Source of the DNA: an uncultured Candidatus Saccharibacteria bacterium
Lineage (GTDB): Bacteria > Patescibacteriota > Minisyncoccia > UBA6257 > WO2-44-18
Direction of reading: 5' to 3'
Assembly (NCBI GenBank): GCA_964503795.1
Contig: CAZDBT010000003.1
Coordinates: 1 to 63,661, forward strand
Length of the DNA stretch: 63,661 nucleotides
Shown: one piece after another, positions 1-63,661 of the stretch
Position numbering within the stretch: the stretch's first letter is position 1
Layout: each line of letters starts with the position of its first letter
Program-made: the position numbers and the translations under genes
The notes under the pieces: generated by a model
Told to the model about the DNA's origin: nothing
Database searches by the model: none
What the model saw: only the letters and a program-made list of their open reading frames with translations

Positions 1-174
<174 letters not shown>

Positions 175-178
175 GTTC

Positions 179-850
179 TCACATCTCTTCTCTGGCCTTC
201 AAGTACTCGAACATTTCAGGAATGGTGGCGTTCATGGAGTATCCGGTGCCGGTGGGGTCGGCGTACTTCACGATCCGGTCATATTCGGCCTGCACATGAT
301 CTATGAGCGTGCCGCCGATCTCGCCACCGCCAAGAACAGTTTTTTTCAGCGGCTCGCGCCAACTCACTTTTTGGGATGTCCGGTTGTAGGCCCTCACATA
401 GATACCCAGCCTCTTCATTGAATCAATGATCTGCAGGAAACAGCGGAGCTGATGCTGCGGAGCAGAAGTGATGGTGACCGATTTCCAGCCGCGCTCCTTC
501 ATAAGTCGTAGCAGATTTTCTGATTCCGCGGCGGTGTGCAGGGCGGGCGGCATCACAATGATGTCTTTTCGTTGGACGCTCACGGCCGCCAATTCGTTCA
601 TGAAGATTTCATAGCCTGGATAGGGAAAATCTTTCTCCCGGCAGGTTTTTTCGTTCAAGCCGTTAACGATGATATTTCTCGTGCCGCCCACTTTGTATAA
701 ATTGGCGATAGTCGCCGCGGCGCTCTGATTCTGAAGTCGGCTATCAGTCGGGCTACCATGCCAGAATAAGCAATCAGTCGGTCTCTCTTCGTCGCATATT
801 ACCATCAGCAAGGCCTTCATCATCTCGGCGCCGGTCGGTTCCCACTTCAC
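179..850 (-). CDS. DUF218 (YdcF/SanA/ElyC-like) family protein
   Basis: 223-aa ORF. The segment IVMPPALHTAAESENLLRLMKERGWKSVTITSAPQHQLRCF resembles the DUF218 core (T.eEa...g..s..VTs..H..R) as I recall it. Confidence 0.5.
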   Translation of the reverse strand: MKWEPTGAEMMKALLMVICDEERPTDCLFWHGSPTDSRLQNQSAAATIANLYKVGGTRNIIVNGLNEKTCREKDFPYPGYEIFMNELAAVSVQRKDIIVMPPALHTAAESENLLRLMKERGWKSVTITSAPQHQLRCFLQIIDSMKRLGIYVRAYNRTSQKVSWREPLKKTVLGGGEIGGTLIDHVQAEYDRIVKYADPTGTGYSMNATIPEMFEYLKAREEM

Positions 851-949
851 AGGCCACCTCCTTGTTAGGGTTCTGTTGCAGATAATAGATTAAAAATAGA
901 GTTATGTCAAGATTGGATTAGAGCTAAATCTATAGTAAAATAGGCTAGT

Positions 950-1909
950 ATGGATAAGCTGTTGCACAAAAAGATTTCCGTTGTAATTCCTTGTTATAAC
1001 GAGCAGGGCAACATAGAGGAACTCTACAACCGTCTTACGGCTGTACTGGGTAAGTTAGTCTCCGATCACGAGTTGATCTTCGTGGATAACCACAGCACCG
1101 ACCAGACCCGGGAAATTTTGCGTCGATTGGCGGCCAAAGACAGGCGGCTGATTGCCCTGTTTTTTTCCCGTAATTTCGGTCATTCCCAATATGGTTTTAC
1201 CGCCGGGAGCGAATATGCCAACGGTGACGCGGTAGTTTGGTTGGATGCCGATCTACAGGACCAACCGGAGCTGATCGAACAGTTCGTTGAGAAATGGAAA
1301 GAAGGTTACGACGTTGTTTATGGGGTGCGAACTAAGCGGCGGGGCAGTTGGTTTATGAATATCGGCTACAAGACTTTCTACGCGTTATTCCGTAAATCAG
1401 CCTTTATGGATATTCCGAGGGACGCCGGCGATTTTTCTTTGATTGACCGGAAAGTTATCAACGTGATCAATGCCATGCCGGAACGGGATCGATTCGTGCG
1501 TGGTTTGCGGGCCTGGGCCGGGTTCCGGGCAATCGGCGTCAGTTATCACCGCGATGCTCGTCACGCAGGTAGAACCTCCAATAATCTTATTAAAAGCATT
1601 TGGTGGGCGAAGAAAGCTATCTTTTCTTTTTCCTATGCTCCTATAGAAGTTATTTTCTACGCTGCCCTGGCGACGTTTTGTGTTTCAGTTTTCGCTATCC
1701 TTTTTTATGTTTGGTCTTTCCTGTTCGGCTCCGGAGTTCCCAGGGGTTTTACCAGCCTGATGCTGGTGATCTTATTTTTTGGATCGGCCCAACTGCTTTC
1801 CATCAGCATTCTCGCCGAATATATTTCCCGCATCTTTGAAGAGGTTAAGCAGCGGCCTCAATATGTTGTTGAAGAGATCCTTAATGACCGAAACAAAAAG
1901 AATGCCTAG
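950..1909 (+). CDS. Family-2 glycosyltransferase, polyprenyl-phosphate sugar transferase type (ArnC/GtrB/DPM1-like)
   Basis: VVIPCYNEQGNIEEL, FVDNHSTDQT and DADLQD motifs. Two C-terminal TM helices (FSFSYAPIEVIFYAALATFCVSVFAILFYVW, LMLVILFFGSAQLLSISILAEY). Confidence 0.8.
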   Translation: MDKLLHKKISVVIPCYNEQGNIEELYNRLTAVLGKLVSDHELIFVDNHSTDQTREILRRLAAKDRRLIALFFSRNFGHSQYGFTAGSEYANGDAVVWLDADLQDQPELIEQFVEKWKEGYDVVYGVRTKRRGSWFMNIGYKTFYALFRKSAFMDIPRDAGDFSLIDRKVINVINAMPERDRFVRGLRAWAGFRAIGVSYHRDARHAGRTSNNLIKSIWWAKKAIFSFSYAPIEVIFYAALATFCVSVFAILFYVWSFLFGSGVPRGFTSLMLVILFFGSAQLLSISILAEYISRIFEEVKQRPQYVVEEILNDRNKKNA

Positions 1910-2726
1910 TTCTATTGAACAACTCAAAGAACACGCTAGGAATGTGCGCCGTAGCGTCATTGAGATCGCTACACCGGTACGGAGTTCTCACACGGGCGGC
2001 GCCTTTTCCGCTACCGATCTGTTGGTCGCGCTGTATTTTGAGATCTTGAAGATCGATCCTAAGGATCCGAAAGATCCGGACCGGGATATTTTTATTTACA
2101 GCAAAGGCCATTCATCCTCGGCGCTTTATTCCACCCTGGTGGAGCGGGGCTTCGCCGGCCGGGAAATTTTGAAAGAATACTATGTTGATGGCGGACGCCT
2201 TTCCGGTCACCCGGTGATCAATAATATGCCGGGCGTGGAAGTCTCCACCGGTTCTCTGGGGCATGGTCTGCCGATCGGAGTAGGCATGGCCCTGGCCAGG
2301 AAGGCGGATAAAAAAAGCTCCCGGGTATTTGTGATGGTTTCTGATGGAGAGTGCGACGAAGGTTCGGTCTGGGAAGCAGCCATGCTGGCCGGTTTTACCA
2401 AGCTGGATAATTTGACTGTGATCGTTGACTACAACAAGATCCAGAGTTTGGCCCATGTCGCCGAGGTATTAGACCTAGAGCCGTTCAAGAAAAAATGGGA
2501 AGCTTTCGGCTGGTCCGCGCAAGAGATCAACGGACACGATTTCAATGAGATCCTGGGAGCGCTCGGGAAATTGCCGTTGGAAAGCGGCAAGCCCAGCGTG
2601 GTTATCGCGCACACCATCAAAGGCAAAGGAGTTTCCTTTATGGAGAACAAGGTCGCCTGGCATTATAAGTCCTTAGATGATCCGAAGGATTATCAAAAGG
2701 CACTGGAAGAGATCAACCGATCATGA
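1884..2726 (+). CDS. Transketolase-like TPP enzyme, N-terminal (pyrophosphate-binding) subunit; glycan-locus copy
   Basis: SHTGGAFSATDLLVALYF, GSLGHGLPIGVGMALA and SDGECDEGSVWEAAMLAG motifs. The start is uncertain (ATG 1884 or 1902); the ORF-track start 1779 lies inside the GT2 gene. Confidence 0.8.
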   Translation: MTETKRMPSSIEQLKEHARNVRRSVIEIATPVRSSHTGGAFSATDLLVALYFEILKIDPKDPKDPDRDIFIYSKGHSSSALYSTLVERGFAGREILKEYYVDGGRLSGHPVINNMPGVEVSTGSLGHGLPIGVGMALARKADKKSSRVFVMVSDGECDEGSVWEAAMLAGFTKLDNLTVIVDYNKIQSLAHVAEVLDLEPFKKKWEAFGWSAQEINGHDFNEILGALGKLPLESGKPSVVIAHTIKGKGVSFMENKVAWHYKSLDDPKDYQKALEEINRS

Positions 2727-3640
2727 GAGCCGCTTTTCTCAACGGACTGATGGAGCTAGCCGAAAAAGATGAACGAATCTTCCTTTTAACGGGGGATCTG
2801 GGTTTCGGTGTGTTAGAGCCGTTCCAGGCGAAGTTTCCGGATCGATTTTTGAATGTCGGCGTGGCGGAACAGGATATGATCGGTATTGCCGCCGGCCTGG
2901 CGCTTTCAGGCAAGGTGCCGATCGCTTATTCTATCGCCACCTTCGTTTCGTTGAGGCCGTATGAGTTCATTCGCAACGACGTTTGTTATCAGAATCTGAA
3001 CGTGAAGATCGTTGGCGTGGGCGCCGGGCTTTCTTATTCGCAATACGCGGCGACCCATCAATCCATTGATGACGTGGCGGCGATCCGGGCTTTGCCCAAC
3101 ATCGCCATTTTAAATCCGGGTGACCCGATAGAGACCGACCTGGCGTTAAAAGCGGCCATGGATCACGTTGGGCCGGTTTATTTACGCATCGGAAAAAAAG
3201 GAGAGCCGAATATTCACTCGGCGCCGCCCACCTTCACTATTGGCAAAGCTATCACCTTGCAGGACGGCAAAGACATTACCGTGATCGCTACGGGAAATAT
3301 GCTGGAAAATGCCAGCAAGGCGGTGAAGATTCTGGAGGCAGATAAGTTGTCGGTGCGATTTATCAGTATGCCGACCGTGAAACCTCTGGATGAAGAAACA
3401 GTGAGAAGGGCGGCCAAAGAAACAAAAGCGATCGTAACCGTTGAAGAAAACTTTCTTAACGGCGGATTAGGGACGGCAGTGGCGGAAGTCTTGGTTTCCA
3501 ATGATCTGCCGAAAGTTAAATTCCTCAAGATCGCCCTTCCTCACAAGTATCCGGCCGAGATCGGCTCGCAGGAATATATGCGAAATCTTTATGGTTTGAT
3601 GCCGGCGCAGATTGCCGAGAAGATCAGAACTTTCTTATAA
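2723..3640 (+). CDS. Transketolase-like TPP enzyme, C-terminal (pyrimidine-binding) subunit; glycan-locus copy
   Basis: FLNVGVAEQDMIGIAAGLALSG and HQSIDDVAAIRALPN motifs. ATGA overlap with the N-terminal subunit. Paralogous to 53177-54166. Confidence 0.85.
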   Translation: MRAAFLNGLMELAEKDERIFLLTGDLGFGVLEPFQAKFPDRFLNVGVAEQDMIGIAAGLALSGKVPIAYSIATFVSLRPYEFIRNDVCYQNLNVKIVGVGAGLSYSQYAATHQSIDDVAAIRALPNIAILNPGDPIETDLALKAAMDHVGPVYLRIGKKGEPNIHSAPPTFTIGKAITLQDGKDITVIATGNMLENASKAVKILEADKLSVRFISMPTVKPLDEETVRRAAKETKAIVTVEENFLNGGLGTAVAEVLVSNDLPKVKFLKIALPHKYPAEIGSQEYMRNLYGLMPAQIAEKIRTFL

Positions 3641-3641
3641 A

Positions 3642-4802
3642 ATGAATTTATCCAAGTTGTCGGAAAAATTGAAGTCTAGTTCCCGGGACGCTCTCTTGGC
3701 GAAAGCGGTCGAGCTGGAGCGGAGCGGTAAGAAACTTGTTCATTTTGAGATCGGCGAACCGGATTTTTCTACTCCGGAGCCCGTCGTGAAGGCCGCCATT
3801 GATTCCTTGTTGAGGAATGAGACCCACTATGATGTTGCCGGAGGTCTGCCCGAGTTGCGTTCGGCGGTTGCGAAGAGCGTGAAAAATAGTTTGGGTTTCC
3901 TGCCGGATCAGGATCAGATCGTTGTTGGCCCAAGTCCGATGCTGATCTATTTTCTGATGCAATGCGTGGCGGACGCGGGCGACGAGGTAATCGTCCAGGA
4001 GCCGGCCTATGCCCGGTTCTTCTCGATCCTGAATATTTTATCGCTGAAAGCGGCAACCGTTCCGATCTATGAAGAGCAGGGTTTTCATATGACGGAAAAA
4101 GACCTGAAGAAAAGGATCAATCCTAAGACGAAGCTTTTAGTAATTAACTCGCCGCAAAATCCTACCGGCGCTATGTTAACCAAAGAAGAATCGGAGATGA
4201 TCGCGGCGGTCGCTAGGGAAGAGAATATGTTCGTGCTTAGCGATGAGGTGTATGACCGGCTTATCTATGAAGGCAAGCACTACTCTCCGGCAACGGAAGA
4301 TCATTGCCGGGAGCGGACAGTGATCCTGAACAGCTTGTCTAAGACCTATGCCATGACCGGTTGGCGGGTTGGCTATCTTGTGGGGCCGGCCGAATTGATA
4401 TCAAAGATCAATATTTTAGTTCGCAATACTTTATTTAGTTTGCCGGTCTTCGTCCAAAGAGCTGCCGTTGAAGCATTGACCGGAGACCAGCGGCCGATTA
4501 AGTTAATGGTTGAAGAATACAAGAAGCGTCGCGATGTTTTTGTCGCTGGCCTCAACGAACTCCCGGGGGTCTCCTGCGTCAAACCTGGAGGAGCGTTGTA
4601 TGTGTTCCCAAATATCCGGAAGACCGGACTGACCAGCCAGCAATTTGTGGATATGATGCTGGAGAAAGCCGGAGTGCTTTTTTCCCCCGGCACAGATTTT
4701 GGAAAGGCCGGCGAGGGACATGTACGGGGTTCGTTCTGTGTTCCGATGGCGGACATCCGTGAAGGTCTGAAGCGGATGAAAGAAGCCTTATCCAAAAGAT
4801 AG
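3642..4802 (+). CDS. Class I/II PLP-dependent aminotransferase (AspC-like)
   Basis: NSPQNPTG, SDEVYDRLIYEG and SLSKTYAMTGWRVGY (PLP lysine) motifs. ATG 3642 sits 1 nt after the upstream stop. Confidence 0.8.
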   Translation: MNLSKLSEKLKSSSRDALLAKAVELERSGKKLVHFEIGEPDFSTPEPVVKAAIDSLLRNETHYDVAGGLPELRSAVAKSVKNSLGFLPDQDQIVVGPSPMLIYFLMQCVADAGDEVIVQEPAYARFFSILNILSLKAATVPIYEEQGFHMTEKDLKKRINPKTKLLVINSPQNPTGAMLTKEESEMIAAVAREENMFVLSDEVYDRLIYEGKHYSPATEDHCRERTVILNSLSKTYAMTGWRVGYLVGPAELISKINILVRNTLFSLPVFVQRAAVEALTGDQRPIKLMVEEYKKRRDVFVAGLNELPGVSCVKPGGALYVFPNIRKTGLTSQQFVDMMLEKAGVLFSPGTDFGKAGEGHVRGSFCVPMADIREGLKRMKEALSKR

Positions 4803-4806
4803 AATA

Positions 4807-6129
4807 ATGGAAGAAAAAATAAAAAAACTGATCCATTCTCTGATCCGGGAATATTATCAGGAAAAATTTGCCGGTCAGAAGTTTATTCCAGGCGAGACGC
4901 ACATTCCCGCTTCGGGTAAGGCTTTCGACGAGCGGGAATTATTGGCGATGACCGACGCGGTTCTGGATGGCTGGTGGACCGAGGGCCGTTTTGCCGCCGA
5001 ATTTGAAAAGAAATTCGCTGAATTTGTGGGTGTGCCATATTGCATTACCACCAACTCCGGTTCTTCCGCCAATCTGCTTGCCGTCTCTGCGCTGACTTCG
5101 TTCCACCTGGGCAAGCGGAGATTGCAACCCGGCGACGAAGTGATCACGATCGCGGCCGGCTTCCCGACCACGATCAATCCGCTGATCATTCATCGCCTGG
5201 TTCCGGTGTTTGCCGACATTGATCCCAAGACTTTTAATATTGATATAGAAAAAATGAAAAAGCTGGTGTCCAAAAAGACCAGAGCCATTTTTATGCCGCA
5301 CAATTTAGGCAATCCTTTTAATCTGGACGAGGTCCGCAAGATCTGTCGCCGCTACAAGCTCTGGCTGATCGAGGATTGCTGCGACGCGCTCGGTAGCACC
5401 TACCGAGGCAAGCGGGTAGGCGGATTCGGCGATCTGGCCACTTTCAGTTTCTACGCCGCCCATCATATTACCACCGGAGAAGGAGGAGCCGTTGTTACTA
5501 AAGATCCGAAATTGGCGGCCATTGTCCGTTCTTTCCGGGACTGGGGCAGAGAATATTGGTTTCGTACCGGAGAAGACACCAAGCGCGACAAAGGACTTGG
5601 TTCCCGCAAGCACGGCAAGTTGCCGGCCGATTACGACAATAAATTCATCTTTTCCGAGATCGGTTACAATCTCCGGCTTACCGACATGCAGGCGGCGCTG
5701 GGTGTGGTTCAACTTTCCAAGCTTCCACAATTTATAGAGCATCGAAAGAAGTCATATCAGATGCTGCGTGATAAACTTTCCGGGTTTAGCGATCTAATTT
5801 CTTTCCAAGAGCCGGAAAAACACAGCGACCCTTCTTGGTTCGGATTTCTGATCACTTTGAATCCCAAATGCCCGTTTACCAGAAAAGAGATGATCGATTA
5901 TCTACTAAAGCTAAATATCGGGACGCGAATGTTGCTGGCAGGCAATCTGCCGAAACAGCCCTATATGCAAACTTATAAAGTAAAATCACGCAGCGGAAAT
6001 TTAAGCGCCACCGACTACGCGCTTTCCAATTCTTTTTGGGTTGGCGTACACCAGGGGATAGACAAGACAAGGCAATCCTACCTGATCAACGCGCTTATTG
6101 ATTTTTTGAGCCGTTTTCCTAGGAAATAG
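4807..6129 (+). CDS. DegT/RfbH-family PLP/PMP enzyme (NDP-4-keto-6-deoxyhexose 3-dehydratase-like)
   Basis: 440 aa. FIPGETHIPASGKAFDERE, NSGSSANLLA and FSFYAAHHITTGEGG motifs (His at the usual PLP-Lys position, as in RfbH/ColD). RDWGREYWF replaces the Cys-rich stretch. Confidence 0.75.
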   Translation: MEEKIKKLIHSLIREYYQEKFAGQKFIPGETHIPASGKAFDERELLAMTDAVLDGWWTEGRFAAEFEKKFAEFVGVPYCITTNSGSSANLLAVSALTSFHLGKRRLQPGDEVITIAAGFPTTINPLIIHRLVPVFADIDPKTFNIDIEKMKKLVSKKTRAIFMPHNLGNPFNLDEVRKICRRYKLWLIEDCCDALGSTYRGKRVGGFGDLATFSFYAAHHITTGEGGAVVTKDPKLAAIVRSFRDWGREYWFRTGEDTKRDKGLGSRKHGKLPADYDNKFIFSEIGYNLRLTDMQAALGVVQLSKLPQFIEHRKKSYQMLRDKLSGFSDLISFQEPEKHSDPSWFGFLITLNPKCPFTRKEMIDYLLKLNIGTRMLLAGNLPKQPYMQTYKVKSRSGNLSATDYALSNSFWVGVHQGIDKTRQSYLINALIDFLSRFPRK

Positions 6130-6733
6130 ACCGGCGGGGCTTGGCAAAGATACAAACGCTTTCAATGCCGATCATTTTCAAGTCCACTACTTTTTCGATC
6201 GTGAGAACACTGCCGACCATATTCAGTAGATCGTTTTTAGGCCGGATATAGTCTCCGCGGTCTAGCGAATTCATAAATCGTCCGATCAAATTGGTCGGTT
6301 TTTGCTGTATCGGATCGCAAATAACCACATATTTAGAAGCGATCCGGTTCAGAGTGGTTAATAGTGTTTTATTTTCCTGATCGGAGAGATGGTGAGTGGC
6401 ATCGATCAGAATGGCGATATCGTAAGAGGAATCACGGATCGCCGCAGTGTTGGCATCGGCGCAAAGGAATTTCTTTTTTTCATTTCCGTAAAGTTTGCTG
6501 GCGGCATCAATGTATTTCCGGCTTAAGTCCACCCCCAGATAATCAGCATCGGTGATGGCGCTGTATTGTCCGGCCCCGCAGGCAATGTCGATCACAGACA
6601 TTTTTTCAGTGATGCCGAAATTCCGGATAACCTTCATCCGGGTACGGTAGAGACCGAATAAATAATCCTCCAGCCTGCGGAAATTTATCCAAATGGAAGA
6701 ATTTTCCAGGATCCTAGTGAAAAATCTGATCAT
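6119..6733 (-). CDS. Class I SAM-dependent methyltransferase
   Basis: Motif I VIDIACGAGQY. This is the only minus-strand gene in the 950-26146 block. Its 3' end overlaps the RfbH-like gene by 11 nt (convergent). Confidence 0.7.
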   Translation of the reverse strand: MIRFFTRILENSSIWINFRRLEDYLFGLYRTRMKVIRNFGITEKMSVIDIACGAGQYSAITDADYLGVDLSRKYIDAASKLYGNEKKKFLCADANTAAIRDSSYDIAILIDATHHLSDQENKTLLTTLNRIASKYVVICDPIQQKPTNLIGRFMNSLDRGDYIRPKNDLLNMVGSVLTIEKVVDLKMIGIESVCIFAKPRRSIS

Positions 6734-6800
6734 AGAGTTAAATTACCACCGGTTTACTTTTTGGTCAAAAAAATGTAAAATAAGGTGGCAATTTAAGAGA

Positions 6801-8156
6801 ATGATCAAGACTATTTTCATCACGATCTTTCAGGGAGTTGAGGCCAGGAATATTCTGCGTACCGATATCTATAGAGAGCTAGCGAAAAGGCCGGATATCC
6901 GGCTTGTTCTTTTTACCACCAGCCAAGCGAAGAAAGAGTATTACGAAAAAGAATTTCACGGACCGAATATCGTTTATGAAGTGGTGGAAGATTATGCCGC
7001 CGGCGGCCTACAAAGATTCTTTGGGGCTGTTAAATTCAATTTGATAAACACCGCAACCATTGATGTTAAGCGCCGGCTTTCTTTCCAAAGCGACAAAAGT
7101 TACCTGAAATTTGTCTGGCGTTTTTTGTTCAACCGCGTTTTCGCCCATCGACCGGTGAGAAAACTGGTTCGCTGGCTGGATTGGCGTCTGGTTTCCGACA
7201 GGTTTTTTTCTCCTTATTTTGAAAAATACCAACCAAGCGCGGTTTTTATGGCGCACCTTTTCGGAGGCGTGGAAACGGCGATGCTTCGCGAGGCGCGGCA
7301 TCGAGGCATCGCCACCATCGGCTTAATTAATTCCTGGGATAAGGTCACGGCTCGCGCCATGATCCGCCTTTTACCGGACGAATTGATCGTTCACAATGAT
7401 CTGGTGAAAAAAGATGCGCTGGATCATACGGATATGCCCGAAGATCGGATCTTCGTCTCCGGTATCCCGTATTTTGATTATTATTTCCAGACCGAGCGTT
7501 CTACCAGAGAAGAATTTTGTAAGAAATTCGGAATTGACCCAAAAGATCGAATCATTCTCTACACCCCTGTAGGACGAACCAATAGTTCCGGCGATGCCGC
7601 CACCATTTCTATGCTTGATCGTTTATTGACCACCGGCCAATTGTCGGAGGGTTTGAGAGTGATAGTCCGTTTTCCTCCCAATGATGAGGTAGAGCTCCCG
7701 ACCGGATTCAAAAGTAAGTTTATTTTTCAGAGGCCGGGAAAGAGGTTCTCGGCTAAGCGGGGAACCGATTGGGATATGAACTTTGAGGATTTACGCGACT
7801 TGGCGGACACGCTGTATCATTGCGATCTGGCTATCGGATATTCATCCACAACGGCTATCGATGTCGCGGTTTTTGATAAGCCGATAATCAATATTGATTT
7901 CGACTTGCCCGGCGTCCCCTCGATCCGCTGGGTCTACCAAGTTAGTCACTACCAGCCGGTGCTGAAAACAGGAGCGGTTCGTTTGGTGAGGAGCGAAGCG
8001 GAGCTGGTTGGTTGGGTCAAAAAATACTTGGCCGATCCCAGCTTGGACAGGGCCGAACGGAAAAGGTTGGTTTTGGAACAGTGCGCGAATTTGGACGGAC
8101 AGGCGGGTAAACGAGTGGCCAAATTTCTTCTAGACAAAGCTTTAGCGACACAATAA
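6801..8156 (+). CDS. TagB/TagF-like (CDP-polyol/sugar-phosphate transferase-like) GT-B enzyme, paralogue 1
   Basis: 451 aa from ATG 6801. Shares SWDxxT, G(I/T)PxxDxYF, YTPVGR, FPPNDE and GYSSTTAIDVAVFDKPIINI motifs with 14089-15408 and 16317-17684. These resemble the Glyphos_transf signature (from memory). Confidence 0.5.
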   Translation: MIKTIFITIFQGVEARNILRTDIYRELAKRPDIRLVLFTTSQAKKEYYEKEFHGPNIVYEVVEDYAAGGLQRFFGAVKFNLINTATIDVKRRLSFQSDKSYLKFVWRFLFNRVFAHRPVRKLVRWLDWRLVSDRFFSPYFEKYQPSAVFMAHLFGGVETAMLREARHRGIATIGLINSWDKVTARAMIRLLPDELIVHNDLVKKDALDHTDMPEDRIFVSGIPYFDYYFQTERSTREEFCKKFGIDPKDRIILYTPVGRTNSSGDAATISMLDRLLTTGQLSEGLRVIVRFPPNDEVELPTGFKSKFIFQRPGKRFSAKRGTDWDMNFEDLRDLADTLYHCDLAIGYSSTTAIDVAVFDKPIINIDFDLPGVPSIRWVYQVSHYQPVLKTGAVRLVRSEAELVGWVKKYLADPSLDRAERKRLVLEQCANLDGQAGKRVAKFLLDKALATQ

Positions 8157-8166
8157 AATTACGACA

Positions 8167-8652
8167 ATGATCAAGATAGAGTTTTTAACCAGGCCGACCC
8201 CGCAGGACCTGAAAGATATCAACCGCCTTATTCCGCAGATCGCCGAAAAACCCCATTTGTTGTCTATGAAAGAGTTGAAGCGGGTGACCGATCAACAAGA
8301 GAGCTGTCGGGTGATCGTTGCTCGCGATTCCAAGACCAGCCAGATCGCCGGTATGTGCGCTCTCACGCTGGTCCGAGTTCTTACTGGTCTACTTGCGATG
8401 GTTGAGGACGTAGTGGTGGACAGCAACTACCGTGGCTTGGGCATCGGCCAGATGTTGACGCAGAAAATGATCGACGTCGCCAAGGCAAAGAGAGCTAAGC
8501 ATATAAGCCTGACCACCAACCCGAAGCGCGAAGCCGCCAACGCTATGTATAAGAAAATTGGATTTTTCCTGAAGGAAACTAATTACTACCGGATCAATCT
8601 TTATCTTCCTAAGCCGAATTTTAAAAAACCCGAGGGCCCGAAGATGCGCTAA
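8167..8652 (+). CDS. GNAT family N-acetyltransferase, paralogue 1
   Basis: VVDSNYRGLGIGQMLTQKMIDVAKAKRAKHISLTTNPKREAANAMYKKIGF (acetyl-CoA binding Q/RxxGxG/A). Clear paralogue of 13631-14086. Confidence 0.8.
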   Translation: MIKIEFLTRPTPQDLKDINRLIPQIAEKPHLLSMKELKRVTDQQESCRVIVARDSKTSQIAGMCALTLVRVLTGLLAMVEDVVVDSNYRGLGIGQMLTQKMIDVAKAKRAKHISLTTNPKREAANAMYKKIGFFLKETNYYRINLYLPKPNFKKPEGPKMR

Positions 8653-8670
8653 AATTTCGGTTAATGACTA

Positions 8671-9018
8671 ATGAACAAAATCCAATCCGTTGGGATAGAC
8701 ATAGAAGAAGTTGGGCGATTCAAAAAAGTTCCGTTCCGCCGGAACGCCACTTTTTATAAAAAGATTTTTACCGTCGGGGAAATAAAGTACTGCCTAGCCA
8801 AAGAAGATCCCTATCCGCATTTTGCCGCCCGTTTTGCCGCCAAGGAGGCAGTTTTGAAATGTTTGCGGAGCACTATTTATAAAGTTAAGGATATCGAAGT
8901 ATCCAATGATAACAGGGGCGTCCCAAGTGTTAAAGTAAAAGGCAGCCGCGGCAGATTCCTGATCTCCCTGTCGCATACAAAAAACCAAGCCGCGGCGATC
9001 GCATTATGGTTAAACTAA
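8671..9018 (+). CDS. acpS: Holo-[acyl-carrier-protein] synthase (4'-phosphopantetheinyl transferase, AcpS type)
   Basis: 115 aa. GIDIEEVGRF, FTVGEIKYC, ARFAAKEAVLK and ISLSHTKNQAAA motifs. Confidence 0.8.
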   Translation: MNKIQSVGIDIEEVGRFKKVPFRRNATFYKKIFTVGEIKYCLAKEDPYPHFAARFAAKEAVLKCLRSTIYKVKDIEVSNDNRGVPSVKVKGSRGRFLISLSHTKNQAAAIALWLN

Positions 9019-10484
9019 TCCAAGAATATTTTTCCGAGTCCGCCGATAAATATCCGGACTACCCCGCCGTAGTTTTCAAGGACAAGCCGATCAGCTATGG
9101 AGATCTGGAGCAGAGGAGCAATCGGCTGGCCACTGCTTTAAAGGGGTTAGGAGTGAAGCGCGGTGATCGCGTGGCCTTTTGCCTTCATAAATCTCCTAAG
9201 TCTTTTATGACTATTCTTGGAATTCTGAAAGTAGATGCCATCTACGTTCCGCTGAACGCCAAGGCGCCAGTAGCTAGAATTGCTCAGATGATCGAAGACG
9301 CAACCCCTTCAGTGGTTATTTGCGAAAAAGCCACTAGGCAGCTGGTTGAAGGAGTGAAATTATTTGATCTGGATGAAAAGGAAGAGTCGTTAGCCGATCT
9401 GCCCGCTTCCACCCCTCACTATAAAAATACCGGGGAGGACCTAGCTTACATCCTGTATACCTCCGGTTCGACCGGCATCCCAAAGGGCGTGATGATCACG
9501 CACGCTAATATTATCAACGCTACTGAATGGGCGGTGGATGAGTTTAAGATTACCCACAAAGATCGCATGTCGCAGCATCCGCCGTTGCATTTCGACCTGT
9601 CTACTTTTGATCTTTATTGCGCTTTCAAAGTTGGCGCGACTTTGTATCCGATACCGGAAGAGCTGTCGTTGTTCCCCGGTCAGTTAATGAAATTTATTGA
9701 AGAGAATAAGCTTACAATCTGGGACTCGGTGCCGTCGGTGATGGTCTATCTTTCTAATGCGGGAGTAGTTAAGCCGGATCGACTGCCCAGTTTGCAGAAA
9801 ATATTTTTCAACGGTGAGGGTTTCCCAACCCGATTCCTGGCGGAGTGGATGATGACTTTTCCAAAAAAAGAATTCGTTAACATGTATGGGCCGACCGAGG
9901 CGACCGTACAATGCTCGTTTTATCGGATTCCCGAACCGCCCAAAGACTTGGTAAAGTTGGTGCCGATCGGAAAGGCTTGCCGGAATGTGGAAATTTTTGA
10001 TGTTGACGGGGAGCTTTACATTTCGGGCTCCGGAGTCGGTAAGGGTTATTGGAATAATCCGGAGAAGACCGCCGCCTCCTTCGTGGAGTGGCCGGGCAGG
10101 GGAAGGGTTTATAAAACCGGCGATCTGGTACGCTTACGGGAAGATGGAAATTATGAATTTATTGGACGTAAAGATTTCCAGGTAAAGGTGATGGGTAATC
10201 GGATTGAGCTGGGAGACGTGGAGGCCGCTTTGCTGTCCCTGTCGTATGTGGCGGAAGCGGCGGCGATCGCTTTAGATGTTCCTGAAACCGGCGGACAGGA
10301 GATCGTGGGATTCATAAAGTTAAAGGTTCCACAGGAAGAAAAGAAGGTTAAAGAGGACTTGGCTAAAATTATTCCTACATATATGATTCCCGCGAGCATT
10401 GTTGTTCGGGATTTCCTGCCAAGGACCGGAACGGGGAAGGTGGATCGTAATCAATTGAAAGCCGATTATGGAAATAAAAAATAA
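9006..10484 (+). CDS. Stand-alone adenylation enzyme (DltA-like amino/acyl-AMP ligase for a carrier protein)
   Basis: LYTSGSTGIPKGV (A3), NMYGPTE, YKTGDL, GRKDFQVKVMGNRIELGDVE and PRTGTGKVDR (A10) motifs. 13-nt overlap with acpS. Confidence 0.8.
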   Translation: MVKLIQEYFSESADKYPDYPAVVFKDKPISYGDLEQRSNRLATALKGLGVKRGDRVAFCLHKSPKSFMTILGILKVDAIYVPLNAKAPVARIAQMIEDATPSVVICEKATRQLVEGVKLFDLDEKEESLADLPASTPHYKNTGEDLAYILYTSGSTGIPKGVMITHANIINATEWAVDEFKITHKDRMSQHPPLHFDLSTFDLYCAFKVGATLYPIPEELSLFPGQLMKFIEENKLTIWDSVPSVMVYLSNAGVVKPDRLPSLQKIFFNGEGFPTRFLAEWMMTFPKKEFVNMYGPTEATVQCSFYRIPEPPKDLVKLVPIGKACRNVEIFDVDGELYISGSGVGKGYWNNPEKTAASFVEWPGRGRVYKTGDLVRLREDGNYEFIGRKDFQVKVMGNRIELGDVEAALLSLSYVAEAAAIALDVPETGGQEIVGFIKLKVPQEEKKVKEDLAKIIPTYMIPASIVVRDFLPRTGTGKVDRNQLKADYGNKK

Positions 10485-10707
10485 CATCAAGTCTTTTTTA
10501 GAAAAAGAAACCCAGAAAACGATCGCCGGCGATTCGGAGAATTTAATTTCTAGCGGCCTTATTGATTCGTTCACGATGATCAAGCTGATCGGCTTCATCG
10601 AGTCCGATCTGGGTGTTAAGGCAAATATGGAAGAATTGACCCCGGATAATTTTAATTCGATCGAAACCATCAGTCAGATAATAGAAAAATGGAGATCCGC
10701 CAAGTAA
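10468..10707 (+). CDS. Carrier protein 1 (DltC/PCP-like)
   Basis: 79 aa. Phosphopantetheine site GLIDSFTMIKLIGFIE. Overlaps both neighbouring genes. Confidence 0.75.
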   Translation: MEIKNNIKSFLEKETQKTIAGDSENLISSGLIDSFTMIKLIGFIESDLGVKANMEELTPDNFNSIETISQIIEKWRSAK

Positions 10708-11729
10708 AGAAATCGGAGTGGGACAAGCTGCGCGTTTTCAACGAAGCGGAATACAAACCCGGCCACATTTTAACAGATAAGAATTATTATGACTGGCAGT
10801 TTGACTCTCCCTGGAACACCAACAAAGATTGTTATGAAACTCTGGGTCTTTTCGACGGAAAAGGAGATATCGTGGGAACTTTCGGATTGTATTCTGCCCC
10901 CCATAATTATTTCGGGCGCACCCTGACCGGCAGCCAGCTTTGCAACCTGATGGTAAAGAAAGAGTTGCGCGCTTTAGGCTACGGCTATTTGTTACTTGAG
11001 CAAGCTGCTTCGCTGCATCCATTAGCTATTGACCACACTATTAATGAGACTGCTTGGCCGATGTTTATGAAGGCAGGTTGGTTGGGCGAAGAGATTAGGC
11101 GCTTTTTATATATAATCAATCCAAAGACCCCGCTTTATGAATTACCGGCCGCAGAGCACCGCCGGGCGGTTGCGGAAGGCTGGCATTTTGATGCCGTTAC
11201 GGAATTCGATTCGTCGGTAGATATTTTTTGGAAGACAGTGAAAAACCGTTACCCGATCTCTATAGAGCGGAGCGCTCAATACCTGAACTGGCGATATGCA
11301 AAAAATCCTTTGGCTAAATACCAGATTTTTGCGGCCAAAAATGGCGGGGAGGTCAAAGCGGTAGTCGTGTTGCGCGTTGAGGAACCTAAAATGGGTCAGT
11401 CTTTGGGAATGAAGGTGGCCCGGATCATAGATTTTGTTTCCGCTGAAGATTCGGAAGTTTTTGCTTTGGATGCCACTTCCCATTATTGTCGAGAGAATAA
11501 AATTGATTTCATAGATTATTTCACCAGTGGGGATTTCCATAAGAAGGGCCTGAGAGAGGCAGGTTTCGTTTTTGGGGACGAGGGAGAGTATGAAAAAGTT
11601 CCGATTCTTTTCAACCCGGTCAGCTCAAAACGCAAGCGATTGAATTTTGCCATGAAGTCTAAGGAGGAGTTTAAACTGAAGGACTGCTACACAACTAAAG
11701 GAGGAGGAGATCAGGATAGGCCTTATTAA
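10689..11729 (+). CDS. GNAT-fold / FemAB-like acyl(aminoacyl)transferase candidate; function unknown
   Basis: 346 aa. N-terminal GNAT-like stretch (LMVKKELRALGYGYLLLEQA) and a second half with YLNWRY as in BioF2/FemAB-like acetyltransferase domains (from memory). Sits between carrier protein 1 and the FkbH-like gene. Confidence 0.4.
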   Translation: MEIRQVKKSEWDKLRVFNEAEYKPGHILTDKNYYDWQFDSPWNTNKDCYETLGLFDGKGDIVGTFGLYSAPHNYFGRTLTGSQLCNLMVKKELRALGYGYLLLEQAASLHPLAIDHTINETAWPMFMKAGWLGEEIRRFLYIINPKTPLYELPAAEHRRAVAEGWHFDAVTEFDSSVDIFWKTVKNRYPISIERSAQYLNWRYAKNPLAKYQIFAAKNGGEVKAVVVLRVEEPKMGQSLGMKVARIIDFVSAEDSEVFALDATSHYCRENKIDFIDYFTSGDFHKKGLREAGFVFGDEGEYEKVPILFNPVSSKRKRLNFAMKSKEEFKLKDCYTTKGGGDQDRPY

Positions 11730-11796
11730 GGGCTCAGAGAGCGGTAATTTGTAATTGCCAGTGAGTCTAAATCCTGTTAGTCTACAGGTGCTATAA

Positions 11797-13374
11797 ATGA
11801 CTGATTTCAAGCAATTACAGCGTCAAGTTTTTAGTTTGGCGTCCAAAAATGACTCCTCGGTTTCCGACTATGTTTCTATAGGAAAGAAGATTAATGCCGA
11901 TAAGCCGGAATTCCCGGAGTATTTTCGTAAGATCAAGGTGGCATTTCTGAGCAACTTTACCTTATTGGGTTTGCCGGAAGTATTTAAAGCTCAGGCCATC
12001 TTTCACAATGTGGCAGTCGAAACTTATCTGGGTGAGTACAATCAGTATGCTCAGGAGATCCTGAATTCCGAGAGCGCATTGAACAAGTTTAAGCCGAAAT
12101 TAATTTATTTCCTGATCGATCCCCAGGATAGCGACCAAGACCAAGTTGAGGAGTTGGCGAACTTGGCGAGCGCCAATTTAGGAGCGCAGGTAGAGGTAGT
12201 CTCCGACTTCGGAGAATTTAAGGAATTTTGGTATACGAAATATAAGGACTTAGGCGATCTGCGCCTGGCGCCGGATGCTTTTCCTGAATTCTCTAGAACG
12301 CTGATGGGGAAAGCGATCGCCGTTAGCGGAGCGACCAAGAAATGCCTGGTTTTGGATCTGGATAATACATTATGGTCTGGCATCGTCGGGGAAGATGGCG
12401 CCGATAAGGTGGTGCCGAATAGGAAATTGCAGAAGCATATTTTAAATTTATATAAGCAGGGAACCATCTTGGCCATCGACAGCCGCAATAATGAGGCGGA
12501 TGCGATGGAGGTAATCGAGAAACATCCGGATATGATTTTGCGGAAGGATCACTTCGCGGCCTGGCAGATCAACTGGAGCGATAAGGCGACTAACATCCGA
12601 GCCATTGCCGAAGAGTTGATGCTTGGCAGCGACAGTTTCGCGTTCGTCGATGACGACCCCTTCCAACAGAATCTAGTAGCGGAGGCCTGCCCGGAGATTG
12701 CGGTTCTCCACCCGGACTCCCTGTTTTCTTATCCCGGATTTTCCGCATCCAAAATTACTGCTGAAGATATGCGTCGCGGTGAGATGTATGCGGAAGAAAG
12801 GACTCGTCGCAGTTTACAATCTTCGTTGAAAAGCGTGGACGATTTTCTGAAAGAATTAAATTTAAACGTAACTATCCGGGAAGTGAGATCAGGCAGCGTC
12901 AGTATTCCCCGTATTTCTCAAATGACGCAAAAAACCAATCAGTTCAATATGACGACTAAGCGTTGGAATGAGGATGAGGTAGGAAAAATGTTGAAGTCCG
13001 GATCAAAGATGTGGACCGTCGAGGCGGTCGATCGTTTTGGCGATTACGGCGTGGTTGGTTTTTTAAGCGTATTGCCGAAAAGTAACACCGGATGGGAGAT
13101 AGATAATTTTCTGATGAGCTGTAGGATTCTGGGGCGCGGTATAGAGAAGTCTCTTCTTGCCCATCTGATCGCCAAAGCCAGAGAAGTTGGAATTGAAGAT
13201 CTGGCTGGCTTATTTGTTCCCACCAAGAAGAATAAGTCTTTATGTGAAAAGTTTTATCAGGAAAATAATTTTAAGCTTAGCGGTGACGAGAACGGCACCC
13301 TGAGGTACCGCTATGATTTCTCCCAAGATTACTCCTACCCTAGTCTAATAAAGGTAAATATCGCCCAATCGTAG
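11797..13374 (+). CDS. FkbH-type HAD-IIIC protein with C-terminal GNAT-like domain (glyceryl/hydroxyacyl-carrier-protein loader)
   Basis: LVLDLDNTLWSGIVGEDG (HAD motif I of the FkbH/IIIC subfamily), FVDDDPFQ, and C-terminal FLMSCRILGRGIEKSLLAHLIAKA. Confidence 0.75.
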   Translation: MTDFKQLQRQVFSLASKNDSSVSDYVSIGKKINADKPEFPEYFRKIKVAFLSNFTLLGLPEVFKAQAIFHNVAVETYLGEYNQYAQEILNSESALNKFKPKLIYFLIDPQDSDQDQVEELANLASANLGAQVEVVSDFGEFKEFWYTKYKDLGDLRLAPDAFPEFSRTLMGKAIAVSGATKKCLVLDLDNTLWSGIVGEDGADKVVPNRKLQKHILNLYKQGTILAIDSRNNEADAMEVIEKHPDMILRKDHFAAWQINWSDKATNIRAIAEELMLGSDSFAFVDDDPFQQNLVAEACPEIAVLHPDSLFSYPGFSASKITAEDMRRGEMYAEERTRRSLQSSLKSVDDFLKELNLNVTIREVRSGSVSIPRISQMTQKTNQFNMTTKRWNEDEVGKMLKSGSKMWTVEAVDRFGDYGVVGFLSVLPKSNTGWEIDNFLMSCRILGRGIEKSLLAHLIAKAREVGIEDLAGLFVPTKKNKSLCEKFYQENNFKLSGDENGTLRYRYDFSQDYSYPSLIKVNIAQS

Positions 13375-13382
13375 TAAAATAA

Positions 13383-13619
13383 ATGAACATGAAAACTATT
13401 GAAGAAGTTTTGGGAAAAGTCTTAAATATTGATCCGTCGAGGATCTCGGATGAAACCGGCCCATCAAATACGGAAGCTTGGGACTCTTTCAGCGGTCTGC
13501 TGATAGTGTCAGAGCTGGAAAAGAATTTTAGTTTGAAACTAACGATCGAAGAGGTGATCCTAGTGAAAAACGTACGGGACATCCGGGCGATCCTTAATAA
13601 ACATGGGATCAAAGCTTAA
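13383..13619 (+). CDS. Carrier protein 2 (ACP-like)
   Basis: 78 aa. Phosphopantetheine site EAWDSFSGLLIVSELE. Directly downstream of the FkbH-like gene. Confidence 0.7.
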   Translation: MNMKTIEEVLGKVLNIDPSRISDETGPSNTEAWDSFSGLLIVSELEKNFSLKLTIEEVILVKNVRDIRAILNKHGIKA

Positions 13620-13630
13620 ACATCAAAACT

Positions 13631-14086
13631 ATGTTTGATATTGAAAGACTAAAAGATGCCGACGCGACCACCGCCAAGCAGATAAATTCTCTTACCAGCC
13701 AGCTTGGTCTTACTGGCGTGGCTCCTAAACCGATCTCTCAAGAGGATTTAGCGGAGATGTTGGGTCAGAGCAACTTACATTGCCTTGTGGTCCGCGACCG
13801 TGATCGAATCGTTGGTTTGATGGTTTTATATCTGACCCGAATACCGACCGGCCTGATCGCGGAAGCGGAGGACTTGGTTGTGGATGAAGACTACCGCAAA
13901 TGGGGCGTAGGCCCGATGTTGGTTCAAAAGGCGATAGAGATATCGGAGACCAGTGGCGCTAAGCATATTAGCTTGAGGACTAACCCGAAGAGAGTTGAGG
14001 CTAATAAGATGTATCAAGCTTTGGGATTTCATACTAAGGAATCCGTTTTCTATCGGATAAACCTGCCGAGGAAGCCCGGCGTTTAA
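13631..14086 (+). CDS. GNAT family N-acetyltransferase, paralogue 2
   Basis: VVDEDYRKWGVGPMLVQKAIEISETSGAKHISLRTNPKRVEANKMYQALGF aligns along its length with 8167-8652. Confidence 0.8.
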   Translation: MFDIERLKDADATTAKQINSLTSQLGLTGVAPKPISQEDLAEMLGQSNLHCLVVRDRDRIVGLMVLYLTRIPTGLIAEAEDLVVDEDYRKWGVGPMLVQKAIEISETSGAKHISLRTNPKRVEANKMYQALGFHTKESVFYRINLPRKPGV

Positions 14087-14088
14087 TT

Positions 14089-15408
14089 ATGAAAACAATC
14101 TTTTTGTGCGTTCCCAACTATATATTTACCTCGGATCTTTTGCGTACTAAGTATATAGAATATCTGTCCTCCAAGTATCGGGTGGTGGTGCTGACTCCGA
14201 TGATCGACGCGGAAGCTGCTGCTGCCCGTCATTATTTTCAGTCGCCGAATGTGATTTATATAAAAAGAGAGATGGAAAACCCGAAGCTTTGGAGCCGGTT
14301 TAAATTTTTGAGGATCGCTTTAGTTGGAGAGTTCGACTACCTGACCTCCATGAAGCATTTCTACAAACGTCCGAACTACCTGCATAACTGGAGGCGTCGA
14401 TTTTTGAGGACTATCGGGAGGCCTTTCTCAAAGATTCTTACCGCCGACTTTTTTACCAAATGGGAATCTCGCTTGCTGCCGGACTCAAAGTCGTTTCAGA
14501 AATTACTGGATGACTATCACCCGGAATTATTAGTGACTGCCACGCCGGGATTTGATGCTTGGGAGGGAGAGTTAATCCTGTTGGCAAGGCGGGCCGGCCT
14601 GTCTAGCGTGGCGGTGAATTTTACCTGGGATAATCTGACAACGAACAGCAAGCATATACGGAAGTCGGATTGCCTTATCGCCTGGAACGAAATAATGAGG
14701 GGGGAGGCTGAAAAGATCCACCGCTATTCTCCTGATAAGGTTTTTGTTTCCGGAACGCCGCGCTTTGATCCTTATTTCAGGGATGAGAAAAAAGAACCGA
14801 CTCGCGAAGAATTTTTGCGCTCAAAAGGTTTAGATCCCAAGAACAGGACCGTTTTCCATACGACGGTAACCAAGGCCTATCCATTCCAGAAGAAGTATAT
14901 TTACGACCTGATCAATTTAAGAAAAGATAAAAAAATTCCATATGTTAATCTCCTGATCCGAATTCACCCGCTGGACCTGATAGAGAACTATTCGGAATTC
15001 AAGGATATTCCTGACTTTTGCATTGAACGTTCCGGTAAAGAAATAGAAATGAGCTACGACGATCTGCTGAATTTGAAGTGCTCTCTGAAATATACGGACC
15101 TGAACATCAACTATGCTTCAACTATAACCATCGAGGCTTGTATTTTTGACAAGCCCGTGATCAACATCGGCTACCTAGGGGTCTACGCTCTGGCCTATGA
15201 ATTCGACCATTACCGGCCGATCTATGAGAGTGGCGCGGTAAAGCTGGCGAAGACCGACGACGATCTGCCAAGACTGATCAACGCCTACCTTTCCGACCCC
15301 GGCAAAGATCGCGAGGCTCGCCTGGCGATTGTCGACAGATATGTTAAGTTTACCGACGGTCTTTCCTATAAGAGAAGCGTTGATCTATTGGAAAAATGTT
15401 CTCAATAA
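14089..15408 (+). CDS. TagB/TagF-like GT-B enzyme, paralogue 2
   Basis: 439 aa. TWDNLTT, SGTPRFDPYF, IRIHPLD and NYASTITIEACIFDKPVINI motifs. Confidence 0.5.
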   Translation: MKTIFLCVPNYIFTSDLLRTKYIEYLSSKYRVVVLTPMIDAEAAAARHYFQSPNVIYIKREMENPKLWSRFKFLRIALVGEFDYLTSMKHFYKRPNYLHNWRRRFLRTIGRPFSKILTADFFTKWESRLLPDSKSFQKLLDDYHPELLVTATPGFDAWEGELILLARRAGLSSVAVNFTWDNLTTNSKHIRKSDCLIAWNEIMRGEAEKIHRYSPDKVFVSGTPRFDPYFRDEKKEPTREEFLRSKGLDPKNRTVFHTTVTKAYPFQKKYIYDLINLRKDKKIPYVNLLIRIHPLDLIENYSEFKDIPDFCIERSGKEIEMSYDDLLNLKCSLKYTDLNINYASTITIEACIFDKPVINIGYLGVYALAYEFDHYRPIYESGAVKLAKTDDDLPRLINAYLSDPGKDREARLAIVDRYVKFTDGLSYKRSVDLLEKCSQ

Positions 15409-16313
15409 ACGACAAACACATAATCGTTAACTATCACTATGTGGAGGATCCCAACCCCAAGTTTTCGGGCATTACTCCTTGTTCGGTTCCTGAATTCGAC
15501 CGGCAGGTTCAATTTTTGTCTAAGAATTACCGAATAGTTTCTGTTCCGGAAGTTTATGAAGCCGCCCAGGCCGGTAAGGCGGACAGATTGTGCGCGATAA
15601 CCTTTGACGATGGATTGAAGGACCAGTATCAGAATGCCCTGCCGATATTGGAAAAATACGGGGCTTCCGGAACCTTTTTCATAATCACCTCAACCTTTGA
15701 GGGCCGCCTGCCGCCTGCTCACAAGGTACACATTTTGCTTTCCAAGTTGCCCATAGAGCAGTCCATCGACACCTTCCATGGTTTTTTGAAAGAGTTCTAT
15801 CCGGACCTGTCGGCTCAATACCTAATACCCAAAGACAGGAGATTGACTCAGAAGCGGTTACACGAAAGTCCGGCCAACGCGAATTTCAAGGAAACCATGA
15901 TCACCCTTCCGGAAGATATTAAAGGCCAATTTCTCCGGTATTGTTTCAAGCAGTTCAAGATCAAAGAAGAAAAGATCAGCCGGAATCTTTTTATGTCCCA
16001 GGAAGAAGTAAAAGATTTGCGGGCTAGAGGAATGGTGGTCGGTAATCATTCTCATAGCCACTACTCTTTTGACGTGATTAGCGAAGAGACCGCCTCCAAC
16101 GAGGTGAAGTTAACTTCTGAGCTTCTGTCGGGTATGTTGGGTAGCGCGCCGACGATTTTTTCTTATCCTCACGGCCGGCAGGGAAAAGATTCCGGTTCGG
16201 TATTGGAGCCGCTAGGGATGAAGTATGCGGTTAACATCGTCCGCAAGGCGGTAGAGAAAGGAGATGAGAGATTCTCCATTCCGCGTTATGACACGGCCGA
16301 TATCTCAATTTAA
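15396..16313 (+). CDS. Polysaccharide deacetylase (NodB/CE4 family)
   Basis: ITFDDGLKDQY (NodB motif 1) and GNHSHSHYSF motifs. Confidence 0.8.
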   Translation: MFSINDKHIIVNYHYVEDPNPKFSGITPCSVPEFDRQVQFLSKNYRIVSVPEVYEAAQAGKADRLCAITFDDGLKDQYQNALPILEKYGASGTFFIITSTFEGRLPPAHKVHILLSKLPIEQSIDTFHGFLKEFYPDLSAQYLIPKDRRLTQKRLHESPANANFKETMITLPEDIKGQFLRYCFKQFKIKEEKISRNLFMSQEEVKDLRARGMVVGNHSHSHYSFDVISEETASNEVKLTSELLSGMLGSAPTIFSYPHGRQGKDSGSVLEPLGMKYAVNIVRKAVEKGDERFSIPRYDTADISI

Positions 16314-16316
16314 AAC

Positions 16317-17684
16317 ATGCGCACTATTTTTATTGCCGCCTTCAATCCATTTATCCTTAGGAATATTCTCATTGGCGACGCCCTATCAGTTTTAAAGGCG
16401 GAGCCTGATAGCCGAGTGGTAGTCTTAGTTCCTGACTACAAGGTAGATTTTTTTAAAAAGGCGATCGGGGGCGATCGGGTACTTATTGAGGGGGTTAAAA
16501 CTCAAATTATTTCCCGGCAGGATATTTTTTTCCGGTTTGTTAACAGCTCTCTGGCTAACACCGACTCCCTTTCTATTCATAAGAGAACCCAGCTGGAACA
16601 GGGAAGGAATTTCCCGCGTTTCTTGGCCGCTCTTCTTTTGATGAAGGTTTTTGGCCGACTCAAAGCAATTCGTAATCTAAGCAGGCTGGCGGATTATCTG
16701 ACGATCGATAAGGCCCGATTTTCCGGACTATTTGATCGTTATCAGCCAGATCTGGTTTTTTCCACCGACGTTTTTCACGATGACGATGTTCATCTTTTGG
16801 CAGCGGCCAAAAAGCGCAGCGTTAAAACTGTGGGGATGGTACGATCTTGGGACAATTTCACCACAAAAGGAATTTTTCGGATCCGACCGGACGCTCTGAT
16901 CGTCCACAACGAAATTATGAAAGATGAAGCTTTGAGGCATTCCGGAATGATAGCCAAGGATATTTTCATCAGCGGCATTCCCCAATACGACCGTTATTTT
17001 TCCGGGCAGCGGATGGCACGGGAGGATTTTTTCAAAAAGATCGGATTGGATCCTGCCAAGAAAATGATTTTATTTTCCCCGTTTGGTAAACGCTTCACCG
17101 ATACCGACTGGCAAGTAATGGAAATTTTAAAGGAATTCATAGAAAAAAAACTCATTCCTCCCTCCCAGGTCCTAGTGCGCTTTACTCCTAATGATGAAGT
17201 TCCTTTGGGTAAATTTGAGCCGAGCGGGGATTTCTATATGGATAAGCCCGGCCATCAGTTTAAGGTCGGCGTTTTTCGGGACCAGGAGCTGAATGCATCT
17301 GATATGGACTGGCTGGCCGACTCTTTAGCTAATGCCGACGTGGTAGTGGCCGGTGGCGCTTCCATCGGAGTGGACGCAGCCGCTTTTGATAAGCCGGCGA
17401 TCCTGATCTACTTTGATGGTTTTGAGGATCGGCCGATTTTGCGAAGCGTTCGGAGATTTATAGATTACAGCCATGGCAAGCTGGTGAATCGTGACGGCTC
17501 TGTGATGCCGGCGAGGAGTCGCGAGGAATTGTTAAGCTGTTTGAATCAGGCATTAGGAAGTCCCGCTTCTGGACGCGAGCTTAGAAAAAAAATGATCGAG
17601 AGGATGTGTTGGAAAACTGATGGCCAGGCGGGAAAGAGGATAGGTAATTTTCTTTCTGCAATGTGGAGCCAGCGATATCGTTAG
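16317..17684 (+). CDS. TagB/TagF-like GT-B enzyme, paralogue 3
   Basis: 455 aa. SWDNFTT, SGIPQYDRYF, LFSPFGKR, VRFTPNDE and AFDKPAILIYF motifs. Confidence 0.5.
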   Translation: MRTIFIAAFNPFILRNILIGDALSVLKAEPDSRVVVLVPDYKVDFFKKAIGGDRVLIEGVKTQIISRQDIFFRFVNSSLANTDSLSIHKRTQLEQGRNFPRFLAALLLMKVFGRLKAIRNLSRLADYLTIDKARFSGLFDRYQPDLVFSTDVFHDDDVHLLAAAKKRSVKTVGMVRSWDNFTTKGIFRIRPDALIVHNEIMKDEALRHSGMIAKDIFISGIPQYDRYFSGQRMAREDFFKKIGLDPAKKMILFSPFGKRFTDTDWQVMEILKEFIEKKLIPPSQVLVRFTPNDEVPLGKFEPSGDFYMDKPGHQFKVGVFRDQELNASDMDWLADSLANADVVVAGGASIGVDAAAFDKPAILIYFDGFEDRPILRSVRRFIDYSHGKLVNRDGSVMPARSREELLSCLNQALGSPASGRELRKKMIERMCWKTDGQAGKRIGNFLSAMWSQRYR

Positions 17685-17726
17685 TTTTCCGAGTGGTGGA
17701 AAGTGAATTATAATAAATAGAACAGG

Positions 17727-19625
17727 ATGCGATATCTTAAATCAGCACTGAACGTTAAGGCCCTTTTTTTGCTGGCGGCCGTTCTAGTCGGCTTCCTATA
17801 CATTGGGCCTCCGTTGATGATTTGGAAGAATTTCAGCGCTTCCGGCAGAGAATTCGTCCTCTCCCAGTACAAAACTTATCGGGATTCCCTGCAGGCTTAT
17901 CTGCCCCGGGCGAGAGAGATCTATGATGGCCATTTTCCGCCAAGCGAAGTATACGGACCGGTGACCGCCTTGCCGACCCTCCAGAATCCTTTGCCGTCCC
18001 TCTGGTTCGCCGGGTTCATCTATCTTTTCCGAGGCAATATTGACCTGGCTTATCTGGGCGTCCAATTCTTTTTCCCCGCCATAATTTTTTTGCTTTTTGC
18101 TTTTCTGGGATGGCAGCTGTGGCGTTCTAAACTCTGGGCAATGTTTTTGGGTCTGACCGGTGTTTTAACCCCGATCGTCGTCAAACTGCCATTCTATAAA
18201 TGGCAAGGCTGGGCGGAGTTCCAGGCTTTTTTTCTGAACAATTTCATTCCTTTTGCCAAGACTCAATTTGATCAACTCTACCTTGCCCGAGTGGATGAAC
18301 CGTTACTCACATATCCGATCTATCTTTTGGCGATAGTCACTTTCTTTATTTTTTGGAGAAAGCCGAAGATCCTGACTGCCGCGCTGGCCGCAGTTTCCGC
18401 CGGTTTGATATTTTATACCTACTTTCATCATTGGGTTTATTGGGTGGTCTGCGTGGGTTTGCTGTCCCTTTATGTTTTAATTTTTCAGCGTAGCAACAAG
18501 GAGCTCCTGCGAGGCTTTTTGGTGTTTTGGGGAGTCCTGCTGTTGATCACCATTCCTTATTTTGTTACTTACCTCCGATTCAATCACCTGGCCGCGGCGC
18601 GGGATTTCGTCTGGCGGGAGGGTATCGTGCAGGGCAGAACTCTGGGCATCGGAAGAGAGAACCTTCCCGATCTGGCGGCGTATGCGGTCTTGCTGGTTTC
18701 TAGCTATCTGCTTTATTGGAAAAAGGATCGGTCCAAGGCAGTTTTCTTCTTCGGTCTTATAGGGGCAATGTTCATTGTTTGGAATCTCCAACTGGTGATC
18801 GGTTACGTGCCGGTGCCGCATTTCTTCCGTCGCTCAATCTCCCCGGTGATCTTTTTGATCCTCTTTGATTTCGCTCACGAACTTTTCTCCCGGTTTTCGG
18901 CGCGGTCAATCCGGATCAGCAAGGTTCTGCGCGTAGCTCTGGTGATGGCGATAGTGGTTTTGCCGATCAAGAAGCTGGACAACATCCGGAGTATCAGCGG
19001 GGGTCTCCAGCCGGAAATTATCAATTATTATGATTTTCCGAACGAGGTCGCGCAGTCGTGGAGCTGGATCAACGAAAACTTGAGCGGCGAACCGCGGATC
19101 ATTTCGCCATCAACGCTTACGTCTATGTATCTTGCTGCGCATACCTCTGCTCGTCCGTTCTTGCCGACCGCTTTTATATCTTTATTGCCGATGTCTGATA
19201 TTGAGAACCGTTACCTTGTGAGTCATAAGCTATTCGGCGTTACTGCGACTGATCTTTCATTGCGATTGGCTGGCGCGGTTCCGACGGGGTGCGTTGGTTA
19301 CGAGTGCCCTCCGGACAAGGGGAGTAATCTGAATGACAGTGTCGGAAATATTTACGGCAATTATTTTTCCAGCCGCTACGGCAGTTTCAAGAACTTTATA
19401 GGCAAGACTGAAGATGGGGATGCCGCCTCTAAGCGATCGGAGAAAATGGATGAATTGCTGGCGCGCTATCGGAAGCTGACGGCCGATTGGTCGTCTGTGG
19501 ACGCGGATTATGTTTATTACGGTCCGCTGGAGAAACAGATCGTTACCGTCGATCTTTCCGCAAATAAGAAGCTGGCCTTGGTCTATAAGAACGGGTTAGT
19601 GGAGATATATAAGATCGTTCGTTAG
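17727..19625 (+). CDS. Large polytopic membrane protein (candidate GT-C-type glycosyltransferase/polymerase) with a C-terminal extracytoplasmic domain
   Basis: 632 aa. About 11-13 hydrophobic helices in residues 1-410, then a ~220-aa soluble tail. No diagnostic motif recognised. Confidence 0.4.
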   Translation: MRYLKSALNVKALFLLAAVLVGFLYIGPPLMIWKNFSASGREFVLSQYKTYRDSLQAYLPRAREIYDGHFPPSEVYGPVTALPTLQNPLPSLWFAGFIYLFRGNIDLAYLGVQFFFPAIIFLLFAFLGWQLWRSKLWAMFLGLTGVLTPIVVKLPFYKWQGWAEFQAFFLNNFIPFAKTQFDQLYLARVDEPLLTYPIYLLAIVTFFIFWRKPKILTAALAAVSAGLIFYTYFHHWVYWVVCVGLLSLYVLIFQRSNKELLRGFLVFWGVLLLITIPYFVTYLRFNHLAAARDFVWREGIVQGRTLGIGRENLPDLAAYAVLLVSSYLLYWKKDRSKAVFFFGLIGAMFIVWNLQLVIGYVPVPHFFRRSISPVIFLILFDFAHELFSRFSARSIRISKVLRVALVMAIVVLPIKKLDNIRSISGGLQPEIINYYDFPNEVAQSWSWINENLSGEPRIISPSTLTSMYLAAHTSARPFLPTAFISLLPMSDIENRYLVSHKLFGVTATDLSLRLAGAVPTGCVGYECPPDKGSNLNDSVGNIYGNYFSSRYGSFKNFIGKTEDGDAASKRSEKMDELLARYRKLTADWSSVDADYVYYGPLEKQIVTVDLSANKKLALVYKNGLVEIYKIVR

Positions 19626-19682
19626 GCGAGCATTTCTTTTGACTCGTAAGCTATAAAGTGTTAATTTATAAGCACAAAATTG

Positions 19683-20861
19683 ATGTCTAAAAAGTTGCGC
19701 GAAAAACGTAAAATCTGTTTCCCGATCACTAGCCGTATCCACTATGCCCGCCAGAAGCATCTTTTGGATCTGATCAACAAGAACCCGAAACTTGAACTTC
19801 AGTTGGTGGTGGGCGGATCGGTTTTACTCGATAAACATGGCGAGCATTTTTTGCCGGCCATCCAGGCCGCCGGTTTTCGGGTCAATGAAACTTTATTCAA
19901 CGTAGTGGAGGGCGGTGGCCACATCGCGATGGCCAAGACTTCCGGATTGACCGCGCTGGAATTCGCCAATTCACTTTACAAACTGAATCCGGATATCGTT
20001 CTGATCCGAGGCGATCGTTTTGAGCAGTTGGCCATCGCCATGGTTTCGGCCTATTTGAATAAAACCATCGCCCATATTGAGGGTGGAGATGTCAGTGGCA
20101 CCATTGATGAAAGTGTTCGTCACGCGATCACTAAGCTTTCGCATATCCACTTTGTTACCAACGAAGCGGCGCGGAAGCGGGTGATCCAGATGGGCGAAAA
20201 CCCGAGGATGGTTTTCAATGTAGGTTCTCCCGACGTGGAATTTGCCGCGCTGGTGGATAAGAAGAATGACGGCCGCGCGGTCAATAAGACTGGTATGGGC
20301 GCGAAGATCGACGTGAACAAGCCTTTTTTGATGGTGATGCAGCACCCGGTAACTACCGAAAAAAATAATCGCCGTAATGTGGAAGAAACTTTGAAGGCGA
20401 TCGATGAATTAAAAATGCCGACCGTTTGGTTCTGGCCGAACAGCGATGCCGGCACGGACGAAATTTCCAAGGCGATCCGCATATACCGCGAGCAGGGAAA
20501 GTTGAATAACCCGAACATCCGGTTCGTAACCGATATGTTGCCGGAAGATTTTATCGGATTATTGCGCCGATCCAGCGTTCTGGTCGGTAATTCCTCCTCC
20601 GGTATCAAAGAAGCTTCTTATCTGGGTACCCCGGTAGTCAATGTGGGAACTCGCCAAGCTAATCGTTTGCGCGGGGAGAATGTAGTGGATGTTGGTTACC
20701 GTTCTTCAGAGATAAAAGCGGCGGTCCAGAAGCAGATCAAACACGGCCCATATTTGAAGGGCAGCCTTTACTTCCAACCTAATTCCAGCCGGAAAATATT
20801 GGAAGTTTTGAATAAGGTAAAATTGACGTCTCAAAAGAAGTTTCACGACATTCAAAAATAA
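19683..20861 (+). CDS. neuC: UDP-N-acetylglucosamine 2-epimerase, hydrolysing (NeuC/LegG type)
   Basis: AHIEGGDVSGTIDESVRHAITKLSHIHFVTNE and VGNSSSGIKEASYLGTPVVNVG motifs. ATG 19683 (the track start 19680 is TTG). Confidence 0.8.
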   Translation: MSKKLREKRKICFPITSRIHYARQKHLLDLINKNPKLELQLVVGGSVLLDKHGEHFLPAIQAAGFRVNETLFNVVEGGGHIAMAKTSGLTALEFANSLYKLNPDIVLIRGDRFEQLAIAMVSAYLNKTIAHIEGGDVSGTIDESVRHAITKLSHIHFVTNEAARKRVIQMGENPRMVFNVGSPDVEFAALVDKKNDGRAVNKTGMGAKIDVNKPFLMVMQHPVTTEKNNRRNVEETLKAIDELKMPTVWFWPNSDAGTDEISKAIRIYREQGKLNNPNIRFVTDMLPEDFIGLLRRSSVLVGNSSSGIKEASYLGTPVVNVGTRQANRLRGENVVDVGYRSSEIKAAVQKQIKHGPYLKGSLYFQPNSSRKILEVLNKVKLTSQKKFHDIQK

Positions 20862-21577
20862 TGAAAGTTTTAGGTATCATCACTGCTCGCGGCGGATCTA
20901 AAGGGATTCCGGGTAAAAATATTAAGCCGTTGTTGGGCAAGCCGCTGATCGCCTACACGATAGAGGCCGCCAAAGCCTCCGGCGTGGTTGATCGTTTGAT
21001 ATTGTCTACCGATGATCCAGCGATCGCGGAAGTGGCCAAGCAATATGGTTGTGAAGTTCCGTTCATGCGTCCGGCGGAAATTGCCGACGATAAGGCCGCC
21101 CACTTGCCCGTGCTTCAGCACGCCGTAAAGACTTTGGAAGAAAAAGAAGGCTATGAGCCGGACTATATTTTATTGCTTCAGCCCACTTCTCCATTGCGGC
21201 AGGCCCATCATATTAAAGAGGCCGTGGAACTTATTCATAAATCCGGAGCGGATTCGGTGTTGAGCGTCGCGGAAATTCCGGAAAATTATCATTATAAAAA
21301 AGCTATGGCTGTTAACGGGGCCGGTGTTTTGCGTTTGGTGAGAGACGCTGGACCGATCCACAATCGCGTTGCCCGCCGTCAGGAATTGGAAAAGAATTAC
21401 TGGAGTGTTGGTTCCATCTATCTTTTTAAAACCGGCTTATTGTTTGATCCGGCGAAACCGAATTTCTATGGAGAAAAAACCTTGCCTTATGTGATCGACG
21501 CAAAGTACGTTTCCGATATCAATGTTCCGGCGGACTGGGACGCGGCGGAGCAGGCAATGAAGAATTTAGGAAAATAA
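20861..21577 (+). CDS. neuA: Acylneuraminate (nonulosonate) cytidylyltransferase
   Basis: ITARGGSKGIPGKNIKPLLGKPLIAYTIEAA and LLQPTSPLR motifs. TAATG overlap with neuC. Confidence 0.85.
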   Translation: MKVLGIITARGGSKGIPGKNIKPLLGKPLIAYTIEAAKASGVVDRLILSTDDPAIAEVAKQYGCEVPFMRPAEIADDKAAHLPVLQHAVKTLEEKEGYEPDYILLLQPTSPLRQAHHIKEAVELIHKSGADSVLSVAEIPENYHYKKAMAVNGAGVLRLVRDAGPIHNRVARRQELEKNYWSVGSIYLFKTGLLFDPAKPNFYGEKTLPYVIDAKYVSDINVPADWDAAEQAMKNLGK

Positions 21578-21578
21578 T

Positions 21579-22523
21579 ATGAAAATTCACATTACCGAGC
21601 CGCAAGATTATTCAAAAAAAGCGCTGGCCACTTATGCCTCATTCGGCGAAGTGGGCCTTGGGGACGTTCCGCATCCAGAAACCGCTGTGTTGGCGGTCCG
21701 CCTTAAGCACAAGATAGATAAGTCTTGGATGGAGAAGATGCCGAATTTGAAGATCATCGCTTCCCCAACCACCGGTTTGAATCACATTGATGTAGCAGAG
21801 GCGGAAAAGCGTGGTATCAAGCTAGTGACCCTGCGTGGGCACACCGATTTTTTGGACAAGATCACTTCCACGGCGGAGGAAACCCTTGGGTTGATCCTGG
21901 CCTTGGCGAGAAAGATCCCCCAGGCCTATGAGCATGTGAAAGCCGGCGGTTGGAACCGCGACCAATTCAAAGGCTATCAGTTGGCCGGCCAGACTTTGGG
22001 AATCTTGGGTTTGGGTCGTTTGGGAAAGATGGTGGCGCGCTATGCGAATTCTTTGGGAATGAAAGTGATCGCCGCCGATCCGGCCCTAGATGCCGCCGCT
22101 ATGTTGAGTCAGGGTGTGGAGAAGGTGAGTCACGATGAGCTGTTTTCTAAATCGGATTTTGTTTCTCTGCACGTGATGCTCGCTCCGGAAACGGAGAATT
22201 TAGTTAAGGCGGATCATTTAAAGTTGATGCGGCCGAACGCTTATTTGGTGAACACCGCCCGCGCGGAAATTATTGAGAAGGGCGCTTTGGAGAAAGCCCT
22301 GAAAGAAAAGTGGATCGCCGGAGCGGCAGTTGATGTGATGTGGGATGAGGAGGGTAGTGGCGCGCATCTGGCCAAGAGCGAACTTTGGGACATGGCGAAA
22401 GGCGGTCAGCATAATCTGATAATCGTTCCACACATCGGTGGAGCCACTTACGACGCGATGCAGATCACCGAAGAATTCATCGCCGATCTGGTTAAAAAAG
22501 AATTAAGTAAAAATGGGAAATAA
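21579..22523 (+). CDS. D-isomer-specific 2-hydroxyacid dehydrogenase (glycerate/phosphoglycerate dehydrogenase-like)
   Basis: LGILGLGRLGKMVARYA (NAD GxGxxG), NTARAEII and PHIGGAT motifs. Confidence 0.75.
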   Translation: MKIHITEPQDYSKKALATYASFGEVGLGDVPHPETAVLAVRLKHKIDKSWMEKMPNLKIIASPTTGLNHIDVAEAEKRGIKLVTLRGHTDFLDKITSTAEETLGLILALARKIPQAYEHVKAGGWNRDQFKGYQLAGQTLGILGLGRLGKMVARYANSLGMKVIAADPALDAAAMLSQGVEKVSHDELFSKSDFVSLHVMLAPETENLVKADHLKLMRPNAYLVNTARAEIIEKGALEKALKEKWIAGAAVDVMWDEEGSGAHLAKSELWDMAKGGQHNLIIVPHIGGATYDAMQITEEFIADLVKKELSKNGK

Positions 22524-22950
22524 GCCAAAAGATTGCGTGTTCATTCCGAAAGGAGAAGTAGATAAAGCTTTGCAAAATGTTCCGGTTGCCGGGAAACATC
22601 ACTTGGAGCCTTTCAAAGCCTTTTCAGTTGCCAACAAGTTGCCGATCAATATTTTGGAAGACTCGGAAGTAGCCAACGATGCCGAATTACATCGCCACGA
22701 AAGTGATCTCTGGTATTGTTTGGAGGGCGAGGTGGAATTTATTTATGGTGGCGAGATGGTTGCTCCCTGGTCTAATAAGAATGCCGATGGCAGCGCCAAT
22801 GAATTGGAGTGGAAGGCGAAAGAAATAAAAGGAGGAACCAGTGTGGTGTTAAAACCGAGGGACTGGCTTTGGATCCCCGCCGGTCAGCCGCATCAGCATA
22901 AATGCGCTGGAACGGCGCGATTAGCTATAATCAAAATCCCGGAGGCGTAG
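22513..22950 (+). CDS. Cupin-domain protein
   Basis: 145 aa. HRHESDLWYCLEGE ... WLWIPAGQPHQH resembles cupin motifs 1 and 2. Confidence 0.55.
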   Translation: MGNKPKDCVFIPKGEVDKALQNVPVAGKHHLEPFKAFSVANKLPINILEDSEVANDAELHRHESDLWYCLEGEVEFIYGGEMVAPWSNKNADGSANELEWKAKEIKGGTSVVLKPRDWLWIPAGQPHQHKCAGTARLAIIKIPEA

Positions 22951-22997
22951 AAAGAAGATCCGCTTTCTTGTCCCTTACATAAGTTTTATGTGAGGGA

Positions 22998-23026
22998 TTG
23001 ACGAGTCGGGTTTTTTGTTATATAAT
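22998..23026 (+). promoter_or_regulatory. Sigma-70-type promoter for the GC-rich transporter gene
   Basis: TTGACG (22998-23003), a 17-nt spacer, then TATAAT (23021-23026). Preceded by an 11-bp-stem hairpin CCCTTACATAA/TTATGTGAGGG at 22970-22994. Confidence 0.5.
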
Positions 23027-23075
23027 TCCTCGCAGTAGTTTCACAAACTCGTTATCCCAAATTAGGAGTCGGCAG

Positions 23076-24020
23076 ATGATCGGAGAAAAGTGGATGCGCT
23101 GGACGTTCGCGGAAGCGGGCACCAAGACGGCTTCCAAGATGTTGCAGAAGGTCATCGGCAGTGTCAGCGCCACCATGGGCCATGTTTTTTTCGGGACCAT
23201 GGTTGTGGGGATGGTGCAGGTGATGGCGGGGAGCGTGATGGCGGCCAAGCGTGGCAAGAAATTGCTAACGGATTGGAGGAGCGTCGGCGGTTCCTGCCTG
23301 TTCGGATTCTTCGCGGCTCTTTCCACGGTCCTGTCGTTCGCGGTTTTCACCCTGGGCGGCGATATCGGGGTCAACACTTTCATCATGACCCTCTCCATCG
23401 TGCCGGGCGCGCTCATTGATCGCTTCTGTTTCGGTCACAAGCTGAACTGGCGGCAGTGGGCCGGCGTGGGCCTAGCCATCCTGGCCGGATATTCGGTCTT
23501 GGGTTGGCCTGCCCTCGGGAAGCTCCTTACGCTTCCGCTCTGGATCTGGCTGTCGCTGATCATTATGTGTTCAACGGCGATCAACCAGGGCATTACCCAG
23601 AAGGTGAAGGGCATTGATCCCTACGTGAAGAACTTCTGGGGCGGCCTTACCACTCTGGCGCTGGCGCTTGCCGGCACTGCGATCCTGGGTTCGCTGAGGC
23701 TGTTCGCGGACCACTCCAAGCCGATGCAGAGTTTGTGGCTAGCATCGTTGTTTGGCGGGTTGATCGTGGTGGCGATGTGGAACTTCAATCTTCTAAGCTA
23801 CAAGGGTGGCGCCAGCATCGCGCTCAAGAAGCTGGTGATGAACGGAGCCTACCTCACATCCGCGATGTTGTTGAGCGCGATGCTCTTTCACGAAAGCCTG
23901 ACCGCCGGAAAGCTTTCGGGAATTGCTATCTATTTCTCGGCCTTCATTCTGATGGATGAAGGAACGTGGAATTATTTCGCTGGCAAATTCAACTATAAGA
24001 AAGTCTGCGCAGTTCCCTAA
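23076..24020 (+). CDS. DMT-superfamily (EamA-like) 10-TM transporter; compositionally foreign
   Basis: 314 aa from ATG 23076, with TAGGAG 7 nt upstream. Hydrophobic throughout. GC is ~60-67% in sampled 60-mers against ~37-50% in neighbouring genes. Confidence 0.55.
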   Translation: MIGEKWMRWTFAEAGTKTASKMLQKVIGSVSATMGHVFFGTMVVGMVQVMAGSVMAAKRGKKLLTDWRSVGGSCLFGFFAALSTVLSFAVFTLGGDIGVNTFIMTLSIVPGALIDRFCFGHKLNWRQWAGVGLAILAGYSVLGWPALGKLLTLPLWIWLSLIIMCSTAINQGITQKVKGIDPYVKNFWGGLTTLALALAGTAILGSLRLFADHSKPMQSLWLASLFGGLIVVAMWNFNLLSYKGGASIALKKLVMNGAYLTSAMLLSAMLFHESLTAGKLSGIAIYFSAFILMDEGTWNYFAGKFNYKKVCAVP

Positions 24021-24024
24021 CTGA

Positions 24025-24055
24025 CCTTCGCTACCCAGCGGAGGTTTTTTATTTT
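24025..24055 (+). terminator. Rho-independent terminator
   Basis: CCTTCGCT-ACCC-AGCGGAGG hairpin followed by TTTTTTATTTT. Confidence 0.6.
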
Positions 24056-24066
24056 AAAGTGGAGTT

Positions 24067-24951
24067 ATGTCCATCTGGTTCTTATTTGCAATTTCCAACG
24101 CCCTCGCCTTTTCTATCCACAACGCTTACAGCAAATATGCGGTTTCGCGGGGTCGGTTTTCCAAATTCACGGTAGTTTTCTGTTCTTCGTTGATCAGTTC
24201 TGTCATTTTATTCGCAGCAGCCTATTTTATGGGTCTTCCATCTTTGGATAGCACGTTCTGGTTAGCAGTCGTCATCACCGGCGTGATCAACTCCGTTACC
24301 GGCCCAATGCTTTTGCTGGCCTATCAATACGGGGAATTTTCCTCGGTTTTCTCTATGTCCCTGCTGACCCCGGTATTCCTTCTTCTGACCTCCTTTTTTA
24401 TTCTTGGAGAAATTCCCAGTTTGATCGGAGCTTCCGGTGTGGTCGTCACGATACTTGGTCTATGGGTGCTCACCAAAAGTTCCGCGGATGTAAAAGAAGA
24501 ACTAGTTGGTGAATCCGGGAAGATAAACCGCGGCAACTTACTCGCTATCGGGATCGCTCTGCTTTGGTCAATTTCGGTTAATTTTGATAAATTAGCGGCC
24601 CAGCATTCCAACGTCTTCTTCGCTCCGGCCTCTAGTTTGGCAATTATGGCCTTAACTTCCGGCGCCTATCTCCTTTTTGTTAATCGCCGGAACCTGCTTT
24701 CCCCAAGCGAAATAAAAATTCCCAATCTTTGGCTGATGGTGCCGTTAGGAATTTTGCTGGCCGCCAGCAGCCTTTTATTCAACGCCGCTCTTTTGGTCGG
24801 CCTTGCTTCCTACACGATCGCCGTAAAGCGGATGGGTATTCTGTTCGGAGTGCTTTGGGGCTGGTTGTTTTTTAAGGAGCGGAATATCGGCAAAAAACTA
24901 TTCGGCGCGGCTATTGCGGTGGCGGGCGTGATTTTGATACTGTTCTCATAA
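24067..24951 (+). CDS. EamA/DMT family transporter
   Basis: 294 aa, about 10 TM helices, duplicated EamA-like halves (e.g. ILGEIPSLIGASGVVVTILGLWVL and FFKERNIGKKLFGAAIAVAGVILILF). Confidence 0.7.
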   Translation: MSIWFLFAISNALAFSIHNAYSKYAVSRGRFSKFTVVFCSSLISSVILFAAAYFMGLPSLDSTFWLAVVITGVINSVTGPMLLLAYQYGEFSSVFSMSLLTPVFLLLTSFFILGEIPSLIGASGVVVTILGLWVLTKSSADVKEELVGESGKINRGNLLAIGIALLWSISVNFDKLAAQHSNVFFAPASSLAIMALTSGAYLLFVNRRNLLSPSEIKIPNLWLMVPLGILLAASSLLFNAALLVGLASYTIAVKRMGILFGVLWGWLFFKERNIGKKLFGAAIAVAGVILILFS

Positions 24952-25003
24952 CAAGTCATTTAGTAATTAAGTTTCTTTAGTTACTTAATGACTCAATAAC
25001 TCA

Positions 25004-26146
25004 ATGACTTCCGACAAAATTTGGAACAAGATCCAAAAGGGGGTATTCATTATCGCCGAGATCGGCAAGAATTTTATACAAACTGAAGCCGAGCAACCGG
25101 TTGAGGTGTATTTAGAGAACGCGAAGAAGTTGGTTGATGAAGCGGTAGCCGCCGGAGCGGACGCGGTGAAATTTCAAACCCACAATGTTGAGGACGAGCA
25201 ATTGAATATCAATGTAGTGTCGCCGCATTTTAAGGGCAGCGATCGTTATAGTTGGGTTTCCCGGAACACCCGTTCCACTCCGGTAGATAAATTTTGGAAA
25301 CCTCTGAAAGAGCATTGCGTAAAAAAAGGGATCATTTTCTTTTCTACTCCGATGAGCCGGGGAGCGGCAAAGATCCTGAACGAGCAGGTCGGGGTTGATC
25401 TTTGGAAGATAGGCTCCGGAGACATCCTGGATTTTGTGATGCTGGATTACCTGCGTCAGACCGGAAAGCCGATAATCTTTTCTACCGGAATGAGCACTTT
25501 TGAAGAAGCCGAAAAGGCGGTGAACTTTTTGCGGAAGAAAAACGAAAAGGTGGCGATGTTGCATTGTGTTTCAAAATATCCTTGCCCACCGGAGGATCTG
25601 CATTTAAAGACGATAGAGTTTTATCAAAAAACTTTTGATATGCCGATCGGGTTTTCCGATCATTCCGTTGGCATTGATCCGGCATTGGTGGCTACCGCTA
25701 TGGGGGCGAAGATACTGGAAAAGCATTTCTCGTTGTCGCGTGAACTTTGGGGTTCGGATCACAAAGTTTCTATGACGCCGGATGAGTTACGCGGTTTAGT
25801 TGATGGCGTGAAGGAAATTTTGGCTAGTCCCGCCAAGCGCCAGGAGATTTTAAATAGCGATTTTGCCAAACGCAGCTTGGTTGGCGACTCCGACGCTACG
25901 GCCGGAGCAGGCGGAAAGGTTCTACAGGAAGGGGAGGCGGCCTTTCGCCCATTGTTTCGTAAATCTTTGATGGCCGGTCGGGATATTCCAGCCGGGTCAG
26001 TAATAACCGCCGAGATGCTTTATGCGATGCGCCCACAGCAATACGCCGGAGGTCTGCCCTCGGAAAAATATGAGGAAGTTTTAGGTAGGAAAACCAAAGT
26101 TGCTTTGAAGAAGTTTGATCCGATAACTAACGAAGTTCTTTTTTAA
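25004..26146 (+). CDS. neuB: Nonulosonic (sialic/legionaminic/pseudaminic) acid synthase, NeuB family with C-terminal SAF domain
   Basis: FIIAEIGKNF, AGADAVKFQTHNVEDE, KIGSGD, STGMST, LHCVSKYP, GFSDHSVG and EKHFSL motifs, with a SAF-like tail (LMAGRDIPAGSVITAEML). Confidence 0.8.
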   Translation: MTSDKIWNKIQKGVFIIAEIGKNFIQTEAEQPVEVYLENAKKLVDEAVAAGADAVKFQTHNVEDEQLNINVVSPHFKGSDRYSWVSRNTRSTPVDKFWKPLKEHCVKKGIIFFSTPMSRGAAKILNEQVGVDLWKIGSGDILDFVMLDYLRQTGKPIIFSTGMSTFEEAEKAVNFLRKKNEKVAMLHCVSKYPCPPEDLHLKTIEFYQKTFDMPIGFSDHSVGIDPALVATAMGAKILEKHFSLSRELWGSDHKVSMTPDELRGLVDGVKEILASPAKRQEILNSDFAKRSLVGDSDATAGAGGKVLQEGEAAFRPLFRKSLMAGRDIPAGSVITAEMLYAMRPQQYAGGLPSEKYEEVLGRKTKVALKKFDPITNEVLF

Positions 26147-27212
26147 TAGCCGCCGCGGCCTTTTTGGCCGCCGGTTGTTTTCCAAACTTGAATAAGCGCG
26201 CCTGAATTGACTGGACGATCTTGTTGGACACCGGGTCGTTCATTATTTTTGTGAATTCATTTTCAAGCAAGGCGACATCTTCTTTATAGATTCCGGTTGT
26301 GGCTCCCACTGCGTTGGTCGGGAAATCCGACAGCCCCAGGTTCTTTTCCAGGCGTTCTTTTCCGGCATTTGGTAACAGGATGCTGATGCCCGGAATTCGC
26401 AGGTAGCAGGCGTGGATCAGATTTGTCGCGTACATACCCACCACCACATCGGCGATCGGTAGCAGATCTTCTGTGAATGGGATCGCGGAGGTATCTAGAT
26501 ATTTCAGATTCGGGGCCAATTCTTGATAGCGTCCCGGTTTTTCATCCCGCGGATGCTGGCGGGCGATCAATAGGCTGCTCGGATGATTACCTTGGAAATC
26601 TTTAACCGCTTTGGCCAGAAACTCAAAAGTTGTCTGGTCAACCTTCCACGCCGCCGGAGTTCCCGCCCCGCAATAAAGAATTATAAAAGTTTTATCATCA
26701 ACCCCGAATTTTTTACGTAATCTTTTCCGTTCTTTCGCGACGTTCTCGCCGCGGAAGCGATCAAAAGAGGGATTGCCGGTAACGATCACTTTACCTGTGT
26801 AACCGTCCTGCAAAATAAAGTTCTCTGCCAGCTCATCAATGGTTAGTAGGGTTTTCCAAAACGGCATCATTTTGAAATTGACCGGCCAGCGATGATTAGC
26901 CCAAATATCTTGGAAGCAGATGATCTTAGCGCCGGCGGAGTGGGCCAATTCGGTGAACTTGTTGTTAACGTATGGGCCGGTAACCAGCGAACTTATCGCC
27001 ACAAGCAAAATGTCGGGGGAGAACTTCTTATATATAGCCGCCGCGCCGCTTTCTTGGTCGCAACGTATCGGTTTAAACCTCTCCAATATCTTTGTAGGAG
27101 ATTCTTTGACGGTGACCAGTTGGATCTTGGCCGATCCTTTTATCAGTGGAATTACCGGCGCGATAAATTCAGCGGTACCCGGAGCGTCAACTACGATAAG
27201 GAGTTTCTTCAT
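26127..27212 (-). CDS. GT-B-like enzyme of unknown specificity (candidate glycan/nonulosonate transferase)
   Basis: 361 aa from ATG 27212 (MKKLLIVVDAPG...). VIVTGNPSFDRF, ILYCGAGTP and ARQHPRDE motifs. The 3' end overlaps neuB by 20 nt (convergent). Confidence 0.4.
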   Translation of the reverse strand: MKKLLIVVDAPGTAEFIAPVIPLIKGSAKIQLVTVKESPTKILERFKPIRCDQESGAAAIYKKFSPDILLVAISSLVTGPYVNNKFTELAHSAGAKIICFQDIWANHRWPVNFKMMPFWKTLLTIDELAENFILQDGYTGKVIVTGNPSFDRFRGENVAKERKRLRKKFGVDDKTFIILYCGAGTPAAWKVDQTTFEFLAKAVKDFQGNHPSSLLIARQHPRDEKPGRYQELAPNLKYLDTSAIPFTEDLLPIADVVVGMYATNLIHACYLRIPGISILLPNAGKERLEKNLGLSDFPTNAVGATTGIYKEDVALLENEFTKIMNDPVSNKIVQSIQARLFKFGKQPAAKKAAAAIKKELR

Positions 27213-27248
27213 TGCCTTAAGTATATCAAAAGCTAGGTGGAAGACTGC

Positions 27249-27277
27249 TTGACGTTTGAGGAAAATTTCGGTATTAT
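27249..27277 (+). promoter_or_regulatory. Sigma-70-type promoter for 27361-28437
   Basis: TTGACG (27249-27254), a 17-nt spacer, then TATTAT (27272-27277). AAGGAGG RBS at 27347-27353. Confidence 0.5.
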
Positions 27278-27360
27278 CTATCACGTTCTTTGACTTGGGC
27301 TTGAGCTGTCCAGAGTGGGCCGCTCGCCCGAAAAAAGTAAGTAGCTCCAAGGAGGTAGGT

Positions 27361-28437
27361 ATGAGGGTTCTGATTGTTTCACGCACTCTGGGGCCGGCGC
27401 GTAACCTGGCGAAAGTCGCCGCCGCGCTGGTAGACGGAAGTCACGAAGTGGCGGCGGTATTTTCCAAGGATGCTGGCGCGATGGTTGACTCCGAGCGGTT
27501 GCTCGAAGATTTCAAGCCGGACATTGTTCTGGCTTCTACCTCCAGCGCCAACCTACACGATGAGCTGATGGTTATGACTCGCGCAAGCAGTCGTGACATC
27601 CCGGTTGCGATATTCGCAGACACTTACGGCGCTTTCTGGCGAAAGGGTTTTCGATTCTGGGGACTCACGCCAAAAATTGAAGTGCTTTTCGTCCCCGACG
27701 AGGCGGAAAAGAAACTCGCCGAAGAGAAGGGTTTCCGCAACGTGGTCGCCTCCGGTGTGCCGTTCTGGGAAGAGCTGGCCCAATCGCGCGAAGATTTCTT
27801 CAACGCTCGTCTCCATGGGCGAGCCCTACTCGAGGTGGATGGCCACAACCTAATCACCTGGTCGCCCGGCAAGAACGGTGAGCTGAACAAGCAAACCCTA
27901 TCCGAGATCTTTGCTTCCCTTCGGGAGATGGGTGAGCGATTCTGTGAGACCCTAGCTTTCGTGGTTCGTTTCCATCCGGGAGACGGCAGTCTGAAGAGCG
28001 ATCCGAACTTCTACAAGGAGGTTCTGAAAACTTGTCCGGTGCGGATCGCGGATTGTAGTATGTTCAAGAAGCAGGAAGATATGATCCCTGCTCTGGATCT
28101 GATCATCAGCAGCAGCGGCACGCTAGGCGTCGCCGGAATTTACCAGCGCGTTCCGGTGATTGAATATCTTCCGAAGGCCTGGGAGGATCGGCTGGAAGAG
28201 GCGACCGGTTTCCGGACCTGGCCGCCGACCGCCACCGGCGCTTCCATGCTGGTGAGCGACCAGAGGCATCTGGCTACGGGCATCCTTTCGCTGATCGGCA
28301 GTTCTGACGTTGCTCGGAAGCAGATGCGCGATGCTCAAGAGCGCAACTATCCTGCGACCAAGGGCCGAGCGGTGGAAACGATCATCCGCTGCCTCGGCGA
28401 TCTGGCCAAGAAGAAGACCCTTGCCAAAAAGATCTAA
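27361..28437 (+). CDS. GT-B-like enzyme, distant paralogue of 26127-27212; GC-rich
   Basis: 358 aa from ATG 27361 (MRVLIVSRTLGP...). VVASGVPFWEEL, VVRFHPGDG and IISSSGTLGVAGIYQRVPVI motifs. Sampled GC is 55-70%. Confidence 0.4.
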   Translation: MRVLIVSRTLGPARNLAKVAAALVDGSHEVAAVFSKDAGAMVDSERLLEDFKPDIVLASTSSANLHDELMVMTRASSRDIPVAIFADTYGAFWRKGFRFWGLTPKIEVLFVPDEAEKKLAEEKGFRNVVASGVPFWEELAQSREDFFNARLHGRALLEVDGHNLITWSPGKNGELNKQTLSEIFASLREMGERFCETLAFVVRFHPGDGSLKSDPNFYKEVLKTCPVRIADCSMFKKQEDMIPALDLIISSSGTLGVAGIYQRVPVIEYLPKAWEDRLEEATGFRTWPPTATGASMLVSDQRHLATGILSLIGSSDVARKQMRDAQERNYPATKGRAVETIIRCLGDLAKKKTLAKKI

Positions 28438-28445
28438 TCAAAAAT

Positions 28446-28483
28446 GACCCGTCCCCAATATGAGGACGGGTCTTTTATTTTTT
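28446..28483 (+). terminator. Rho-independent terminator
   Basis: GACCCGTCC-CCAATATGA-GGACGGGTC hairpin followed by TTTTATTTTTT. Confidence 0.8.
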
Positions 28484-28511
28484 CGGATTTTGAGCTATAA
28501 TAACTTTTGTT

Positions 28512-29414
28512 ATGTATCATCCAAAACTTGGAGTAATTGGTGTCGGTTGGGTTGGGGCCCAGCTCAAACGATATTTTGAAGAATTCAAAGGCTATAAAAC
28601 CGGCGAGGATCTGTTCACTTATGATATTGATCCGGCCAAATGTATCGGCGATATAAACAAAGCCGAGGTGGTTTTCGTGGTAGTGCCGACCCCGCGTAAC
28701 CCAAAAGACGGTTCCTGTGATACTGCCATCGTGGATAATGCGGTCAGTAAAGTTCAGGGGAGTAAGGTGATCGTGTTGAAGTCCACCATTCCTCCCGGCA
28801 CCACTGCTCGTTTGCAAAAGCAATATCCGAATCACAAATTTTTGTTTAACCCGGAATTTTTGAGTGAGAAGACCGCTTGGAACGATATGCTGCACCCCGA
28901 TCGTCAGATCGTCGGTTTTACCGATCAGAGTATGGAGGTTTCCGGCCTCGTCCTTTCGCTTTTGCCGAAGGCTCCGTTTATGTCTCCCTGGGGAACCAAC
29001 ACCTACAAGCACACTCGGATCACCGCCACCGAAGCCGAAGTGATCAAATATGCAGGCAATGTTTATTTTGCCCAAAAAGTTAACTGGGCGAACGCTTTGG
29101 CGATGGCCTCGGAGAAGCTGGGGGCGGATTATGAAAATGTTAGGCAGGGTATGGCGGCCGATCATCGCATCGGTGATTCGCACTTGGACGTAACGCACGG
29201 CGGTTATCGGGGATTCGGCGGTTACTGCTTCCCGAAAGACCTGTCGGCTTTCATGGTTTTCGCCAAGCAGAACGGTTTGGATAAGGTGCACGATCTTTTG
29301 ATGGCGGCCTGGGATTTTAATGGTAAGCTTCTGGCAGAGCAGGGATTAACTTATGAAGATGTCAGCAAACACATCTCCGACCAGGACGCGCTGAAGAAGA
29401 AAGCCGCGAAATAA
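28512..29414 (+). CDS. UDP-glucose/GDP-mannose dehydrogenase family protein, short (300 aa) form
   Basis: LGVIGVGWVG (NAD site), NPEFLSEKTA and GFGGYCFPKDL (catalytic Cys). It ends shortly after the central domain. The antisense ORF 28434-29291 is judged spurious. Confidence 0.7.
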   Translation: MYHPKLGVIGVGWVGAQLKRYFEEFKGYKTGEDLFTYDIDPAKCIGDINKAEVVFVVVPTPRNPKDGSCDTAIVDNAVSKVQGSKVIVLKSTIPPGTTARLQKQYPNHKFLFNPEFLSEKTAWNDMLHPDRQIVGFTDQSMEVSGLVLSLLPKAPFMSPWGTNTYKHTRITATEAEVIKYAGNVYFAQKVNWANALAMASEKLGADYENVRQGMAADHRIGDSHLDVTHGGYRGFGGYCFPKDLSAFMVFAKQNGLDKVHDLLMAAWDFNGKLLAEQGLTYEDVSKHISDQDALKKKAAK

Positions 29415-29430
29415 CCCCCGTATCATATAA

Positions 29431-31626
29431 ATGAATAACAAGAATTTAGCGAATTACTATGTTTGGGCCATCAAGGCTTTAGTTCTGATCATCCCGTTTT
29501 TGTCGGTTTGGATTGCGACCTCGATGTTTTTTCCTTATATTACCGGGCGGAACTTCGCTTTCAGGATATTGATCGAGATCGCTCTGGTATTGTGGGGGGC
29601 GTTAGCTATTTTGAAAAAAGAATACCGACCGCGGCTGACGCCGATCGCGATCGCGGTTTCCATTTTTGTTGTGATCATCGGAGCCGCCGATCTTTTGGGG
29701 ATTGATCCTTATAATAGTATTTGGTCGCGCCTGGAGAGGATGGAGGGTTATATGATGATCTTGCATTTGGCGGCCTATTTCTTAATTCTGACCAGTGTTT
29801 TCCGGACAAAGAAGGATTGGTTCGTATTTTTTAATTCGGTTCTAATCGCCGGTTTGTGGGTGGGCGGATACGGAGTTTTGCAGCTGCTGGGCATTAAGCA
29901 GGCTATCCAGGGAGGCAACGTGCGCATTGACGGTACGATCGGTAACCCGACTTATTTGGCGGCTTATCTTACTTTAGTCATCGGTCTTGGTCTGATACTG
30001 CTTTTTAATTCCAAGGATAAAATTTTCAAATGGATCTACTCGGCGATCATCGTTTTTAATTTTATTTTGATCTACTACACCGCCACTCGCGGCGCCGCTC
30101 TTTCGTTGTTGATCGCCATTCCATTATTTCTGGTTTTGTATCTGATCTTTTTCCGCGGTGATGATCCGAAGGAGCGCCGATTCAAAAAGATCGCCATCGG
30201 ATTGTTGGTTGTGATCATCGTAGTGCCGGCCGGTTTTTGGCTGATGCGCGCCACCAGCCTGGTGCAAAATAATGCCGTGTTGTCCCGTCTGACCTCTACT
30301 TCTCTTGGCGAGCGCACAATTAAATCCCGTTTCCAGATCTGGGGCATTGCTTGGAGGGCTTTTCAGGAGCGGCCGGTCCTAGGATGGGGTCAGGACAACT
30401 TCTTGTACGCCTTTTCTAAATATTTCGATCCGCGCCTTTATGACCAGGAGCCTTGGTTCGATCGTCCCCACGACATCTTCTTCGAGTGGCTGATAGACGG
30501 AGGGATTTTAGGATTCTTGTCCTACTTTGCCTTATTTGGGACCTTGTTCTTTTCCATTTTCAAACTTTTTAAGAGGAATTTCTTGGACAAAAAAGAGGCC
30601 ATCGTTTTAATTGTGGTGCCGATCGCTTATCTGGCTCAGAATGTTTTCGTTTTCGATAATTTTAATACCTATGTTCTGTTTTTCGGGATCCTAGCCTATG
30701 TAAACTCTTTGTATTCGGAGCATATTGCTCCGAAGCATCCAGTGGTGGAGCAAAAAAACGCGGAACAATTTTCACTGGGATTTTTGGTGATCGGCGCGAT
30801 CCTGATGTCGGTAATCATTTATTTCTGTAATTTCAAGGCTTTGGCGCAGGCGCAGGGGATCATCACTGCTTTGAAGGCCACTAGTGACCAAGTTGATCCG
30901 GTGGGCAAGACCACCGCGGCGTTCAAGGAAACTTTAGCCCAAAATTCATTCGGTACCGGTGAAACTTTGGAACAAATGTCGCGCGTCGCCGGTTTATTGC
31001 TCGGATCCAATAATGTGCCCAACAGTTCCAAGATCCCTTTTTTGGAATACACCATCGGTTCTCTAGAGGAATATCTAAAAGCTCATCCGGACAATTTGCG
31101 TCTTCATTTAATGGTTGGAGGATTGTATCAGACCGCCCGTTCCTTAAATCCGCAGCTGGTATTTAAAGCCCGCGAGCATTTGAAGGCGGCGCTGGATCTT
31201 AGCCCCACCAAGCAACAGATCTTATTTTTGCTGGCTGACAATTTCCTGGCTACCGGCGAAACCGCCAAGGCCATGGAACTGCTTCAGCAGGCAATCGACT
31301 TGGAGCCGACTTATCGCGATGCGTTCGTCAATCATGCGACCGTAGCCATTTTGATCGATCGCAATGATCTGGCCCTCAAAGACATTGAAAGTCTGAATAA
31401 GATCCGGCTTGGGTCATCCGACCAAAAACTGCCGGACCTGCCATTGTGGAATTATATCAATGATCTACAAAAGATTTTCAGTATTTATCGGCAGGCCGGT
31501 CAGCTAAGAAATGCCAGAATGATCTTTGATCGGATATTGGCTTTGAAGCCGGAAATAGTAAAATTCCACGAAGAGAACGGCTATTATAAGGAATTGATCA
31601 GCGGGTTGCAAAGCGATCTGAAATAG
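29431..31626 (+). CDS. O-antigen ligase/Wzy_C-family membrane protein fused to C-terminal TPR repeats
   Basis: 731 aa with more than 10 TM helices. YYTATRGAALSLLIAIPLF (Wzy_C-like loop). TPR-like repeats in the last ~200 aa (LADNFLATGETAKAMELLQQAIDLEPTYRDAFVNHA). Confidence 0.7.
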   Translation: MNNKNLANYYVWAIKALVLIIPFLSVWIATSMFFPYITGRNFAFRILIEIALVLWGALAILKKEYRPRLTPIAIAVSIFVVIIGAADLLGIDPYNSIWSRLERMEGYMMILHLAAYFLILTSVFRTKKDWFVFFNSVLIAGLWVGGYGVLQLLGIKQAIQGGNVRIDGTIGNPTYLAAYLTLVIGLGLILLFNSKDKIFKWIYSAIIVFNFILIYYTATRGAALSLLIAIPLFLVLYLIFFRGDDPKERRFKKIAIGLLVVIIVVPAGFWLMRATSLVQNNAVLSRLTSTSLGERTIKSRFQIWGIAWRAFQERPVLGWGQDNFLYAFSKYFDPRLYDQEPWFDRPHDIFFEWLIDGGILGFLSYFALFGTLFFSIFKLFKRNFLDKKEAIVLIVVPIAYLAQNVFVFDNFNTYVLFFGILAYVNSLYSEHIAPKHPVVEQKNAEQFSLGFLVIGAILMSVIIYFCNFKALAQAQGIITALKATSDQVDPVGKTTAAFKETLAQNSFGTGETLEQMSRVAGLLLGSNNVPNSSKIPFLEYTIGSLEEYLKAHPDNLRLHLMVGGLYQTARSLNPQLVFKAREHLKAALDLSPTKQQILFLLADNFLATGETAKAMELLQQAIDLEPTYRDAFVNHATVAILIDRNDLALKDIESLNKIRLGSSDQKLPDLPLWNYINDLQKIFSIYRQAGQLRNARMIFDRILALKPEIVKFHEENGYYKELISGLQSDLK

Positions 31627-31752
31627 ATCCGCTAAAGTTATCCACATGTGAGCAGGGAGGGGGTTGCGGTGATTTTGCAGTCGTTTATAATTATCTTAAT
31701 TGGCGTGTCGATGCCACTATCTTAATTAATAAAAAAATAATTTTTTTGTAGA

Positions 31753-32475
31753 ATGTATCGTTTTAATAAAAAACAAGTTTTGTCCGTGGCGGTGTCGGTC
31801 GCAGTGTCGATGTTCGCAGTGGCGTTGATCGCGTCGGCCACTACCTATATAGATACCGCCAGTGTTGCCGTAGCTACTGATACCCCAGGCGCGGCAGTCA
31901 GCGTTAAGGGCGCGGCTATTTTTGAAGGGTTCGTTCGGGCTGACTATTTCACCTCAACCTCTACGGGTAATTCTTGGTTATTCGGCAATCTCGGTCTTGG
32001 TACCACCACTCCCGGAACCAGATTAGATGTAGCCGGTTTTGTTAACGTTAAGGGTAATTTGAACATCGCCGCTACCTCCACCTTGGGCGACTTAAACGCT
32101 ACCTCTACCGTTACTGTTGGTACATCGTCCCCAACGGCGGCCGATCGTTTAACTGTTGATGGCATGGCTTTAGTTGCCGGTCACGTAGAAAGCCAGGGCA
32201 AGCCACCGGTATTGAGCAGCTGCGGAACTGCGCCGAGCGTTATTGGCACTGATCAAACCGGAAAGATCACCATCGGAAGTTCGGCGAACGCCGCTGGTAC
32301 AGCCTGTATCGCTACTTTCGTTAACCCTTGGAGGAATGCCCCGACCTGCGTAATCGCCAACGAGACCAGCAATGAAACCATTATGGTTGTTTCAAGCGCG
32401 ACTGCGATGACTTTGAAGGCTACCACCACGCCGAGCGCCTACGTTATTGGTTATCACTGCTGGGGCTTCAAATAG
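31753..32475 (+). CDS. Secreted/anchored hypothetical protein
   Basis: 240 aa. N-terminal TM/signal segment. GNLGLGTTTPGTRLDVAG motif, as seen in tail-fibre-like surface proteins. Four Cys in the C-terminal third. Confidence 0.5.
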   Translation: MYRFNKKQVLSVAVSVAVSMFAVALIASATTYIDTASVAVATDTPGAAVSVKGAAIFEGFVRADYFTSTSTGNSWLFGNLGLGTTTPGTRLDVAGFVNVKGNLNIAATSTLGDLNATSTVTVGTSSPTAADRLTVDGMALVAGHVESQGKPPVLSSCGTAPSVIGTDQTGKITIGSSANAAGTACIATFVNPWRNAPTCVIANETSNETIMVVSSATAMTLKATTTPSAYVIGYHCWGFK

Positions 32476-32503
32476 GAGGGTTAGGTCATGCACCACATAA
32501 CTC

Positions 32504-33466
32504 ATGAAAAAACATTTACTGCTTGCCTTAACGTTATTAGTTTTGCCGGTTACTGTTCTGGCAGCTTCCGATAGCGTCACGCTAAACGCCGGCATAACTC
32601 TAAAGGTGACCGTCGCCGGTAATTCTATGTCTTTTACCGTTGACGGCAATGATAAAGTAGAAACGCTTCAAGTTCAGGGCGGTTCTATAGTTGCCGGTAT
32701 GCAATCCGGCTCTACTTTGTCAATTACTTCCGCCGACAGAACCACCTTCACTTATTCTGTAGGAGGGGCGGCTGCCAGTTTTAATTGCTCGGCCTCTAAT
32801 TCTACTTTGAGTATTACTTCACCCAGCGCTCAAACCGTCACAATAACTCCCACTGGTAGCGCGTGCACAGTTTCTGGCGGTGGTCCTGGAGGAGGAGGCG
32901 AGGGAACGCCAAACCCACCTCCGCCATCCCCACAACCTTCCCCTGCGCCATCTCCCGAGCCTTCTCCGGCCCCAGAGCCTTCTCCATCGCCAACGGGCGG
33001 CGGTGGCGCTCCGGTAGTTTCCAATGTGCCAGCGGCGACCAACGCCAATCCTTCCCCTGTAGCCCAACTGGTATCCCCTGTGTTTAATGCTAATCTCCAG
33101 CCCGGCTCTAAAGGGGATGATGTTAAGCGTTTACAGCAGCTTTTGGCCACCGATAAGGAAATTTATCCTGAAGGTCAGGCCACCGGATATTTTGGTAATC
33201 TGACTAAGACTGCTATCGTCAGATTCCAGCTGAAATATGGCGTGATCAAGAAGGCGACTGATCCCGGCAATGGCAATCTTGGTCCGAAGACCCGCGCTAA
33301 ATTGAAGGAGATCTTTGGTAATGCGGCAGGAGTTCCGACCCCGGCAGCTGCACCGACCCCATCTCCAGCTTCTTCCAACGCAGCCGAAAAGCTACAGCAG
33401 TTGCAGACCTTGCTCCAGCAGGTACAAGCTTTACAGGCCGCTCTAAAAGCCAAGCAAGGCTACTAA
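32504..33466 (+). CDS. Secreted protein with Pro-rich linker and C-terminal peptidoglycan-binding (PG_binding_1) domain
   Basis: Signal peptide MKKHLLLALTLLVLPVTVLAA. GDDVKRLQQLLATDKEIYPEGQATGYFGNLTKTAIVRFQLKYG matches the PGB1 pattern. Confidence 0.7.
   Translation: MKKHLLLALTLLVLPVTVLAASDSVTLNAGITLKVTVAGNSMSFTVDGNDKVETLQVQGGSIVAGMQSGSTLSITSADRTTFTYSVGGAAASFNCSASNSTLSITSPSAQTVTITPTGSACTVSGGGPGGGGEGTPNPPPPSPQPSPAPSPEPSPAPEPSPSPTGGGGAPVVSNVPAATNANPSPVAQLVSPVFNANLQPGSKGDDVKRLQQLLATDKEIYPEGQATGYFGNLTKTAIVRFQLKYGVIKKATDPGNGNLGPKTRAKLKEIFGNAAGVPTPAAAPTPSPASSNAAEKLQQLQTLLQQVQALQAALKAKQGY
32876..33013 (+). repeat. Low-complexity Gly/Pro-Ser linker coding repeat
   Basis: GGGPGGGGEGTPNPPPPSPQPSPAPSPEPSPAPEPSPSPTGGGGAP. 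It generates spurious ORFs in other frames. Confidence 0.8.
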
Positions 33467-33467
33467 G

Positions 33468-33501
33468 AAAAAATCTCCCCCGCTAGCGGGGGAGATTTTT
33501 T
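33468..33501 (+). terminator. Rho-independent terminator
   Basis: AAAAAATCTCCCCCGC/GCGGGGGAGATTTTTT perfect palindrome. Confidence 0.85.
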
Positions 33502-33541
33502 AATGTAGACGAATTCAATCTTTTTTAGTACTCTATAGGCA

Positions 33542-34243
33542 ATGAAGGGTGTTATTTTAGCTGGTGGTTTAGGGACAAGGCTTCATCCGGTAACTTTGGA
33601 AATGCCTAAGCCGCTGCTCACAGTTAAACGTAAGCCGATCCTGAATCACCTTTTGGATCTTTTCGGCCGTCACGGAATAGATGAATCGCTGGTTTTGGTG
33701 AACAAAAATCATACCGAAGATTTTCAATGGTGGCAGAAGCGATATGAAAAAGAATTAAAGGGAAAGCTAGAGTTGGTAGCAGAACCGGAGCCGCTGGGCA
33801 CTTTTGGCGGCTTAAAGCTTTTTTCCGACAAGCTCAATGAGGCATTTATTTTATCCAACGGCGATGAGTTGAAGGACTTTGACCTATCGGCGTTGATCGC
33901 CGCCCACAAGGCCAATCCTGCAAAGCCGGCGGCGACCATCGCCTTGGTGAAAGTGGAGAAGCCTTCTGATTATGGTGTGCCGGTAATGGAGGGTGATGCG
34001 ATCAAGGAATTTTTGGAAAAGCCGCTGAATCCGCCATCGGATTTTGTCAGCTCCGGTATTTATATTTTGGAGCCGGAAGTTTTTCAATATGCCGATTGGA
34101 ATAAGGGATTTTTGATGATCGAAAAGGATATTTTCCCTAAGCTGGCCGCCGCCGGAAAGCTGGCTGGCCATAAATTCCCGAATGCCCGTTGGTACGATTG
34201 TGGTACGTTTGCTCGGTGGGAAAAAGCTATAAAAGAGTGGTGA
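33542..34243 (+). CDS. Sugar-1-phosphate nucleotidyltransferase
   Basis: MKGVILAGGLGTRLHPVTLEMPKPLL (GxGTRL P-loop-like motif). Confidence 0.8.
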   Translation: MKGVILAGGLGTRLHPVTLEMPKPLLTVKRKPILNHLLDLFGRHGIDESLVLVNKNHTEDFQWWQKRYEKELKGKLELVAEPEPLGTFGGLKLFSDKLNEAFILSNGDELKDFDLSALIAAHKANPAKPAATIALVKVEKPSDYGVPVMEGDAIKEFLEKPLNPPSDFVSSGIYILEPEVFQYADWNKGFLMIEKDIFPKLAAAGKLAGHKFPNARWYDCGTFARWEKAIKEW

Positions 34244-34268
34244 AAACAAAAAAGCCCCGCCTTGTCCT

Positions 34269-35591
34269 CTACTTAATTACTAATGACTTAATGACGAATA
34301 ACTGATTTTTAATTTGCGGCCAGACGTGGAGTTTTTGGATAGAGTTCATTTTGCGCCAGATCAGGAAGTTGGTGATGATCTGGGTGATCAAAGTGGAGAT
34401 GGCTGCTCCTTCAATGCCGAACATCGGGATGAGTAAAAAGTTGAATAGCACATTGCCCAAGGCGGAGACGGCAACGAATCCAATAAAGCTTTTGTGGGCG
34501 TCAAAGGCGAAAACTGCATTGCCGATAAGGGCGGAAGGATAAACGATCAGGATCGTGAATATCAGGATGCGGAAGGTGTTCACTGCCGGCAGATATTCGG
34601 TCCCGAACATCAGATGAATTATCGGGTTTGCAAAAATTATTCCCAGCAGCACTACCGGAACGGCCAACAAGATCACTCCGGCTAATGCTTTTTCCAAAAT
34701 ATTTTTTACCAGTAAAGGAGAAACCTTTGCCAACCTAGCCATCACCGGAAAGACGCTGGAGGCGAGCAGAGTAGGCAACACGTAAAGCAATTGGATCGGT
34801 TTTTGGGCCGCTGAATAATAACCGACTTCGGCGGCGGAGCGCAGCCAGCCTACCATAATTATGTCTGTGTTCAGGTTGATCGCTCCCATAATGCCGAGCA
34901 AGCCGAAGGGCCAGGCGGTCTGTAAAATGTCCCTCACTAGCTGTCTATCAAAATGGGTGAAGATGTTGCGGAAATGGTGGCGGAGGGCGTAGGCAATAGC
35001 GATCAGGCCAAGACCGCTGCCAATCGCGTAAGCCACCGCCATTGATTCGGGAGTTTTGTAGATAACCAAGAAAATTATTCCCAGGATCGTGATCGCGGCG
35101 TTAGTAAAAATATTTATGCCTGCCTCTATCTCCATTTTTTCCAGCGCGCGGCTTAAAGCCGAGCCAAGATCACGCAAAGTATCAAAGGCGAATACGAAAA
35201 TTAGGATCGGCATCAGCGCCGCCGCTTCTTTGAGATTGGTTAGATAGGGGAAGAAAACTACTGTAGCGATCACTAAGACCGAAAGCAGGAAGAGCTTAGT
35301 GAAAAAAGCCGTTGAAAGATAGCGATCTTTCAGGCCGGGATTACGTGACGCTTCTTTGGTAATGAGGGCGTTGATGCCGATATCGGAGAAGATGGTCAGG
35401 AATGCCGCTACGCCCAAGGCGTAGGAGAAAGCGCCCCAGCTGGCGGCTCCCAGAACGCGGGCGGAATAGATCACGATCACTGCCCGCAGCAGGCGGCTCA
35501 TCATCTGGCCGAAGAAGAGCCAAAAGGTGTTTTTGGCGATAGTTTGGCCGACGGTCCGATTATTAAATAACCAATCCAAGATAAAACGCAT
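34269..35591 (-). CDS. Polysaccharide flippase (Wzx, MOP superfamily)
   Basis: 440 aa, about 12-14 TM helices, typical N-terminus (TIAKNTFWLFFGQMMSRLLRAVIVIYSARVLG). Confidence 0.75.
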   Translation of the reverse strand: MRFILDWLFNNRTVGQTIAKNTFWLFFGQMMSRLLRAVIVIYSARVLGAASWGAFSYALGVAAFLTIFSDIGINALITKEASRNPGLKDRYLSTAFFTKLFLLSVLVIATVVFFPYLTNLKEAAALMPILIFVFAFDTLRDLGSALSRALEKMEIEAGINIFTNAAITILGIIFLVIYKTPESMAVAYAIGSGLGLIAIAYALRHHFRNIFTHFDRQLVRDILQTAWPFGLLGIMGAINLNTDIIMVGWLRSAAEVGYYSAAQKPIQLLYVLPTLLASSVFPVMARLAKVSPLLVKNILEKALAGVILLAVPVVLLGIIFANPIIHLMFGTEYLPAVNTFRILIFTILIVYPSALIGNAVFAFDAHKSFIGFVAVSALGNVLFNFLLIPMFGIEGAAISTLITQIITNFLIWRKMNSIQKLHVWPQIKNQLFVIKSLVIK

Positions 35592-36925
35592 TATTTAAGA
35601 TTAGTGAAAAGATACTTGATCGTTCTCAATAAAATAAAGAAATCCAGTGTTAGCGAGCGGTTTTTTAAGTAGTACATATCGTATTGAAGTTTCTCATAAG
35701 CATCTTCCACCGAGGCGCCGTATTTGTAATTGATCTGCGCCCAGCCGGTGATACCCGGACGAACCAGCAGACGAAGTTCAAAATATGGCACATCTTTTTT
35801 CAGATGAGTGACGAATTCCGGGCGTTCCGGGCGGGGGCCGACGAAAGAAAGTTCGCCACGGATGATGTTGATCAGTTGGGGAAGTTCATCAAGATGGGCG
35901 GCGCGCAGGAATTTTCCGACGGCTGTCGTGCGTTCATCGCCGGGCTTCGCCCATTGCGGGCCATTTTTTTCGGCATCGGCGCGCATTGTGCGGAACTTAT
36001 AGATCATAAATTCCTGTTCATTGCGGCCGCTGCGTTTTTGCCGGAACAAGGTCGGGCCTTTGGAAGTAATAGTTACCAGCAGGCCGATGAGGATCGCGAT
36101 AGGCAGAAGGACGATCGCTAATATCAGCGCCAGAAAGATCTCGATCGGGCGCTTAATGAACTCATAGACTTTGTGGCTCTTTGCCAGATTTTCCAGGAAC
36201 CAAACTTCCTCGAGCTCGGCCAGAGGAAGTTTTTGGAAGACTTTTTCGTAAAGTTCCGACAAGTCGAGCACTTCAATTCCCAGCACAAGGTTTTTGTAGA
36301 TCAATCTGGCGGCCTTGGAATTCTTTTTGATGTGGGCAGGAACGACGATCAGATTTACCTTGTTGCTCAAGATTATCTGCGCCAAGTGCTCGAATTCTTT
36401 ATCTTGCAGACCCTCTTTCATCCAGAACTTTACTTCATATCCCAGCTGGGGATTTTTGGCGATGTGCTCCACGACGTCTTCCACGGTTTTGTTGTAGCCG
36501 ATCATTAGGATCCGGTTTTCCGGCACACCGGCGCTTAACATTGTGTTATAGAAAGTCCGCCAGAAATAGTTGGCCAGGCCGAAAATGATCAGTACGGTAA
36601 AGAGATTGGTTTTCGGGCTGATGCCGAAGACCGGCAAGAAGTAGAATAAAATCGTGGCAATAACACCGCTGATCAGCAACAGCGATATGTATTTTTTATA
36701 AAATTCCAGGTCGTTCTTCAGACTTTTCAGATCATAAAGTCCGCCGATATAGAAAGTTACCAGCCAGATGCCGAATATGAGAGTAAATGGCCAAAAATGG
36801 GCATCTACCACTTCCCGGGAAAGTCCCTGGTAACGCACAAATAGGGTAATGGCGAGGGAGGCATACAGTATCACCAGGTCGCCCAGCAGGAGAGTGACTT
36901 GTTTCAGCTTGACACTGAAGTCCAT
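35591..36925 (-). CDS. Initiating polyprenyl-phosphate phosphoglycosyl transferase (WbaP/bacterial sugar transferase family)
   Basis: RFLRAAHLDELPQLINIIRGELSFVGPRPERPEF. N-terminal TM helices. 1-nt overlap with wzx. Confidence 0.85.
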   Translation of the reverse strand: MDFSVKLKQVTLLLGDLVILYASLAITLFVRYQGLSREVVDAHFWPFTLIFGIWLVTFYIGGLYDLKSLKNDLEFYKKYISLLLISGVIATILFYFLPVFGISPKTNLFTVLIIFGLANYFWRTFYNTMLSAGVPENRILMIGYNKTVEDVVEHIAKNPQLGYEVKFWMKEGLQDKEFEHLAQIILSNKVNLIVVPAHIKKNSKAARLIYKNLVLGIEVLDLSELYEKVFQKLPLAELEEVWFLENLAKSHKVYEFIKRPIEIFLALILAIVLLPIAILIGLLVTITSKGPTLFRQKRSGRNEQEFMIYKFRTMRADAEKNGPQWAKPGDERTTAVGKFLRAAHLDELPQLINIIRGELSFVGPRPERPEFVTHLKKDVPYFELRLLVRPGITGWAQINYKYGASVEDAYEKLQYDMYYLKNRSLTLDFFILLRTIKYLFTNLK

Positions 36926-36948
36926 ATTGCCTTTATATTATAGAAAGT

Positions 36949-37644
36949 ATGGACGATAGTCAAAAACCAGGAAGAGATATTTTGTTGCCCGGTAGCATTC
37001 TAGTGGCGGCTTTTTTGATCGCCGGGGCGGTGGTTTATAGCGTCGGCGCCCGCAATATCGCGCCCCAGCAGGCGAATGTGATCGCGACGGTTTCCAACAA
37101 GGATCTGATGGATGATGATGTAGTGCTGGGCGACCCGAACGCGCCCATAACGCTGGTAGAATTCGGAGATTATCAATGTCCTTTCTGCGGCCGCTTCTTT
37201 TCCGATGTAGAGCCGAAGTTACGAACGGAGTATATAAAAACCGGAAAGGTGAAAATGGTTTTCCGTGATTTCCCGTTCCTGGGCCAGGAGTCGGCAGACG
37301 CGGCGATGGCATCGCAATGCGCTGCGGAGCAAAAGAAGTTCTGGGAATATCATGACGGCCTTTTTACGGCCGAGATTTTGGACGGCAAAGAGCGCAGCGG
37401 TAATCTTAATGATATTTTTTTCAAATCGTTGGCTTCTTCGCTGGGTCTGGATCGCGCCCATTTTGACACCTGCCTGGCTTCTAAAAAGTATGACCAGGAG
37501 GCTCATAAAGACTATAATGACGGTATTGCGGCCGGCGTAACCGGTACTCCGACCACTTTCGTAAACGGTAAAGCGCTTTCCGGCGCCGTTCCTTACGAGC
37601 AGGTCAAGGCGGCGATAGACGACGCGTTATCCGCCCAGAAATAG
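36949..37644 (+). CDS. DsbA-family thiol:disulfide oxidoreductase, membrane-anchored
   Basis: FGDYQCPFCGRFF (CPFC active site). N-terminal TM helix. Confidence 0.8.
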   Translation: MDDSQKPGRDILLPGSILVAAFLIAGAVVYSVGARNIAPQQANVIATVSNKDLMDDDVVLGDPNAPITLVEFGDYQCPFCGRFFSDVEPKLRTEYIKTGKVKMVFRDFPFLGQESADAAMASQCAAEQKKFWEYHDGLFTAEILDGKERSGNLNDIFFKSLASSLGLDRAHFDTCLASKKYDQEAHKDYNDGIAAGVTGTPTTFVNGKALSGAVPYEQVKAAIDDALSAQK

Positions 37645-37659
37645 AACGCTCAAGTTCAA

Positions 37660-39183
37660 ATGAATATTCCCAAAGAGGTAAAATCCGTCGCCGATCAACT
37701 GGCCGCGGCGGGTCACAAGGCTTATCTGGTGGGCGGCTGCCTGCGGGATCTTTTGCTCGGGAAAAATCCAAAAGATTGGGATCTGACCACTGACGCCAAA
37801 CCGGAAGAGATCCAAAAAGTTTTCCCTGATAGCGTTTATGAAAATAAATTCGGAACGGTAGGAGTAAAGACCCGCGCCGAAGATCCAGCGATGGCTTTGG
37901 TGGAGGTGACCACTTTCCGGAAGGAGGGAAAGTATACCGACAAGCGTCATCCTGATGAGATAACTTTTGCCAAGGATATAGAAGAAGATCTTTCCCGGCG
38001 TGACTTTACTGTGAACGCTATTGCCTCTTTGGTTTCAGCTGATCAGCGTCGCGCAGAAGTTTTAGTGGATCCTTTCGGGGGCAAGGAGGATCTACTAAAT
38101 AAGGTAATTCGAGCTGTTGGTAAAGCAGGCGAGCGCTTCGAGGAGGATGCTCTGCGTTTGATGCGGGCGGTGCGTTTTTCCGCGCAGTTGGATTTCAAAA
38201 TTGAAGAGGAGACCGCCAAAGCTATCAAAGAAAAGTCCGGTCTGCTGGAATTTATCGCCAAGGAACGGATCCGCGATGAATTATGCAAGTTAATCATGAC
38301 CGAACACGCGGGTGCTGGGATTCACCGGATGGCGGAGTTGGGTTTGTTGAAGTACGTTCTGCCCGAATTGGCCGAAGGGATAGGAATGGATCAGAACCTA
38401 CATCATAAATACACAGTTTTCGAGCACAATCTGCGCGCTTTGGATTACGCGGTCGGTCAGAAATTTCCTCTGCATCTGCGATTGGCCGCTTTATTGCACG
38501 ATGTAGGCAAGCCTAGATCTCGTGGCTGGAAACCGACCCCGAAAGGAACCCGCGAAAATAAGGGAGCAAAAGGCGAATGGACCTTTTACCAACATCAGTA
38601 TATTGGCGAGAAGCTGACGGTAGAAGCTTTAGATCGGTTAAAATTCGCTAAAAAAGATATTGAACAAGTTGCTTTGCTGGTGCGCGAGCATATGTTTTCT
38701 TTTGACGCGGAGATCGGCACTGCTCGCGGCGCCCGTCGTTTTGTGAACCGGGTTGGTCAGGAAAATGTTGAAGATCTGATGAAGCTGCGGGAGTGTGACC
38801 GCATCGGATCCGGCACGGCCGTAGCGGTACCGGCGCGGTTGCGTAAGTTCAAAGCGATGATTGAGATAGCGATGAAAGATCCGATCAGCGCCAAGACCCT
38901 GAAGATCAACGGTCAAGACGTGATGAAAACTCTTAAGATTGCTCCCGGGCCGAAGGTCGGGGCGGTTTTGGCCGTGCTTTTAGAGAATGTATTGGACGAT
39001 CCCAAGCTGAACGATAAAGAGAAATTGTTGGAGGAAGCCAAGAGGCTGGGTAAGTTAGGCGACCAGGAATTGGCGGATATGCGCGCCAAAGCCCGCGAAG
39101 AGATAGAAGCGGAACAACAAAGGATTGACGAAGGCGTAATGGCCCAGTATGGTGTTAAGGGTTCGGCGAAGAAACCTAGGTAA
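37660..39183 (+). CDS. cca: CCA-adding tRNA nucleotidyltransferase with HD domain
   Basis: YLVGGCLRDLLLGKNPKDWDLTT, RRDFTVNA and LLHDVGKP (HD) motifs. Confidence 0.85.
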   Translation: MNIPKEVKSVADQLAAAGHKAYLVGGCLRDLLLGKNPKDWDLTTDAKPEEIQKVFPDSVYENKFGTVGVKTRAEDPAMALVEVTTFRKEGKYTDKRHPDEITFAKDIEEDLSRRDFTVNAIASLVSADQRRAEVLVDPFGGKEDLLNKVIRAVGKAGERFEEDALRLMRAVRFSAQLDFKIEEETAKAIKEKSGLLEFIAKERIRDELCKLIMTEHAGAGIHRMAELGLLKYVLPELAEGIGMDQNLHHKYTVFEHNLRALDYAVGQKFPLHLRLAALLHDVGKPRSRGWKPTPKGTRENKGAKGEWTFYQHQYIGEKLTVEALDRLKFAKKDIEQVALLVREHMFSFDAEIGTARGARRFVNRVGQENVEDLMKLRECDRIGSGTAVAVPARLRKFKAMIEIAMKDPISAKTLKINGQDVMKTLKIAPGPKVGAVLAVLLENVLDDPKLNDKEKLLEEAKRLGKLGDQELADMRAKAREEIEAEQQRIDEGVMAQYGVKGSAKKPR

Positions 39184-39187
39184 TCCG

Positions 39188-39258
39188 CGGGGCGTAGTAT
39201 ATCGGCAGTACACACGCTTCGGGTGCGTGAAGGCTGGGTTCGATTCCCAGCGCCCCGA
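39188..39258 (+). tRNA. tRNA-Pro(CGG): tRNA-Pro, anticodon CGG; no encoded 3' CCA
   Basis: Hand-folded cloverleaf: acceptor CGGGGCG/CGCCCCG, D arm GTAT/GTAC, anticodon arm CACGC-TTCGGGT-GCGTG, T arm CTGGG-TTCGATT-CCCAG, discriminator A followed by CAG. Confidence 0.8.
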
Positions 39259-39318
39259 CAGATTGTTTTTAGCAGAGGTTTGCGTTAAGTTATTAGCGTT
39301 CTTTGAAAGGAAGCGAGA

Positions 39319-40515
39319 ATGAAGATCAAGATTTACGACGATATCCATCGGTTGACTTTGTTGCATAGCATTTCCGATCTGGAACTTGATGAATGCGTGG
39401 ATTTCAGCGACAACCCTGAAGCTATTTTCGTGCGTTCTATGAATCTAAAGGGGATGGATCTGCCAAGATCACTCATTGCGATCGGGCGCGCCGGTTCCGG
39501 TGTGGATAATATTCCGCTTGACTGGTGTAACCGAAATGGCGTGGCGGTTTTCAATGCTCCCGGCGCTAACGCCAGAGCGGTAACGGAATTAGTTTTGGGG
39601 GCTTTAGTTGCCTCCGCCCGGCCGATCTTCCAGGCCGCCGCCGCTTTAGAGAAAGATTCCGGAAATCCGGAAGAACTCAAGAAGCGATACAAAGGCAATG
39701 AACTGGCTGGCTCAAGGATCCGAGTGATCGGTTTGGGCGCCGTCGGTTCGCAGGTTGCCAAGATGTGCGTGAATCTGGGAATGGAAGTGTTGGCTTACGA
39801 CCCATATGCAAAAAATCCCGACACTTTTGACGGCAAGATCAAGATCCTTACCAAATTTGAAGATCTTCTTGCCCCCGACAACTGGACTCGATTCATCACC
39901 CTGCACAGTTCTCTTAGCGACGATAATCGTGAAATGATCGATCAGCGCTTTTTCTCTGCCGGAGTCAGCTTGATCAATCTTGCCAGAGCCGAATTGGTAA
40001 ATGAGCGGGACCTTTTGGACGACCTCCAAACCAGCCGGGTTAGTTCCTATATTTCCGATTTTGTTCCGAAAAAGATTCCGATCGGGGAATTTCTGAAAAC
40101 TGGCCGATCAATTTTTCTGCCGCATCTCGGGGCCTCAACTTATGAAGCCGAAACCCGAGCCGTAGCCATAGTTGGAGAGCTGGTCAGCAACTTTTTCCAC
40201 TACGGCATCTGCCAGGGTTCGGTCAATTTTCCCGAAATGCCCGGAGAAAAAGCGTCGCCGGGACGACTCCGGTTCGTAGTCAGCAATTTTGATCAGCCAA
40301 AGATCATTGAGAAAGTTTCCTGCGCGATTGGCGTCGCCGGTCTGAATATCGGTGAGATGGTAAACCATAGCCGCAAAGACACCGGTTTGGCGCTCAACTA
40401 CATTGACGTTGATATGGCGGAGCCGGATGGCCGCGTGCTGGCCGCCTATGAAATTATCAAGGAAATTGAAGGGGTGACCCGGGTTCGCGTCTGCGATCCG
40501 AACTCACGCTATTAA
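39319..40515 (+). CDS. serA: D-3-phosphoglycerate dehydrogenase-like 2-hydroxyacid dehydrogenase with C-terminal ACT-like domain
   Basis: VIGLGAVGSQVAKMC (NAD site) and HLGASTYEA motifs. The C-terminal ~80 aa resemble an ACT fold (RFVVSNFDQPKIIEKVSCAIGVAGLNIGEM). Confidence 0.65.
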   Translation: MKIKIYDDIHRLTLLHSISDLELDECVDFSDNPEAIFVRSMNLKGMDLPRSLIAIGRAGSGVDNIPLDWCNRNGVAVFNAPGANARAVTELVLGALVASARPIFQAAAALEKDSGNPEELKKRYKGNELAGSRIRVIGLGAVGSQVAKMCVNLGMEVLAYDPYAKNPDTFDGKIKILTKFEDLLAPDNWTRFITLHSSLSDDNREMIDQRFFSAGVSLINLARAELVNERDLLDDLQTSRVSSYISDFVPKKIPIGEFLKTGRSIFLPHLGASTYEAETRAVAIVGELVSNFFHYGICQGSVNFPEMPGEKASPGRLRFVVSNFDQPKIIEKVSCAIGVAGLNIGEMVNHSRKDTGLALNYIDVDMAEPDGRVLAAYEIIKEIEGVTRVRVCDPNSRY

Positions 40516-40542
40516 GGCTCCCATTGTGGGAGCCTTTTTCTT
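40516..40542 (+). terminator. Rho-independent terminator of serA-like gene
   Basis: GGCTCCCA-TTG-TGGGAGCC hairpin followed by TTTTTCTT. Confidence 0.75.
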
Positions 40543-40606
40543 GCAAAAACTTTTATTTCTTGTATGCTATAGCTGGTTTCATTTACAAGAAAAAAGGAGG
40601 AGGGTT

Positions 40607-41806
40607 GTGGAGAGAAAGAAGGTGATGATCCAGGCGGAGTATATCTGGACTGATGGACAGGCCAAGAGGCCGCAGGCGGGTAACCACAACAAGATGGCGG
40701 AGCTGCGCTCCAAGACCAAGATCTTAGAGTTCTCCCAGGATGATTTGGAAAGGCGCTTTAACATTTCTGCTCTGCCAGAGTGGGGGTTTGACGGCTCCAG
40801 CACCAACCAGGCAGAGGGGAACGACAGCGATTGCGGCCTGAAGCCGGTGTTTGTTTGCCCCGATCCCATTCGCAAGGGCAACAACATTCTGGTTTATTGC
40901 GAGGTGACCGATCCTGAAGGAGCGCCTCACAACACCAACACTCGTCACCAGCTGGCGAAGCTCGCCGAGATGCACAAGGACCTCGGCGCTCTGTTTGGTA
41001 TTGAACAGGAATATTTCATGATGAGCCTTGGCGGCAAGATTCCCTATGCTTGGGAAGTATTGCGCAAGGCCTGGTGGTCGGTCGGTCGTTTTTGGAAGGG
41101 ACTGGTCGGCGAGCCGGAGGCGCAGGGCCGTTACTATTGCGGCGTGGGCGCGGATAGGATGTTCGGTCGTCCGCTCGTTGACCGTCACATGCAAGCCTGC
41201 ATTGATGCCGGCTTGAAGTTTTCAGGTATCAATCCCGAGGTGGCGCCCGGGCAGGCAGAGTTCCAGATCGGACCATTGCCAGCTCCGCTGGTGGCGGACC
41301 AAATGGAGGTCGCGCGCTGGCTGCTCCATCGCCTTGGCGAAGACTACGGGATCGTTGTTACCCTGCACCCGAAGCCGCTCGGCAAAAAGAAAGACTGGAA
41401 CGGTTCCGGGGCTCACACGAATTTCAGCACCAAGGGAACCATGGGGACCGTTGAAGATGGCGATGCCTGGGAGACCATCACCGATCTTTGTGAGGAGCTC
41501 GGGTATCACCACGAAGACTGCATTGCGGTTTACGGTCAGGACAACGACCAGCGCCTAACCGGCAAGCACGAGACCTGCAGCATTCGTCAGTTTCGCTGCG
41601 GCGTTAGCGATCGAGGCGCCTCTATTCGGATCCCGATGTCGACCGGGAAAAATCAGAAGGGCTACATTGAGGATCGCCGCCCGGCGTCCAATATGGATCC
41701 CAACGAAGTTTGCGCCGCGCTCCTTCGTGTCGCGGCCGGTCCTTGTCGCTGCTGTGGAGATCCCAAGGATCTTTGCGCGGAGAAAAAGCCGCCCGCTTCG
41801 GTCTGA
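40607..41806 (+). CDS. glnII: Glutamine synthetase type II (eukaryote-like GSII)
   Basis: AEYIWTDG, LPEWGFDGSSTNQAEG, YYCGVGAD, NPEVAPGQAEFQIGP, DWNGSGAHTNFS and SIRIP motifs. GTG 40607 lies 6 nt after GGAGG (alternative ATG 40625). GC is ~58% in sampled 60-mers. Confidence 0.85.
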   Translation: MERKKVMIQAEYIWTDGQAKRPQAGNHNKMAELRSKTKILEFSQDDLERRFNISALPEWGFDGSSTNQAEGNDSDCGLKPVFVCPDPIRKGNNILVYCEVTDPEGAPHNTNTRHQLAKLAEMHKDLGALFGIEQEYFMMSLGGKIPYAWEVLRKAWWSVGRFWKGLVGEPEAQGRYYCGVGADRMFGRPLVDRHMQACIDAGLKFSGINPEVAPGQAEFQIGPLPAPLVADQMEVARWLLHRLGEDYGIVVTLHPKPLGKKKDWNGSGAHTNFSTKGTMGTVEDGDAWETITDLCEELGYHHEDCIAVYGQDNDQRLTGKHETCSIRQFRCGVSDRGASIRIPMSTGKNQKGYIEDRRPASNMDPNEVCAALLRVAAGPCRCCGDPKDLCAEKKPPASV

Positions 41807-41818
41807 TTATTACCCACG

Positions 41819-41850
41819 AACCTCTACAGAAACGTAGAGGTTTTTTTATT
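41819..41850 (+). terminator. Rho-independent terminator
   Basis: AACCTCTAC-AGAAAC-GTAGAGGTT hairpin followed by TTTTTATTT. Confidence 0.8.
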
Positions 41851-41876
41851 TGCGAAACCGGAGCTATAATATATTC

Positions 41877-42053
41877 ATGCAGAAATGGTTAAATTGGGGA
41901 GCGGGAATTTTGGGGATCTGGTTGATCATCTCTCCATTCATTTTGGGTTATTGGCGAGTGACATCGGCATTGTGGAGTCAGGTCGTTGCTGGCGTGTTGG
42001 TTAGTTTGATCGCTCTCTGGCAAATTGTTGAAATAAAAGACAACAATGTTTAA
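41877..42053 (+). CDS. Small two-TM membrane protein (SPW-repeat-like)
   Basis: 58 aa: MQKWLNWGAGILGIWLIISPFILGYW...ALWSQVVAGVLVSLIALWQIV. Confidence 0.5.
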   Translation: MQKWLNWGAGILGIWLIISPFILGYWRVTSALWSQVVAGVLVSLIALWQIVEIKDNNV

Positions 42054-42074
42054 ATAATAAAAAAATATTCTACA

Positions 42075-42308
42075 ATGGCTAAAGTAATCATTTATTCCAC
42101 CCCGACTTGCGTCTATTGCAAGATGGCCAAGGAATTATTCAAAAAGAATGATATCGCTTACGAAGAGCGCGATGTTGCCGCGGATATGAAAGCTCGCGAG
42201 GAGATGGTTCATAAATCCGGCCAGCTGGGCGTGCCGGTGATCGATATTGATGGAAAGATAATTGTCGGATTCGATGAAGACGAGCTCAAGAAAGACCTAA
42301 ATTTATAA
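42075..42308 (+). CDS. Glutaredoxin-like protein (NrdH/YruB type)
   Basis: 77 aa. IIYSTPTCVYCKMAKELF (CxxC) and GQLGVPVIDIDG motifs. Confidence 0.8.
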   Translation: MAKVIIYSTPTCVYCKMAKELFKKNDIAYEERDVAADMKAREEMVHKSGQLGVPVIDIDGKIIVGFDEDELKKDLNL

Positions 42309-42309
42309 A

Positions 42310-43251
42310 ATGTTATACGATCTGGTAATTATCGGCGGTGGTCCCGGGGGGATTGCCGCAGGGGTTTATGCGGCCCGCAAAAAAATTAAGTCCGCCATTA
42401 TAGCGGATGATTTTGGCGGCGCTTCGAAAGTCTCCGCTGATGTTCAAAATTGGATCGGCACAAGATCCATTTCCGGCTATGAATGGGCGAAAGATATGGA
42501 AGGGCATCTGCGCGCCCAGGAGGGGATCGAAATTATCAAGCCGGATCTGGTGGAAAAGGTAGAAAAACTTGCAGAGGGTTTTCTGATTACCACCAAGAAA
42601 GGTCAGAAGCTGGAAACCAAAACTGTCTTGGTGACCACCGGCAGCGCCAGGAAAAAACTGGGCATTCCCGGCGAAAAAGAATACGACGGCAAGGGAGTGG
42701 TCTATTGTTCCACTTGCGACGCACCGATCTTCCAAAACAAGGTAGTGGCGATAGTGGGTGGCGGCAACGCCGGCTTGGAGGCGGTAATGGACGCCCTGCC
42801 CTATGCCTCCAAAATATATTTATTGGATCACAACGAAACATTGAAGGGCGATATGGTAACCCAGGAGAAGATCAAAGCCAGTCCCAAAGTAGAAATTATA
42901 TTGAGAACAGAACCGATAGAAATTTTAGGTGATAAATTTGTCACCGGGATGATATATAAAGATGGAGCCGGTGAAGCGAAGGAGTTGAAATTGGAAGGTG
43001 TGTTCGTGGAGATCGGCTCTTATCCCAATGTGTCTTTCGTGAAAGATCTGGTCCGGACCAACGAGTTTGGTGAAATTGTGGTTGACCATAAGACGCAAGC
43101 GACCTCCCAGCCCGGTATCTGGGCCGCCGGGGATGTTAGCGACGTGTTGTACAAACAAAATAATATTTCCGCCGGCGACGCGATCAAAGCGCTATTGAAC
43201 ATCGTGGATCATTTGAACAAAGAGATCACGCATCGGGAATACACCAAGTAA
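42310..43251 (+). CDS. trxB: Thioredoxin-disulfide reductase
   Basis: VIIGGGPGGIAAGVYAAR, redox CSTC (YCSTCDAPIF), VVAIVGGGNAGLEA and AAGDVSD motifs. Confidence 0.85.
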   Translation: MLYDLVIIGGGPGGIAAGVYAARKKIKSAIIADDFGGASKVSADVQNWIGTRSISGYEWAKDMEGHLRAQEGIEIIKPDLVEKVEKLAEGFLITTKKGQKLETKTVLVTTGSARKKLGIPGEKEYDGKGVVYCSTCDAPIFQNKVVAIVGGGNAGLEAVMDALPYASKIYLLDHNETLKGDMVTQEKIKASPKVEIILRTEPIEILGDKFVTGMIYKDGAGEAKELKLEGVFVEIGSYPNVSFVKDLVRTNEFGEIVVDHKTQATSQPGIWAAGDVSDVLYKQNNISAGDAIKALLNIVDHLNKEITHREYTK

Positions 43252-43307
43252 TGCAATGGCGATATTTATCCACAGGCCGGATAGATTTGACTTGATATAC
43301 TTATAAT

Positions 43308-43688
43308 ATGAATAAAAAACTTGTTTTGGGGATAGCGCTAGCGCTCGTTGTTTTGATCGGTGGTTATTGGATCTGGTCCGCAGTTCAACAAAGCCAGCAG
43401 TCGCCGGATAGTGGTTTGATCTCAAAAGAGAATCCAGCAAATAGCGGGACCTTATTAATTGAGATCAAGGGACGGGCCTTTATAGCATCAACGGCTACCG
43501 TGTCAGCGGGAACTACTGTTATCTGGAAAAACTATGACGATGTTCTCCATAGCGTTGTTGGTCAGAATTTCCAGAGCGGTCCTCTGAAGAAAGGTGAAAG
43601 CTATTCCCATATCTTCACTCAACCCGGTACCTATGCCTATTATGATGGTATCCAGCCGGCGACTAAGGGTCAGATCATCGTTAAATAG
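43308..43688 (+). CDS. Cupredoxin-fold protein, copper ligands degenerate
   Basis: Paralogue of 43703-44116 (VIWKNYDDVLHSVVG). The C-terminal loop reads YYDGIQPATKG instead of YYCGLHPNMKG. Confidence 0.6.
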   Translation: MNKKLVLGIALALVVLIGGYWIWSAVQQSQQSPDSGLISKENPANSGTLLIEIKGRAFIASTATVSAGTTVIWKNYDDVLHSVVGQNFQSGPLKKGESYSHIFTQPGTYAYYDGIQPATKGQIIVK

Positions 43689-43702
43689 AAATATCTGAAC
43701 GT

Positions 43703-44116
43703 ATGAATAAAAAACTGATTCTCTGGCTGTTCGTGGCAGTGCTTGCTTTGATCGCCGGCTACTTATTGTTGTCTTCTCCAAAGCCAAGCGCGGTAGCGCC
43801 GCAGCCGGTCTCGCCGACAGCAGTGACCCCGGTCGCTCCAAGTTCTTTGCCGACCTCCGGAGGGACCATTGAGGTGGCTATCAGGGGCTTCGCTTTTCTA
43901 TCGTCCACCGTCCGCATCGCTCCAGGGACGATCATCATTTGGAAAAATTACGATGATGTGCCTCACAGTGTGGTGGGCGCGGGTTTTCAGAGTCCGATCC
44001 TGCAAAAAGGGCAGACTTACTCGCACAAATTCACTACCGAAGGCACCTTTGCTTATTACTGCGGGCTTCATCCGAATATGAAGGGTGAGATCGTAGTGCG
44101 AGGCGGAATCTTTTAG
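43703..44116 (+). CDS. Cupredoxin (plastocyanin/amicyanin-like type-1 copper protein), membrane-anchored
   Basis: IIWKNYDDVPHSVVG plus FAYYCGLHPNMKGEIVV give a complete His...Cys-x2-His-x2-Met ligand set. Confidence 0.7.
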   Translation: MNKKLILWLFVAVLALIAGYLLLSSPKPSAVAPQPVSPTAVTPVAPSSLPTSGGTIEVAIRGFAFLSSTVRIAPGTIIIWKNYDDVPHSVVGAGFQSPILQKGQTYSHKFTTEGTFAYYCGLHPNMKGEIVVRGGIF

Positions 44117-44518
44117 ATGAACCGCAGTTGGGTCATTGGTTTGATCGTGGTATTGGCGCTGGGCCTGGCGGTTTATTATTTTGTCGGCGTTCCTTCACCG
44201 GATAAAGAACTAATGACCGGAGTGCGGGGAACGGTCAGCATCGGGCCGACCTGTCCGGTGCAGAGAATTCCACCCGACCCGAATTGCGCCGACCGGCCAT
44301 ACAAGGCGGATTTTAGCATTACCAATAAATATGGATATGCGGTTGGCAGGGTCAGTTCGGATGCCGATGGGAATTTTGAAGCGAGCTTGCCGCCGGGAGA
44401 ATACACCATCGCCCCGGTTTCTACCGGATTTTTGCCCCGCGCTTTCGCGCAAAATTTTACCGTGCCACCGATAGGTTTCGTGGAGATAAAAATTCAATTT
44501 GATAGTGGAATAAGATAA
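44117..44518 (+). CDS. Secreted carboxypeptidase-regulatory-like (CarboxypepD_reg) domain protein
   Basis: N-terminal TM helix. GRVSSDADGNFEASLPPGEYTI is typical of the beta-sandwich domain. Confidence 0.55.
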   Translation: MNRSWVIGLIVVLALGLAVYYFVGVPSPDKELMTGVRGTVSIGPTCPVQRIPPDPNCADRPYKADFSITNKYGYAVGRVSSDADGNFEASLPPGEYTIAPVSTGFLPRAFAQNFTVPPIGFVEIKIQFDSGIR

Positions 44519-44521
44519 TTC

Positions 44522-44674
44522 ATGGCTCCCAAAGAAAATTTAGTGAACGTTCAACTACATTACGCCTCCTCGGAGTTCACGCGGTTTTTTACAATAGTGA
44601 GCGATTATAAATGGCTGATCGCCGCCACGGTCGTCGCATTTTTCCTTCTGCTTTATTGGCTCTGGCGCCGATAG
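44522..44674 (+). CDS. Possible 50-aa tail-anchored membrane peptide
   Basis: Read by eye (below the ORF-track cut-off): MAPKENLVNVQLHYASSEFTRFFTIVSDYKWLIAATVVAFFLLLYWLWRR. Starts 3 nt after the upstream stop. Confidence 0.3.
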   Translation: MAPKENLVNVQLHYASSEFTRFFTIVSDYKWLIAATVVAFFLLLYWLWRR

Positions 44675-44687
44675 AGTTTTACATCCC

Positions 44688-44723
44688 AAAAAATAATTGC
44701 TAAACTTTTAGCAATTATTTTTT
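44688..44723 (+). terminator. AT-rich palindromic terminator
   Basis: AATAATTGCTAAA-CT-TTTAGCAATTATT perfect inverted repeat flanked by A-run and T-run. It abuts the ATG at 44724. Confidence 0.55.
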
Positions 44724-45635
44724 ATGTTGAAGTTTTTGTATGCGGGGCTGGTCGCGATTTTTACCGGAGTGCTGATCTTTGTCGGCGCCCGACAGGGATT
44801 ATTTTCGCCGGCTGATCATTCGGGGCTTACAGCGGATCTCAAGCTTGTTTCGGAATCCTCTGTCCATTCCCCGGCCTTAACAGTTCCTAAGCCGGATAAA
44901 CCTAAAACTGCTGCGGTTAAAGTTGCCTCGCCGGCACCCGCACCCATGCCCTCTCCGGTTTTTGCCTCGGTGCCGCCAACTCAAGTGGTTTTGCCCGTTC
45001 CCGCGCCGCAGCCGACTCCAGCTCCAACGCCGGTTCCGGCCCCGACGCCCGCTCCGGCGCCTGCTCCTGAACCCGTTCCAACGCCACAACCATCTCCGGT
45101 TCCCGAACCAACTTCGGCCCCAGCGCCCGTACCCGAACCTTCTCCAGAGCCATCACCAGTGCCAGCTCCGGAACCGATCACAATTTTCATAAGTGAGATT
45201 TTATTCAATCCATCCGGCTCCGATGTCGGGAAGGAATTCATAGAGCTATATAATCCAACTAATGCCGAAGTCGATCTAAATAATTGGTCAATGAAATATT
45301 CGGTTGGTACATCAACGACCGAAAATCAGATTGCTAGTTTCGGTTCGAAATCCAGCGACATCACTATCATAAAAGCGCACGGATTTTTGTTGATCGGCGC
45401 GAACGGTTACGCGGGAAATCCGGCGGGGGATGTTGTGAGATCGGTAGCATTGCAAAATTCGATCGCCACGATTTTTCTTTATACCGACACCGGCGTCACT
45501 ATGGATCAGGTTGATTATGATGGCACGCCGTTTTTGCCGGACGGTGGTCCAAGTTGGGAGCGGCAAAACTACACCGGTAGTTTCCAGTGGGAAACAAATC
45601 CGAATCCACAGAATTCCCAAAGCCCAGTTATTTAG
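44724..45635 (+). CDS. Lamin-tail-domain (LTD) surface protein with Pro-rich linker
   Basis: N-terminal TM helix. PAPxP linker. ISEILFNPSGSDVGKEFIELYNPTNAEVDLNNWSM matches the LTD pattern. Confidence 0.7.
   Translation: MLKFLYAGLVAIFTGVLIFVGARQGLFSPADHSGLTADLKLVSESSVHSPALTVPKPDKPKTAAVKVASPAPAPMPSPVFASVPPTQVVLPVPAPQPTPAPTPVPAPTPAPAPAPEPVPTPQPSPVPEPTSAPAPVPEPSPEPSPVPAPEPITIFISEILFNPSGSDVGKEFIELYNPTNAEVDLNNWSMKYSVGTSTTENQIASFGSKSSDITIIKAHGFLLIGANGYAGNPAGDVVRSVALQNSIATIFLYTDTGVTMDQVDYDGTPFLPDGGPSWERQNYTGSFQWETNPNPQNSQSPVI
44928..45176 (+). repeat. Low-complexity Pro/Ala/Thr/Glu linker coding repeat
   Basis: SPAPAPMPSP...PVPAPQPTPAPTPVPAPTPAPAPAPEPVPTPQPSPVPEPTSAPAPVPEPSPEPSPVPAPEP. It spawns spurious ORFs in four other frames. 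Confidence 0.8.
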
Positions 45636-46056
45636 AGGCCGTAGGGCAGGAGCCGGTTCCGCCGACGCTGGACAGAACTTTATTGGTAACGATCTCGGTT
45701 ATTTTGCTGACCAAGGTCGGGTCCGAGCTTACAGAGGAAAGTTGTTGCACTATCTCTTTCGTGCGCTCAATGGTTTGTAGCGCAGCAGCTTGTTCGGTTT
45801 TGCTGGCGGAGGGATTTTCTACTGCCTTGGTCAGATAGCTGAAATTTTTATCCAATTCCGCGAGCAACTTTTCTTTTTGGTACTGCGGGGTCGCGTAAAG
45901 GTCGTCAACGGCTTTTTTAACTTCAGTCGGAATGAAATTTTGGTTGTCCACGTAGCTCAACCCTTTTTCTTTGATGGCGTCGGGAGCGAAATAGAAAGCC
46001 ACTCCGCCCACGGCCGCTATTACTACCAGCATAAAAACTAATTTGATTAATCCCAT
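45628..46056 (-). CDS. Membrane-anchored hypothetical protein
   Basis: 142 aa. N-terminal TM helix (LIKLVFMLVVIAAVGGVAFYF). No recognisable domain. Confidence 0.5.
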   Translation of the reverse strand: MGLIKLVFMLVVIAAVGGVAFYFAPDAIKEKGLSYVDNQNFIPTEVKKAVDDLYATPQYQKEKLLAELDKNFSYLTKAVENPSASKTEQAAALQTIERTKEIVQQLSSVSSDPTLVSKITEIVTNKVLSSVGGTGSCPTASK

Positions 46057-46101
46057 ATAATATCTATTGTACCACTTAAAATTTTTGCTATAATCTACTT
46101 T

Positions 46102-46731
46102 ATGCTTTATAAAATTTTAGGAGTCTTAGTGATCGCGATAGTGATAGCGGGTGGTGTTTATATGATCGTGTCGGATAACCAAAAAACTTCGGTTGTGTCG
46201 CCAGCCGATGGAAATCAATTACCAACTAATACAAATTCCATGCAGACCGCTCTTATTGAAACCAGCTTAGGGAATATAAAAGTTCAGTTTTATCCGGAAA
46301 ATGCTCCTAAAACAGTGGCTAATTTCGTGAAACTGGCCGGCCAGAAATATTATGACGGCCTTATTTTTCACCGCGTGATCCCGGGCTTTATGGTACAAGG
46401 CGGCGATCCCAACTGCACTCCGTCCCGAAGCGCGGGAGCTTGCGGCGCTGGCGGCCCAGGTTACAAGTTTGATGATGAATTGGATCCGAACACTTCTTTC
46501 GCGAAAACCGGCTATCAAAAAGGAGTAGTCGCGATGGCCAATGCCGGGCCGAATACCAACGGCAGCCAGTTCTTCATTATGGTGGCCAACGTTCCGTTGC
46601 CTTATAACTACACTATTTTCGGAAAAGTACTGGAAGGCCAAGATGTGGCTGACAAGATCAGTATGACCAAACGAGATTCCGGAGATCGTCCGTTGGAGGC
46701 AGTAGTGATAAAGAAAGTAACTATTCTGTAA
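46102..46731 (+). CDS. ppiB: Peptidyl-prolyl cis-trans isomerase, cyclophilin type, membrane-anchored
   Basis: YYDGLIFHRVIPGFMVQGGDP, GVVAMANAGPNTNGSQFFI and IFGKVLEG motifs. Confidence 0.85.
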   Translation: MLYKILGVLVIAIVIAGGVYMIVSDNQKTSVVSPADGNQLPTNTNSMQTALIETSLGNIKVQFYPENAPKTVANFVKLAGQKYYDGLIFHRVIPGFMVQGGDPNCTPSRSAGACGAGGPGYKFDDELDPNTSFAKTGYQKGVVAMANAGPNTNGSQFFIMVANVPLPYNYTIFGKVLEGQDVADKISMTKRDSGDRPLEAVVIKKVTIL

Positions 46732-46734
46732 ATA

Positions 46735-46764
46735 AAAATCCCCGACGAAAGTCGGGGGTTTGGT
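46735..46764. terminator. Bidirectional terminator between convergent genes
   Basis: CCCCGAC-GAAA-GTCGGGG hairpin flanked by AAAAAT and GTTTGGTTT. Confidence 0.7.
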
Positions 46765-47361
46765 TTAGTCTTTTGCGTTCATCGCCGGTATGACCCTGCA
46801 GGAGACGAAGGAGCGAATTTCCTTTTTCAGTATCTCGCGGTCGTTGGAGTTGTTCTTTATTTCCCAATCGGCTCGGATGCCGATTTCCGGGATGAAGATC
46901 TCGGTTTCGGCCTTCTCTTCGGCATCAAATTGTTCCCGAGTCATGCCTTTTTCTCCGACATTCTCGTCGCGTCCACCGAGGCGACCGAATCGCACATCGG
47001 ATCTCGCGGTAATGTAGAGCAAGATACCGCCACTCAAGGTTCGGATGAACTTTTCGTCCGACGGCCAGCGCACCCCGTCCAGGATGCTTACCTGGGCCCG
47101 GTTAGCTTCCAACATCTTACGCATTCTTTCGGTGACCGCGCCCGGTCGGCGACTGTTCATGAAATAAGCCAGATCCTGAAGGTTAGCGCGGGTTATGTCC
47201 ACATCGTACTCATCCAGCGTTTTACGCATGGGATCGGAGAACTTGAACTCATCGACGCTGGTGATGATACCGTTCTCCGCCAAGACTTCCCGGAACAATT
47301 TGCAGAAAGTCCCTTTGCCGGCGCCTTTTTCCCCTACCAGTCCGATCGTGATCCGGTTCAT
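46765..47361 (-). CDS. P-loop nucleotide/nucleoside kinase-like protein
   Basis: Walker A IGLVGEKGAGKGT. Size and layout resemble dNMP/dephospho-CoA kinases. Confidence 0.5.
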   Translation of the reverse strand: MNRITIGLVGEKGAGKGTFCKLFREVLAENGIITSVDEFKFSDPMRKTLDEYDVDITRANLQDLAYFMNSRRPGAVTERMRKMLEANRAQVSILDGVRWPSDEKFIRTLSGGILLYITARSDVRFGRLGGRDENVGEKGMTREQFDAEEKAETEIFIPEIGIRADWEIKNNSNDREILKKEIRSFVSCRVIPAMNAKD

Positions 47362-47981
47362 CCCACTATCCTCAAAAGTTCCGTCAGTGATTTAACCACA
47401 AAATCGGGCTTTTGGGCAACCAGCAGTTTGCGGGAGTTATAGCCAGAAGCGAAAGCGATCGAGACAATACCTGCCAAGTTAGCCGCTTCAACATCAGAGG
47501 CTGTATCGCCGACATAGAATGTTTGCGCCGGTGAAACTTGGAGTTTTTCCATCATTTCCAGAAAAGTCGATCGCTTATCCTCGCGACCGCCGATCAGAAA
47601 GTCGAAATCCCCGCGGATCTTCAGATGATGGACTCGTTCTTCAAAAAGCGGCTCCCGCAAGGCGCTGACCACTCCGGTGACCATCCTCAATTCCCTTAGC
47701 TGCTGAACAACCGTGATGGCATCGGAGCGTAATCTGGTTTCACCCCAAAGCGGATGAATGGTAGCGCTGAAGATCTCATGAACCATCATCTGGGTGATAT
47801 CTCTGGGGATGCCTTGTTCGTGATACCACTTCTGATTGATCATAGGAGAATTGCGAAAAATTTTCCGGGACGGAGGTTTCAGTCCGAACTTGTGGAATAC
47901 CGAAGCCATTCCCGCGTAAACTATTTCCAGATCATCCGCTAAAGTTCCGTTGAAATCGAACATCGCCAGCCTGTATTTCAA
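47358..47981 (-). CDS. HAD-superfamily hydrolase (phosphoglycolate phosphatase-like)
   Basis: Motif I AMFDFNGTLADD (second Asp replaced by Asn) and YVGDTASDVEAA (motif IV). ATGA overlap with the kinase gene. Confidence 0.65.
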   Translation of the reverse strand: MKYRLAMFDFNGTLADDLEIVYAGMASVFHKFGLKPPSRKIFRNSPMINQKWYHEQGIPRDITQMMVHEIFSATIHPLWGETRLRSDAITVVQQLRELRMVTGVVSALREPLFEERVHHLKIRGDFDFLIGGREDKRSTFLEMMEKLQVSPAQTFYVGDTASDVEAANLAGIVSIAFASGYNSRKLLVAQKPDFVVKSLTELLRIVG

Positions 47982-48019
47982 TTAGCATCCTTTCAATGTT
48001 CTGGCTGTATAATAAACTA

Positions 48020-48487
48020 ATGGTGGCTATTTTGCACAGCGTCCGGAGCTTGCACAATGTTGGGTCTATTTTCCGCACCGCCGACGCGGCCGGTATTGAG
48101 AAACTTTACCTTTGCGGAATTACTCCTACTCCATTCGACCGCTTCGGTTCTGTACGTCAGCAAGTGGCGAAAGTTTCTTTGGGAGCGGAAAAAAGCGTCG
48201 CTTGGGAGAAAGTTTCTTCCGCGGGCCGCCTGATCGATCAGTTGAAAAAAGACGGCTATAAAATATTCATGCTTGAACAGTCGTCGAGATCCATTCCTTA
48301 TCAGCGGTTCCCTAAAGTTTTTGGGAAAAAAGTTGCTTTACTGGTTGGGCACGAAGTTAAGGGTCTGCCGTCGGCAATACTTAAGAAAGCTGATAAGATC
48401 TTAGAGATACCGATGCGTGGCAAAAAAGAATCGTTGAATGTCGGAGTGGCATTCGGAACCGCGGTTTTCAAATTAATTTATGGCTAA
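48020..48487 (+). CDS. SpoU/TrmH-family RNA 2'-O-methyltransferase
   Basis: HNVGSIFRTADAAGIEKLYLCG, LLVGHEVKGL and IPMRGKKESLNVGVAFG motifs. Alternative start at 47996. Confidence 0.75.
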   Translation: MVAILHSVRSLHNVGSIFRTADAAGIEKLYLCGITPTPFDRFGSVRQQVAKVSLGAEKSVAWEKVSSAGRLIDQLKKDGYKIFMLEQSSRSIPYQRFPKVFGKKVALLVGHEVKGLPSAILKKADKILEIPMRGKKESLNVGVAFGTAVFKLIYG

Positions 48488-48935
48488 AATTATATTTTTT
48501 CTTGCCTTCGCAGCGCTCTTAGCCGCCGTTTTATTATTTTTGATCATTCCACGGAAACCGGCGCAGGATCTGGTTCAAGCCGATCTTGATGCCAACGGTC
48601 ACATTTTACGCGTGGAAATCGCCGATACGATGGCGACCCGGGCGCAAGGACTTTCCGGTAGAGAGAGATTATCGGAGGACGAGGGGATGTTTTTTATTTT
48701 CCCGATCCCGGCGATCTATCCTTTTTGGATGAAGGATATGGAATTTCCGATCGACATCGTTTGGATCCGCGGAGAAAAAATAGTCGGGGTCACTGAAAAC
48801 GCGGCAGTGCCGGATTCCTCAAGCGGTCTACCTATCTATTCGCCGCCGACTCTAATTGATAAAGTTTTGGAGGTGGATGCGGGTGTGGCAAAAACGCTCG
48901 GTTTAACCGAGGGCGGAATGGTAAAATTGAAATAA
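48480..48935 (+). CDS. DUF192 domain protein
   Basis: RAQGLSGRERLSEDEGMFFIFP...FWMKDMEFPIDIVWI. Confidence 0.65.
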   Translation: MAKIIFFLAFAALLAAVLLFLIIPRKPAQDLVQADLDANGHILRVEIADTMATRAQGLSGRERLSEDEGMFFIFPIPAIYPFWMKDMEFPIDIVWIRGEKIVGVTENAAVPDSSSGLPIYSPPTLIDKVLEVDAGVAKTLGLTEGGMVKLK

Positions 48936-49321
48936 TGGTTTGTGTATTAAAGAAGGGTGAGGATTTTTTCGGAAAGTTCCGGGAGTTTTTAAAGCGAAAC
49001 CGGGTGAACAGCGGATTTTTCTACGGCTTAGGCGGTTTCCAAAAAGCCGAACTTGCTTTTTATGATCTGCGGACCAAAAAATATAACAAGAAAAAATTTC
49101 TCGGTCCGTTCGAAGTTTTGAGTATCAAAGGAAATATCGCGCAGGGCGATGACGATATTGCGCTTCACGCGCACGTGGTGTTAGGCGATAAGAACTTCAA
49201 AACTTTCGGTGGACATCTGATGAACGCGACCATCAGCGGTACTTTGGAGCTGAATATCGTTGACGCGGGCATGCTGGAAAGAAAGTTTGATGACGAGACG
49301 GGGTTGAATCTGTTAAAATGA
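48935..49321 (+). CDS. PPC (DUF296) domain protein
   Basis: 128 aa. FEVLSIKGNIA...ALHAHVVLGD...GGHL pattern. Confidence 0.55.
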   Translation: MVCVLKKGEDFFGKFREFLKRNRVNSGFFYGLGGFQKAELAFYDLRTKKYNKKKFLGPFEVLSIKGNIAQGDDDIALHAHVVLGDKNFKTFGGHLMNATISGTLELNIVDAGMLERKFDDETGLNLLK

Positions 49322-49325
49322 ACCC

Positions 49326-50363
49326 ATGGCAAAAATAGCAATTAATGGTTTCGGTAGGATCGGTCGGTTGTTTTTCCGTCAGGCTTTCGGAAAAAAAGGC
49401 ATGGAGATCGTCGCCATCAATGACTTGGGCGATATTGAGAACCTGGCTTATTTATTAAAATACGATTCGGTTTACCGGACCTACGATAAAACGGTTGGCT
49501 TTGAACGCAATCCGAACGGCGGCGGTGTTTTAATAGTGGATGGGAAAAAGATCGGCGTTATCCAGGAAAAAGATCTGACGAAATTGCCCTGGAAGGGTTT
49601 GGATATTGACGTGGTAGTGGAGTCCACCGGCGCGTTCGAATCTTTTGAAAAAGCCGCGGTGCATGTAACGGCGGCCGGCGCGAAAAAAGTAGTGATCTCC
49701 GCTCCGGCAAAAGATGATGAGGGAGTGGCCGGCGGCCAGACGATCTTGTTGGGTCTCAACGAAGAAAAATTCAAAACCTGCAATGTTTCTTCCAACGGCT
49801 CCTGCACGACCAATGGCACTCATCCGGTGGCCGCGGTGATGCACGAAGCCATCGGTATCCAGAAAGCATTTTTATCCACGACCCATGGTTATACCGCGAC
49901 CCAAAATCTGGTGGACGGTCCCACCAAAGGCCACGATTTCCGGCGTGGCCGGGCGGCGGCCGTAAATATCACCCCGTCTTTCACCGGCGCGGCAATTTCG
50001 GTGACTCGCGGCATTCCGGAGCTGGCCGGAAAATTTGATGGCATCGCTTTGCGTGTGCCGGTGATCACCGGTTCCTGCGCCGATTTTACTTTTCTGACCA
50101 AACGCAAAACAACTATTGAAGAGGTGAACGATGCTTTTCGGGCGGCGGCAAAGACCAAACGCTGGAAAGGAGTTTTGGAAGTCAGCGAAGACCAACTGGT
50201 CTCTTCCGATATTATCGGCATGTCCGCCGCTTCCATGGTGGATCTGCAATATACCAAAGTGGTGGATGGAGATCTGGTGAAGGTGTTGTCCTGGTACGAC
50301 AATGAGTGGGGATATGTAACCACGCTGGTGACGCATGTCCAAAAAGCGGCGGAAGCTTTGTAA
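49326..50363 (+). CDS. gap: Glyceraldehyde-3-phosphate dehydrogenase, type I
   Basis: INGFGRIGR, SNGSCTTNG (catalytic Cys) and WYDNEWGY motifs. Confidence 0.9.
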   Translation: MAKIAINGFGRIGRLFFRQAFGKKGMEIVAINDLGDIENLAYLLKYDSVYRTYDKTVGFERNPNGGGVLIVDGKKIGVIQEKDLTKLPWKGLDIDVVVESTGAFESFEKAAVHVTAAGAKKVVISAPAKDDEGVAGGQTILLGLNEEKFKTCNVSSNGSCTTNGTHPVAAVMHEAIGIQKAFLSTTHGYTATQNLVDGPTKGHDFRRGRAAAVNITPSFTGAAISVTRGIPELAGKFDGIALRVPVITGSCADFTFLTKRKTTIEEVNDAFRAAAKTKRWKGVLEVSEDQLVSSDIIGMSAASMVDLQYTKVVDGDLVKVLSWYDNEWGYVTTLVTHVQKAAEAL

Positions 50364-50366
50364 AAG

Positions 50367-50804
50367 ATGAAAATTTATTTGGGCGGCGATCACGCCGGTC
50401 TGCAACTCAAGGAAAAGGTTAAGGAAGTTCTCATTGAATGGGGCTACGAAGTGGAAGACTGCGGCCCTTTTGAATATAACAACGACGATGACTATCCGGA
50501 TTTTTGTATCCCGGTAGCCAAGGCCGTAGCCAAAGATCCGGACAAAAGCCGGGGAATTTTATTCGGGGGCTCCGGGCAGGGAGAGGCGATGGTGGCCAAT
50601 CGTCAGAAAAAAGTGCGAGCGACAGTTTTTTACGGTGGGCCGGAGGACATCGTTCAGCTTTCCCGCGAGCACAACAATGCCAACGTCCTTTCCATCGGTA
50701 CTCGCTTTGTTGAAGAAAAAGAGGCGTTGAGAGTGATCAAGATGTGGCTTGAAGCGCCGTTCCCGGCAGAAGAAAGACACAAGAGGAGGATCGATAAGTT
50801 TTAA
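50367..50804 (+). CDS. rpiB: Ribose-5-phosphate isomerase B
   Basis: MKIYLGGDHAGLQLKEKV, GILFGGSGQGEAMVANR and NVLSIGTRF motifs. Confidence 0.85.
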   Translation: MKIYLGGDHAGLQLKEKVKEVLIEWGYEVEDCGPFEYNNDDDYPDFCIPVAKAVAKDPDKSRGILFGGSGQGEAMVANRQKKVRATVFYGGPEDIVQLSREHNNANVLSIGTRFVEEKEALRVIKMWLEAPFPAEERHKRRIDKF

Positions 50805-50806
50805 AT

Positions 50807-50832
50807 TCCGCGCTTTACGCGCGGGATTTTTT
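50807..50832 (+). terminator. Rho-independent terminator
   Basis: TCCGCGC-TTTAC-GCGCGGGA hairpin followed by TTTTTT. A TATAAT box follows at 50837-50842. Confidence 0.7.
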
Positions 50833-50871
50833 ATTGTATAATCACAGCGGTTCTAAATTAGGAGAAGCTGG

Positions 50872-51330
50872 ATGCCTGAAAGGAAACTGGTGATGAGTGA
50901 TCCGAAGGGTTCGGCCGCCTGTTCCTGCGTTGGCGTGATCGTAAGGCACAGAGGAAAGGTCCTGATGCTTGATCGGCTTAAGGGAGTTCCGGGTTGGGCT
51001 TGCCCGGCCGGTCATCGTGATCCCGGAGAGTTTCCGCTGGACTGCGCAAGGCGCGAGTTGTTCGAGGAAACTGATCTGGATCTGGCAACATCGCATAGTG
51101 AACGGCTGGTTCTGCACACAGAGATCAATAATGTCTGTAGCAGGGGAGCCACGTCTCACGTCTGGCATGTCTACATCGCGGAAATGGGAGATGCTTACTT
51201 CAAACTAAAAGAACCGAGCAAGCATCGGGATATGAACTGGTTCTCTCCCGAACAACTGGAGGAGATGCGGCTTGAACCGGTGTGGCGGTTGATCTTGGAA
51301 GAAGTGGGGATTTTGAGGAAGGCGGCTTAA
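50872..51330 (+). CDS. NUDIX hydrolase; GC-rich
   Basis: NUDIX box GHRDPGEFPLDCARRELFEETDL. GGAG RBS. About 58% GC in a sampled 60-mer. Confidence 0.75.
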   Translation: MPERKLVMSDPKGSAACSCVGVIVRHRGKVLMLDRLKGVPGWACPAGHRDPGEFPLDCARRELFEETDLDLATSHSERLVLHTEINNVCSRGATSHVWHVYIAEMGDAYFKLKEPSKHRDMNWFSPEQLEEMRLEPVWRLILEEVGILRKAA

Positions 51331-51339
51331 TATCTAGTG

Positions 51340-51362
51340 TCCGGCGAAAGCCGGATTTTTTA
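51340..51362 (+). terminator. Rho-independent terminator
   Basis: TCCGGC-GAAA-GCCGGA hairpin followed by TTTTTTATT. Confidence 0.8.
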
Positions 51363-51380
51363 TTATGGTAAAATTATTCA

Positions 51381-52028
51381 ATGACCGTAATTCCCGGAGT
51401 GGAGGGCGCGGATGAGACATCGGTTAAGGCGCAGTACGAAAAAGTAAAAAATTTGAATCCGGAGGGCTGGGTGCATTTGGATATCACCGACGGCAAATTT
51501 TCTCCGGCGGTAAATTGGGGTTCCCCGCCAGCACTCCAGTCGCTAGTCGCCAGTCGCCAGTCGCTAGTCAAGGTAGAGCTACACCTTATGGTGGAGGATC
51601 CGGAAGAAGAACTGGACGCTTGGTTGAAGACCGGGTTAGTGAAGAGGGTGATTGTCCACCTGGAAGCGATGTCCGATCCGGTCTTCGTGGTGACTAAATG
51701 TAGGGAATATAATGTTGAACCGATGCTGGCGATCAAGCCGGAGACGGAGGTCGAGCGGTTATTTGCTCACAAAGACGACTTCCGGGCTTTTCAGATCCTG
51801 GCGGTTGCTCCCGGCTGGCCCGGGCAGAAGTTTGATGAGAAAATATTAGCCAAAATTCACTGGCTAAAGGAGAAAATACCGAATGCTATAATAGAGATAG
51901 ACGGCGGAGTCAATCCGGAAGTGGCCAGAAAGTGCTACGACGCCGGAGCGAACGTCCTTGTTTCCACGTCTTACGTCCAAAAAAGCCAAGATCCGCAGAA
52001 AGCCTATGAAGAACTGGTGAATATTTAG
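51381..52028 (+). CDS. rpe: Ribulose-phosphate 3-epimerase-like protein
   Basis: HLDITDGKFSP, ELHLMVEDP, ILAVAPGWPGQKF and IEIDGGVN motifs. Confidence 0.75.
   Translation: MTVIPGVEGADETSVKAQYEKVKNLNPEGWVHLDITDGKFSPAVNWGSPPALQSLVASRQSLVKVELHLMVEDPEEELDAWLKTGLVKRVIVHLEAMSDPVFVVTKCREYNVEPMLAIKPETEVERLFAHKDDFRAFQILAVAPGWPGQKFDEKILAKIHWLKEKIPNAIIEIDGGVNPEVARKCYDAGANVLVSTSYVQKSQDPQKAYEELVNI
51538..51569 (+). repeat. Heptanucleotide tandem repeat (AGTCGCY) x4.6 inside rpe
   Basis: agtcgcT agtcgcC agtcgcC agtcgcT agtc, translated as QSLVASRQSLV. Confidence 0.9.
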
Positions 52029-52031
52029 CAA

Positions 52032-52895
52032 ATGCTTGAACCTTTGCACGAAAAAAAAGTGAAGTTCCTGGAAGAAAAAGCCAACCAGATCCGGGAAGAT
52101 ATCATTGAGACCCTGCTGATAGCCGGTTCCGGTCATTCTGCCGGGCCGTTAGGTATGGCCGATATTTTTACGGCGCTTTATTTCCATGTTCTGAATTACG
52201 ATCCGAAAAAGCCGGACTGGCCGGAGCGAGATCGTCTAGTTCTTTCCAATGGCCATATCTGCCCCGTTCGTTATGTGACAATGGCGCACGCCGGATTTTT
52301 CCCGATGGAAGAATTGAAAACTTTGCGCAAGATAAATTCCCGGTTGCAGGGACATCCGCATCGCGCTTCCTTGCCTGGCATGGAAACAACCTCCGGCCCG
52401 CTTGGGTCGGGACTTTCGCAGGCCGTTGGTATGGCTCTGGCGGCGAGGATGGATAAAAAACGTTACCGAGTTTATTGCGCTACCTCCGATGGAGAGCATG
52501 ATGCTGGCAACACCTGGGAAGCGATCTTGTTCGCGGGAAAAAATAAATTGAGCAATCTGACGGTGATCGTGGATCGCAACAACATCCAGATCGACGGCAA
52601 CACGGAAAACATCATGCCGCTGGAACCGCTGAAAGCAAAGTATGAATCTTTTAATTGGCACGTGCTGGAGGTGGATGGGCACAATATCGAGCAGTTCGTG
52701 GACGCGGTGAGCGAGGCCAAGGCGATCTACGAGAAGCCAACGGTGATCATGGCCCACACGATTCCCGGAAAGGGAGTCAGCTTCATGGAAAATGATTATA
52801 ATTGGCATGGTAAGCCGCCGAATAAAGAGGAAGCGGCTCGGGCGTTGTCGGAACTAAGAACTTTGGGTGGTAAGATAAGGTCGGAACATCAATAA
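52032..52895 (+). CDS. Transketolase N-terminal subunit (pentose-phosphate copy)
   Basis: GHSAGPLGMADIFTALYF, GPLGSGLSQAVGMALA and SDGEHDAGNTWEAILFAG motifs. Confidence 0.85.
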   Translation: MLEPLHEKKVKFLEEKANQIREDIIETLLIAGSGHSAGPLGMADIFTALYFHVLNYDPKKPDWPERDRLVLSNGHICPVRYVTMAHAGFFPMEELKTLRKINSRLQGHPHRASLPGMETTSGPLGSGLSQAVGMALAARMDKKRYRVYCATSDGEHDAGNTWEAILFAGKNKLSNLTVIVDRNNIQIDGNTENIMPLEPLKAKYESFNWHVLEVDGHNIEQFVDAVSEAKAIYEKPTVIMAHTIPGKGVSFMENDYNWHGKPPNKEEAARALSELRTLGGKIRSEHQ

Positions 52896-52919
52896 AAACA
52901 AAATTAAAAAAATAAAATT

Positions 52920-53162
52920 ATGGATAATCAAATGATAGGAGCTCAACAAAATACTTGCGGTAAATGGCATTGGCTGCATCGCTTAGCCGGCTGGAAGGCA
53001 ATGATACTTTCTTTCTTGTCCGGCATCGCTTTGATCTTGGCTTGGATCGCCACTTTTCGTGGAACGGTTTTCGGTCTGATCGCGCCGCATTATTATTGGG
53101 ACGCCTTGATACTAGGCGTGCTTGCTTTGTGCGCCAAGGTGATCTGGGCCGAATGTGAATAA
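52920..53162 (+). CDS. Small two-TM membrane protein encoded between the two transketolase halves
   Basis: 80 aa: WKAMILSFLSGIALILAWIATF and YYWDALILGVLALCAKVIW. Weak RBS, no homology recognised. Confidence 0.35.
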   Translation: MDNQMIGAQQNTCGKWHWLHRLAGWKAMILSFLSGIALILAWIATFRGTVFGLIAPHYYWDALILGVLALCAKVIWAECE

Positions 53163-53176
53163 AAATAAAATAATAG

Positions 53177-54166
53177 ATGTTGAATCCGGAATCCAAACTT
53201 AATCCGAAAGTTCTCGACAGCGATGTCGAGATGAAAGCCGTCCGCGAAGGATATGGTGATGGTTTGGTGATCGCCGGAGAAAAAGATCCGAATGTGGTGG
53301 TGCTCTGCGCCGATCTTACTGAATCCACCCGTTCGTTGAAATTCTCGGAAAAGTTTCCGGACAGGTTTGTGGAGATGGGAGTCGCCGAGCAGAATTTGGC
53401 GGCAGTGGCCGCCGGATTGGGGGTGTCCGGAAAAATTCCTTTCATTTCCTCCTATGCGACTTTTTCACCGGGGAGGAATTGGGAACAGATCCGAACCACT
53501 ATCGCTTATAATGATTCCAATGTGAAAATTGCCGGTCATCATGCCGGTTTGATGACCGGTCCGGATGGAGCGACTCACCAGGCGACCGAGGACGTAGCAA
53601 TAATGCGCGCTTTGCCGAATATGCGGGTTTTTGTGCCCTGTGATTCTATTGAGGCGAAAAAAGCCACGATCGCGGCGGCAAAAATTTGGGGCCCGACTTA
53701 CATTCGTTTTGCCCGCGAAAAATCTCCAACAGTAACAACAGAAGCTACGCCATTCACTCCCGGCAAGGCGGAAGTTTTCTGGCAGTCAAAGAAGCCGGAA
53801 GTAATGATCGTCGCCTGCGGGGTGCTGGTCCGCAATGCCCTAATGGCCGCTAAAGAACTAGAGGAAGAGGGTATTGGTTCAGTGGTGTTGAATGTCCACA
53901 CAATAAAACCAATCGACGATGCCAAGATCAGCGAATGGGCGAAGAAAGCCGGCGCGGTGGTTTCGGTGGAGGAGCACCAAGTCCATGGCGGATTGGGTAG
54001 TGCCGTGGCAGAAGTGCTGGCAAAAACCAATCCTGTTCCGATGGAAATGATCGGGATGCAAAATACTTTCGGCGAATCCGGAGATCCCTGGGCGCTGATA
54101 GAAAAATATGGAATGGGCGTGAAAGATATTAAGAAGGCGGCAAAGAAAGCGATCCGGCGCAAATAG
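53177..54166 (+). CDS. Transketolase C-terminal subunit (pentose-phosphate copy)
   Basis: FVEMGVAEQNLAAVAAGLGVSG and GATHQATEDVAIMRALPN motifs. Confidence 0.85.
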   Translation: MLNPESKLNPKVLDSDVEMKAVREGYGDGLVIAGEKDPNVVVLCADLTESTRSLKFSEKFPDRFVEMGVAEQNLAAVAAGLGVSGKIPFISSYATFSPGRNWEQIRTTIAYNDSNVKIAGHHAGLMTGPDGATHQATEDVAIMRALPNMRVFVPCDSIEAKKATIAAAKIWGPTYIRFAREKSPTVTTEATPFTPGKAEVFWQSKKPEVMIVACGVLVRNALMAAKELEEEGIGSVVLNVHTIKPIDDAKISEWAKKAGAVVSVEEHQVHGGLGSAVAEVLAKTNPVPMEMIGMQNTFGESGDPWALIEKYGMGVKDIKKAAKKAIRRK

Positions 54167-54168
54167 GT

Positions 54169-54303
54169 AACCTTCTCGGTACCCTCGGGCAATTGCTTCT
54201 CGGACACAGAATAACCGGCCTGCTGGCCGGTTATTCTTCTCACTCGGTAGCCGAGCTACCTCCGTGACGTTCCTCGAACCAATCTGCCCTACGACCAAGA
54301 AGG
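54169..54303. ncRNA. Structured repeat element, copy A (candidate novel ncRNA, 3'UTR element or REP-like repeat)
   Basis: Shares ATTGCTTCTCGGAnACAGAATAACC (25/26 nt) and CTCCGnGAyGTTCCTnnAACCAAnnnGCCCT with 57958-58075. 13-bp hairpin AGAATAACCGGCC/GGCCGGTTATTCT, 5-bp hairpin CTCGG/CCGAG, and an enclosing TCTCGGA/TCCGTGA helix. Confidence 0.45.
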
Positions 54304-54340
54304 TTTATTTTATTCTGTTTATTTATGATAAAATGTAAGA

Positions 54341-55360
54341 ATGTTCGGCAATAAATTTGATGTTGTCTGTATCGGCTCCGCTACGCGGGATAATTATTTG
54401 CGCGGGAAATATAAATTGATAGATTGGCCGGAGGCGCCATCAAAGAAGGCGATCGTTCTGCCGTTCGGGGAAAAGTTCACGATGGACGGGGTCTATTCCA
54501 CCATCGGCGGCAATGCCGCTAATGCGGCCGTTACCTTCGCTCGCTATGGTTTCAAAACCGCTTGTCTGGCGAAGATCGGTGATGATCCGGCCGGCCGGGA
54601 ATTTACTCATCAGATGGAGGGCGCGGGCGTGAGTACAAAGTTGATCGTGAAAACCCAAGAAAAGCCCACTGCTTACTCCGTTCTATTATTAGGCGATGGC
54701 GAGCGCACCATTTTGGGTTATCATGGCGCTTCCGATACTTTTACGATGGCGGATGTAGATCTGAATAAGCTGAAGGCTAAATGGTGGTATCTTTCTCTGG
54801 CCGGAGAATCCGATGCGATGTTCTTGCCTTTGATGGAATTTGCGCGGGCCAACAATATCAAAGTTGCCTTCAATCCCAGCGGACATCACATTGATCATAA
54901 AAAAGACGAGATCTTGGCCGGCCTGAAAGATGTAGCTTTCTTGGTTTTGAATACCGGAGAGGCGGCTGATCTATTGAGTATGTCTTATGAAAAAGAAAAA
55001 GAAGTTTTTGCAAAACTGGCATCGCTTGTTCCCGGCGTGGTTGCGATCACTGATGGTCCTAATGGCGTTGTAGTCTCTGATGGTGTTTATCGATACAAAG
55101 CCGGGATTTATAAAGAAAAAGTTGCTACAGATCGGACTGGTTGTGGCGATGCCTTTGGAAGCGGATTCGCAGCCGTATTAGTGGAGGCGGGCGCCAATGA
55201 TAAAGATCCGGAAGTGATCAAAAAAGCGATCGCGTTTGCCAGCGCCACCGCAACAGCCAATTTGGAGGTTTTGGGCGCCACCGAGGGATTATTGACCAAG
55301 GCGGATTTTGAAAATGACCAGAGGTGGAAAAATTTTGATATTAAGGTAGAAAAAATATAA
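54341..55360 (+). CDS. PfkB-family carbohydrate kinase (ribokinase-like)
   Basis: VVCIGSATRD, GGNAANAA and DRTGCGDAFGSGFAA (PfkB signature 2). Confidence 0.8.
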   Translation: MFGNKFDVVCIGSATRDNYLRGKYKLIDWPEAPSKKAIVLPFGEKFTMDGVYSTIGGNAANAAVTFARYGFKTACLAKIGDDPAGREFTHQMEGAGVSTKLIVKTQEKPTAYSVLLLGDGERTILGYHGASDTFTMADVDLNKLKAKWWYLSLAGESDAMFLPLMEFARANNIKVAFNPSGHHIDHKKDEILAGLKDVAFLVLNTGEAADLLSMSYEKEKEVFAKLASLVPGVVAITDGPNGVVVSDGVYRYKAGIYKEKVATDRTGCGDAFGSGFAAVLVEAGANDKDPEVIKKAIAFASATATANLEVLGATEGLLTKADFENDQRWKNFDIKVEKI

Positions 55361-56625
55361 TGGAAAATCACGCAGAAAAACTTTCCCGGATATTGAGAAT
55401 AGACAAAAAGATCCTTACCGATCTGGAGAACAGGCTTAGCATTGTAACGGGCAAGAAGGATGTTTTTCAGAAGATCAATCAGGAAAGCGATGAATTGGTG
55501 ATCGCGCGACGACTGGTTCTCGGTTTGCCACCCAGCTGTTCCGCGCATGAAGTTTATGACGCCTTGATCAGCAAGGTAGAGTCAGACGACTTTGCCATCT
55601 TGAAGGCGCTGAAAACTTCAGGTATGAGTCATGCCGAATCAGCGGTCGCCGTGGTTAATTTGGTCAAAGGTTTGCATCCGCCGACCAATGGCTTCTTTTT
55701 GAAATACGATAAAGCTAAAGAATTGTTGAGAGCCGAGCCGCCCAAAAAGATCCTGGAAGCGATGGGTTATGCCAGCGTGGAGGAACTTATAGAAAAAGAG
55801 GACTTGCTGGAGGTTTTCAGCGCCCTTAGATTTTTGGAGGAATCCGAATGGTTGAACACGGTTTTTTTCAAACAGTATGAAAAATTAACACCCGATGATT
55901 TTGAAAATCGCCCGATCCAATTGCGGGCATTGAACGCGAAATGGGGGAAGGCAGCCGAGAAGTTTGTGGCCAAAAAATATCACAACGTCAGCCATCTGAA
56001 AGAAATGGGCGTGATCTTCGTGATCCCGTTGTTTTTGGGAATTTCCGGAGAGTCGTTGCGTTTGATCAGTCTGCTGCTTCATTACTTGAATGAAGTGAAG
56101 TATTACTCGGAGGTTTTCCAGGACTTGAGCTCTGATGCGAAAACTTTCGCGCCGAAGCTGATCTCTTTGTTGCGTGGCGACGTGGTGGAATCCCGGTTGC
56201 CGGAGCCGACCGATAAGACCAAGACCAGAATTTTGGTCATTCAGCGGTATCTGGCGAAAGATGACGATAATGACTGGCGGTTGTTTGAGCCGCACATCAA
56301 TCCCGAAGCCTTGCATTGGGAAAAAGCCGAAGAAGAAATACAATTGATCAATACTCGCCTGCCGGGTTTCGTGGATAACCTAGAATTTTGGAAAGGATTG
56401 GGTACGGTCGGAGACTTTTTCAAAACCGATATCGGTACGGATGTACTGGTAAGTTTTAATATCGTTGATACCGTGATGGCTCTGGTGAAAAATAAAGAGC
56501 TTATTAAATATCTGTATCATCATCAGGAGGCTTTATGGAACCGGATCTTTGAAGAGTATTTTGGGAAAGAGCAATTGCGGGAAATGAGCAAGAAATATCT
56601 GCTACAGGGTTGGTTTGAAATATAA
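55360..56625 (+). CDS. Hypothetical protein, 421 aa; no family recognised
   Basis: Its ATG overlaps the pfkB stop (TAATG). Soluble, helical-looking sequence, located between pfkB and fba. Confidence 0.6.
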   Translation: MENHAEKLSRILRIDKKILTDLENRLSIVTGKKDVFQKINQESDELVIARRLVLGLPPSCSAHEVYDALISKVESDDFAILKALKTSGMSHAESAVAVVNLVKGLHPPTNGFFLKYDKAKELLRAEPPKKILEAMGYASVEELIEKEDLLEVFSALRFLEESEWLNTVFFKQYEKLTPDDFENRPIQLRALNAKWGKAAEKFVAKKYHNVSHLKEMGVIFVIPLFLGISGESLRLISLLLHYLNEVKYYSEVFQDLSSDAKTFAPKLISLLRGDVVESRLPEPTDKTKTRILVIQRYLAKDDDNDWRLFEPHINPEALHWEKAEEEIQLINTRLPGFVDNLEFWKGLGTVGDFFKTDIGTDVLVSFNIVDTVMALVKNKELIKYLYHHQEALWNRIFEEYFGKEQLREMSKKYLLQGWFEI

Positions 56626-56626
56626 A

Positions 56627-57496
56627 ATGAGAACTTTACGGGAAGTAATTCAAGATGCGGAAAAACGGGGGGTAGCCGTGGGGCATTTTAATATTTCCGA
56701 AACGGCGGCGCTGAAAGCGGTAGCGGAGGTGGCGCGGGAACTGAACGTGCCGGTGATGGTGGGAACTTCTGAAGGTGAGCGGGATTTTTTGGATCCCGAT
56801 GAGGCGGTGGCGATGGTAAAGGAATTGCGGGAGAAGCATGGCCAGGAGATCTATATCAACGCCGATCATACAAAGTCGGTGGAAAAAGCCAAGGCGGCGG
56901 TGGATGCCGGTTACGACGAAGTGCTTTTTGATGGAGCCAAGCTTTCCGCGGAAGAAAACATTAAACAAACAATTGAGGTAGTTAAATACGCGCGAGCAAA
57001 GAATCCCGACATCGTGGTGGAGGGAGAGATCGGGGATATCGGCAGCGGCTCCACGATTCGCAAAGAAATTCCCAAGGGGGCGGCGATAAACCCGGACCAG
57101 CTGACCAAACCGGAAGAGGCGGCGGCGTTTGTGAAAGCCACCGGTATTGATCTGCTGGCCCCTGCCGTAGGAAACATCCACGGGATGTTCGCCAACGCCC
57201 CGGAACCGGCCTTGGATCTGGAAAGAATAGCGGCCATTCGCAAGGCAGCCGGCGTGCCGTTGGTTTTGCATGGCGGTTCCGGCAATACCGATAGCGACTT
57301 TTTAGGCGCGATCAAAGGCGGGGTGGCAATCATCCACATCAGCACCGAATTGCGTCTAGCTTGGAGAAAGGGGATGGAAGAAACCCTAAAAGATAAGCCC
57401 GATGAAGTGGCGCCTTATAAGTTGATGGAGGGATCTATAGAAGAAATGAAGAAGGTGCTGACCCAGCGGCTGAAGCTTTTTAATAAGATTCCATGA
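56627..57496 (+). CDS. fba: Class II fructose-bisphosphate aldolase
   Basis: GVAVGHFNISE, INADHTKS, EGEIGDIGS, APAVGNIHG and LVLHGGSG motifs. ATG 56627 (the track start 56615 is TTG). Confidence 0.85.
   Translation: MRTLREVIQDAEKRGVAVGHFNISETAALKAVAEVARELNVPVMVGTSEGERDFLDPDEAVAMVKELREKHGQEIYINADHTKSVEKAKAAVDAGYDEVLFDGAKLSAEENIKQTIEVVKYARAKNPDIVVEGEIGDIGSGSTIRKEIPKGAAINPDQLTKPEEAAAFVKATGIDLLAPAVGNIHGMFANAPEPALDLERIAAIRKAAGVPLVLHGGSGNTDSDFLGAIKGGVAIIHISTELRLAWRKGMEETLKDKPDEVAPYKLMEGSIEEMKKVLTQRLKLFNKIP
57471..57484 (+). repeat. Direct repeat, left copy (TGAAGCTTTTTAAT)
   Basis: The identical 14-mer recurs at 57932-57945. Together they bracket the DUF4258/DUF2283 pair. Confidence 0.9.
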
Positions 57497-57714
57497 AAAT
57501 AATTCTTACTGACCATGCGAAATGGCGAATTAAAGAAAGAAACATCACGATTCAGACAATAAAATTGGTCCTATCAAGCCCAGATGTTTTGAGACAATCT
57601 TTTGATGATAGATACACTGCCACAAAAGTGGTTGCTGGAGAAACCATTGAGATTGTGTATACTAAAGAAAAAGGCGAAAAATATATAATTATTACAGCTT
57701 ACTATGGAAATTAA
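57493..57714 (+). CDS. DUF4258-family protein (putative toxin)
   Basis: 73 aa: MKIILTDHAKWRIKERNITIQTIKLVL...IITAYY. ATGA overlap with the fba stop. Confidence 0.6.
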   Translation: MKIILTDHAKWRIKERNITIQTIKLVLSSPDVLRQSFDDRYTATKVVAGETIEIVYTKEKGEKYIIITAYYGN

Positions 57715-57910
57715 ATACGACCCAACCGCTAAAGCCGCCTATCTCAAACTAAAAAAGGGGAAAGTCGCTCAAACGATAAAAATAAAGGATTCGCTTATTA
57801 TTGATCTTGATAAGAAGGGTGGCGTTTTAGGTGTGGAGCTTTTGGATTTTGCCCCGCCATTATCAGTAAAGAAAAGTTCGCGCCTTAAGTTGCCGGCACC
57901 AGTCCAGTAA
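57704..57910 (+). CDS. DUF2283-family protein (putative antitoxin)
   Basis: 68 aa: MEIKYDPTAKAAYLKLKKGKVAQTIKIKDSLIIDLDKKGGVLGVELLD. 11-nt overlap with the upstream gene. Confidence 0.6.
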   Translation: MEIKYDPTAKAAYLKLKKGKVAQTIKIKDSLIIDLDKKGGVLGVELLDFAPPLSVKKSSRLKLPAPVQ

Positions 57911-57931
57911 ATTAACGACTCAGGAACAAGT

Positions 57932-57945
57932 TGAAGCTTTTTAAT
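57932..57945 (+). repeat. Direct repeat, right copy (TGAAGCTTTTTAAT) within a remnant of the fba 3' end
   Basis: The remnant reads ..KLKLFNHLE* against the present fba ..RLKLFNKIP*. Confidence 0.85.
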
Positions 57946-57957
57946 CACCTAGAATAG

Positions 57958-58075
57958 CTCGGTCGCATTGCTTCTCGGAAACAGAATAACCCCGCTCCAA
58001 CGGCGGGGTTTTCTTCACCCTTGCCCCGCGTTGCGGGGCTCCGAGATGTTCCTTAAACCAACGCGCCCTCGCCCC
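57958..58075. ncRNA. Structured repeat element, copy B
   Basis: Same conserved blocks as copy A. The hairpin tips differ but still pair (AGAATAACCCCGC/GCGGGGTT-TTCT; GCCCCGC/GCGGGGC). Enclosing helix TCTCGGA/TCCGAGA. Confidence 0.45.
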
Positions 58076-58162
58076 TGTTTTGAGCCACTTGCATTTTGTT
58101 GCGGGGGGGGGCGATAATGGTGGTACGTCGAAATATAAATAAAAATAAGTTTAATTTTCAAT

Positions 58163-58846
58163 ATGCCAAAGTCACCAGAGGGAGGATATGTGCCATCGCC
58201 GGAAGAAGAGAAGAAGGCCGGGGAAATGATGGCGCCGGAAGAGGAGTCAAAAGAAAATAAAGACCTTGAACTGATGAGGGGGAGTAAGTTTTTTGATAGC
58301 AAGGGCCACATGATTGAATTCGGTGAGAGGGGTGATGTTACAGAATATGTGCGCGCCAGAGAAAACACGGGGCAAAGCATGAAGGACAAATTAAAGGACA
58401 TACTGACAGACCGAATAATAGAGGTGCCTACAAGCCGAGGTATTGAAAAGTTCGAGAAGTCAGGCAAGGCAATGGAGCCAGAGGAGTGGCTAGAGTTTTT
58501 TGAGGAGCAAGCATCGGACTTGAAAGTTGCGATTTCGGAAGAGGAAAAAAAGTTAACCGAGATGGAACGCAAGTTGACCAATTTTGACGAGGATCAGAGG
58601 GTCAAGAAAGAGCAACGAAGGGCGATGCCTCAAAAACCTATAATCACAGATGAACAAAAAAAAGAATTGGGACTTGAAGGAATGGTTTTTGGCGAACCAT
58701 TCGATCTCGATGATGATAAGGCTTTTTTGGAACAAGACATCGTAGAGATTAAGCAGCACTTGGAACGACTCAGGGCGCTATTGAATTTTTTCCAAAACAA
58801 ACAGATTAAGCTTGACGCAGAACTTAATAGGGCACAAAACAATTAG
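58163..58846 (+). CDS. Glu/Lys-rich coiled-coil hypothetical protein
   Basis: 227 aa, charged low-complexity sequence. The antisense ORF 58015-58581 (Ser-rich) is judged a shadow. Confidence 0.5.
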   Translation: MPKSPEGGYVPSPEEEKKAGEMMAPEEESKENKDLELMRGSKFFDSKGHMIEFGERGDVTEYVRARENTGQSMKDKLKDILTDRIIEVPTSRGIEKFEKSGKAMEPEEWLEFFEEQASDLKVAISEEEKKLTEMERKLTNFDEDQRVKKEQRRAMPQKPIITDEQKKELGLEGMVFGEPFDLDDDKAFLEQDIVEIKQHLERLRALLNFFQNKQIKLDAELNRAQNN

Positions 58847-58873
58847 CAAAAATCCGCCGAGTCGCTAGTGGTG

Positions 58874-58938
58874 CCGTTTGCCGCTCCGACGTGAACAGTC
58901 GGAGCCCCGACCGCAAGCGTCGGGGCTGGAGCAAACGG
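58874..58938. other. Compact three-way-junction-like element (twin hairpins inside an 8-bp helix)
   Basis: CCGTTTGC...GCAAACGG encloses CTCCGAC-GTGAACA-GTCGGAG and CCCCGAC-CGCAAGC-GTCGGGG, which are directly adjacent. Confidence 0.4.
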
Positions 58939-58975
58939 AACGGGTTGAGGGAAGAGAGGATTGTTGAGCGAATCC

Positions 58976-59004
58976 TTGTCAAAATAACCGAAATCGCTTA
59001 TTAT
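58976..59004 (+). promoter_or_regulatory. Candidate promoter placing the L25 start codon at or next to the TSS
   Basis: TTGTCA, a 17-nt spacer, then TATTAT. The ATG at 59013 is 8 nt downstream and there is no Shine-Dalgarno sequence. Confidence 0.4.
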
Positions 59005-59012
59005 TTAACCCA

Positions 59013-59708
59013 ATGGATTTAGCGGTACAAAAACGGGAGAAATTCGGGAAAGCAACCAAGGCCATGCGTTTGGCCGGTTTGGTGCCCGCTGAACTTTACG
59101 GACGTGGCGTAGCCAACGTTCATTTGGCGATTCCAGCCAAAGAATTACGCCGCATTTTGAAACAGGCCGGCGAAAATACTATGGTTAACGTGCTGATCGA
59201 TGGTCAGAGCCGTCCGGTGATGATCCACAAGCTGGCTCACAATCCGGTCAGCGATGAAATTACGAATGTAGACTTGTATCAGGTCCGCTTGGACGAAAAA
59301 ATTAAAGTCCGCGTGCCGGTAGAATTTATCGGTGAATCACAGGCCATCAAAGAGAAGAATGGTCTTTTGGTGAAAGCGATGCAAGAAATTGAAGTTGAGG
59401 CTTTGCCTACCAACATCCCTCGTTCCGTTTCCGCCGACATTTCTAAGATCGCCGATATCGGTCAGAGCGTTTATGTGAAAGATCTGAAATTCGCCGATGG
59501 TGTTACGGCGATAGTGGATGGGGAGTCCGTAGTTGCTACCGTTACCGCCAAGATGACTGAAGAGCAGGAAGCTGCGTTGTCTGCCGAGGTGAAGCCGGAA
59601 GATGTGAAAGTTGAGACGGAAGAGAAGAAAGAAGCTCGGGATGCCGCCAAGGCTGCTACTGCCGAAGCGCCAGCCGCAGGAGCCGCGCCTGCCCCGGAAA
59701 AGAAGTAG
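59013..59708 (+). CDS. rplY: 50S ribosomal protein L25/Ctc (long form)
   Basis: REKFGKATKAMRLAGLVPAELYG...VNVLIDG...HPV.D.I.NVDL. Acidic/Ala-rich C-terminal tail. Confidence 0.85.
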   Translation: MDLAVQKREKFGKATKAMRLAGLVPAELYGRGVANVHLAIPAKELRRILKQAGENTMVNVLIDGQSRPVMIHKLAHNPVSDEITNVDLYQVRLDEKIKVRVPVEFIGESQAIKEKNGLLVKAMQEIEVEALPTNIPRSVSADISKIADIGQSVYVKDLKFADGVTAIVDGESVVATVTAKMTEEQEAALSAEVKPEDVKVETEEKKEARDAAKAATAEAPAAGAAPAPEKK

Positions 59709-59736
59709 TAAGTAGCAAGTATTAAGTATAAAGATT

Positions 59737-59761
59737 AAAACCCCCGAAAGGGGGTTTTGTC
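59737..59761 (+). terminator. Rho-independent terminator
   Basis: AAAACCCCC-GAAA-GGGGGTTTT. Confidence 0.85.
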
Positions 59762-59770
59762 GTATATAAT

Positions 59771-61084
59771 ATGAATATGCGATTAGTAGCCGCATTTTTT
59801 CTCGCCTTAATACTTAATACCGCATACTTAATACCGCATACGATCCCGGCAGCTTTTGCCCAGAGTTCTTCCGATGAACGGCAGGCCCTAGAAAAGCAGC
59901 TCCAGGATCTAGAGGCGCAGATCGCTGCTAATGAGGCCAAAGTAAGCGACTACAAAAAACAGGGCAAGACTTTACAGGGCGAGATTGGTTCTCTGAATTC
60001 CAAAATCAGTAAGCTCAATTTGCAGATCAAGGCGATCACGCTGAATCTGGCAAAGCTGGATAAAGACATTGTTGTAAATCAGGGAGAGATAAAAGACGCG
60101 GAAACCAAATTGGACACTAATAAAGGCGCGCTGACAAACCTGATCCGCCGGTTGAACGAAGATGAGGATTCTGGTCTGGTGGAGGTGATGCTGAAACATC
60201 CGCGACTTTCTGATTTTTTCGGAAACCTTAACAGCATTTTGGCGGTCAAGGACGCGTTGGCCTCTACGGTTTCACAGGTTAAGTCGCTGCGGGAGAGTTT
60301 GTTGGGTAAGAAAGAAGATCTAGCGAATAAGCGCAGTGACGCGGCGGCCCTGAAGGCTTTTCAGGATTCTCAAAAGAAATCTATCGCCCAGACCAAGCAG
60401 GAGAAGGATGTTCTTTTGAAAGAAACTAAAGGCCAGGAGTCCAAATATCAGGCGATCGTAAAAGAAACCCAGAAGACCGCGGCCCAGATCCGTAGCCGAT
60501 TGTTCGAATTGCTTGGCGGCGGCGAGTTGACCTTTGAAGCGGCTTATAAATTCGCGAAGTTCGCCGAAGACGCTACCGGTATCCGGGCGGCATTTATTCT
60601 GGCGATTTTGGATAGGGAATCGGCGCTGGGGCAGAACGTCGGCAAGTGCAATTACAAAACGGCAATGCACCCCACCCGCGATATTCCATTGTTCTTGGCA
60701 TTAACCGCGGCTTTGAGCATCAGCCCGGATTCGGTAACGGTTTCTTGCGCGAATGCCGATGGCGCTTATGGCGGCGCGATGGGTCCGGCGCAGTTCATCC
60801 CATCCACCTGGAATCTTTATAAGGATCGGATCGCCGAAATTACCGGCCACAATCCGGCTTCGCCCTGGAACAATGGAGATGCTTTCGTAGCCACCGCTTT
60901 GTATATGAAAGACGCGATGAGTGGCTGCCGATCTATCTACTCCAAGCAGCTGGATCAGGAGCGTTGCGCGGCGGCGAAATATTATGCCGGCGCCAGATGG
61001 CGGAGTCATCTTTGGGGTTATGGCGATCGCGTGGTTACCAAAGCCCAGCAATTCCAAGCCGACATCGATCTGTTAAATTCCTAA
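59771..61084 (+). CDS. Secreted coiled-coil protein with C-terminal lytic transglycosylase (SLT/MltB-like) domain
   Basis: Signal peptide ending AFA-QS. Long coiled coil. GGAMGPAQFIPSTWNLY and GDAFVATALYM motifs. Confidence 0.7.
   Translation: MNMRLVAAFFLALILNTAYLIPHTIPAAFAQSSSDERQALEKQLQDLEAQIAANEAKVSDYKKQGKTLQGEIGSLNSKISKLNLQIKAITLNLAKLDKDIVVNQGEIKDAETKLDTNKGALTNLIRRLNEDEDSGLVEVMLKHPRLSDFFGNLNSILAVKDALASTVSQVKSLRESLLGKKEDLANKRSDAAALKAFQDSQKKSIAQTKQEKDVLLKETKGQESKYQAIVKETQKTAAQIRSRLFELLGGGELTFEAAYKFAKFAEDATGIRAAFILAILDRESALGQNVGKCNYKTAMHPTRDIPLFLALTAALSISPDSVTVSCANADGAYGGAMGPAQFIPSTWNLYKDRIAEITGHNPASPWNNGDAFVATALYMKDAMSGCRSIYSKQLDQERCAAAKYYAGARWRSHLWGYGDRVVTKAQQFQADIDLLNS
59811..59838 (+). 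repeat. Perfect 14-nt tandem duplication (TACTTAATACCGCA x2) in the signal-peptide coding region
   Basis: 59811-59824 is identical to 59825-59838. The unit length is not a multiple of 3. Confidence 0.95.
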
Positions 61085-61161
61085 ATAGTTAAAAGTTAAA
61101 AACTTTACAAACCTTAGAAACTATTTTAAGGTAGTGACGGTTCCTTTTGAGGAGGCAGGCC

Positions 61162-61449
61162 ATGAGAAAGCCGGTCATCCGCAGGCTGTATGGTTTGAGA
61201 ATATATCGTTTTAGCTTCCCGAAGATGTCGGACAGTTATCGCGACTTCACGCTCAATGATGTTATCGTGACCGCGAAGAGCAAAAAGGAGGCGAAAAAGT
61301 ATGCCATGGCTTACCTTCGGGAGAATATGGGAGCGGCAATAAACGCCATGACTCCGGAACAGGCCGTTGCGAAGGCGAAAATCACCGCAGGCGCTGACCC
61401 TGGTGAGATCACCGTGATCGGACGTTGGCCGAAGAAGAAAAAGAGTTAG
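61162..61449 (+). CDS. Small basic hypothetical protein
   Basis: 95 aa from ATG 61162, with GAGGAGG 6 nt upstream. C-terminal KKKKS. No family recognised. Confidence 0.5.
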   Translation: MRKPVIRRLYGLRIYRFSFPKMSDSYRDFTLNDVIVTAKSKKEAKKYAMAYLRENMGAAINAMTPEQAVAKAKITAGADPGEITVIGRWPKKKKS

Positions 61450-61454
61450 AAGCA

Positions 61455-61480
61455 GCCCCGCATTGCGGGGTTTTTTATTT
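61455..61480 (+). terminator. Rho-independent terminator; overlaps the 3' end of the convergent release-factor gene
   Basis: GCCCCGC-ATT-GCGGGGT hairpin followed by TTTTTATTT. Confidence 0.7.
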
Positions 61481-62212
61481 CGGCTGTTGGGCCTTCTTGA
61501 TCTTGTCCAAGATTGCGTCGAAGTCGCCGTCCAATACCTTTTCAATATTATGAACTTTGATTCCGAAGCGGTGGTCGGTGATGCGGTCGTCTGGGAAGTT
61601 GTAGGTGCGGATCTTTTCCGATCGGTCGGCGGTGCCGACTTGGGCGCGGCGGTTGGAGGTGACGTCGCCGAATTCTTTTTCTTTTTGCATCGCGTAAAGT
61701 TTAGCGCGGAGCATTTCCATCGCCATTTCCCGGTTAGATTTCTGATCGCGTTCCACGCGGCAGGAAATAACTATGCCGGTCGGCTTGTGCAGGATGCGAA
61801 CGGCGCTTTCAATTTTATTTACATTCTGTCCGCCCGGGCCTCCGGCGCGGGAGAAAGTTATTTCCAGATCTTCGGGTCGGATATTTACTTCTTTTGCCTC
61901 AACGACCGGGAGGATAGCCACGGTGGCAGTAGAGGTGTGTACACGGCCGGATTTTTCGGTATTTGGAACACGTTGGACGCGGTGCGTGCCGGATTCATTT
62001 TTGAAAGCATCATAGCAGCCCTCTCCGTCTACCCGGCCGATAAAAGTTTTGTAGCCACCCAAAGTTCCCGGGGAAGTATCGGAGATCGAAAAAGCCCAAC
62101 CCTGTTTTAGGGAATATTTTTGATACATTCGTACCAAGTCGCCGGCAAAGATGGAGGCTTCGTCGCCCCCCGCCCCCGCCCGGACTTCTAAGATGATCTT
62201 GTTTGCAGTCAT
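61475..62212 (-). CDS. Class-I peptide chain release factor, RF1-like (PxT-type tripeptide), lacking N-terminal domain 1
   Basis: 245 aa. Starts at [20 protein letters not shown] (the domain-2 start in RF1). [26 protein letters not shown] and RTYNFP motifs. Confidence 0.8.
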
Positions 62213-62239
62213 AGATTTTATTATATAATGTTACTCCCA

Positions 62240-62266
62240 AAAATCCCCTCGCGAGGAGGGGATTTT
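62240..62266 (-). terminator. Rho-independent terminator of rpmE
   Basis: ATCCCCTC-GCGAG-GAGGGGAT hairpin flanked by A/T runs, immediately after the rpmE stop. Confidence 0.7.
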
Positions 62267-62267
62267 C

Positions 62268-62525
62268 TTACTTCACTTCCTTCTTTTTGACCCGAGGCTT
62301 TTTTACGATCTTCGGAGCAACCGCGGCTTTGGCGCGGCGGGCTTTAAACTTCTCAACCTTACCGGCAGTGTCAATCAAATTCTGTTTGCCGGTGTAGAAA
62401 GGATGGCAGTTGAAGCAGATTTCAACGTTAAGCTCCGGCTTGGTGGAGCCGGTAGTAAATTCTTTGCCGCAAACGCACTTAACTTTGGCCTTGTCGAAAT
62501 ATTTGGGGTGAATGTCGGTTTTCAT
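62268..62525 (-). CDS. rpmE: 50S ribosomal protein L31 (Zn-ribbon type) with Lys-rich C-terminal extension
   Basis: MKTDIHPKY...CVCG...[15 protein letters not shown] at 62525. Confidence 0.85.
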
Positions 62526-62538
62526 ATCAATGAGAGAT

Positions 62539-62567
62539 ATTATAGCCGAATAAATTATTAAAAGCAA
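62539..62567 (-). promoter_or_regulatory. Candidate rpmE promoter with a very short leader
   Basis: The minus strand reads TTGCTT, a 17-nt spacer, then TATAAT. The -10 box ends 13 nt before the ATG and there is no SD. Confidence 0.4.
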
Positions 62568-62571
62568 TAGA

Positions 62572-62600
62572 TTGACTATCGGTCAGTAAAAGCATATATT
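62572..62600 (+). promoter_or_regulatory. Candidate promoter of the lipoprotein gene
   Basis: TTGACT, a 17-nt spacer, then TATATT. Confidence 0.4.
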
Positions 62601-62629
62601 GAACCGCAGAACCATTGAGAGGTTAACAG

Positions 62630-63217
62630 GTGACACGCACAATCAGATGGCTGTTGTTCCTGCCGATCTTAGTGTTGGGAGTCGGCTGTGTTTCGACCCA
62701 CCACGAGGAAGAGAAAACCGGACTTTTTAAGAATGATTGCGATAAGATGATGGCGGCATTTGATGAGGTCAGGCAGGGCACGACGACCAGAGACGAACTG
62801 ACCCGGATCGGATTTTTATCCGATGCTCCGAACGTCAAGCGTCTACCAGGCGCGGAGGGAATGAAGCAGATCTTCGGTGAGCAGTGCTTCGACACGGCGC
62901 TCCGCGACAAGAACAACATTCAGCCGTTGCTCGAAGAGCTGAACCATTATCAGATGATCATCGTTCCTTTTAAGGACATCGTCACTGAAAAAGACCGTAT
63001 CTATTTTTCTACGCAGAACACCGACACGGAAGGCAAGGACGCTTCGCTTTTGTTCGTTCTCAAAGATGACGTGGTAGTTTATAAGACTGCCGAAGTCGTG
63101 AATGTTGATAAGCATGAATCCGAGCATGCCTTTGCTGAAGGGTTGCTCAATTTCCTGGATAAGTTTGGCGGCGGGATCGGAAGGCTGTATGAATTGGTCA
63201 AGAAGCTGAAGCCGTAA
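62630..63217 (+). CDS. Putative lipoprotein
   Basis: GTG start. Signal peptide with lipobox LVLGVG-C. 195 aa, no family recognised. Confidence 0.55.
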   Translation: MTRTIRWLLFLPILVLGVGCVSTHHEEEKTGLFKNDCDKMMAAFDEVRQGTTTRDELTRIGFLSDAPNVKRLPGAEGMKQIFGEQCFDTALRDKNNIQPLLEELNHYQMIIVPFKDIVTEKDRIYFSTQNTDTEGKDASLLFVLKDDVVVYKTAEVVNVDKHESEHAFAEGLLNFLDKFGGGIGRLYELVKKLKP

Positions 63218-63245
63218 AAGACAGACGACTAACAACTAACGACAA

Positions 63246-63270
63246 GGCCCCGAATTTCGGGGTCTTTTTA
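63246..63270 (+). terminator. Rho-independent terminator
   Basis: GGCCCCGA-ATT-TCGGGGTC hairpin followed by TTTTTA. Confidence 0.8.
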
Positions 63271-63276
63271 TTGCTA

Positions 63277-63306
63277 TTGACGCTTTGCGGGACGTTTGTA
63301 TATAAT
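63277..63306 (+). promoter_or_regulatory. Candidate rRNA operon promoter
   Basis: TTGACG, an 18-nt spacer, then TATAAT. Lies ~300 nt upstream of the 16S 5' end. Confidence 0.45.
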
Positions 63307-63604
63307 AGTCTTTACCTGATTAGCGAACAGTAAAAAGGTAATAGTTTATTAGAGCATCCGCCCCACTCGATATTTGAGATGTCGCGTGAGGCGGGTGTTT
63401 TATTCAGTCCCCAGAGGGATGAGAGAACACAGCGACTTTGATAAGTGAATAGTTTCATAAAAAAATTAGTACCTAATTTTTATGGAACACAACCAAGAAT
63501 CAAACAAAACGAGTCAAAAATTTTGTAGTTGTCCCAATTTATTCTAAGTAGAATGCAGGAAGCAAAAAGTAGTTTACTATTCTTTGCTTTCTACAATTTA
63601 CTTT

Positions 63605-63661
63605 ATTTATGAGGATTTGATCCTGGTCCAGGATGAACGCTGGCGGCGTGGATAAGGCATG
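63605..63661 (+). rRNA. rrs: 16S rRNA, 5' end only (continues beyond the window)
   Basis: GAGGATTTGATCCTGGTCCAGGATGAACGCTGGCGGCGTGGATAAGGCATG aligns to the universal 16S 5' region. The start is estimated by alignment to E. coli position 1. Confidence 0.85.

Follow-up and report, generated by a model that had tools for sequence, protein, structure and literature searches.

A Patescibacteria-specific gene cassette that probably encodes the core of a CMP-activated, sialic acid-like sugar pathway

Introduction

Activated sugars of the sialic acid-like (nonulosonic acid; NulO) class are made by a known three-enzyme route, and several described systems bear on genes that may accompany it. Oxidoreductases known to tailor NulOs act alongside the cytidylyltransferase or form a fusion protein with it (PMC12053666, PMC13656337). 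YhcH is a zinc anomerase that gives the open (α-keto-acid) form of Neu5Ac (PMC8141875), and YjhC is an NAD-dependent oxidoreductase that converts anhydro and dehydro forms to Neu5Ac (PMC7315737). Among synthases, Bacillus subtilis SpsE is a member of the legionaminic acid pathway (PMC7439481), and among transferases, BFO_1060 is the TagB-like orthologue of Tannerella forsythia Pse/Leg transferases validated by knockout (PMC5420450).

Here we describe what looks like a lineage-specific version of this route, with its own synthase branch and a closely linked D-2-hydroxyacid dehydrogenase (HADH), in a stretch of 63,661 nucleotides from an uncultured Candidatus Saccharibacteria bacterium (GCA_964503795.1 CAZDBT010000003.1:1-63661; "the window"). 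Judging from its genes, the region at 19683-26146 is probably the core of a Patescibacteria-specific pathway to a CMP-activated NulO, in which the HADH would tailor either the NulO or its CMP form. This core would be embedded in a surface-glycan locus that spans at least 37 kb. These tiny cells would then probably carry a modified sugar of the sialic acid-like class as a surface coat.

Results and Discussion

Gene content, host, and recurrence of the cassette

All seven open reading frames of the region were found in the sequence (Table 1), including both overlaps and the odd N terminus of NeuB that a first-pass annotation had described: the 1-nt overlap of neuC and neuA reads TAATG, the dehydrogenase and cupin genes share 11 nt, and neuB starts 3,427 nt past the end of neuA, matching the 3.4 kb first given. 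Only 1 nt separates neuA from the dehydrogenase gene. Translation of NeuC probably begins at the ATG at 19683. The first DMT gene lies in an open frame at 22998-24020, and with AGGAG 8 nt upstream, the ATG at 23076 is most likely its start; a terminator-like hairpin follows at 24023-24046, and promoter-like sites are no more numerous in the region than expected by chance. The host was also thought to be CPR-like, and this is supported by the closest homologues of NeuB, the dehydrogenase, and the cupin, which all come from Patescibacteria metagenome-assembled genomes, and by the presence of the region in groundwater metagenome runs.

Table 1. Features of the cassette and the surrounding glycan genes (positions in the window)
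Feature	Position	Strand	Evidence
TagB/TagF-like protein, candidate NulO transferase	14089..15408	+	PF04464 42.6 bits; BFO_1060 family 72.7 vs cut-off 200
Polysaccharide deacetylase	15396..16313	+	PF01522 81.7 bits
TagB/TagF-like protein	16317..17684	+	PF04464 29.9 bits; BFO_1060 family 46.3 bits
Polytopic membrane protein, at least 9 TM segments (hydropathy), immediately upstream of neuC	17727..19625	+	
NeuC-type hydrolysing UDP-GlcNAc 2-epimerase	19680 (TTG) or 19683 (ATG)..20861	+	TIGR03568, PF02350
NeuA-type CMP-nonulosonate synthetase (CTP_transf_3)	20861..21577	+	PF02348 97.5 bits
HADH, clade-specific, NAD-dependent, putative tailoring enzyme	21579..22523	+	PF02826 178.6 bits
Metal-binding cupin, distantly YhcH/DUF386-like, putative NulO anomerase or ring-opening helper	22513..22950	+	Cupin_2 39.9 bits
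Promoter-like site upstream of DMT1, TTGACG-17-TATAAT, 11/12	22998..23026	+	consensus match only
DMT1, weak EamA-type membrane protein	23076..24020	+	EamA 28.8 bits vs cut-off 28.2
DMT2, 10-TM EamA transporter immediately upstream of neuB	24067..24951	+	EamA 77.5 bits
NeuB*, NulO synthase of Patescibacteria-specific clade, TIM barrel and SAF domain	25004..26146	+	PF03102 238 bits, SAF 29.9
NeuB* clade signature G21-N39 (GKNFIQTEAEQPVEVYLEN)	25064..25120	+	canonical G-x-x-H-D/E-G replaced, 9 residues added
TagB/TagF-like GT-B protein, HP motif, candidate NulO transferase, convergent with neuB	26127..27386	-	PF04464 weak match
Terminator-like hairpin after neuB	26155..26171	+	pattern match only
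Conserved protein with HP motif, between NeuB* and short UGDH-like gene	27256..28437	+	
Short UDP-glucose/GDP-mannose-dehydrogenase (UGDH)-like protein	28512..29414	+	PF03721 and PF00984
Wzy_C (O-antigen ligase/O-oligosaccharyltransferase-like) protein with TPR repeats	29431..31626	+	PF04932 80.4 bits
Wzx-type flippase (34269-35591) and initiating phosphoglycosyltransferase Bac_transf (35591-36925)	34269..36925	-	PF01943 137, PF02397 213.6 bits

We compared 53 loci of the NeuB* clade with 28 loci outside it, and 25 clade loci flanked on both sides by 5 kb or more were treated as complete. These 25 encode NeuC (23), NeuA (23), HADH (20), TagF-like proteins (21), DMT2 (11), and a DegT aminotransferase (only 4). 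The same gene order was found in dozens of metagenome-assembled genomes that are independent of one another, which puts it beyond chance; the DMT genes and the cupin gene are accessories confined to a subclade. That neuC, neuA, and neuB specify a CMP-NulO pathway, as first proposed, is thus backed by both homology and conserved linkage.

A distinct synthase clade

The synthase, NeuB*, carries the motifs EIGKNFIQTEAEQPVEVYLENAKK, KFQTH, STGMS, and SDHS, the last three being intact, like the SAF domain, as the first-pass annotation had noted. Its atypical N terminus is real and is a clade-wide signature: GK(N)F(I)Q(T) and the insert are present in 53/53 clade loci that include the N terminus, whereas all 40 homologues outside the clade keep G-x-x-H-D/E-G and none has the signature. 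The insert measures 9 residues relative to these 40 canonical homologues, not about 6 as first estimated. An AlphaFold/AF2 model (pLDDT 93.2) places it in the β1-α1 loop (residues 22-32), which is presumably on the catalytic face, as TIM barrels go; Foldseek matched the model to PseI, SpsE, and NeuB (28-30% identity). The residues for catalysis and metal binding are preserved; across 71 clade members, the equivalents of Neisseria meningitidis K53, Q55, T110, K129, S132, S154, Y186, S213, H215, E234, H236, D247, and R314 vary little or not at all, and E134D and N184S are clade-wide. As modeled, then, the enzyme retains its metal, PEP, and Arg314-type residues and has a remodelled β1-α1 loop that is 9 residues longer.

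Phylogenetic placement, suggested earlier as a check, put NeuB* in a separate clade on a neighbor-joining tree; the clade is large, monophyletic, and almost purely Patescibacterial, and its members share 45% or more identity with the window NeuB, whereas sequences outside it share 39% or less. An SpsE-like position had been thought to speak against a NulO role, but the point is moot because SpsE belongs to the legionaminic acid pathway (PMC7439481). NeuB* scores under both NCBIfam equivalog cut-offs (NeuB_NnaB, 264 versus 400; PseI, 215 versus 340), and in some relatives a second, Neisseria-like NeuB adjoins it. Together with the sub-cut-off scores and the distinct clade, this makes a non-standard NulO, as proposed earlier, a plausible product.

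Type of sugar

NeuC scores 358.4 bits with TIGR03568 (cut-off, 235.9) and matches PF02350; its best PDB match by phmmer is the human GNE epimerase (4zht, 218 bits), and 5zlr, a hydrolysing epimerase for diNAcBac, scores lower (196 bits). NeuA, which like NeuB* falls under every NCBIfam equivalog cut-off, reaches 185 bits with the PseF model TIGR03584 (cut-off, 206), and its best PDB matches are the CMP-Neu5Ac synthetases 6ifd, 9ftb, and 1eyr. A 5-amino (Neu/Kdn) backbone is more likely than a 5,7-diamino (Leg/Pse) one; the mostly absent sugar aminotransferases argue against the legionaminic and pseudaminic types. The PLP enzymes at 3612-6129, put forward earlier as LegC/PseC candidates, are instead a class-I aminotransferase and an RfbH-type 3-dehydrase (583 bits versus a cut-off of 423). 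None of the window proteins compared with NCBIfam models matched PseB, PseC, PseG, or PseH, and the LegC-family model gave 190 bits versus a cut-off of 420.

It is nevertheless conceivable, if unlikely, that the product is a 5,7-diamino NulO, with NeuC being a hydrolysing epimerase of the LegG type whose substrate, a UDP- or GDP-diacetamido-trideoxyhexose, is supplied by genes at other sites in the genome; dehydratase and aminotransferase genes may lie outside the locus. TIGR03568 spans both NeuC and LegG, the window NeuC differs little in BLAST between GNE (215 bits) and Acinetobacter baumannii LegG (202 bits), with the difference negative in some clade members, and PseF is the top-scoring model for NeuA. 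Where N. meningitidis has N184, NeuB* carries Ser and SpsE, a Leg synthase, carries Ala, both small residues in a similar CV(S/A)KYP motif, and in one relative (L003) the cassette directly follows genes for a dehydratase-like SDR, a DegT protein, and a hexapeptide acetyltransferase. Set against this are the rarity of DegT-type aminotransferases near NeuB* (4/25 complete loci), the identity of the window's one DegT protein as a 3-dehydrase far over its equivalog cut-off, the Pse and Leg scan results above, and the higher rank of GNE than of the diNAcBac epimerase for NeuC.

The dehydrogenase and its partners

The HADH reaches no NCBIfam equivalog cut-off. R228, E257, H285, GxGxxG, and D167 are invariant, so that by sequence the enzyme keeps the Arg-Glu-His triad that binds α-keto acids; its closest solved relatives are glyoxylate reductases and 3-phosphoglycerate dehydrogenases (PGDH), relative to which its substrate loops carry clade-specific inserts. 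It is present in 29/53 clade loci versus 2/28 outside and is missing from 5 of the 25 complete ones. In 24 of 34 copies it lies directly downstream of a NeuA-type gene, often overlapping it, and three of three homologues picked from the HADH search sit in NulO clusters. One protein (P0363) is an HADH-CTP_transf_3 fusion, although it is the sole case, comes from a single 3.7-kb contig, and could be explained by a frameshift across overlapping genes.

The cupin, present in 5 clade loci, has invariant H60, H127, and H129. It scores 17.3 bits with DUF386, under the Pfam cut-off of 26.5, although 36/44 members of its family match DUF386. The top Foldseek matches of its AF2 model (pLDDT 92.7) are YhcH (1s4c/1jop) and YjgK (9jrr); with TM scores of 0.5-0.57 and the sub-threshold DUF386 match, the likeness to YhcH, whose substrate is a finished sialic acid, is weak. 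The earlier suggestion that the hexosamine or the C3 donor may be what the dehydrogenase and cupin modify finds no support in this form. The tie of the HADH to the cytidylyltransferase and the YhcH-like cupin point instead to the NulO or CMP-NulO stage, and EpaA, a reductase fused to a cytidylyltransferase, is a proposed parallel. D-2-Hydroxyacid dehydrogenases usually use small α-keto acids, CMP-NulOs have no free 2-keto group, and we know of no enzyme of this family that acts on NulOs or CMP-sugars. Both DMT genes earlier described as a pair are present, but the proteins are not paralogous, as BLASTP finds no similarity between them; DMT2 occurs in 15/53 clade loci versus 0/28 outside, and DMT1 occurs in 6/53, with homologues in L004, L006, L007, L024, and L085.

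We infer every enzymatic step, like the product, from these genes. NeuC would convert UDP-GlcNAc to a ManNAc-type hexosamine by hydrolysis and epimerization, NeuB* would condense this with PEP, and NeuA would form the CMP-sugar. The HADH, as an accessory enzyme, would tailor the sugar in functional partnership with NeuA; its substrate would most likely be the NulO itself, whether as the open-chain 2-keto acid or at the CMP-NulO stage. Where present, the cupin may speed NulO ring opening or anomerization, and the DMT proteins, as optional membrane accessories, may import scavenged NulO or a precursor.

Alternative roles for the accessory genes

Rather doubtful is a salvage module working beside de novo synthesis, in which a DMT protein imports an exogenous form of sialic acid, the cupin anomerizes it, and the HADH converts it for NeuA, as a non-homologous analogue of Escherichia coli YjhB/YjhC plus YhcH or of LicB-LicC choline scavenging. 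YhcH-family proteins are found in sialic acid utilization operons (PMC8141875), and YjhC provides a precedent for an NAD-dependent oxidoreductase yielding Neu5Ac (PMC7315737). The HADH-cupin-DMT1-DMT2 block is repeated whole in L007, L024, and L085, and DMT1 apparently has its own promoter and terminator, going by pattern matches. Also in its favor, CPR bacteria are auxotrophic episymbionts. However, the HADH is far commoner than the cupin or the DMT proteins, follows NeuA even in loci without a transporter, and is no homologue of YjhC, a Gfo/Idh/MocA enzyme; moreover, to our knowledge there is no DMT-type sialic acid importer, and groundwater is no obvious source of sialic acid.

Improbable, too, is that the HADH turns glyoxylate, hydroxypyruvate, or pyruvate into a small D-2-hydroxy acid (glycolate, D-glycerate, or D-lactate) that is then attached to the NulO as an N- or O-acyl group, of which Pse5Am7Gra and the putative N-glycolyl Leg of T. 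forsythia would be models. Its nearest solved relatives would fit, N-glyceroyl and N-glycolyl NulOs have been reported (PMC5378307), and the window also encodes a deacetylase, an FkbH glyceryl-loading domain, an adenylation enzyme, two carrier proteins, and GNATs. In most HADH loci, however, genes for a ligase, a carrier protein, or an acyltransferase are missing (FkbH, 1/53; DltA-like, 2/53), the loop inserts are absent from glyoxylate reductase and PGDH, and the close coupling to NeuA and the fusion protein are left unexplained. In addition, FkbH draws its glyceryl group from 1,3-bisphosphoglycerate and does not need free glycerate.

Very improbable is a mainly teichoic acid-like polymer for which NeuA and the HADH make a non-NulO, cytidine-activated hydroxy-acid or alditol-type donor for TagF-like enzymes, as TarJ/TarI make CDP-ribitol: the window has four to five PF04464 proteins and no TagD or TarI, several relatives (L006, L017, L018) have two to three tandem NeuA paralogues before the HADH, and L012, L014, and L084 have a separate UGDH-NeuA-HADH-f26-NeuB' module, but the single NeuA of the window overlaps NeuC and therefore must serve the NulO, CTP_transf_3 enzymes activate ulosonic acids and not phosphates, and the TagF-like proteins match, if weakly, the BFO_1060 NulO-transferase family model.

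The surrounding glycan locus

Under the favored NulO reading, the TagB-like HP-motif proteins are candidates for transferring the sugar onto a lipid-linked glycan, which would be started by Bac_transf, flipped by Wzx, and ligated by the Wzy_C-TPR protein. The minus-strand GT-B protein scores 39.7 bits with NF046086 (BFO_1060 family; cut-off, 200), and its orthologues follow NeuB* in L018 and L031. The family of the TagB/TagF-like protein at 16317 is found in 30/53 clade loci versus 4/28 others, and a polysaccharide deacetylase is near NeuB* in 14/53 versus 1/28. The polytopic membrane protein has no Pfam match and has homologues in L003, L020, and L029; the conserved HP-motif protein, with no Pfam or NCBIfam match, has homologues in 8 clade loci. 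The short UGDH-like protein does not match PF03720, the C-terminal nucleotide-sugar domain, but has the catalytic Cys motif GGYCFPKD, and its gene lies beside that of the Wzy_C-TPR protein in 14 clade loci, the latter being present in 20/53. The Wzx/Bac_transf pair marks where the glycan locus ends on its distal side and occupies an equivalent position in L001, L003, L007, L024, and L031.

Architecture of the neuC-neuA-neuB cassette

All seven open reading frames that the first-pass annotation had placed in this region are present in the window, within a glycan locus spanning about 1 to 36.9 kb. Read directly in the DNA, neuC and neuA overlap by 1 nt through TAATG, a 1-nt spacer separates neuA from the gene for an NAD-dependent D-2-hydroxyacid dehydrogenase (HADH), and the HADH gene overlaps the cupin gene by 11 nt; genes for two EamA-type membrane proteins (DMT1 and DMT2) then precede neuB. 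The start of DMT1 is more likely ATG 23076 than the called start, because AGGAG lies 8 nt upstream of this ATG and a TTGACG-17-TATAAT match falls at 22998-23026. Hairpin-plus-T-run sites were found by pattern scan 3' of both DMT1 and neuB; site counts in the promoter and terminator scans were not above chance, and single strong matches alone are given here.

Features of the cassette and of its surroundings in the window (nt; scores in bits)
Feature	Position	Score
Split transketolase-like pair	1779-2726, 2723-3640	
Class-I aminotransferase	3612-4802	
RfbH-type CDP-hexulose 3-dehydrase	4807-6129	
Carrier-protein acylation module	8671-14086	
AcpS-like phosphopantetheinyl transferase	8671-9018	
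DltA-like adenylation enzyme	9006-10484	
Carrier protein, 79 aa	10468-10707	
GNAT-like protein, 346 aa	within the 8671-14086 module	
FkbH glyceryl-loading domain protein	11797-13374	289 (cut-off 147)
Second carrier protein (further GNATs in module)	13383-13619	
NeuC-like	19680/19683-20861	TIGR03568 358.4 (cut-off 235.9)
NeuA-like CTP_transf_3 cytidylyltransferase	20861-21577	PF02348 97.5 (22.6)
HADH, D-isomer 2-hydroxyacid dehydrogenase	21579-22523	PF02826 178.6; PF00389 42.3
Cupin_2 protein	22513-22950	
EamA/DMT membrane protein DMT1	22998-24020	
EamA/DMT membrane protein DMT2	24067-24951	
NeuB-family protein with SAF domain	25004-26146	PF03102 238.3 (22.1)
Divergent ORF (-)	26127-27386	
Promoter-like site	27249-27277	
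Divergent ORF (+)	27256-28437	
UDP-glucose-dehydrogenase-like protein, 300 aa	28512-29414	
Second 2-hydroxyacid dehydrogenase, 398 aa	39319-40515	

The window synthase keeps the NeuB active site and carries a distinct N-terminal signature

Foldseek matched the window synthase to PseI, SpsE, and NeuB (E about 1e-24 to 1e-27), and its SAF/AFP-like C-terminal domain scored 29.9 bits against a cut-off of 21. Aligned with N. meningitidis NeuB, it keeps the metal ligands H220 and H241 (H215/H236 of the Neisseria enzyme), the PEP-binding residues K56, K135, S138, S160, and S218 (K53/K129/S132/S154/S213), and the catalytic E19 and E239 (E25/E234). R343 corresponds by alignment to R314, the essential SAF-domain Arg of the Neisseria enzyme, and is invariant in 71 members of the clade to which the window synthase belongs. 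Two substitutions relative to N. meningitidis NeuB are clade-wide, N184S and E134D (Asp D140 in the window synthase); the latter is frequent among environmental, archaeal, and eukaryotic synthases (PMC8208679). The protein falls under the equivalog cut-offs of both TIGR03569 NeuB_NnaB (264.4 versus 399.65 bits) and TIGR03586 PseI (215.1 versus 340.25 bits).

The canonical β1-α1 motif, E-x-G-x-x-H-D/E-G, is replaced in the window synthase by E-x-G-K-N-F-I-Q-T and a 9-residue insert. All 53 clade sequences that have their N-terminus read [ED]-x-G-K-[NGST]-F-[IM]-x-[TSE], then about 9 extra residues, then EYL-x-NAK, and all 40 non-clade homologues, including second NeuB copies within CPR loci, carry the canonical G-x-x-H-D/E-G without an insert. 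This signature provides a simple marker for the correct annotation of these genes. An AlphaFold2 model (pLDDT 93.2) places residues 22-32 in the loop between β1 (15-21) and α1 (33-50); in a TIM barrel the β1-α1 loop sits on the catalytic face.

The three enzyme families of the Neu5Ac pathway (NeuC-NeuB-NeuA; SiaA/SiaC/SiaB in N. meningitidis, and E. coli K1) are the same as those found here, and these families suffice for making a CMP-activated nonulosonic acid (NulO, a sialic-acid-like sugar) from UDP-GlcNAc. The NeuB fold is common to both, as are the two metal-binding His, the Lys and Ser residues that bind PEP, and the SAF-domain residue of the Arg314 type. Unlike the Neu5Ac synthase, the window protein lacks G-x-N-H-E-G and has the insert and the two substitutions, and, unlike the Neu5Ac gene order, the cassette is split by the dehydrogenase, cupin, and DMT genes. 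The window synthase is about 30% identical to each of SpsE, N. meningitidis NeuB, and PseI and equally distant from all three. B. subtilis SpsE (TM 0.74-0.79, 28-30% identity) shares a similar CV(S/A)KYP motif with it and is about as distant as the Neisseria enzyme, as is C. jejuni PseI (8h2c) in both fold and sequence. The first-pass annotation would have counted a resemblance to SpsE against a NulO function; this does not hold, since SpsE itself functions in the legionaminic acid pathway (PMC7439481).

The clade is widespread in Patescibacteria

A word-filtered search returned 6,704 NeuB-family homologues at E ≤1e-10; the best 120 of these are all clade members, 58-100% identical to the window protein and drawn from hundreds of contigs, and, where the source is named, they come from metagenome-assembled genomes of Patescibacteria, Parcubacteria, and related groups. 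With each GTDB species represented by a single genome, the scan yielded 79 loci, of which 54 encode a synthase at least 45% identical to that of the window; nearly all of these are from Patescibacteria, including Peregrinibacteria, with a few bins labelled otherwise. The remaining loci, from many phyla, reach at most 39% identity. In a neighbor-joining tree of 91 sequences, 52 clade members were monophyletic with no foreign member, and the window synthase was equidistant from N. meningitidis NeuB and B. subtilis SpsE, the sole characterised references in the tree; C. jejuni PseI was similarly distant by phmmer and Foldseek. The window region is also present in groundwater metagenome runs.

Several of the GTDB records with a clade synthase (L005, L008, L011, L019, L021, L025, L028, and L032) are labelled Gammaproteobacteria, Woesearchaeota, or Methanosarcinales; these labels are probably wrong, as the loci look Patescibacterial, and transfer is possible. 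Clade synthases also occur in L044 (Gemmatimonadales) and L051 (Planctomycetota).

NeuC, NeuA, and HADH are conserved beside the clade synthase

Close relatives repeat the order NeuC-NeuA-HADH-(cupin)-(DMT1)-DMT2-synthase, followed further on by a short UGDH-like gene and a Wzy_C/TPR gene, and more distant clade members have the order synthase-NeuC-NeuA-HADH. Among the 25 complete clade loci (at least 5 kb on either side of the synthase gene), NeuC and NeuA are each found in 23, TagF-like proteins in 21, HADH in 20, DMT2 in 11, and DegT in 4. Counted over all loci, complete or not, HADH occurs in 29/53 clade loci and 2/28 others, DMT2 in 15/53 and 0/28, DMT1 in 6/53 and 0/28, and the cupin in 5/53 and 0/28. 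The cassette is real and far beyond chance, and the linkage of the clade synthase to NeuC and NeuA supports the prediction that this enzyme joins PEP to a hexosamine, yielding a NulO. The cassette combines a distinct synthase clade with an accessory enzyme that is conserved and whose family had no earlier link to NulO synthesis in the literature searched; the pathway itself is known. Patescibacteria (CPR) account for a large part of bacterial diversity and mostly live on other cells, and hardly anything is known of their surface chemistry; our literature search found nothing on NulOs in this group. We regard the cassette as a widespread, lineage-specific route to sialic-acid-like sugars, with a synthase clade of its own and, as a conserved accessory, a dehydrogenase.

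Many Patescibacteria loci hold two or three NeuB paralogues (L005, L016, L033, L034, L035, L037, and L050). In L035 (5595-6638) and L037 (3621-4664), a second NeuB, similar to that of N. meningitidis, adjoins the clade synthase, and in L037 each of the two synthases has its own NeuC, NeuA, and HADH. This coexistence hints that the clade synthase does not merely duplicate Neu5Ac synthesis.

Other arrangements recur near the clade synthase. In L012 (7741-8898), L014, and L084 (7950-9104), a module of full-length UGDH, NeuA, HADH, a 385-aa protein with no Pfam match (f26), and a short SAF-less NeuB paralogue sits just upstream of synthase-NeuC-NeuA and could constitute a second pathway to an ulosonic acid. 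Polysaccharide deacetylase, formyltransferase, and methyltransferase genes recur as a trio beside the synthase gene (upstream of it in L025, L032, L038, and L039; also in L058), which suggests that in other lineages the sugar is de-N-acetylated and then N-formylated or methylated. In several loci, asparagine-synthase-like genes lie directly after or near NeuA.

A Neu-type backbone is favoured

The window NeuC passes the TIGR03568 model for hydrolysing UDP-GlcNAc 2-epimerases and scores just 47 bits against the non-hydrolysing WecB model. It is slightly nearer to the epimerase of human GNE (218 bits) than to the diNAcBac hydrolysing epimerase of A. baumannii (196 bits); across the clade, the GNE-minus-LegG BLAST difference runs from -32 to +43 bits, with references recovered from PDB alignments, and the GGD-x-(S/T)-G motif does not discriminate between GNE-like and LegG-like NeuC. 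The nearest solved relatives of NeuA are CMP-Neu5Ac synthetases (6ifd, 9ftb, 1eyr, and 1qwj), and the protein falls under the PseF equivalog cut-off (185.3 versus 205.7 bits). Within 19.6-26.2 kb we found no 4,6-dehydratase, LegC/PseC-type DegT, or N-acetyltransferase; the SpsE and PseI pathways require enzymes of all three kinds, and most clade synthase genes have none of these nearby. The sole DegT of the window is an RfbH-type 3-dehydrase at equivalog level. Because the window NeuC leans slightly towards GNE and NeuA towards CMP-Neu5Ac synthetases, the window DegT is RfbH-type, and DegT genes are rare near the clade synthase, we favour a Neu-type backbone over legionaminic (Leg) or pseudaminic (Pse) acid; it is possible that the dehydratase, aminotransferase, and acetyltransferase genes for Leg or Pse lie elsewhere in the genome.

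The earlier proposal of a CPR organism producing a NulO that is CMP-activated and probably non-standard is a reasonable one. We consider it unlikely, in the more specific form, that the synthase product is not plain Neu5Ac, Leg, or Pse and that NeuA-coupled HADH, aided where present by the cupin as a YhcH-like ring opener, turns it into a new nonulosonate derivative widely displayed on Patescibacteria surface glycans. Examples of such a derivative would be the outcome of C2 chemistry on the open-chain α-keto acid, or a new oxidised or epimerised CMP-NulO. If so, HADH would be the first of its family to act on a nonulosonic acid; a new NulO would widen the chemistry of a class of sugars on which cell recognition centrally depends and would offer a handle (lectin, antibody, or metabolic label) for studies of CPR host attachment.

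HADH is an accessory enzyme tied to the cytidylyltransferase

HADH keeps GxGxxG and the NAD-favouring Asp, and its Arg-Glu-His triad (R228, E257, and H285) is invariant in 33 clade members. It scores under the equivalog cut-offs for PGDH (203 versus 454) and glyoxylate reductase (194 versus 455), and among solved structures it lies nearest to archaeal 3-phosphoglycerate dehydrogenase and to glyoxylate reductases. Two inserts are specific to its clade, one of 5 residues (L-R-G-H-T-x-F-L) in the substrate loop and one of 9 residues ahead of the catalytic His. A housekeeping role as a lactate or serine-pathway enzyme was rejected, as the window encodes a second 2-Hacid_dh protein and the clade of the cassette enzyme is confined to NulO loci. 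That second protein is encoded outside the glycan locus, beside a glutamine-synthetase-like gene; HADH is therefore not the organism's sole enzyme of this family.

In 24 of 34 cases the HADH gene directly follows one of NeuA type, and the two often overlap. In a reverse check, all three homologues picked from the HADH search sat in NulO clusters, one of them in the same HADH-cupin-EamA-EamA block. The best 150 HADH-relative representatives include an HADH-CTP_transf_3 fusion (P0363; L086 702-2399, 565 aa, 49% identical) and one HADH-methyltransferase fusion of 592 aa. P0363 is encoded on a lone 3.7-kb contig and could be a frameshift artefact. A fusion of a methyltransferase with the clade synthase (647 aa) was also seen; the fusion proteins listed are P0363, P0395, and P0100.

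Five complete loci carry the clade synthase, NeuC, and NeuA without HADH, which is therefore accessory and not the supplier of the synthase substrate. Tailoring of the hexosamine or the C3 donor had been suggested for the dehydrogenase and the cupin; their roles fit better at the stage of the NulO or CMP-NulO. The NulO 8-epimerisation modules of A. baumannii (ElaA/ElaB/ElaC) and phage (EpaA/EpaB) offer a parallel: their NAD(P)-dependent oxidoreductases, which act on the CMP-NulO stage, are encoded alongside a NulO cytidylyltransferase or fused to it (PMC13656337, PMC12053666). HADH is likewise tied to the cytidylyltransferase by position and by the single fusion. The Ela/Epa enzymes, however, are Gfo/Idh/MocA, SDR, and aldo-keto reductase proteins that work in pairs, whereas here there is one enzyme of the D-2-hydroxyacid dehydrogenase family. 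In the literature we searched, no paper tied 2-hydroxyacid dehydrogenases to neuB, neuC, or NulOs.

The cupin distantly resembles YhcH, and the two DMT proteins are not a duplicated pair

The cupin has both cupin metal motifs, with H60, H127, and H129 invariant, and belongs to a small, CPR-confined family (181 matches). It scores under the gathering threshold of Pfam PF04074 (DUF386, YhcH/YjgK/YiaL; 17.3 versus 26.5 bits), and 36 of 44 relatives give sub-threshold DUF386 matches at E ≤0.1 (best, 1.6e-6). A sequence search against the PDB gave nothing useful (a quercetinase at E 0.19), and YhcH emerged from the fold search alone: the top Foldseek matches of the model (pLDDT 92.7) were YhcH (1s4c and 1jop) and YjgK (9jrr), at modest TM scores (0.5-0.57). 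YhcH/NanQ, a small metal-binding β-barrel of the sialic acid operon, is a Zn-dependent anomerase that gives NanA the open, α-keto-acid form of Neu5Ac (PMC8141875). It is catabolic and feeds the NanA aldolase, whereas the window cupin has no aldolase but a dehydrogenase as its neighbour, in a biosynthetic cassette. A ring-opening cupin translationally coupled to an α-keto-acid dehydrogenase could form a coherent pair.

DMT2 matches EamA across two stretches (77.5 bits), with transmembrane segments by hydropathy, and DMT1 is borderline (28.8 versus 28.2 bits). By their EamA domains and about 10 transmembrane segments, both are EamA-type, as first annotated; the two have no detectable mutual similarity, and a duplicated pair is rejected. 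DMT2 also gave a weak match to a phosphonate-associated family; a phosphonate pathway was discarded, as no PEP mutase was present among the window ORFs scanned.

The surrounding glycan locus

Besides a GT2 glycosyltransferase and a deacetylase, the glycan locus encodes four to five TagB/TagF-like proteins, a Wzy_C-TPR protein, a flippase of the Wzx type, and an initiating transferase (Bac_transf), and relatives repeat the same flanking set. HP motifs occur in three of five TagB/TagF-like proteins, and four give weak matches to the BFO_1060 family (NF046086). BFO_1060 is an orthologue of knock-out-validated T. forsythia transferases of Pse/Leg derivatives, and in that species TagB/TagF-like GT-B proteins with HP motifs (Tanf_01245, TFUB4_00887, and BFO_1060) lie beside NulO genes in a surface-glycan locus, as here (PMC5420450). 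The window proteins score far under the NF046086 cut-off of these transferases (39.7-72.7 versus 200 bits), and this is a resemblance only.

The acylation module may transfer aminoacyl or glyceroyl groups onto the glycan or the NulO, and the transketolase-like, aminotransferase, and RfbH-type genes point to a separate pathway, within this locus, for a 3,6-dideoxy or branched-chain sugar. In the UDP-glucose-dehydrogenase-like protein the catalytic Cys motif GGYCFPKD is intact, but the N-domain is shortened and the C-terminal nucleotide-sugar-binding domain is missing; its gene adjoins the Wzy_C-TPR gene in 14 clade loci, at 58-86% protein identity. As called, the starts of the two divergent ORFs share about 130 nt, and the true starts of both are probably internal; a promoter-like site lies at 27249-27277.

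Follow-up and report, generated by a model that had tools for sequence, protein, structure and literature searches.

The DNA analysed here, a stretch of 63,661 nucleotides referred to throughout as the window, is a Parcubacteria-type contig that carries genes for a split transketolase, pfkB, a class II aldolase and rplY, and the closest relatives of its TktC are named Harrisonbacteria, Paceibacterota or Patescibacteria. Two copies of one structured element lie on its + strand: copy A (54169..54305, including an outer closing helix) between tktC and pfkB, at a site otherwise occupied by the tktC terminator, and copy B (57957..58072) within an accessory insert between fba and rplY. The copies have in common two near-identical blocks and one three-way-junction fold. 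The 5′ block, ATTGCTTCTCGGANACAGAATAACC, has exactly two matches in the 63.7-kb window (54192-54216 and 57967-57991, both +; 0.00 expected by chance), and the 3′ block, GTTCCTNNAACCAANNNGCCCT, likewise has exactly two (54269-54290 and 58048-58069, both +; 0.10 expected by chance), which bears out the shared blocks proposed in an earlier, sequence-only reading of this DNA. A covariance-model search with the filters off returned A and B as the only full copies in the window. The R1 model matches copy A over 54178-54294 with 82 bits (E ~1e-20) and copy B over 57952-58073 with 123.5 bits, and its score is strongly strand-asymmetric (123 bits on the + strand vs 10 bits on the - strand). Relative to shuffled sequences, copy A folds with z-scores of -7.3 (+) and -9.1 (-), and copy B with -3.5 (+) and -3.4 (-).

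In copy A, the core spans 54183..54294 on the + strand according to R1 and alignment A3. The stem P0 pairs GGGCAATTGCTT (54187-54198) with AACCAATCTGCCC (54277-54289), and P1 pairs TCTCGGA (54198-54204) with TCCGTGA (54261-54267); between the two strands of P1 lie the hairpin P2 (54208-54237, loop TGCT), the segment J2/3 (54238-54245) and P3, GGTAGC-cga-GCTACC (54246-54260), which abuts TCCGTGA, while the conserved bulge CGTTCCTCG occupies 54268-54276. The outer helix of AACCTTCT (54169-54176) and AGAAGGTT (54298-54305) closes the whole copy, with a T-rich tract, TTTATTTTATT, directly 3′ of it. The corresponding parts of copy B, also on the + strand, are P0 (57961-57973 with 58055-58067), P1 (57973-57979 with 58040-58046), P2 (AGAATAACCCCGC-tccaacg-GCGGGGTTTTCT, 57983-58014), J2/3 (58015-58022), P3 (GCCCCGC-gtt-GCGGGGC, 58023-58039) and the bulge TGTTCCTTA (58047-58055), and both copies are short-P3 forms. 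The P2 hairpins exist as they had first been read, and the P1 TCTCGGA/TCCGNGA pairing and the outer AACCTTCT/AGAAGGTT helix of copy A are likewise both present. Two details of that reading are revised: the P3 of copy A had been taken for CTCGG-tag-CCGAG, but the family alignment gives GGTAGC-cga-GCTACC as the homologous hairpin, and the counterpart of CTCGGT in copy B is CTCGGG (54185-54190) rather than the CTCGGT at 54175-54180.

A probable remnant of a third copy lies inverted at 58895..58935 (- strand; GCCCCGAC-gcttgcg-GTCGGGGCTCCGA), between the gene of a 227-aa protein and rplY and on the far side of that gene from copy B; it corresponds to a P3 of the type found at loci L019 and L022 (L numbers denote the loci compared) together with the first part of the 3′ block. 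A long compound hairpin extends over window positions 58860-58985, with CCGTTTGC...GCAAACGG around GCTCCGAC/GTCGGAGC and CCCCGAC/GTCGGGG, and since part of it matches the L019/L022-type P3 and the 3′ junction, it is probably a decayed inverted copy. The accessory insert consists of a DUF4258/DUF2283 gene pair (toxin-antitoxin-like, 57493-57910) and the 227-aa protein, which has no Pfam match (58163-58846) and upstream of whose gene there is a run of nine G (58104-58112); L026, where fba and rplY are 40 nt apart, has no such insert. Elsewhere in the window, a 421-aa ORF without a Pfam match (55360-56625) stands between pfkB and fba, which are adjacent in L026 and L027, and pfkB itself is ~30% identical to the pfkB of these two loci vs 85% to that of L029. 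A second, divergent split-transketolase pair (1769-3640) is 38-42% identical to TktN/TktC of L026-L029, and a 29-nt AT-rich inverted repeat, GTAGTAAGTAGCAAGTATTAAGTATAAAG / CTTAATACTTAATACCGCATACTTAATAC, surrounds the start of an SLT-domain gene (59705-59834). Amid the pentose-phosphate genes of relatives, a bAvd and reverse-transcriptase pair (diversity-generating-retroelement-like) and small GIY-YIG ORFs are found (L026 6422-7769 and 9701-9946; L034 897-1142).

Further copies, for which the sequence-only reading had proposed a search, were found via the 5′ block, the 3′ block and the covariance model. The 5′-block scan of one genome per species gave about ten chance matches and five real copies, of which L006, L013 and L014 come from one MAG and L007 and L015 from a second; the 3′ block, used as an independent anchor on metagenome contigs, gave seven real loci (L019-L025), mostly from Hainich groundwater assemblies. 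The R1 model added four, namely a second L023 copy, two L022 half copies and a degenerate L006 copy (L006b), and later matched a 53-nt mini copy after secY (L039) and a copy inside mnmA (L040); the core-only model R2 found only one mini copy (L039) in 289 kb. Viral contigs searched with two sequence patterns, and plasmid and phage collections searched with blastn, yielded no copy. The density is low, roughly one element per 30-100 kb: the window has two copies and a remnant, a 258-kb contig at least three (L021, L023a and L023b), and the MAG of L006, L013 and L014 three. In being short, non-coding and dispersed in several copies per genome, the element resembles a MITE. The MAG with three copies (CAZJFE01 contigs) is titled 'Candidatus Saccharibacteria', a label that is probably wrong: the SecY it encodes matches a protein from a Parcubacteria group bacterium at 100% identity over 91% of the query, and Harrisonbacteria SecY at 71-78%. 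By SecY this MAG is therefore a relative of Parcubacteria, so that all hosts of the element belong to one clade, and cross-class horizontal transfer, which the label had brought up, was rejected on the same evidence. As far as sampled, the family is confined to one Parcubacteria (Harrisonbacteria-like) groundwater clade.

The unit is 115-170 bp long, with deletion derivatives of 53 bp. On the + strand, the outer stem P0 pairs (GC)AUUGCUU with AA(C/G)CAAU..GC and carries on its 3′ strand a conserved one-sided bulge of 9-10 nt, AUGUUCCUYA. P1 is CUCGGA/UCCGAG and J1/2 is AACAG, followed by P2, in which AGAA-U-AAC, a 5-bp variable stem and a loop (often UCCUGCG or UCCAACG) are closed by GUU-UUCU. 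Next, J2/3 reads (U)CGCUCUC, and P3 is a variable 6-8-bp stem abutting P1, which in the long form encloses a hairpin, UUCGUUCG...CGAACGA, and the motif RCCAAGCC; in the P3a stem, CGTTCG/CGAACG, the sequence itself is conserved. The ends of the family, GCTCGGTCGCATTGC and GCAATACGCCCTCGC, form P0, with inverted complementarity at 11 of 15 positions, the palindrome being imperfect and interrupted by the one-sided bulge. A small ORF (MFLKAIRPR...) from the conserved AUG was considered and rejected, as it has neither a Shine-Dalgarno sequence nor a -10 box and its sequence is unconserved beyond the element.

Pairing was counted in 12 full copies from related Parcubacteria (Harrisonbacteria-like) assemblies. 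Standard pairs make up 94.3% of the pair cells, as opposed to 36-51% when the partners are slid, and 22 of the 44 pairs have changes on both sides, with none of 500 shuffles reaching any of these measures, although the stem variation comes as a few stem types common to several loci and genomes and the independent events are therefore fewer than the cell counts suggest. These figures confirm the earlier view of a conserved, strongly structured element with real compensatory changes. Compensatory pairs are found in P2 (7/12), P3 (7/8), P3a (3/7), P0 (4/10) and P1 (1/7), where the path of change on the + strand runs from U-A through U.G to C-G, and the unpaired blocks are almost invariant among paralogs with completely different stems. 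Such strong covariation in P2, P3 and P3a, with some in P0 and P1, and the near-invariance of the single-stranded blocks argue for multi-copy functional structured RNAs, be it a protein-binding or regulatory sRNA, a 3′-UTR element for processing or stability, or a new self-cleaving ribozyme, whose activity would reside in the conserved junctions and the AUGUUCCUYA bulge, with P2 and P3 as variable scaffolds. The strand asymmetry of the R1 score points the same way, as do the 53-nt L039, which retains exactly P0 and the bulge, and the element of L015/L020, which is more conserved than its coding flanks (1 of 151 positions differs, vs ~5% in the flanks). Most copies also have a U-rich 3′ flank (TTTG) after P0, and L015/L020 and L023a have canonical terminators 17-25 nt downstream, both of which would suit such RNAs. 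We nevertheless consider functional RNAs of this kind an unlikely explanation, and the evidence against them is given below as it arises.

Against Rfam 15 at the gathering threshold, the window yielded only a tRNA, and ten related loci only tRNAs; at E<=10, copies A and B gave nothing except sub-threshold look-alikes of terminator hairpins, the best being rdlD with 20 bits vs 50. Like the earlier reading, which had matched the element to no familiar RNA family, the covariance models of Rfam 15 gave no match, those of riboswitches, 6S, SRP, tmRNA and all known ribozyme classes included, a result that counts against a functional RNA. No description was found in the literature on structured RNAs or repeats of CPR bacteria, and to our knowledge no repeat families or non-coding elements of this kind have been described in them.

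Where a single RNA strand is functional, G.U is normally well in excess of A.C among the mismatches. In the element, G.U is no commoner than A.C (9 vs 12 in alignment A3 and 7 vs 10 in the MAFFT alignment A2), so that no strand can be assigned, and the stems are ~93% Watson-Crick. The balance weighs against a functional RNA, and would fit a DNA palindrome or the use of both strands. Moreover, quasi-palindrome (template-switch) mutagenesis can preserve complementarity between the two arms of a hairpin in DNA that has no role as RNA, and covariation alone therefore does not settle the matter of RNA function. Strand-symmetric mismatches and almost purely Watson-Crick stems are also what would favour a DNA-level site, a cruciform or folded single strand acting as a recombination or attachment site for accessory cassettes, or as a supercoiling or nucleoid-protein barrier at the borders of transcription units. 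The P3a stem, operator-like in that its very sequence is conserved, and the truncated copies that adjoin accessory genes (L014, and copy B with the inverted remnant flanking the 227-aa gene) are consistent with such a site, but a role as duplex DNA gives no easy account of the conserved one-sided bulge, the element has neither integron-type core sites (RYYYAAC/GTTRRRY) nor arrays, and there is no recombinase in the flanks. We regard a DNA-level site as improbable.

The genes next to the copies (tkt/pfkB, a DUF2283 gene and an uncharacterised gene, tuf, secY, pilB, ruvB, rplK and RNase J) are unrelated to each other, and the orientation of the element relative to them is mixed. It lies in sense directly after the stop codon in copy A (tktC), L015/L020 (a pilin-like gene), L023a (pilB), L014 and L039 (both secY) and L022 (rplK), in sense upstream of a gene in L023b (ruvB) and L013, and antisense to both neighbours in L006 and L007 (upstream of tuf) and L024/L021 (upstream of RNase J). 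Placement independent of orientation would again suit a DNA-level site. It also bears on the suggestion that the element is a riboswitch-like or attenuator leader of pfkB and the 58163 gene, for which it speaks that both window copies are upstream of, and codirectional with, a gene, and that the 3′ CCGAGA has two possible alternative partners, the 5′ block and the CUCUCGG of the long-copy J2/3. Inspection of the alignment, however, showed no covariation gained by the alternative pairing with J2/3, which the changes in L021 break. A cis-regulatory leader would also keep a fixed sense 5′-UTR orientation by related genes, but the downstream genes are unrelated and several copies are at gene 3′ ends or antisense to both neighbours, as in L006, L007 and L024. 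The closest relatives, moreover, keep the tktC-pfkB junction without the element, L034 with a pfkB of the same type among them, and a putative leaderless-type promoter of pfkB lies 3′ of copy A. Orientation and synteny together exclude the leader for practical purposes, and we give it next to no weight.

The putative pfkB promoter is an extended -10-like sequence, TGATAAAAT (54320..54340, + strand; read from the sequence), a few bases before the ATG and immediately 3′ of copy A, and a -10 next to the ATG is also seen in L032, L013 and L023b. Boxes of the TATAAT or TGnTAAAAT type stand 6-7 nt before the ATG at window 54320-54343, L023 2758-2790 and L032 1335-1357, and their presence at many genes suggests that leaderless mRNAs are common in the lineage and that its gene boundaries are very compact.

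In the antisense cases, the order is the upstream gene's own canonical terminator, the reverse-complemented element and then a promoter. Outward promoters on the opposite strand with 11-12 of 12 consensus positions are found in L006, L007, L013, L021 and L024; they are near-perfect TTGACA-N17-TATAAT sequences whose -35 overlaps or abuts the first bases of the 5′ end of the element, and L023b has a sixth, weaker one. L006 and L013, different loci of one MAG, are 91% identical over 192 nt, the promoter being included in the duplicated unit. Copies directly upstream of very strong promoters would accord with a DNA-level site, as extrusion there would be promoted by negative supercoiling. For the + strand of the element, flank inspection and promoter scans revealed no sigma70-type promoter of its own, and in L006, L007, L021 and L024 that strand is preceded by a divergent promoter and by the neighbour's own terminator, both of which argue against a functional RNA.

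The hairpin P2, with its A-tract, GC stem and U-tract, scored as terminator-like on both strands in copy B, and the reverse-complemented P2 of L024 and L021 was flagged as terminator-like in a scan. As a GC-rich hairpin followed by a U-tract, P2 is thus a predicted terminator-like structure, and would end transcription ahead of P3 and the 3′ block of any functional RNA. Since copy A in addition replaces the tktC terminator, one might take the copies for ordinary intrinsic terminators that have become alike by convergence; this is highly implausible, as blocks of 25 nt and 30 nt that are not part of the hairpin recur unchanged at different loci and in different genomes, with a chance expectation of 0.00-0.10, and the other terminators of the window have only the hairpin shape in common with the element.

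One copy, L019, lies within the reading frame of mnmA, at a point flanked by the GHYVR and KDQSYFL motifs, and leaves the ORF open; it is translated as ~46-48 aa. The same insert of ~46 aa occurs in the MnmA homologs P0242, P0243, P0244 and P0247 (67-76% identity), while P0252, P0260, P0281 and P0285 lack it. The DNA of P0243 (L040) scores 97.5 bits with R1: its P2 stem is entirely different yet complementary, P3 and P0 have compensated pairs, P1 is degraded, and the U-tract is interrupted (UUUGCUU). Between L019 and L040, the element is 74% identical and the flanking coding sequence 66-68%. Searched with a profile of the insert, 1.84 billion representative proteins yielded no further credible host, only truncated MnmA and an over-extended GreA-like ORF, and a spread through many proteins in the manner of Rickettsia palindromic elements (RPEs) was rejected accordingly. 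Translation within mnmA argues against a functional RNA, and the in-frame copy has no obvious role as a DNA-level site. In P0241 a different sequence (SKWPASPKLQRGEPASPKL...) is inserted at this MnmA linker, which is apparently an insertion hot spot.

Gain and loss of the element can be followed at several sites. The tktC-pfkB spacer is 174 nt long with the element in the window and 60 nt long with a plain terminator in a relative with 95% TktC identity. No element follows tktC at 95% (L032/L033), 91% (L035/L036), 90% (L034), 88% (L026) and 85-86% (L027-L030) TktC identity, and the contig of a further 91% relative (L031) ends 10 nt after the tktC stop. Where copy A stands in the window, L032, L034 and L026 have an ordinary terminator hairpin, and copy A itself is enclosed by an outer stem with a T-run after it, an arrangement that resembles the tktC terminator of these relatives. 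The tktC-pfkB spacer of L035 (4870-4980, = L036; 91% TktC identity) contains a different palindromic repeat, TGTCATTGCGAGGCCGCAGGCCGTGGCAATCC ... TTCGCAATGACA, and the site is therefore occupied there by another element family. A covariance-model search of ~149 kb of relatives' DNA gave no full copy and only the L039 mini copy, and the site 3′ of secY has a half copy in L014, the mini copy in L039 and none in L037. The element is thus present or absent at orthologous sites of close relatives, as is typical of MITEs, and this variation among relatives of 85-95% identity speaks against a functional RNA. On the other hand, it has been kept at the orthologous L021/L024 site across 77% flank identity, where L024 is 93% identical to the non-orthologous L015 vs ~76-77% to its ortholog L021. 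The element thus forms subfamilies that different genomes have in common. Among the derivatives, L014 is a 5′ half, L022 a 3′ half with an inverted 5′ half, and L006b is degenerate. Assembly breaks of the sort expected for a repeat occur in Logan contigs, both within copy B and immediately 3′ of tktC. Neither a target-site duplication, nor direct repeats, nor a common target motif was found at 13 loci, and no transposase, RAYT or integrase gene in any fetched flank.

Taken together, copies A and B belong to a real and new family of structured elements. These are probably dispersed, non-coding imperfect-palindrome repeats of the ERIC/Correia/RPE/MITE kind, which are situated at the boundaries of transcription units and have a bidirectional terminator-like hairpin, with an outward -35 in one subfamily; we hold this with modest confidence. 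The sequence-only reading had listed a REP/MITE-like repeat as its alternative, and dispersal, both orientations, presence and absence and derivatives make this the best fit to the evidence, whereas the riboswitch-like leader did not hold, given the unrelated neighbours, the two orientations and the intact tktC-pfkB junction of relatives, and the case for an sRNA gene is weakened by the lack of a visible promoter of its own, the balance of G.U and A.C and the translated mnmA copy. Such a palindromic element would have spread, at present or in the past, as DNA via trans-acting machinery or recombination, often into or next to terminator hairpins, and its arms may have been kept complementary by selection for hairpin formation during the spread or by arm-to-arm template-switch correction. 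The hosts would tolerate the element or exploit its transcription signals: P2 could act as a bidirectional intrinsic terminator or insulator, and the TTGACA -35 at the 5′ end of one subfamily, together with a -10 in the flank, would give strong outward promoters for tuf, RNase J and others. The lack of target duplication at 13 loci and of a transposase in the fetched flanks, as well as the low copy number, count against a palindromic repeat, as does the persistence of the mnmA copies across 67-76% protein identity with compensated stems. The near-invariant unpaired blocks, the conservation of L015/L020, the reduction of the mini copy to exactly P0 and the bulge, the orthologous persistence and the path of change in P1 are signs of constraint, or purifying selection, which ordinary junk MITEs do not show. 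A bolder reading is a new structured-RNA class, such as a self-cleaving ribozyme or a protein-docking 3′-UTR module, with the P0 bulge AUGUUCCUYA, J1/2 AACAG and J2/3 CGCUCUC as its active site, that would hitch-hike through Parcubacteria genomes as a mobile unit and be selected even in the mnmA mRNA; this we think rather unlikely.

Bacteria of the candidate phyla radiation have very small, streamlined genomes. In them, a repeat family of this kind would mark the boundaries of transcription units, with some copies bringing a terminator-like hairpin and a consensus promoter and one domesticated in a tRNA-modification enzyme, and could serve as a handle on transcription punctuation and genome rearrangement in CPR bacteria. 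If it is a functional RNA, it would constitute a new clade-specific RNA class. In practical terms, the element causes breaks in metagenome assemblies and may be used as a lineage marker.

Several known systems resemble the element in part. Integron attC sites differ from it clearly, as its ends are GCTCGG...CCCTCGC without RYYYAAC/GTTRRRY core sites (alignments A2 and A3) and it is dispersed by housekeeping genes. With the 'orphan' RNA motifs of the Rfam type it has in common conserved junction nucleotides along with variable covarying stems, but it has no Rfam match, no consistent transcriptional context and no G.U excess. REP, BIME and REPIN sequences are hairpin-forming intergenic repeats at gene 3′ ends, for which roles in termination, mRNA stability and DNA topology have been proposed, and the element is likewise a hairpin-forming intergenic repeat at such sites. 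However, REPs are 20-40 nt long and have a GTAG head, tens to hundreds of copies and a RAYT gene, while the element is 115-170 nt long with two internal hairpins and no GTAG head, is rare and has no RAYT in the fetched flanks. The Correia elements (CREE/NEMIS) of Neisseria are short inverted-repeat elements at gene borders which can bring promoter hexamers at their ends and serve as terminators or processing sites, and a -35 similarly abuts the 5′ end of the element in 5-6 copies; their clear terminal inverted repeats, TA duplication, IHF site and hundreds of copies have no counterpart here. RPEs are palindromes of 100-150 bp that can lie in frame in conserved protein genes without breaking the ORF, as the element does in mnmA, although this is the one host gene found and most copies are intergenic.

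ERIC/IRU sequences are imperfect palindromes of ~127 bp in enterobacteria that occur in low to moderate copy number in intergenic sites at gene ends and in both orientations. They are present or absent at orthologous sites, have longer and shorter variants due to internal insertions and deletions, and are unusually highly conserved, which has suggested a role at the RNA level. The element agrees with them in size, imperfect palindromy, copy number, intergenic gene-end sites, use of both orientations, presence and absence, length variants and conservation. In contrast, it is unrelated to them in sequence and belongs to another phylum, and it is distinguished by its three-way junction with the conserved one-sided bulge, by the terminator-like P2 and the outward -35 within the unit, and by one copy that lies in frame in a gene.
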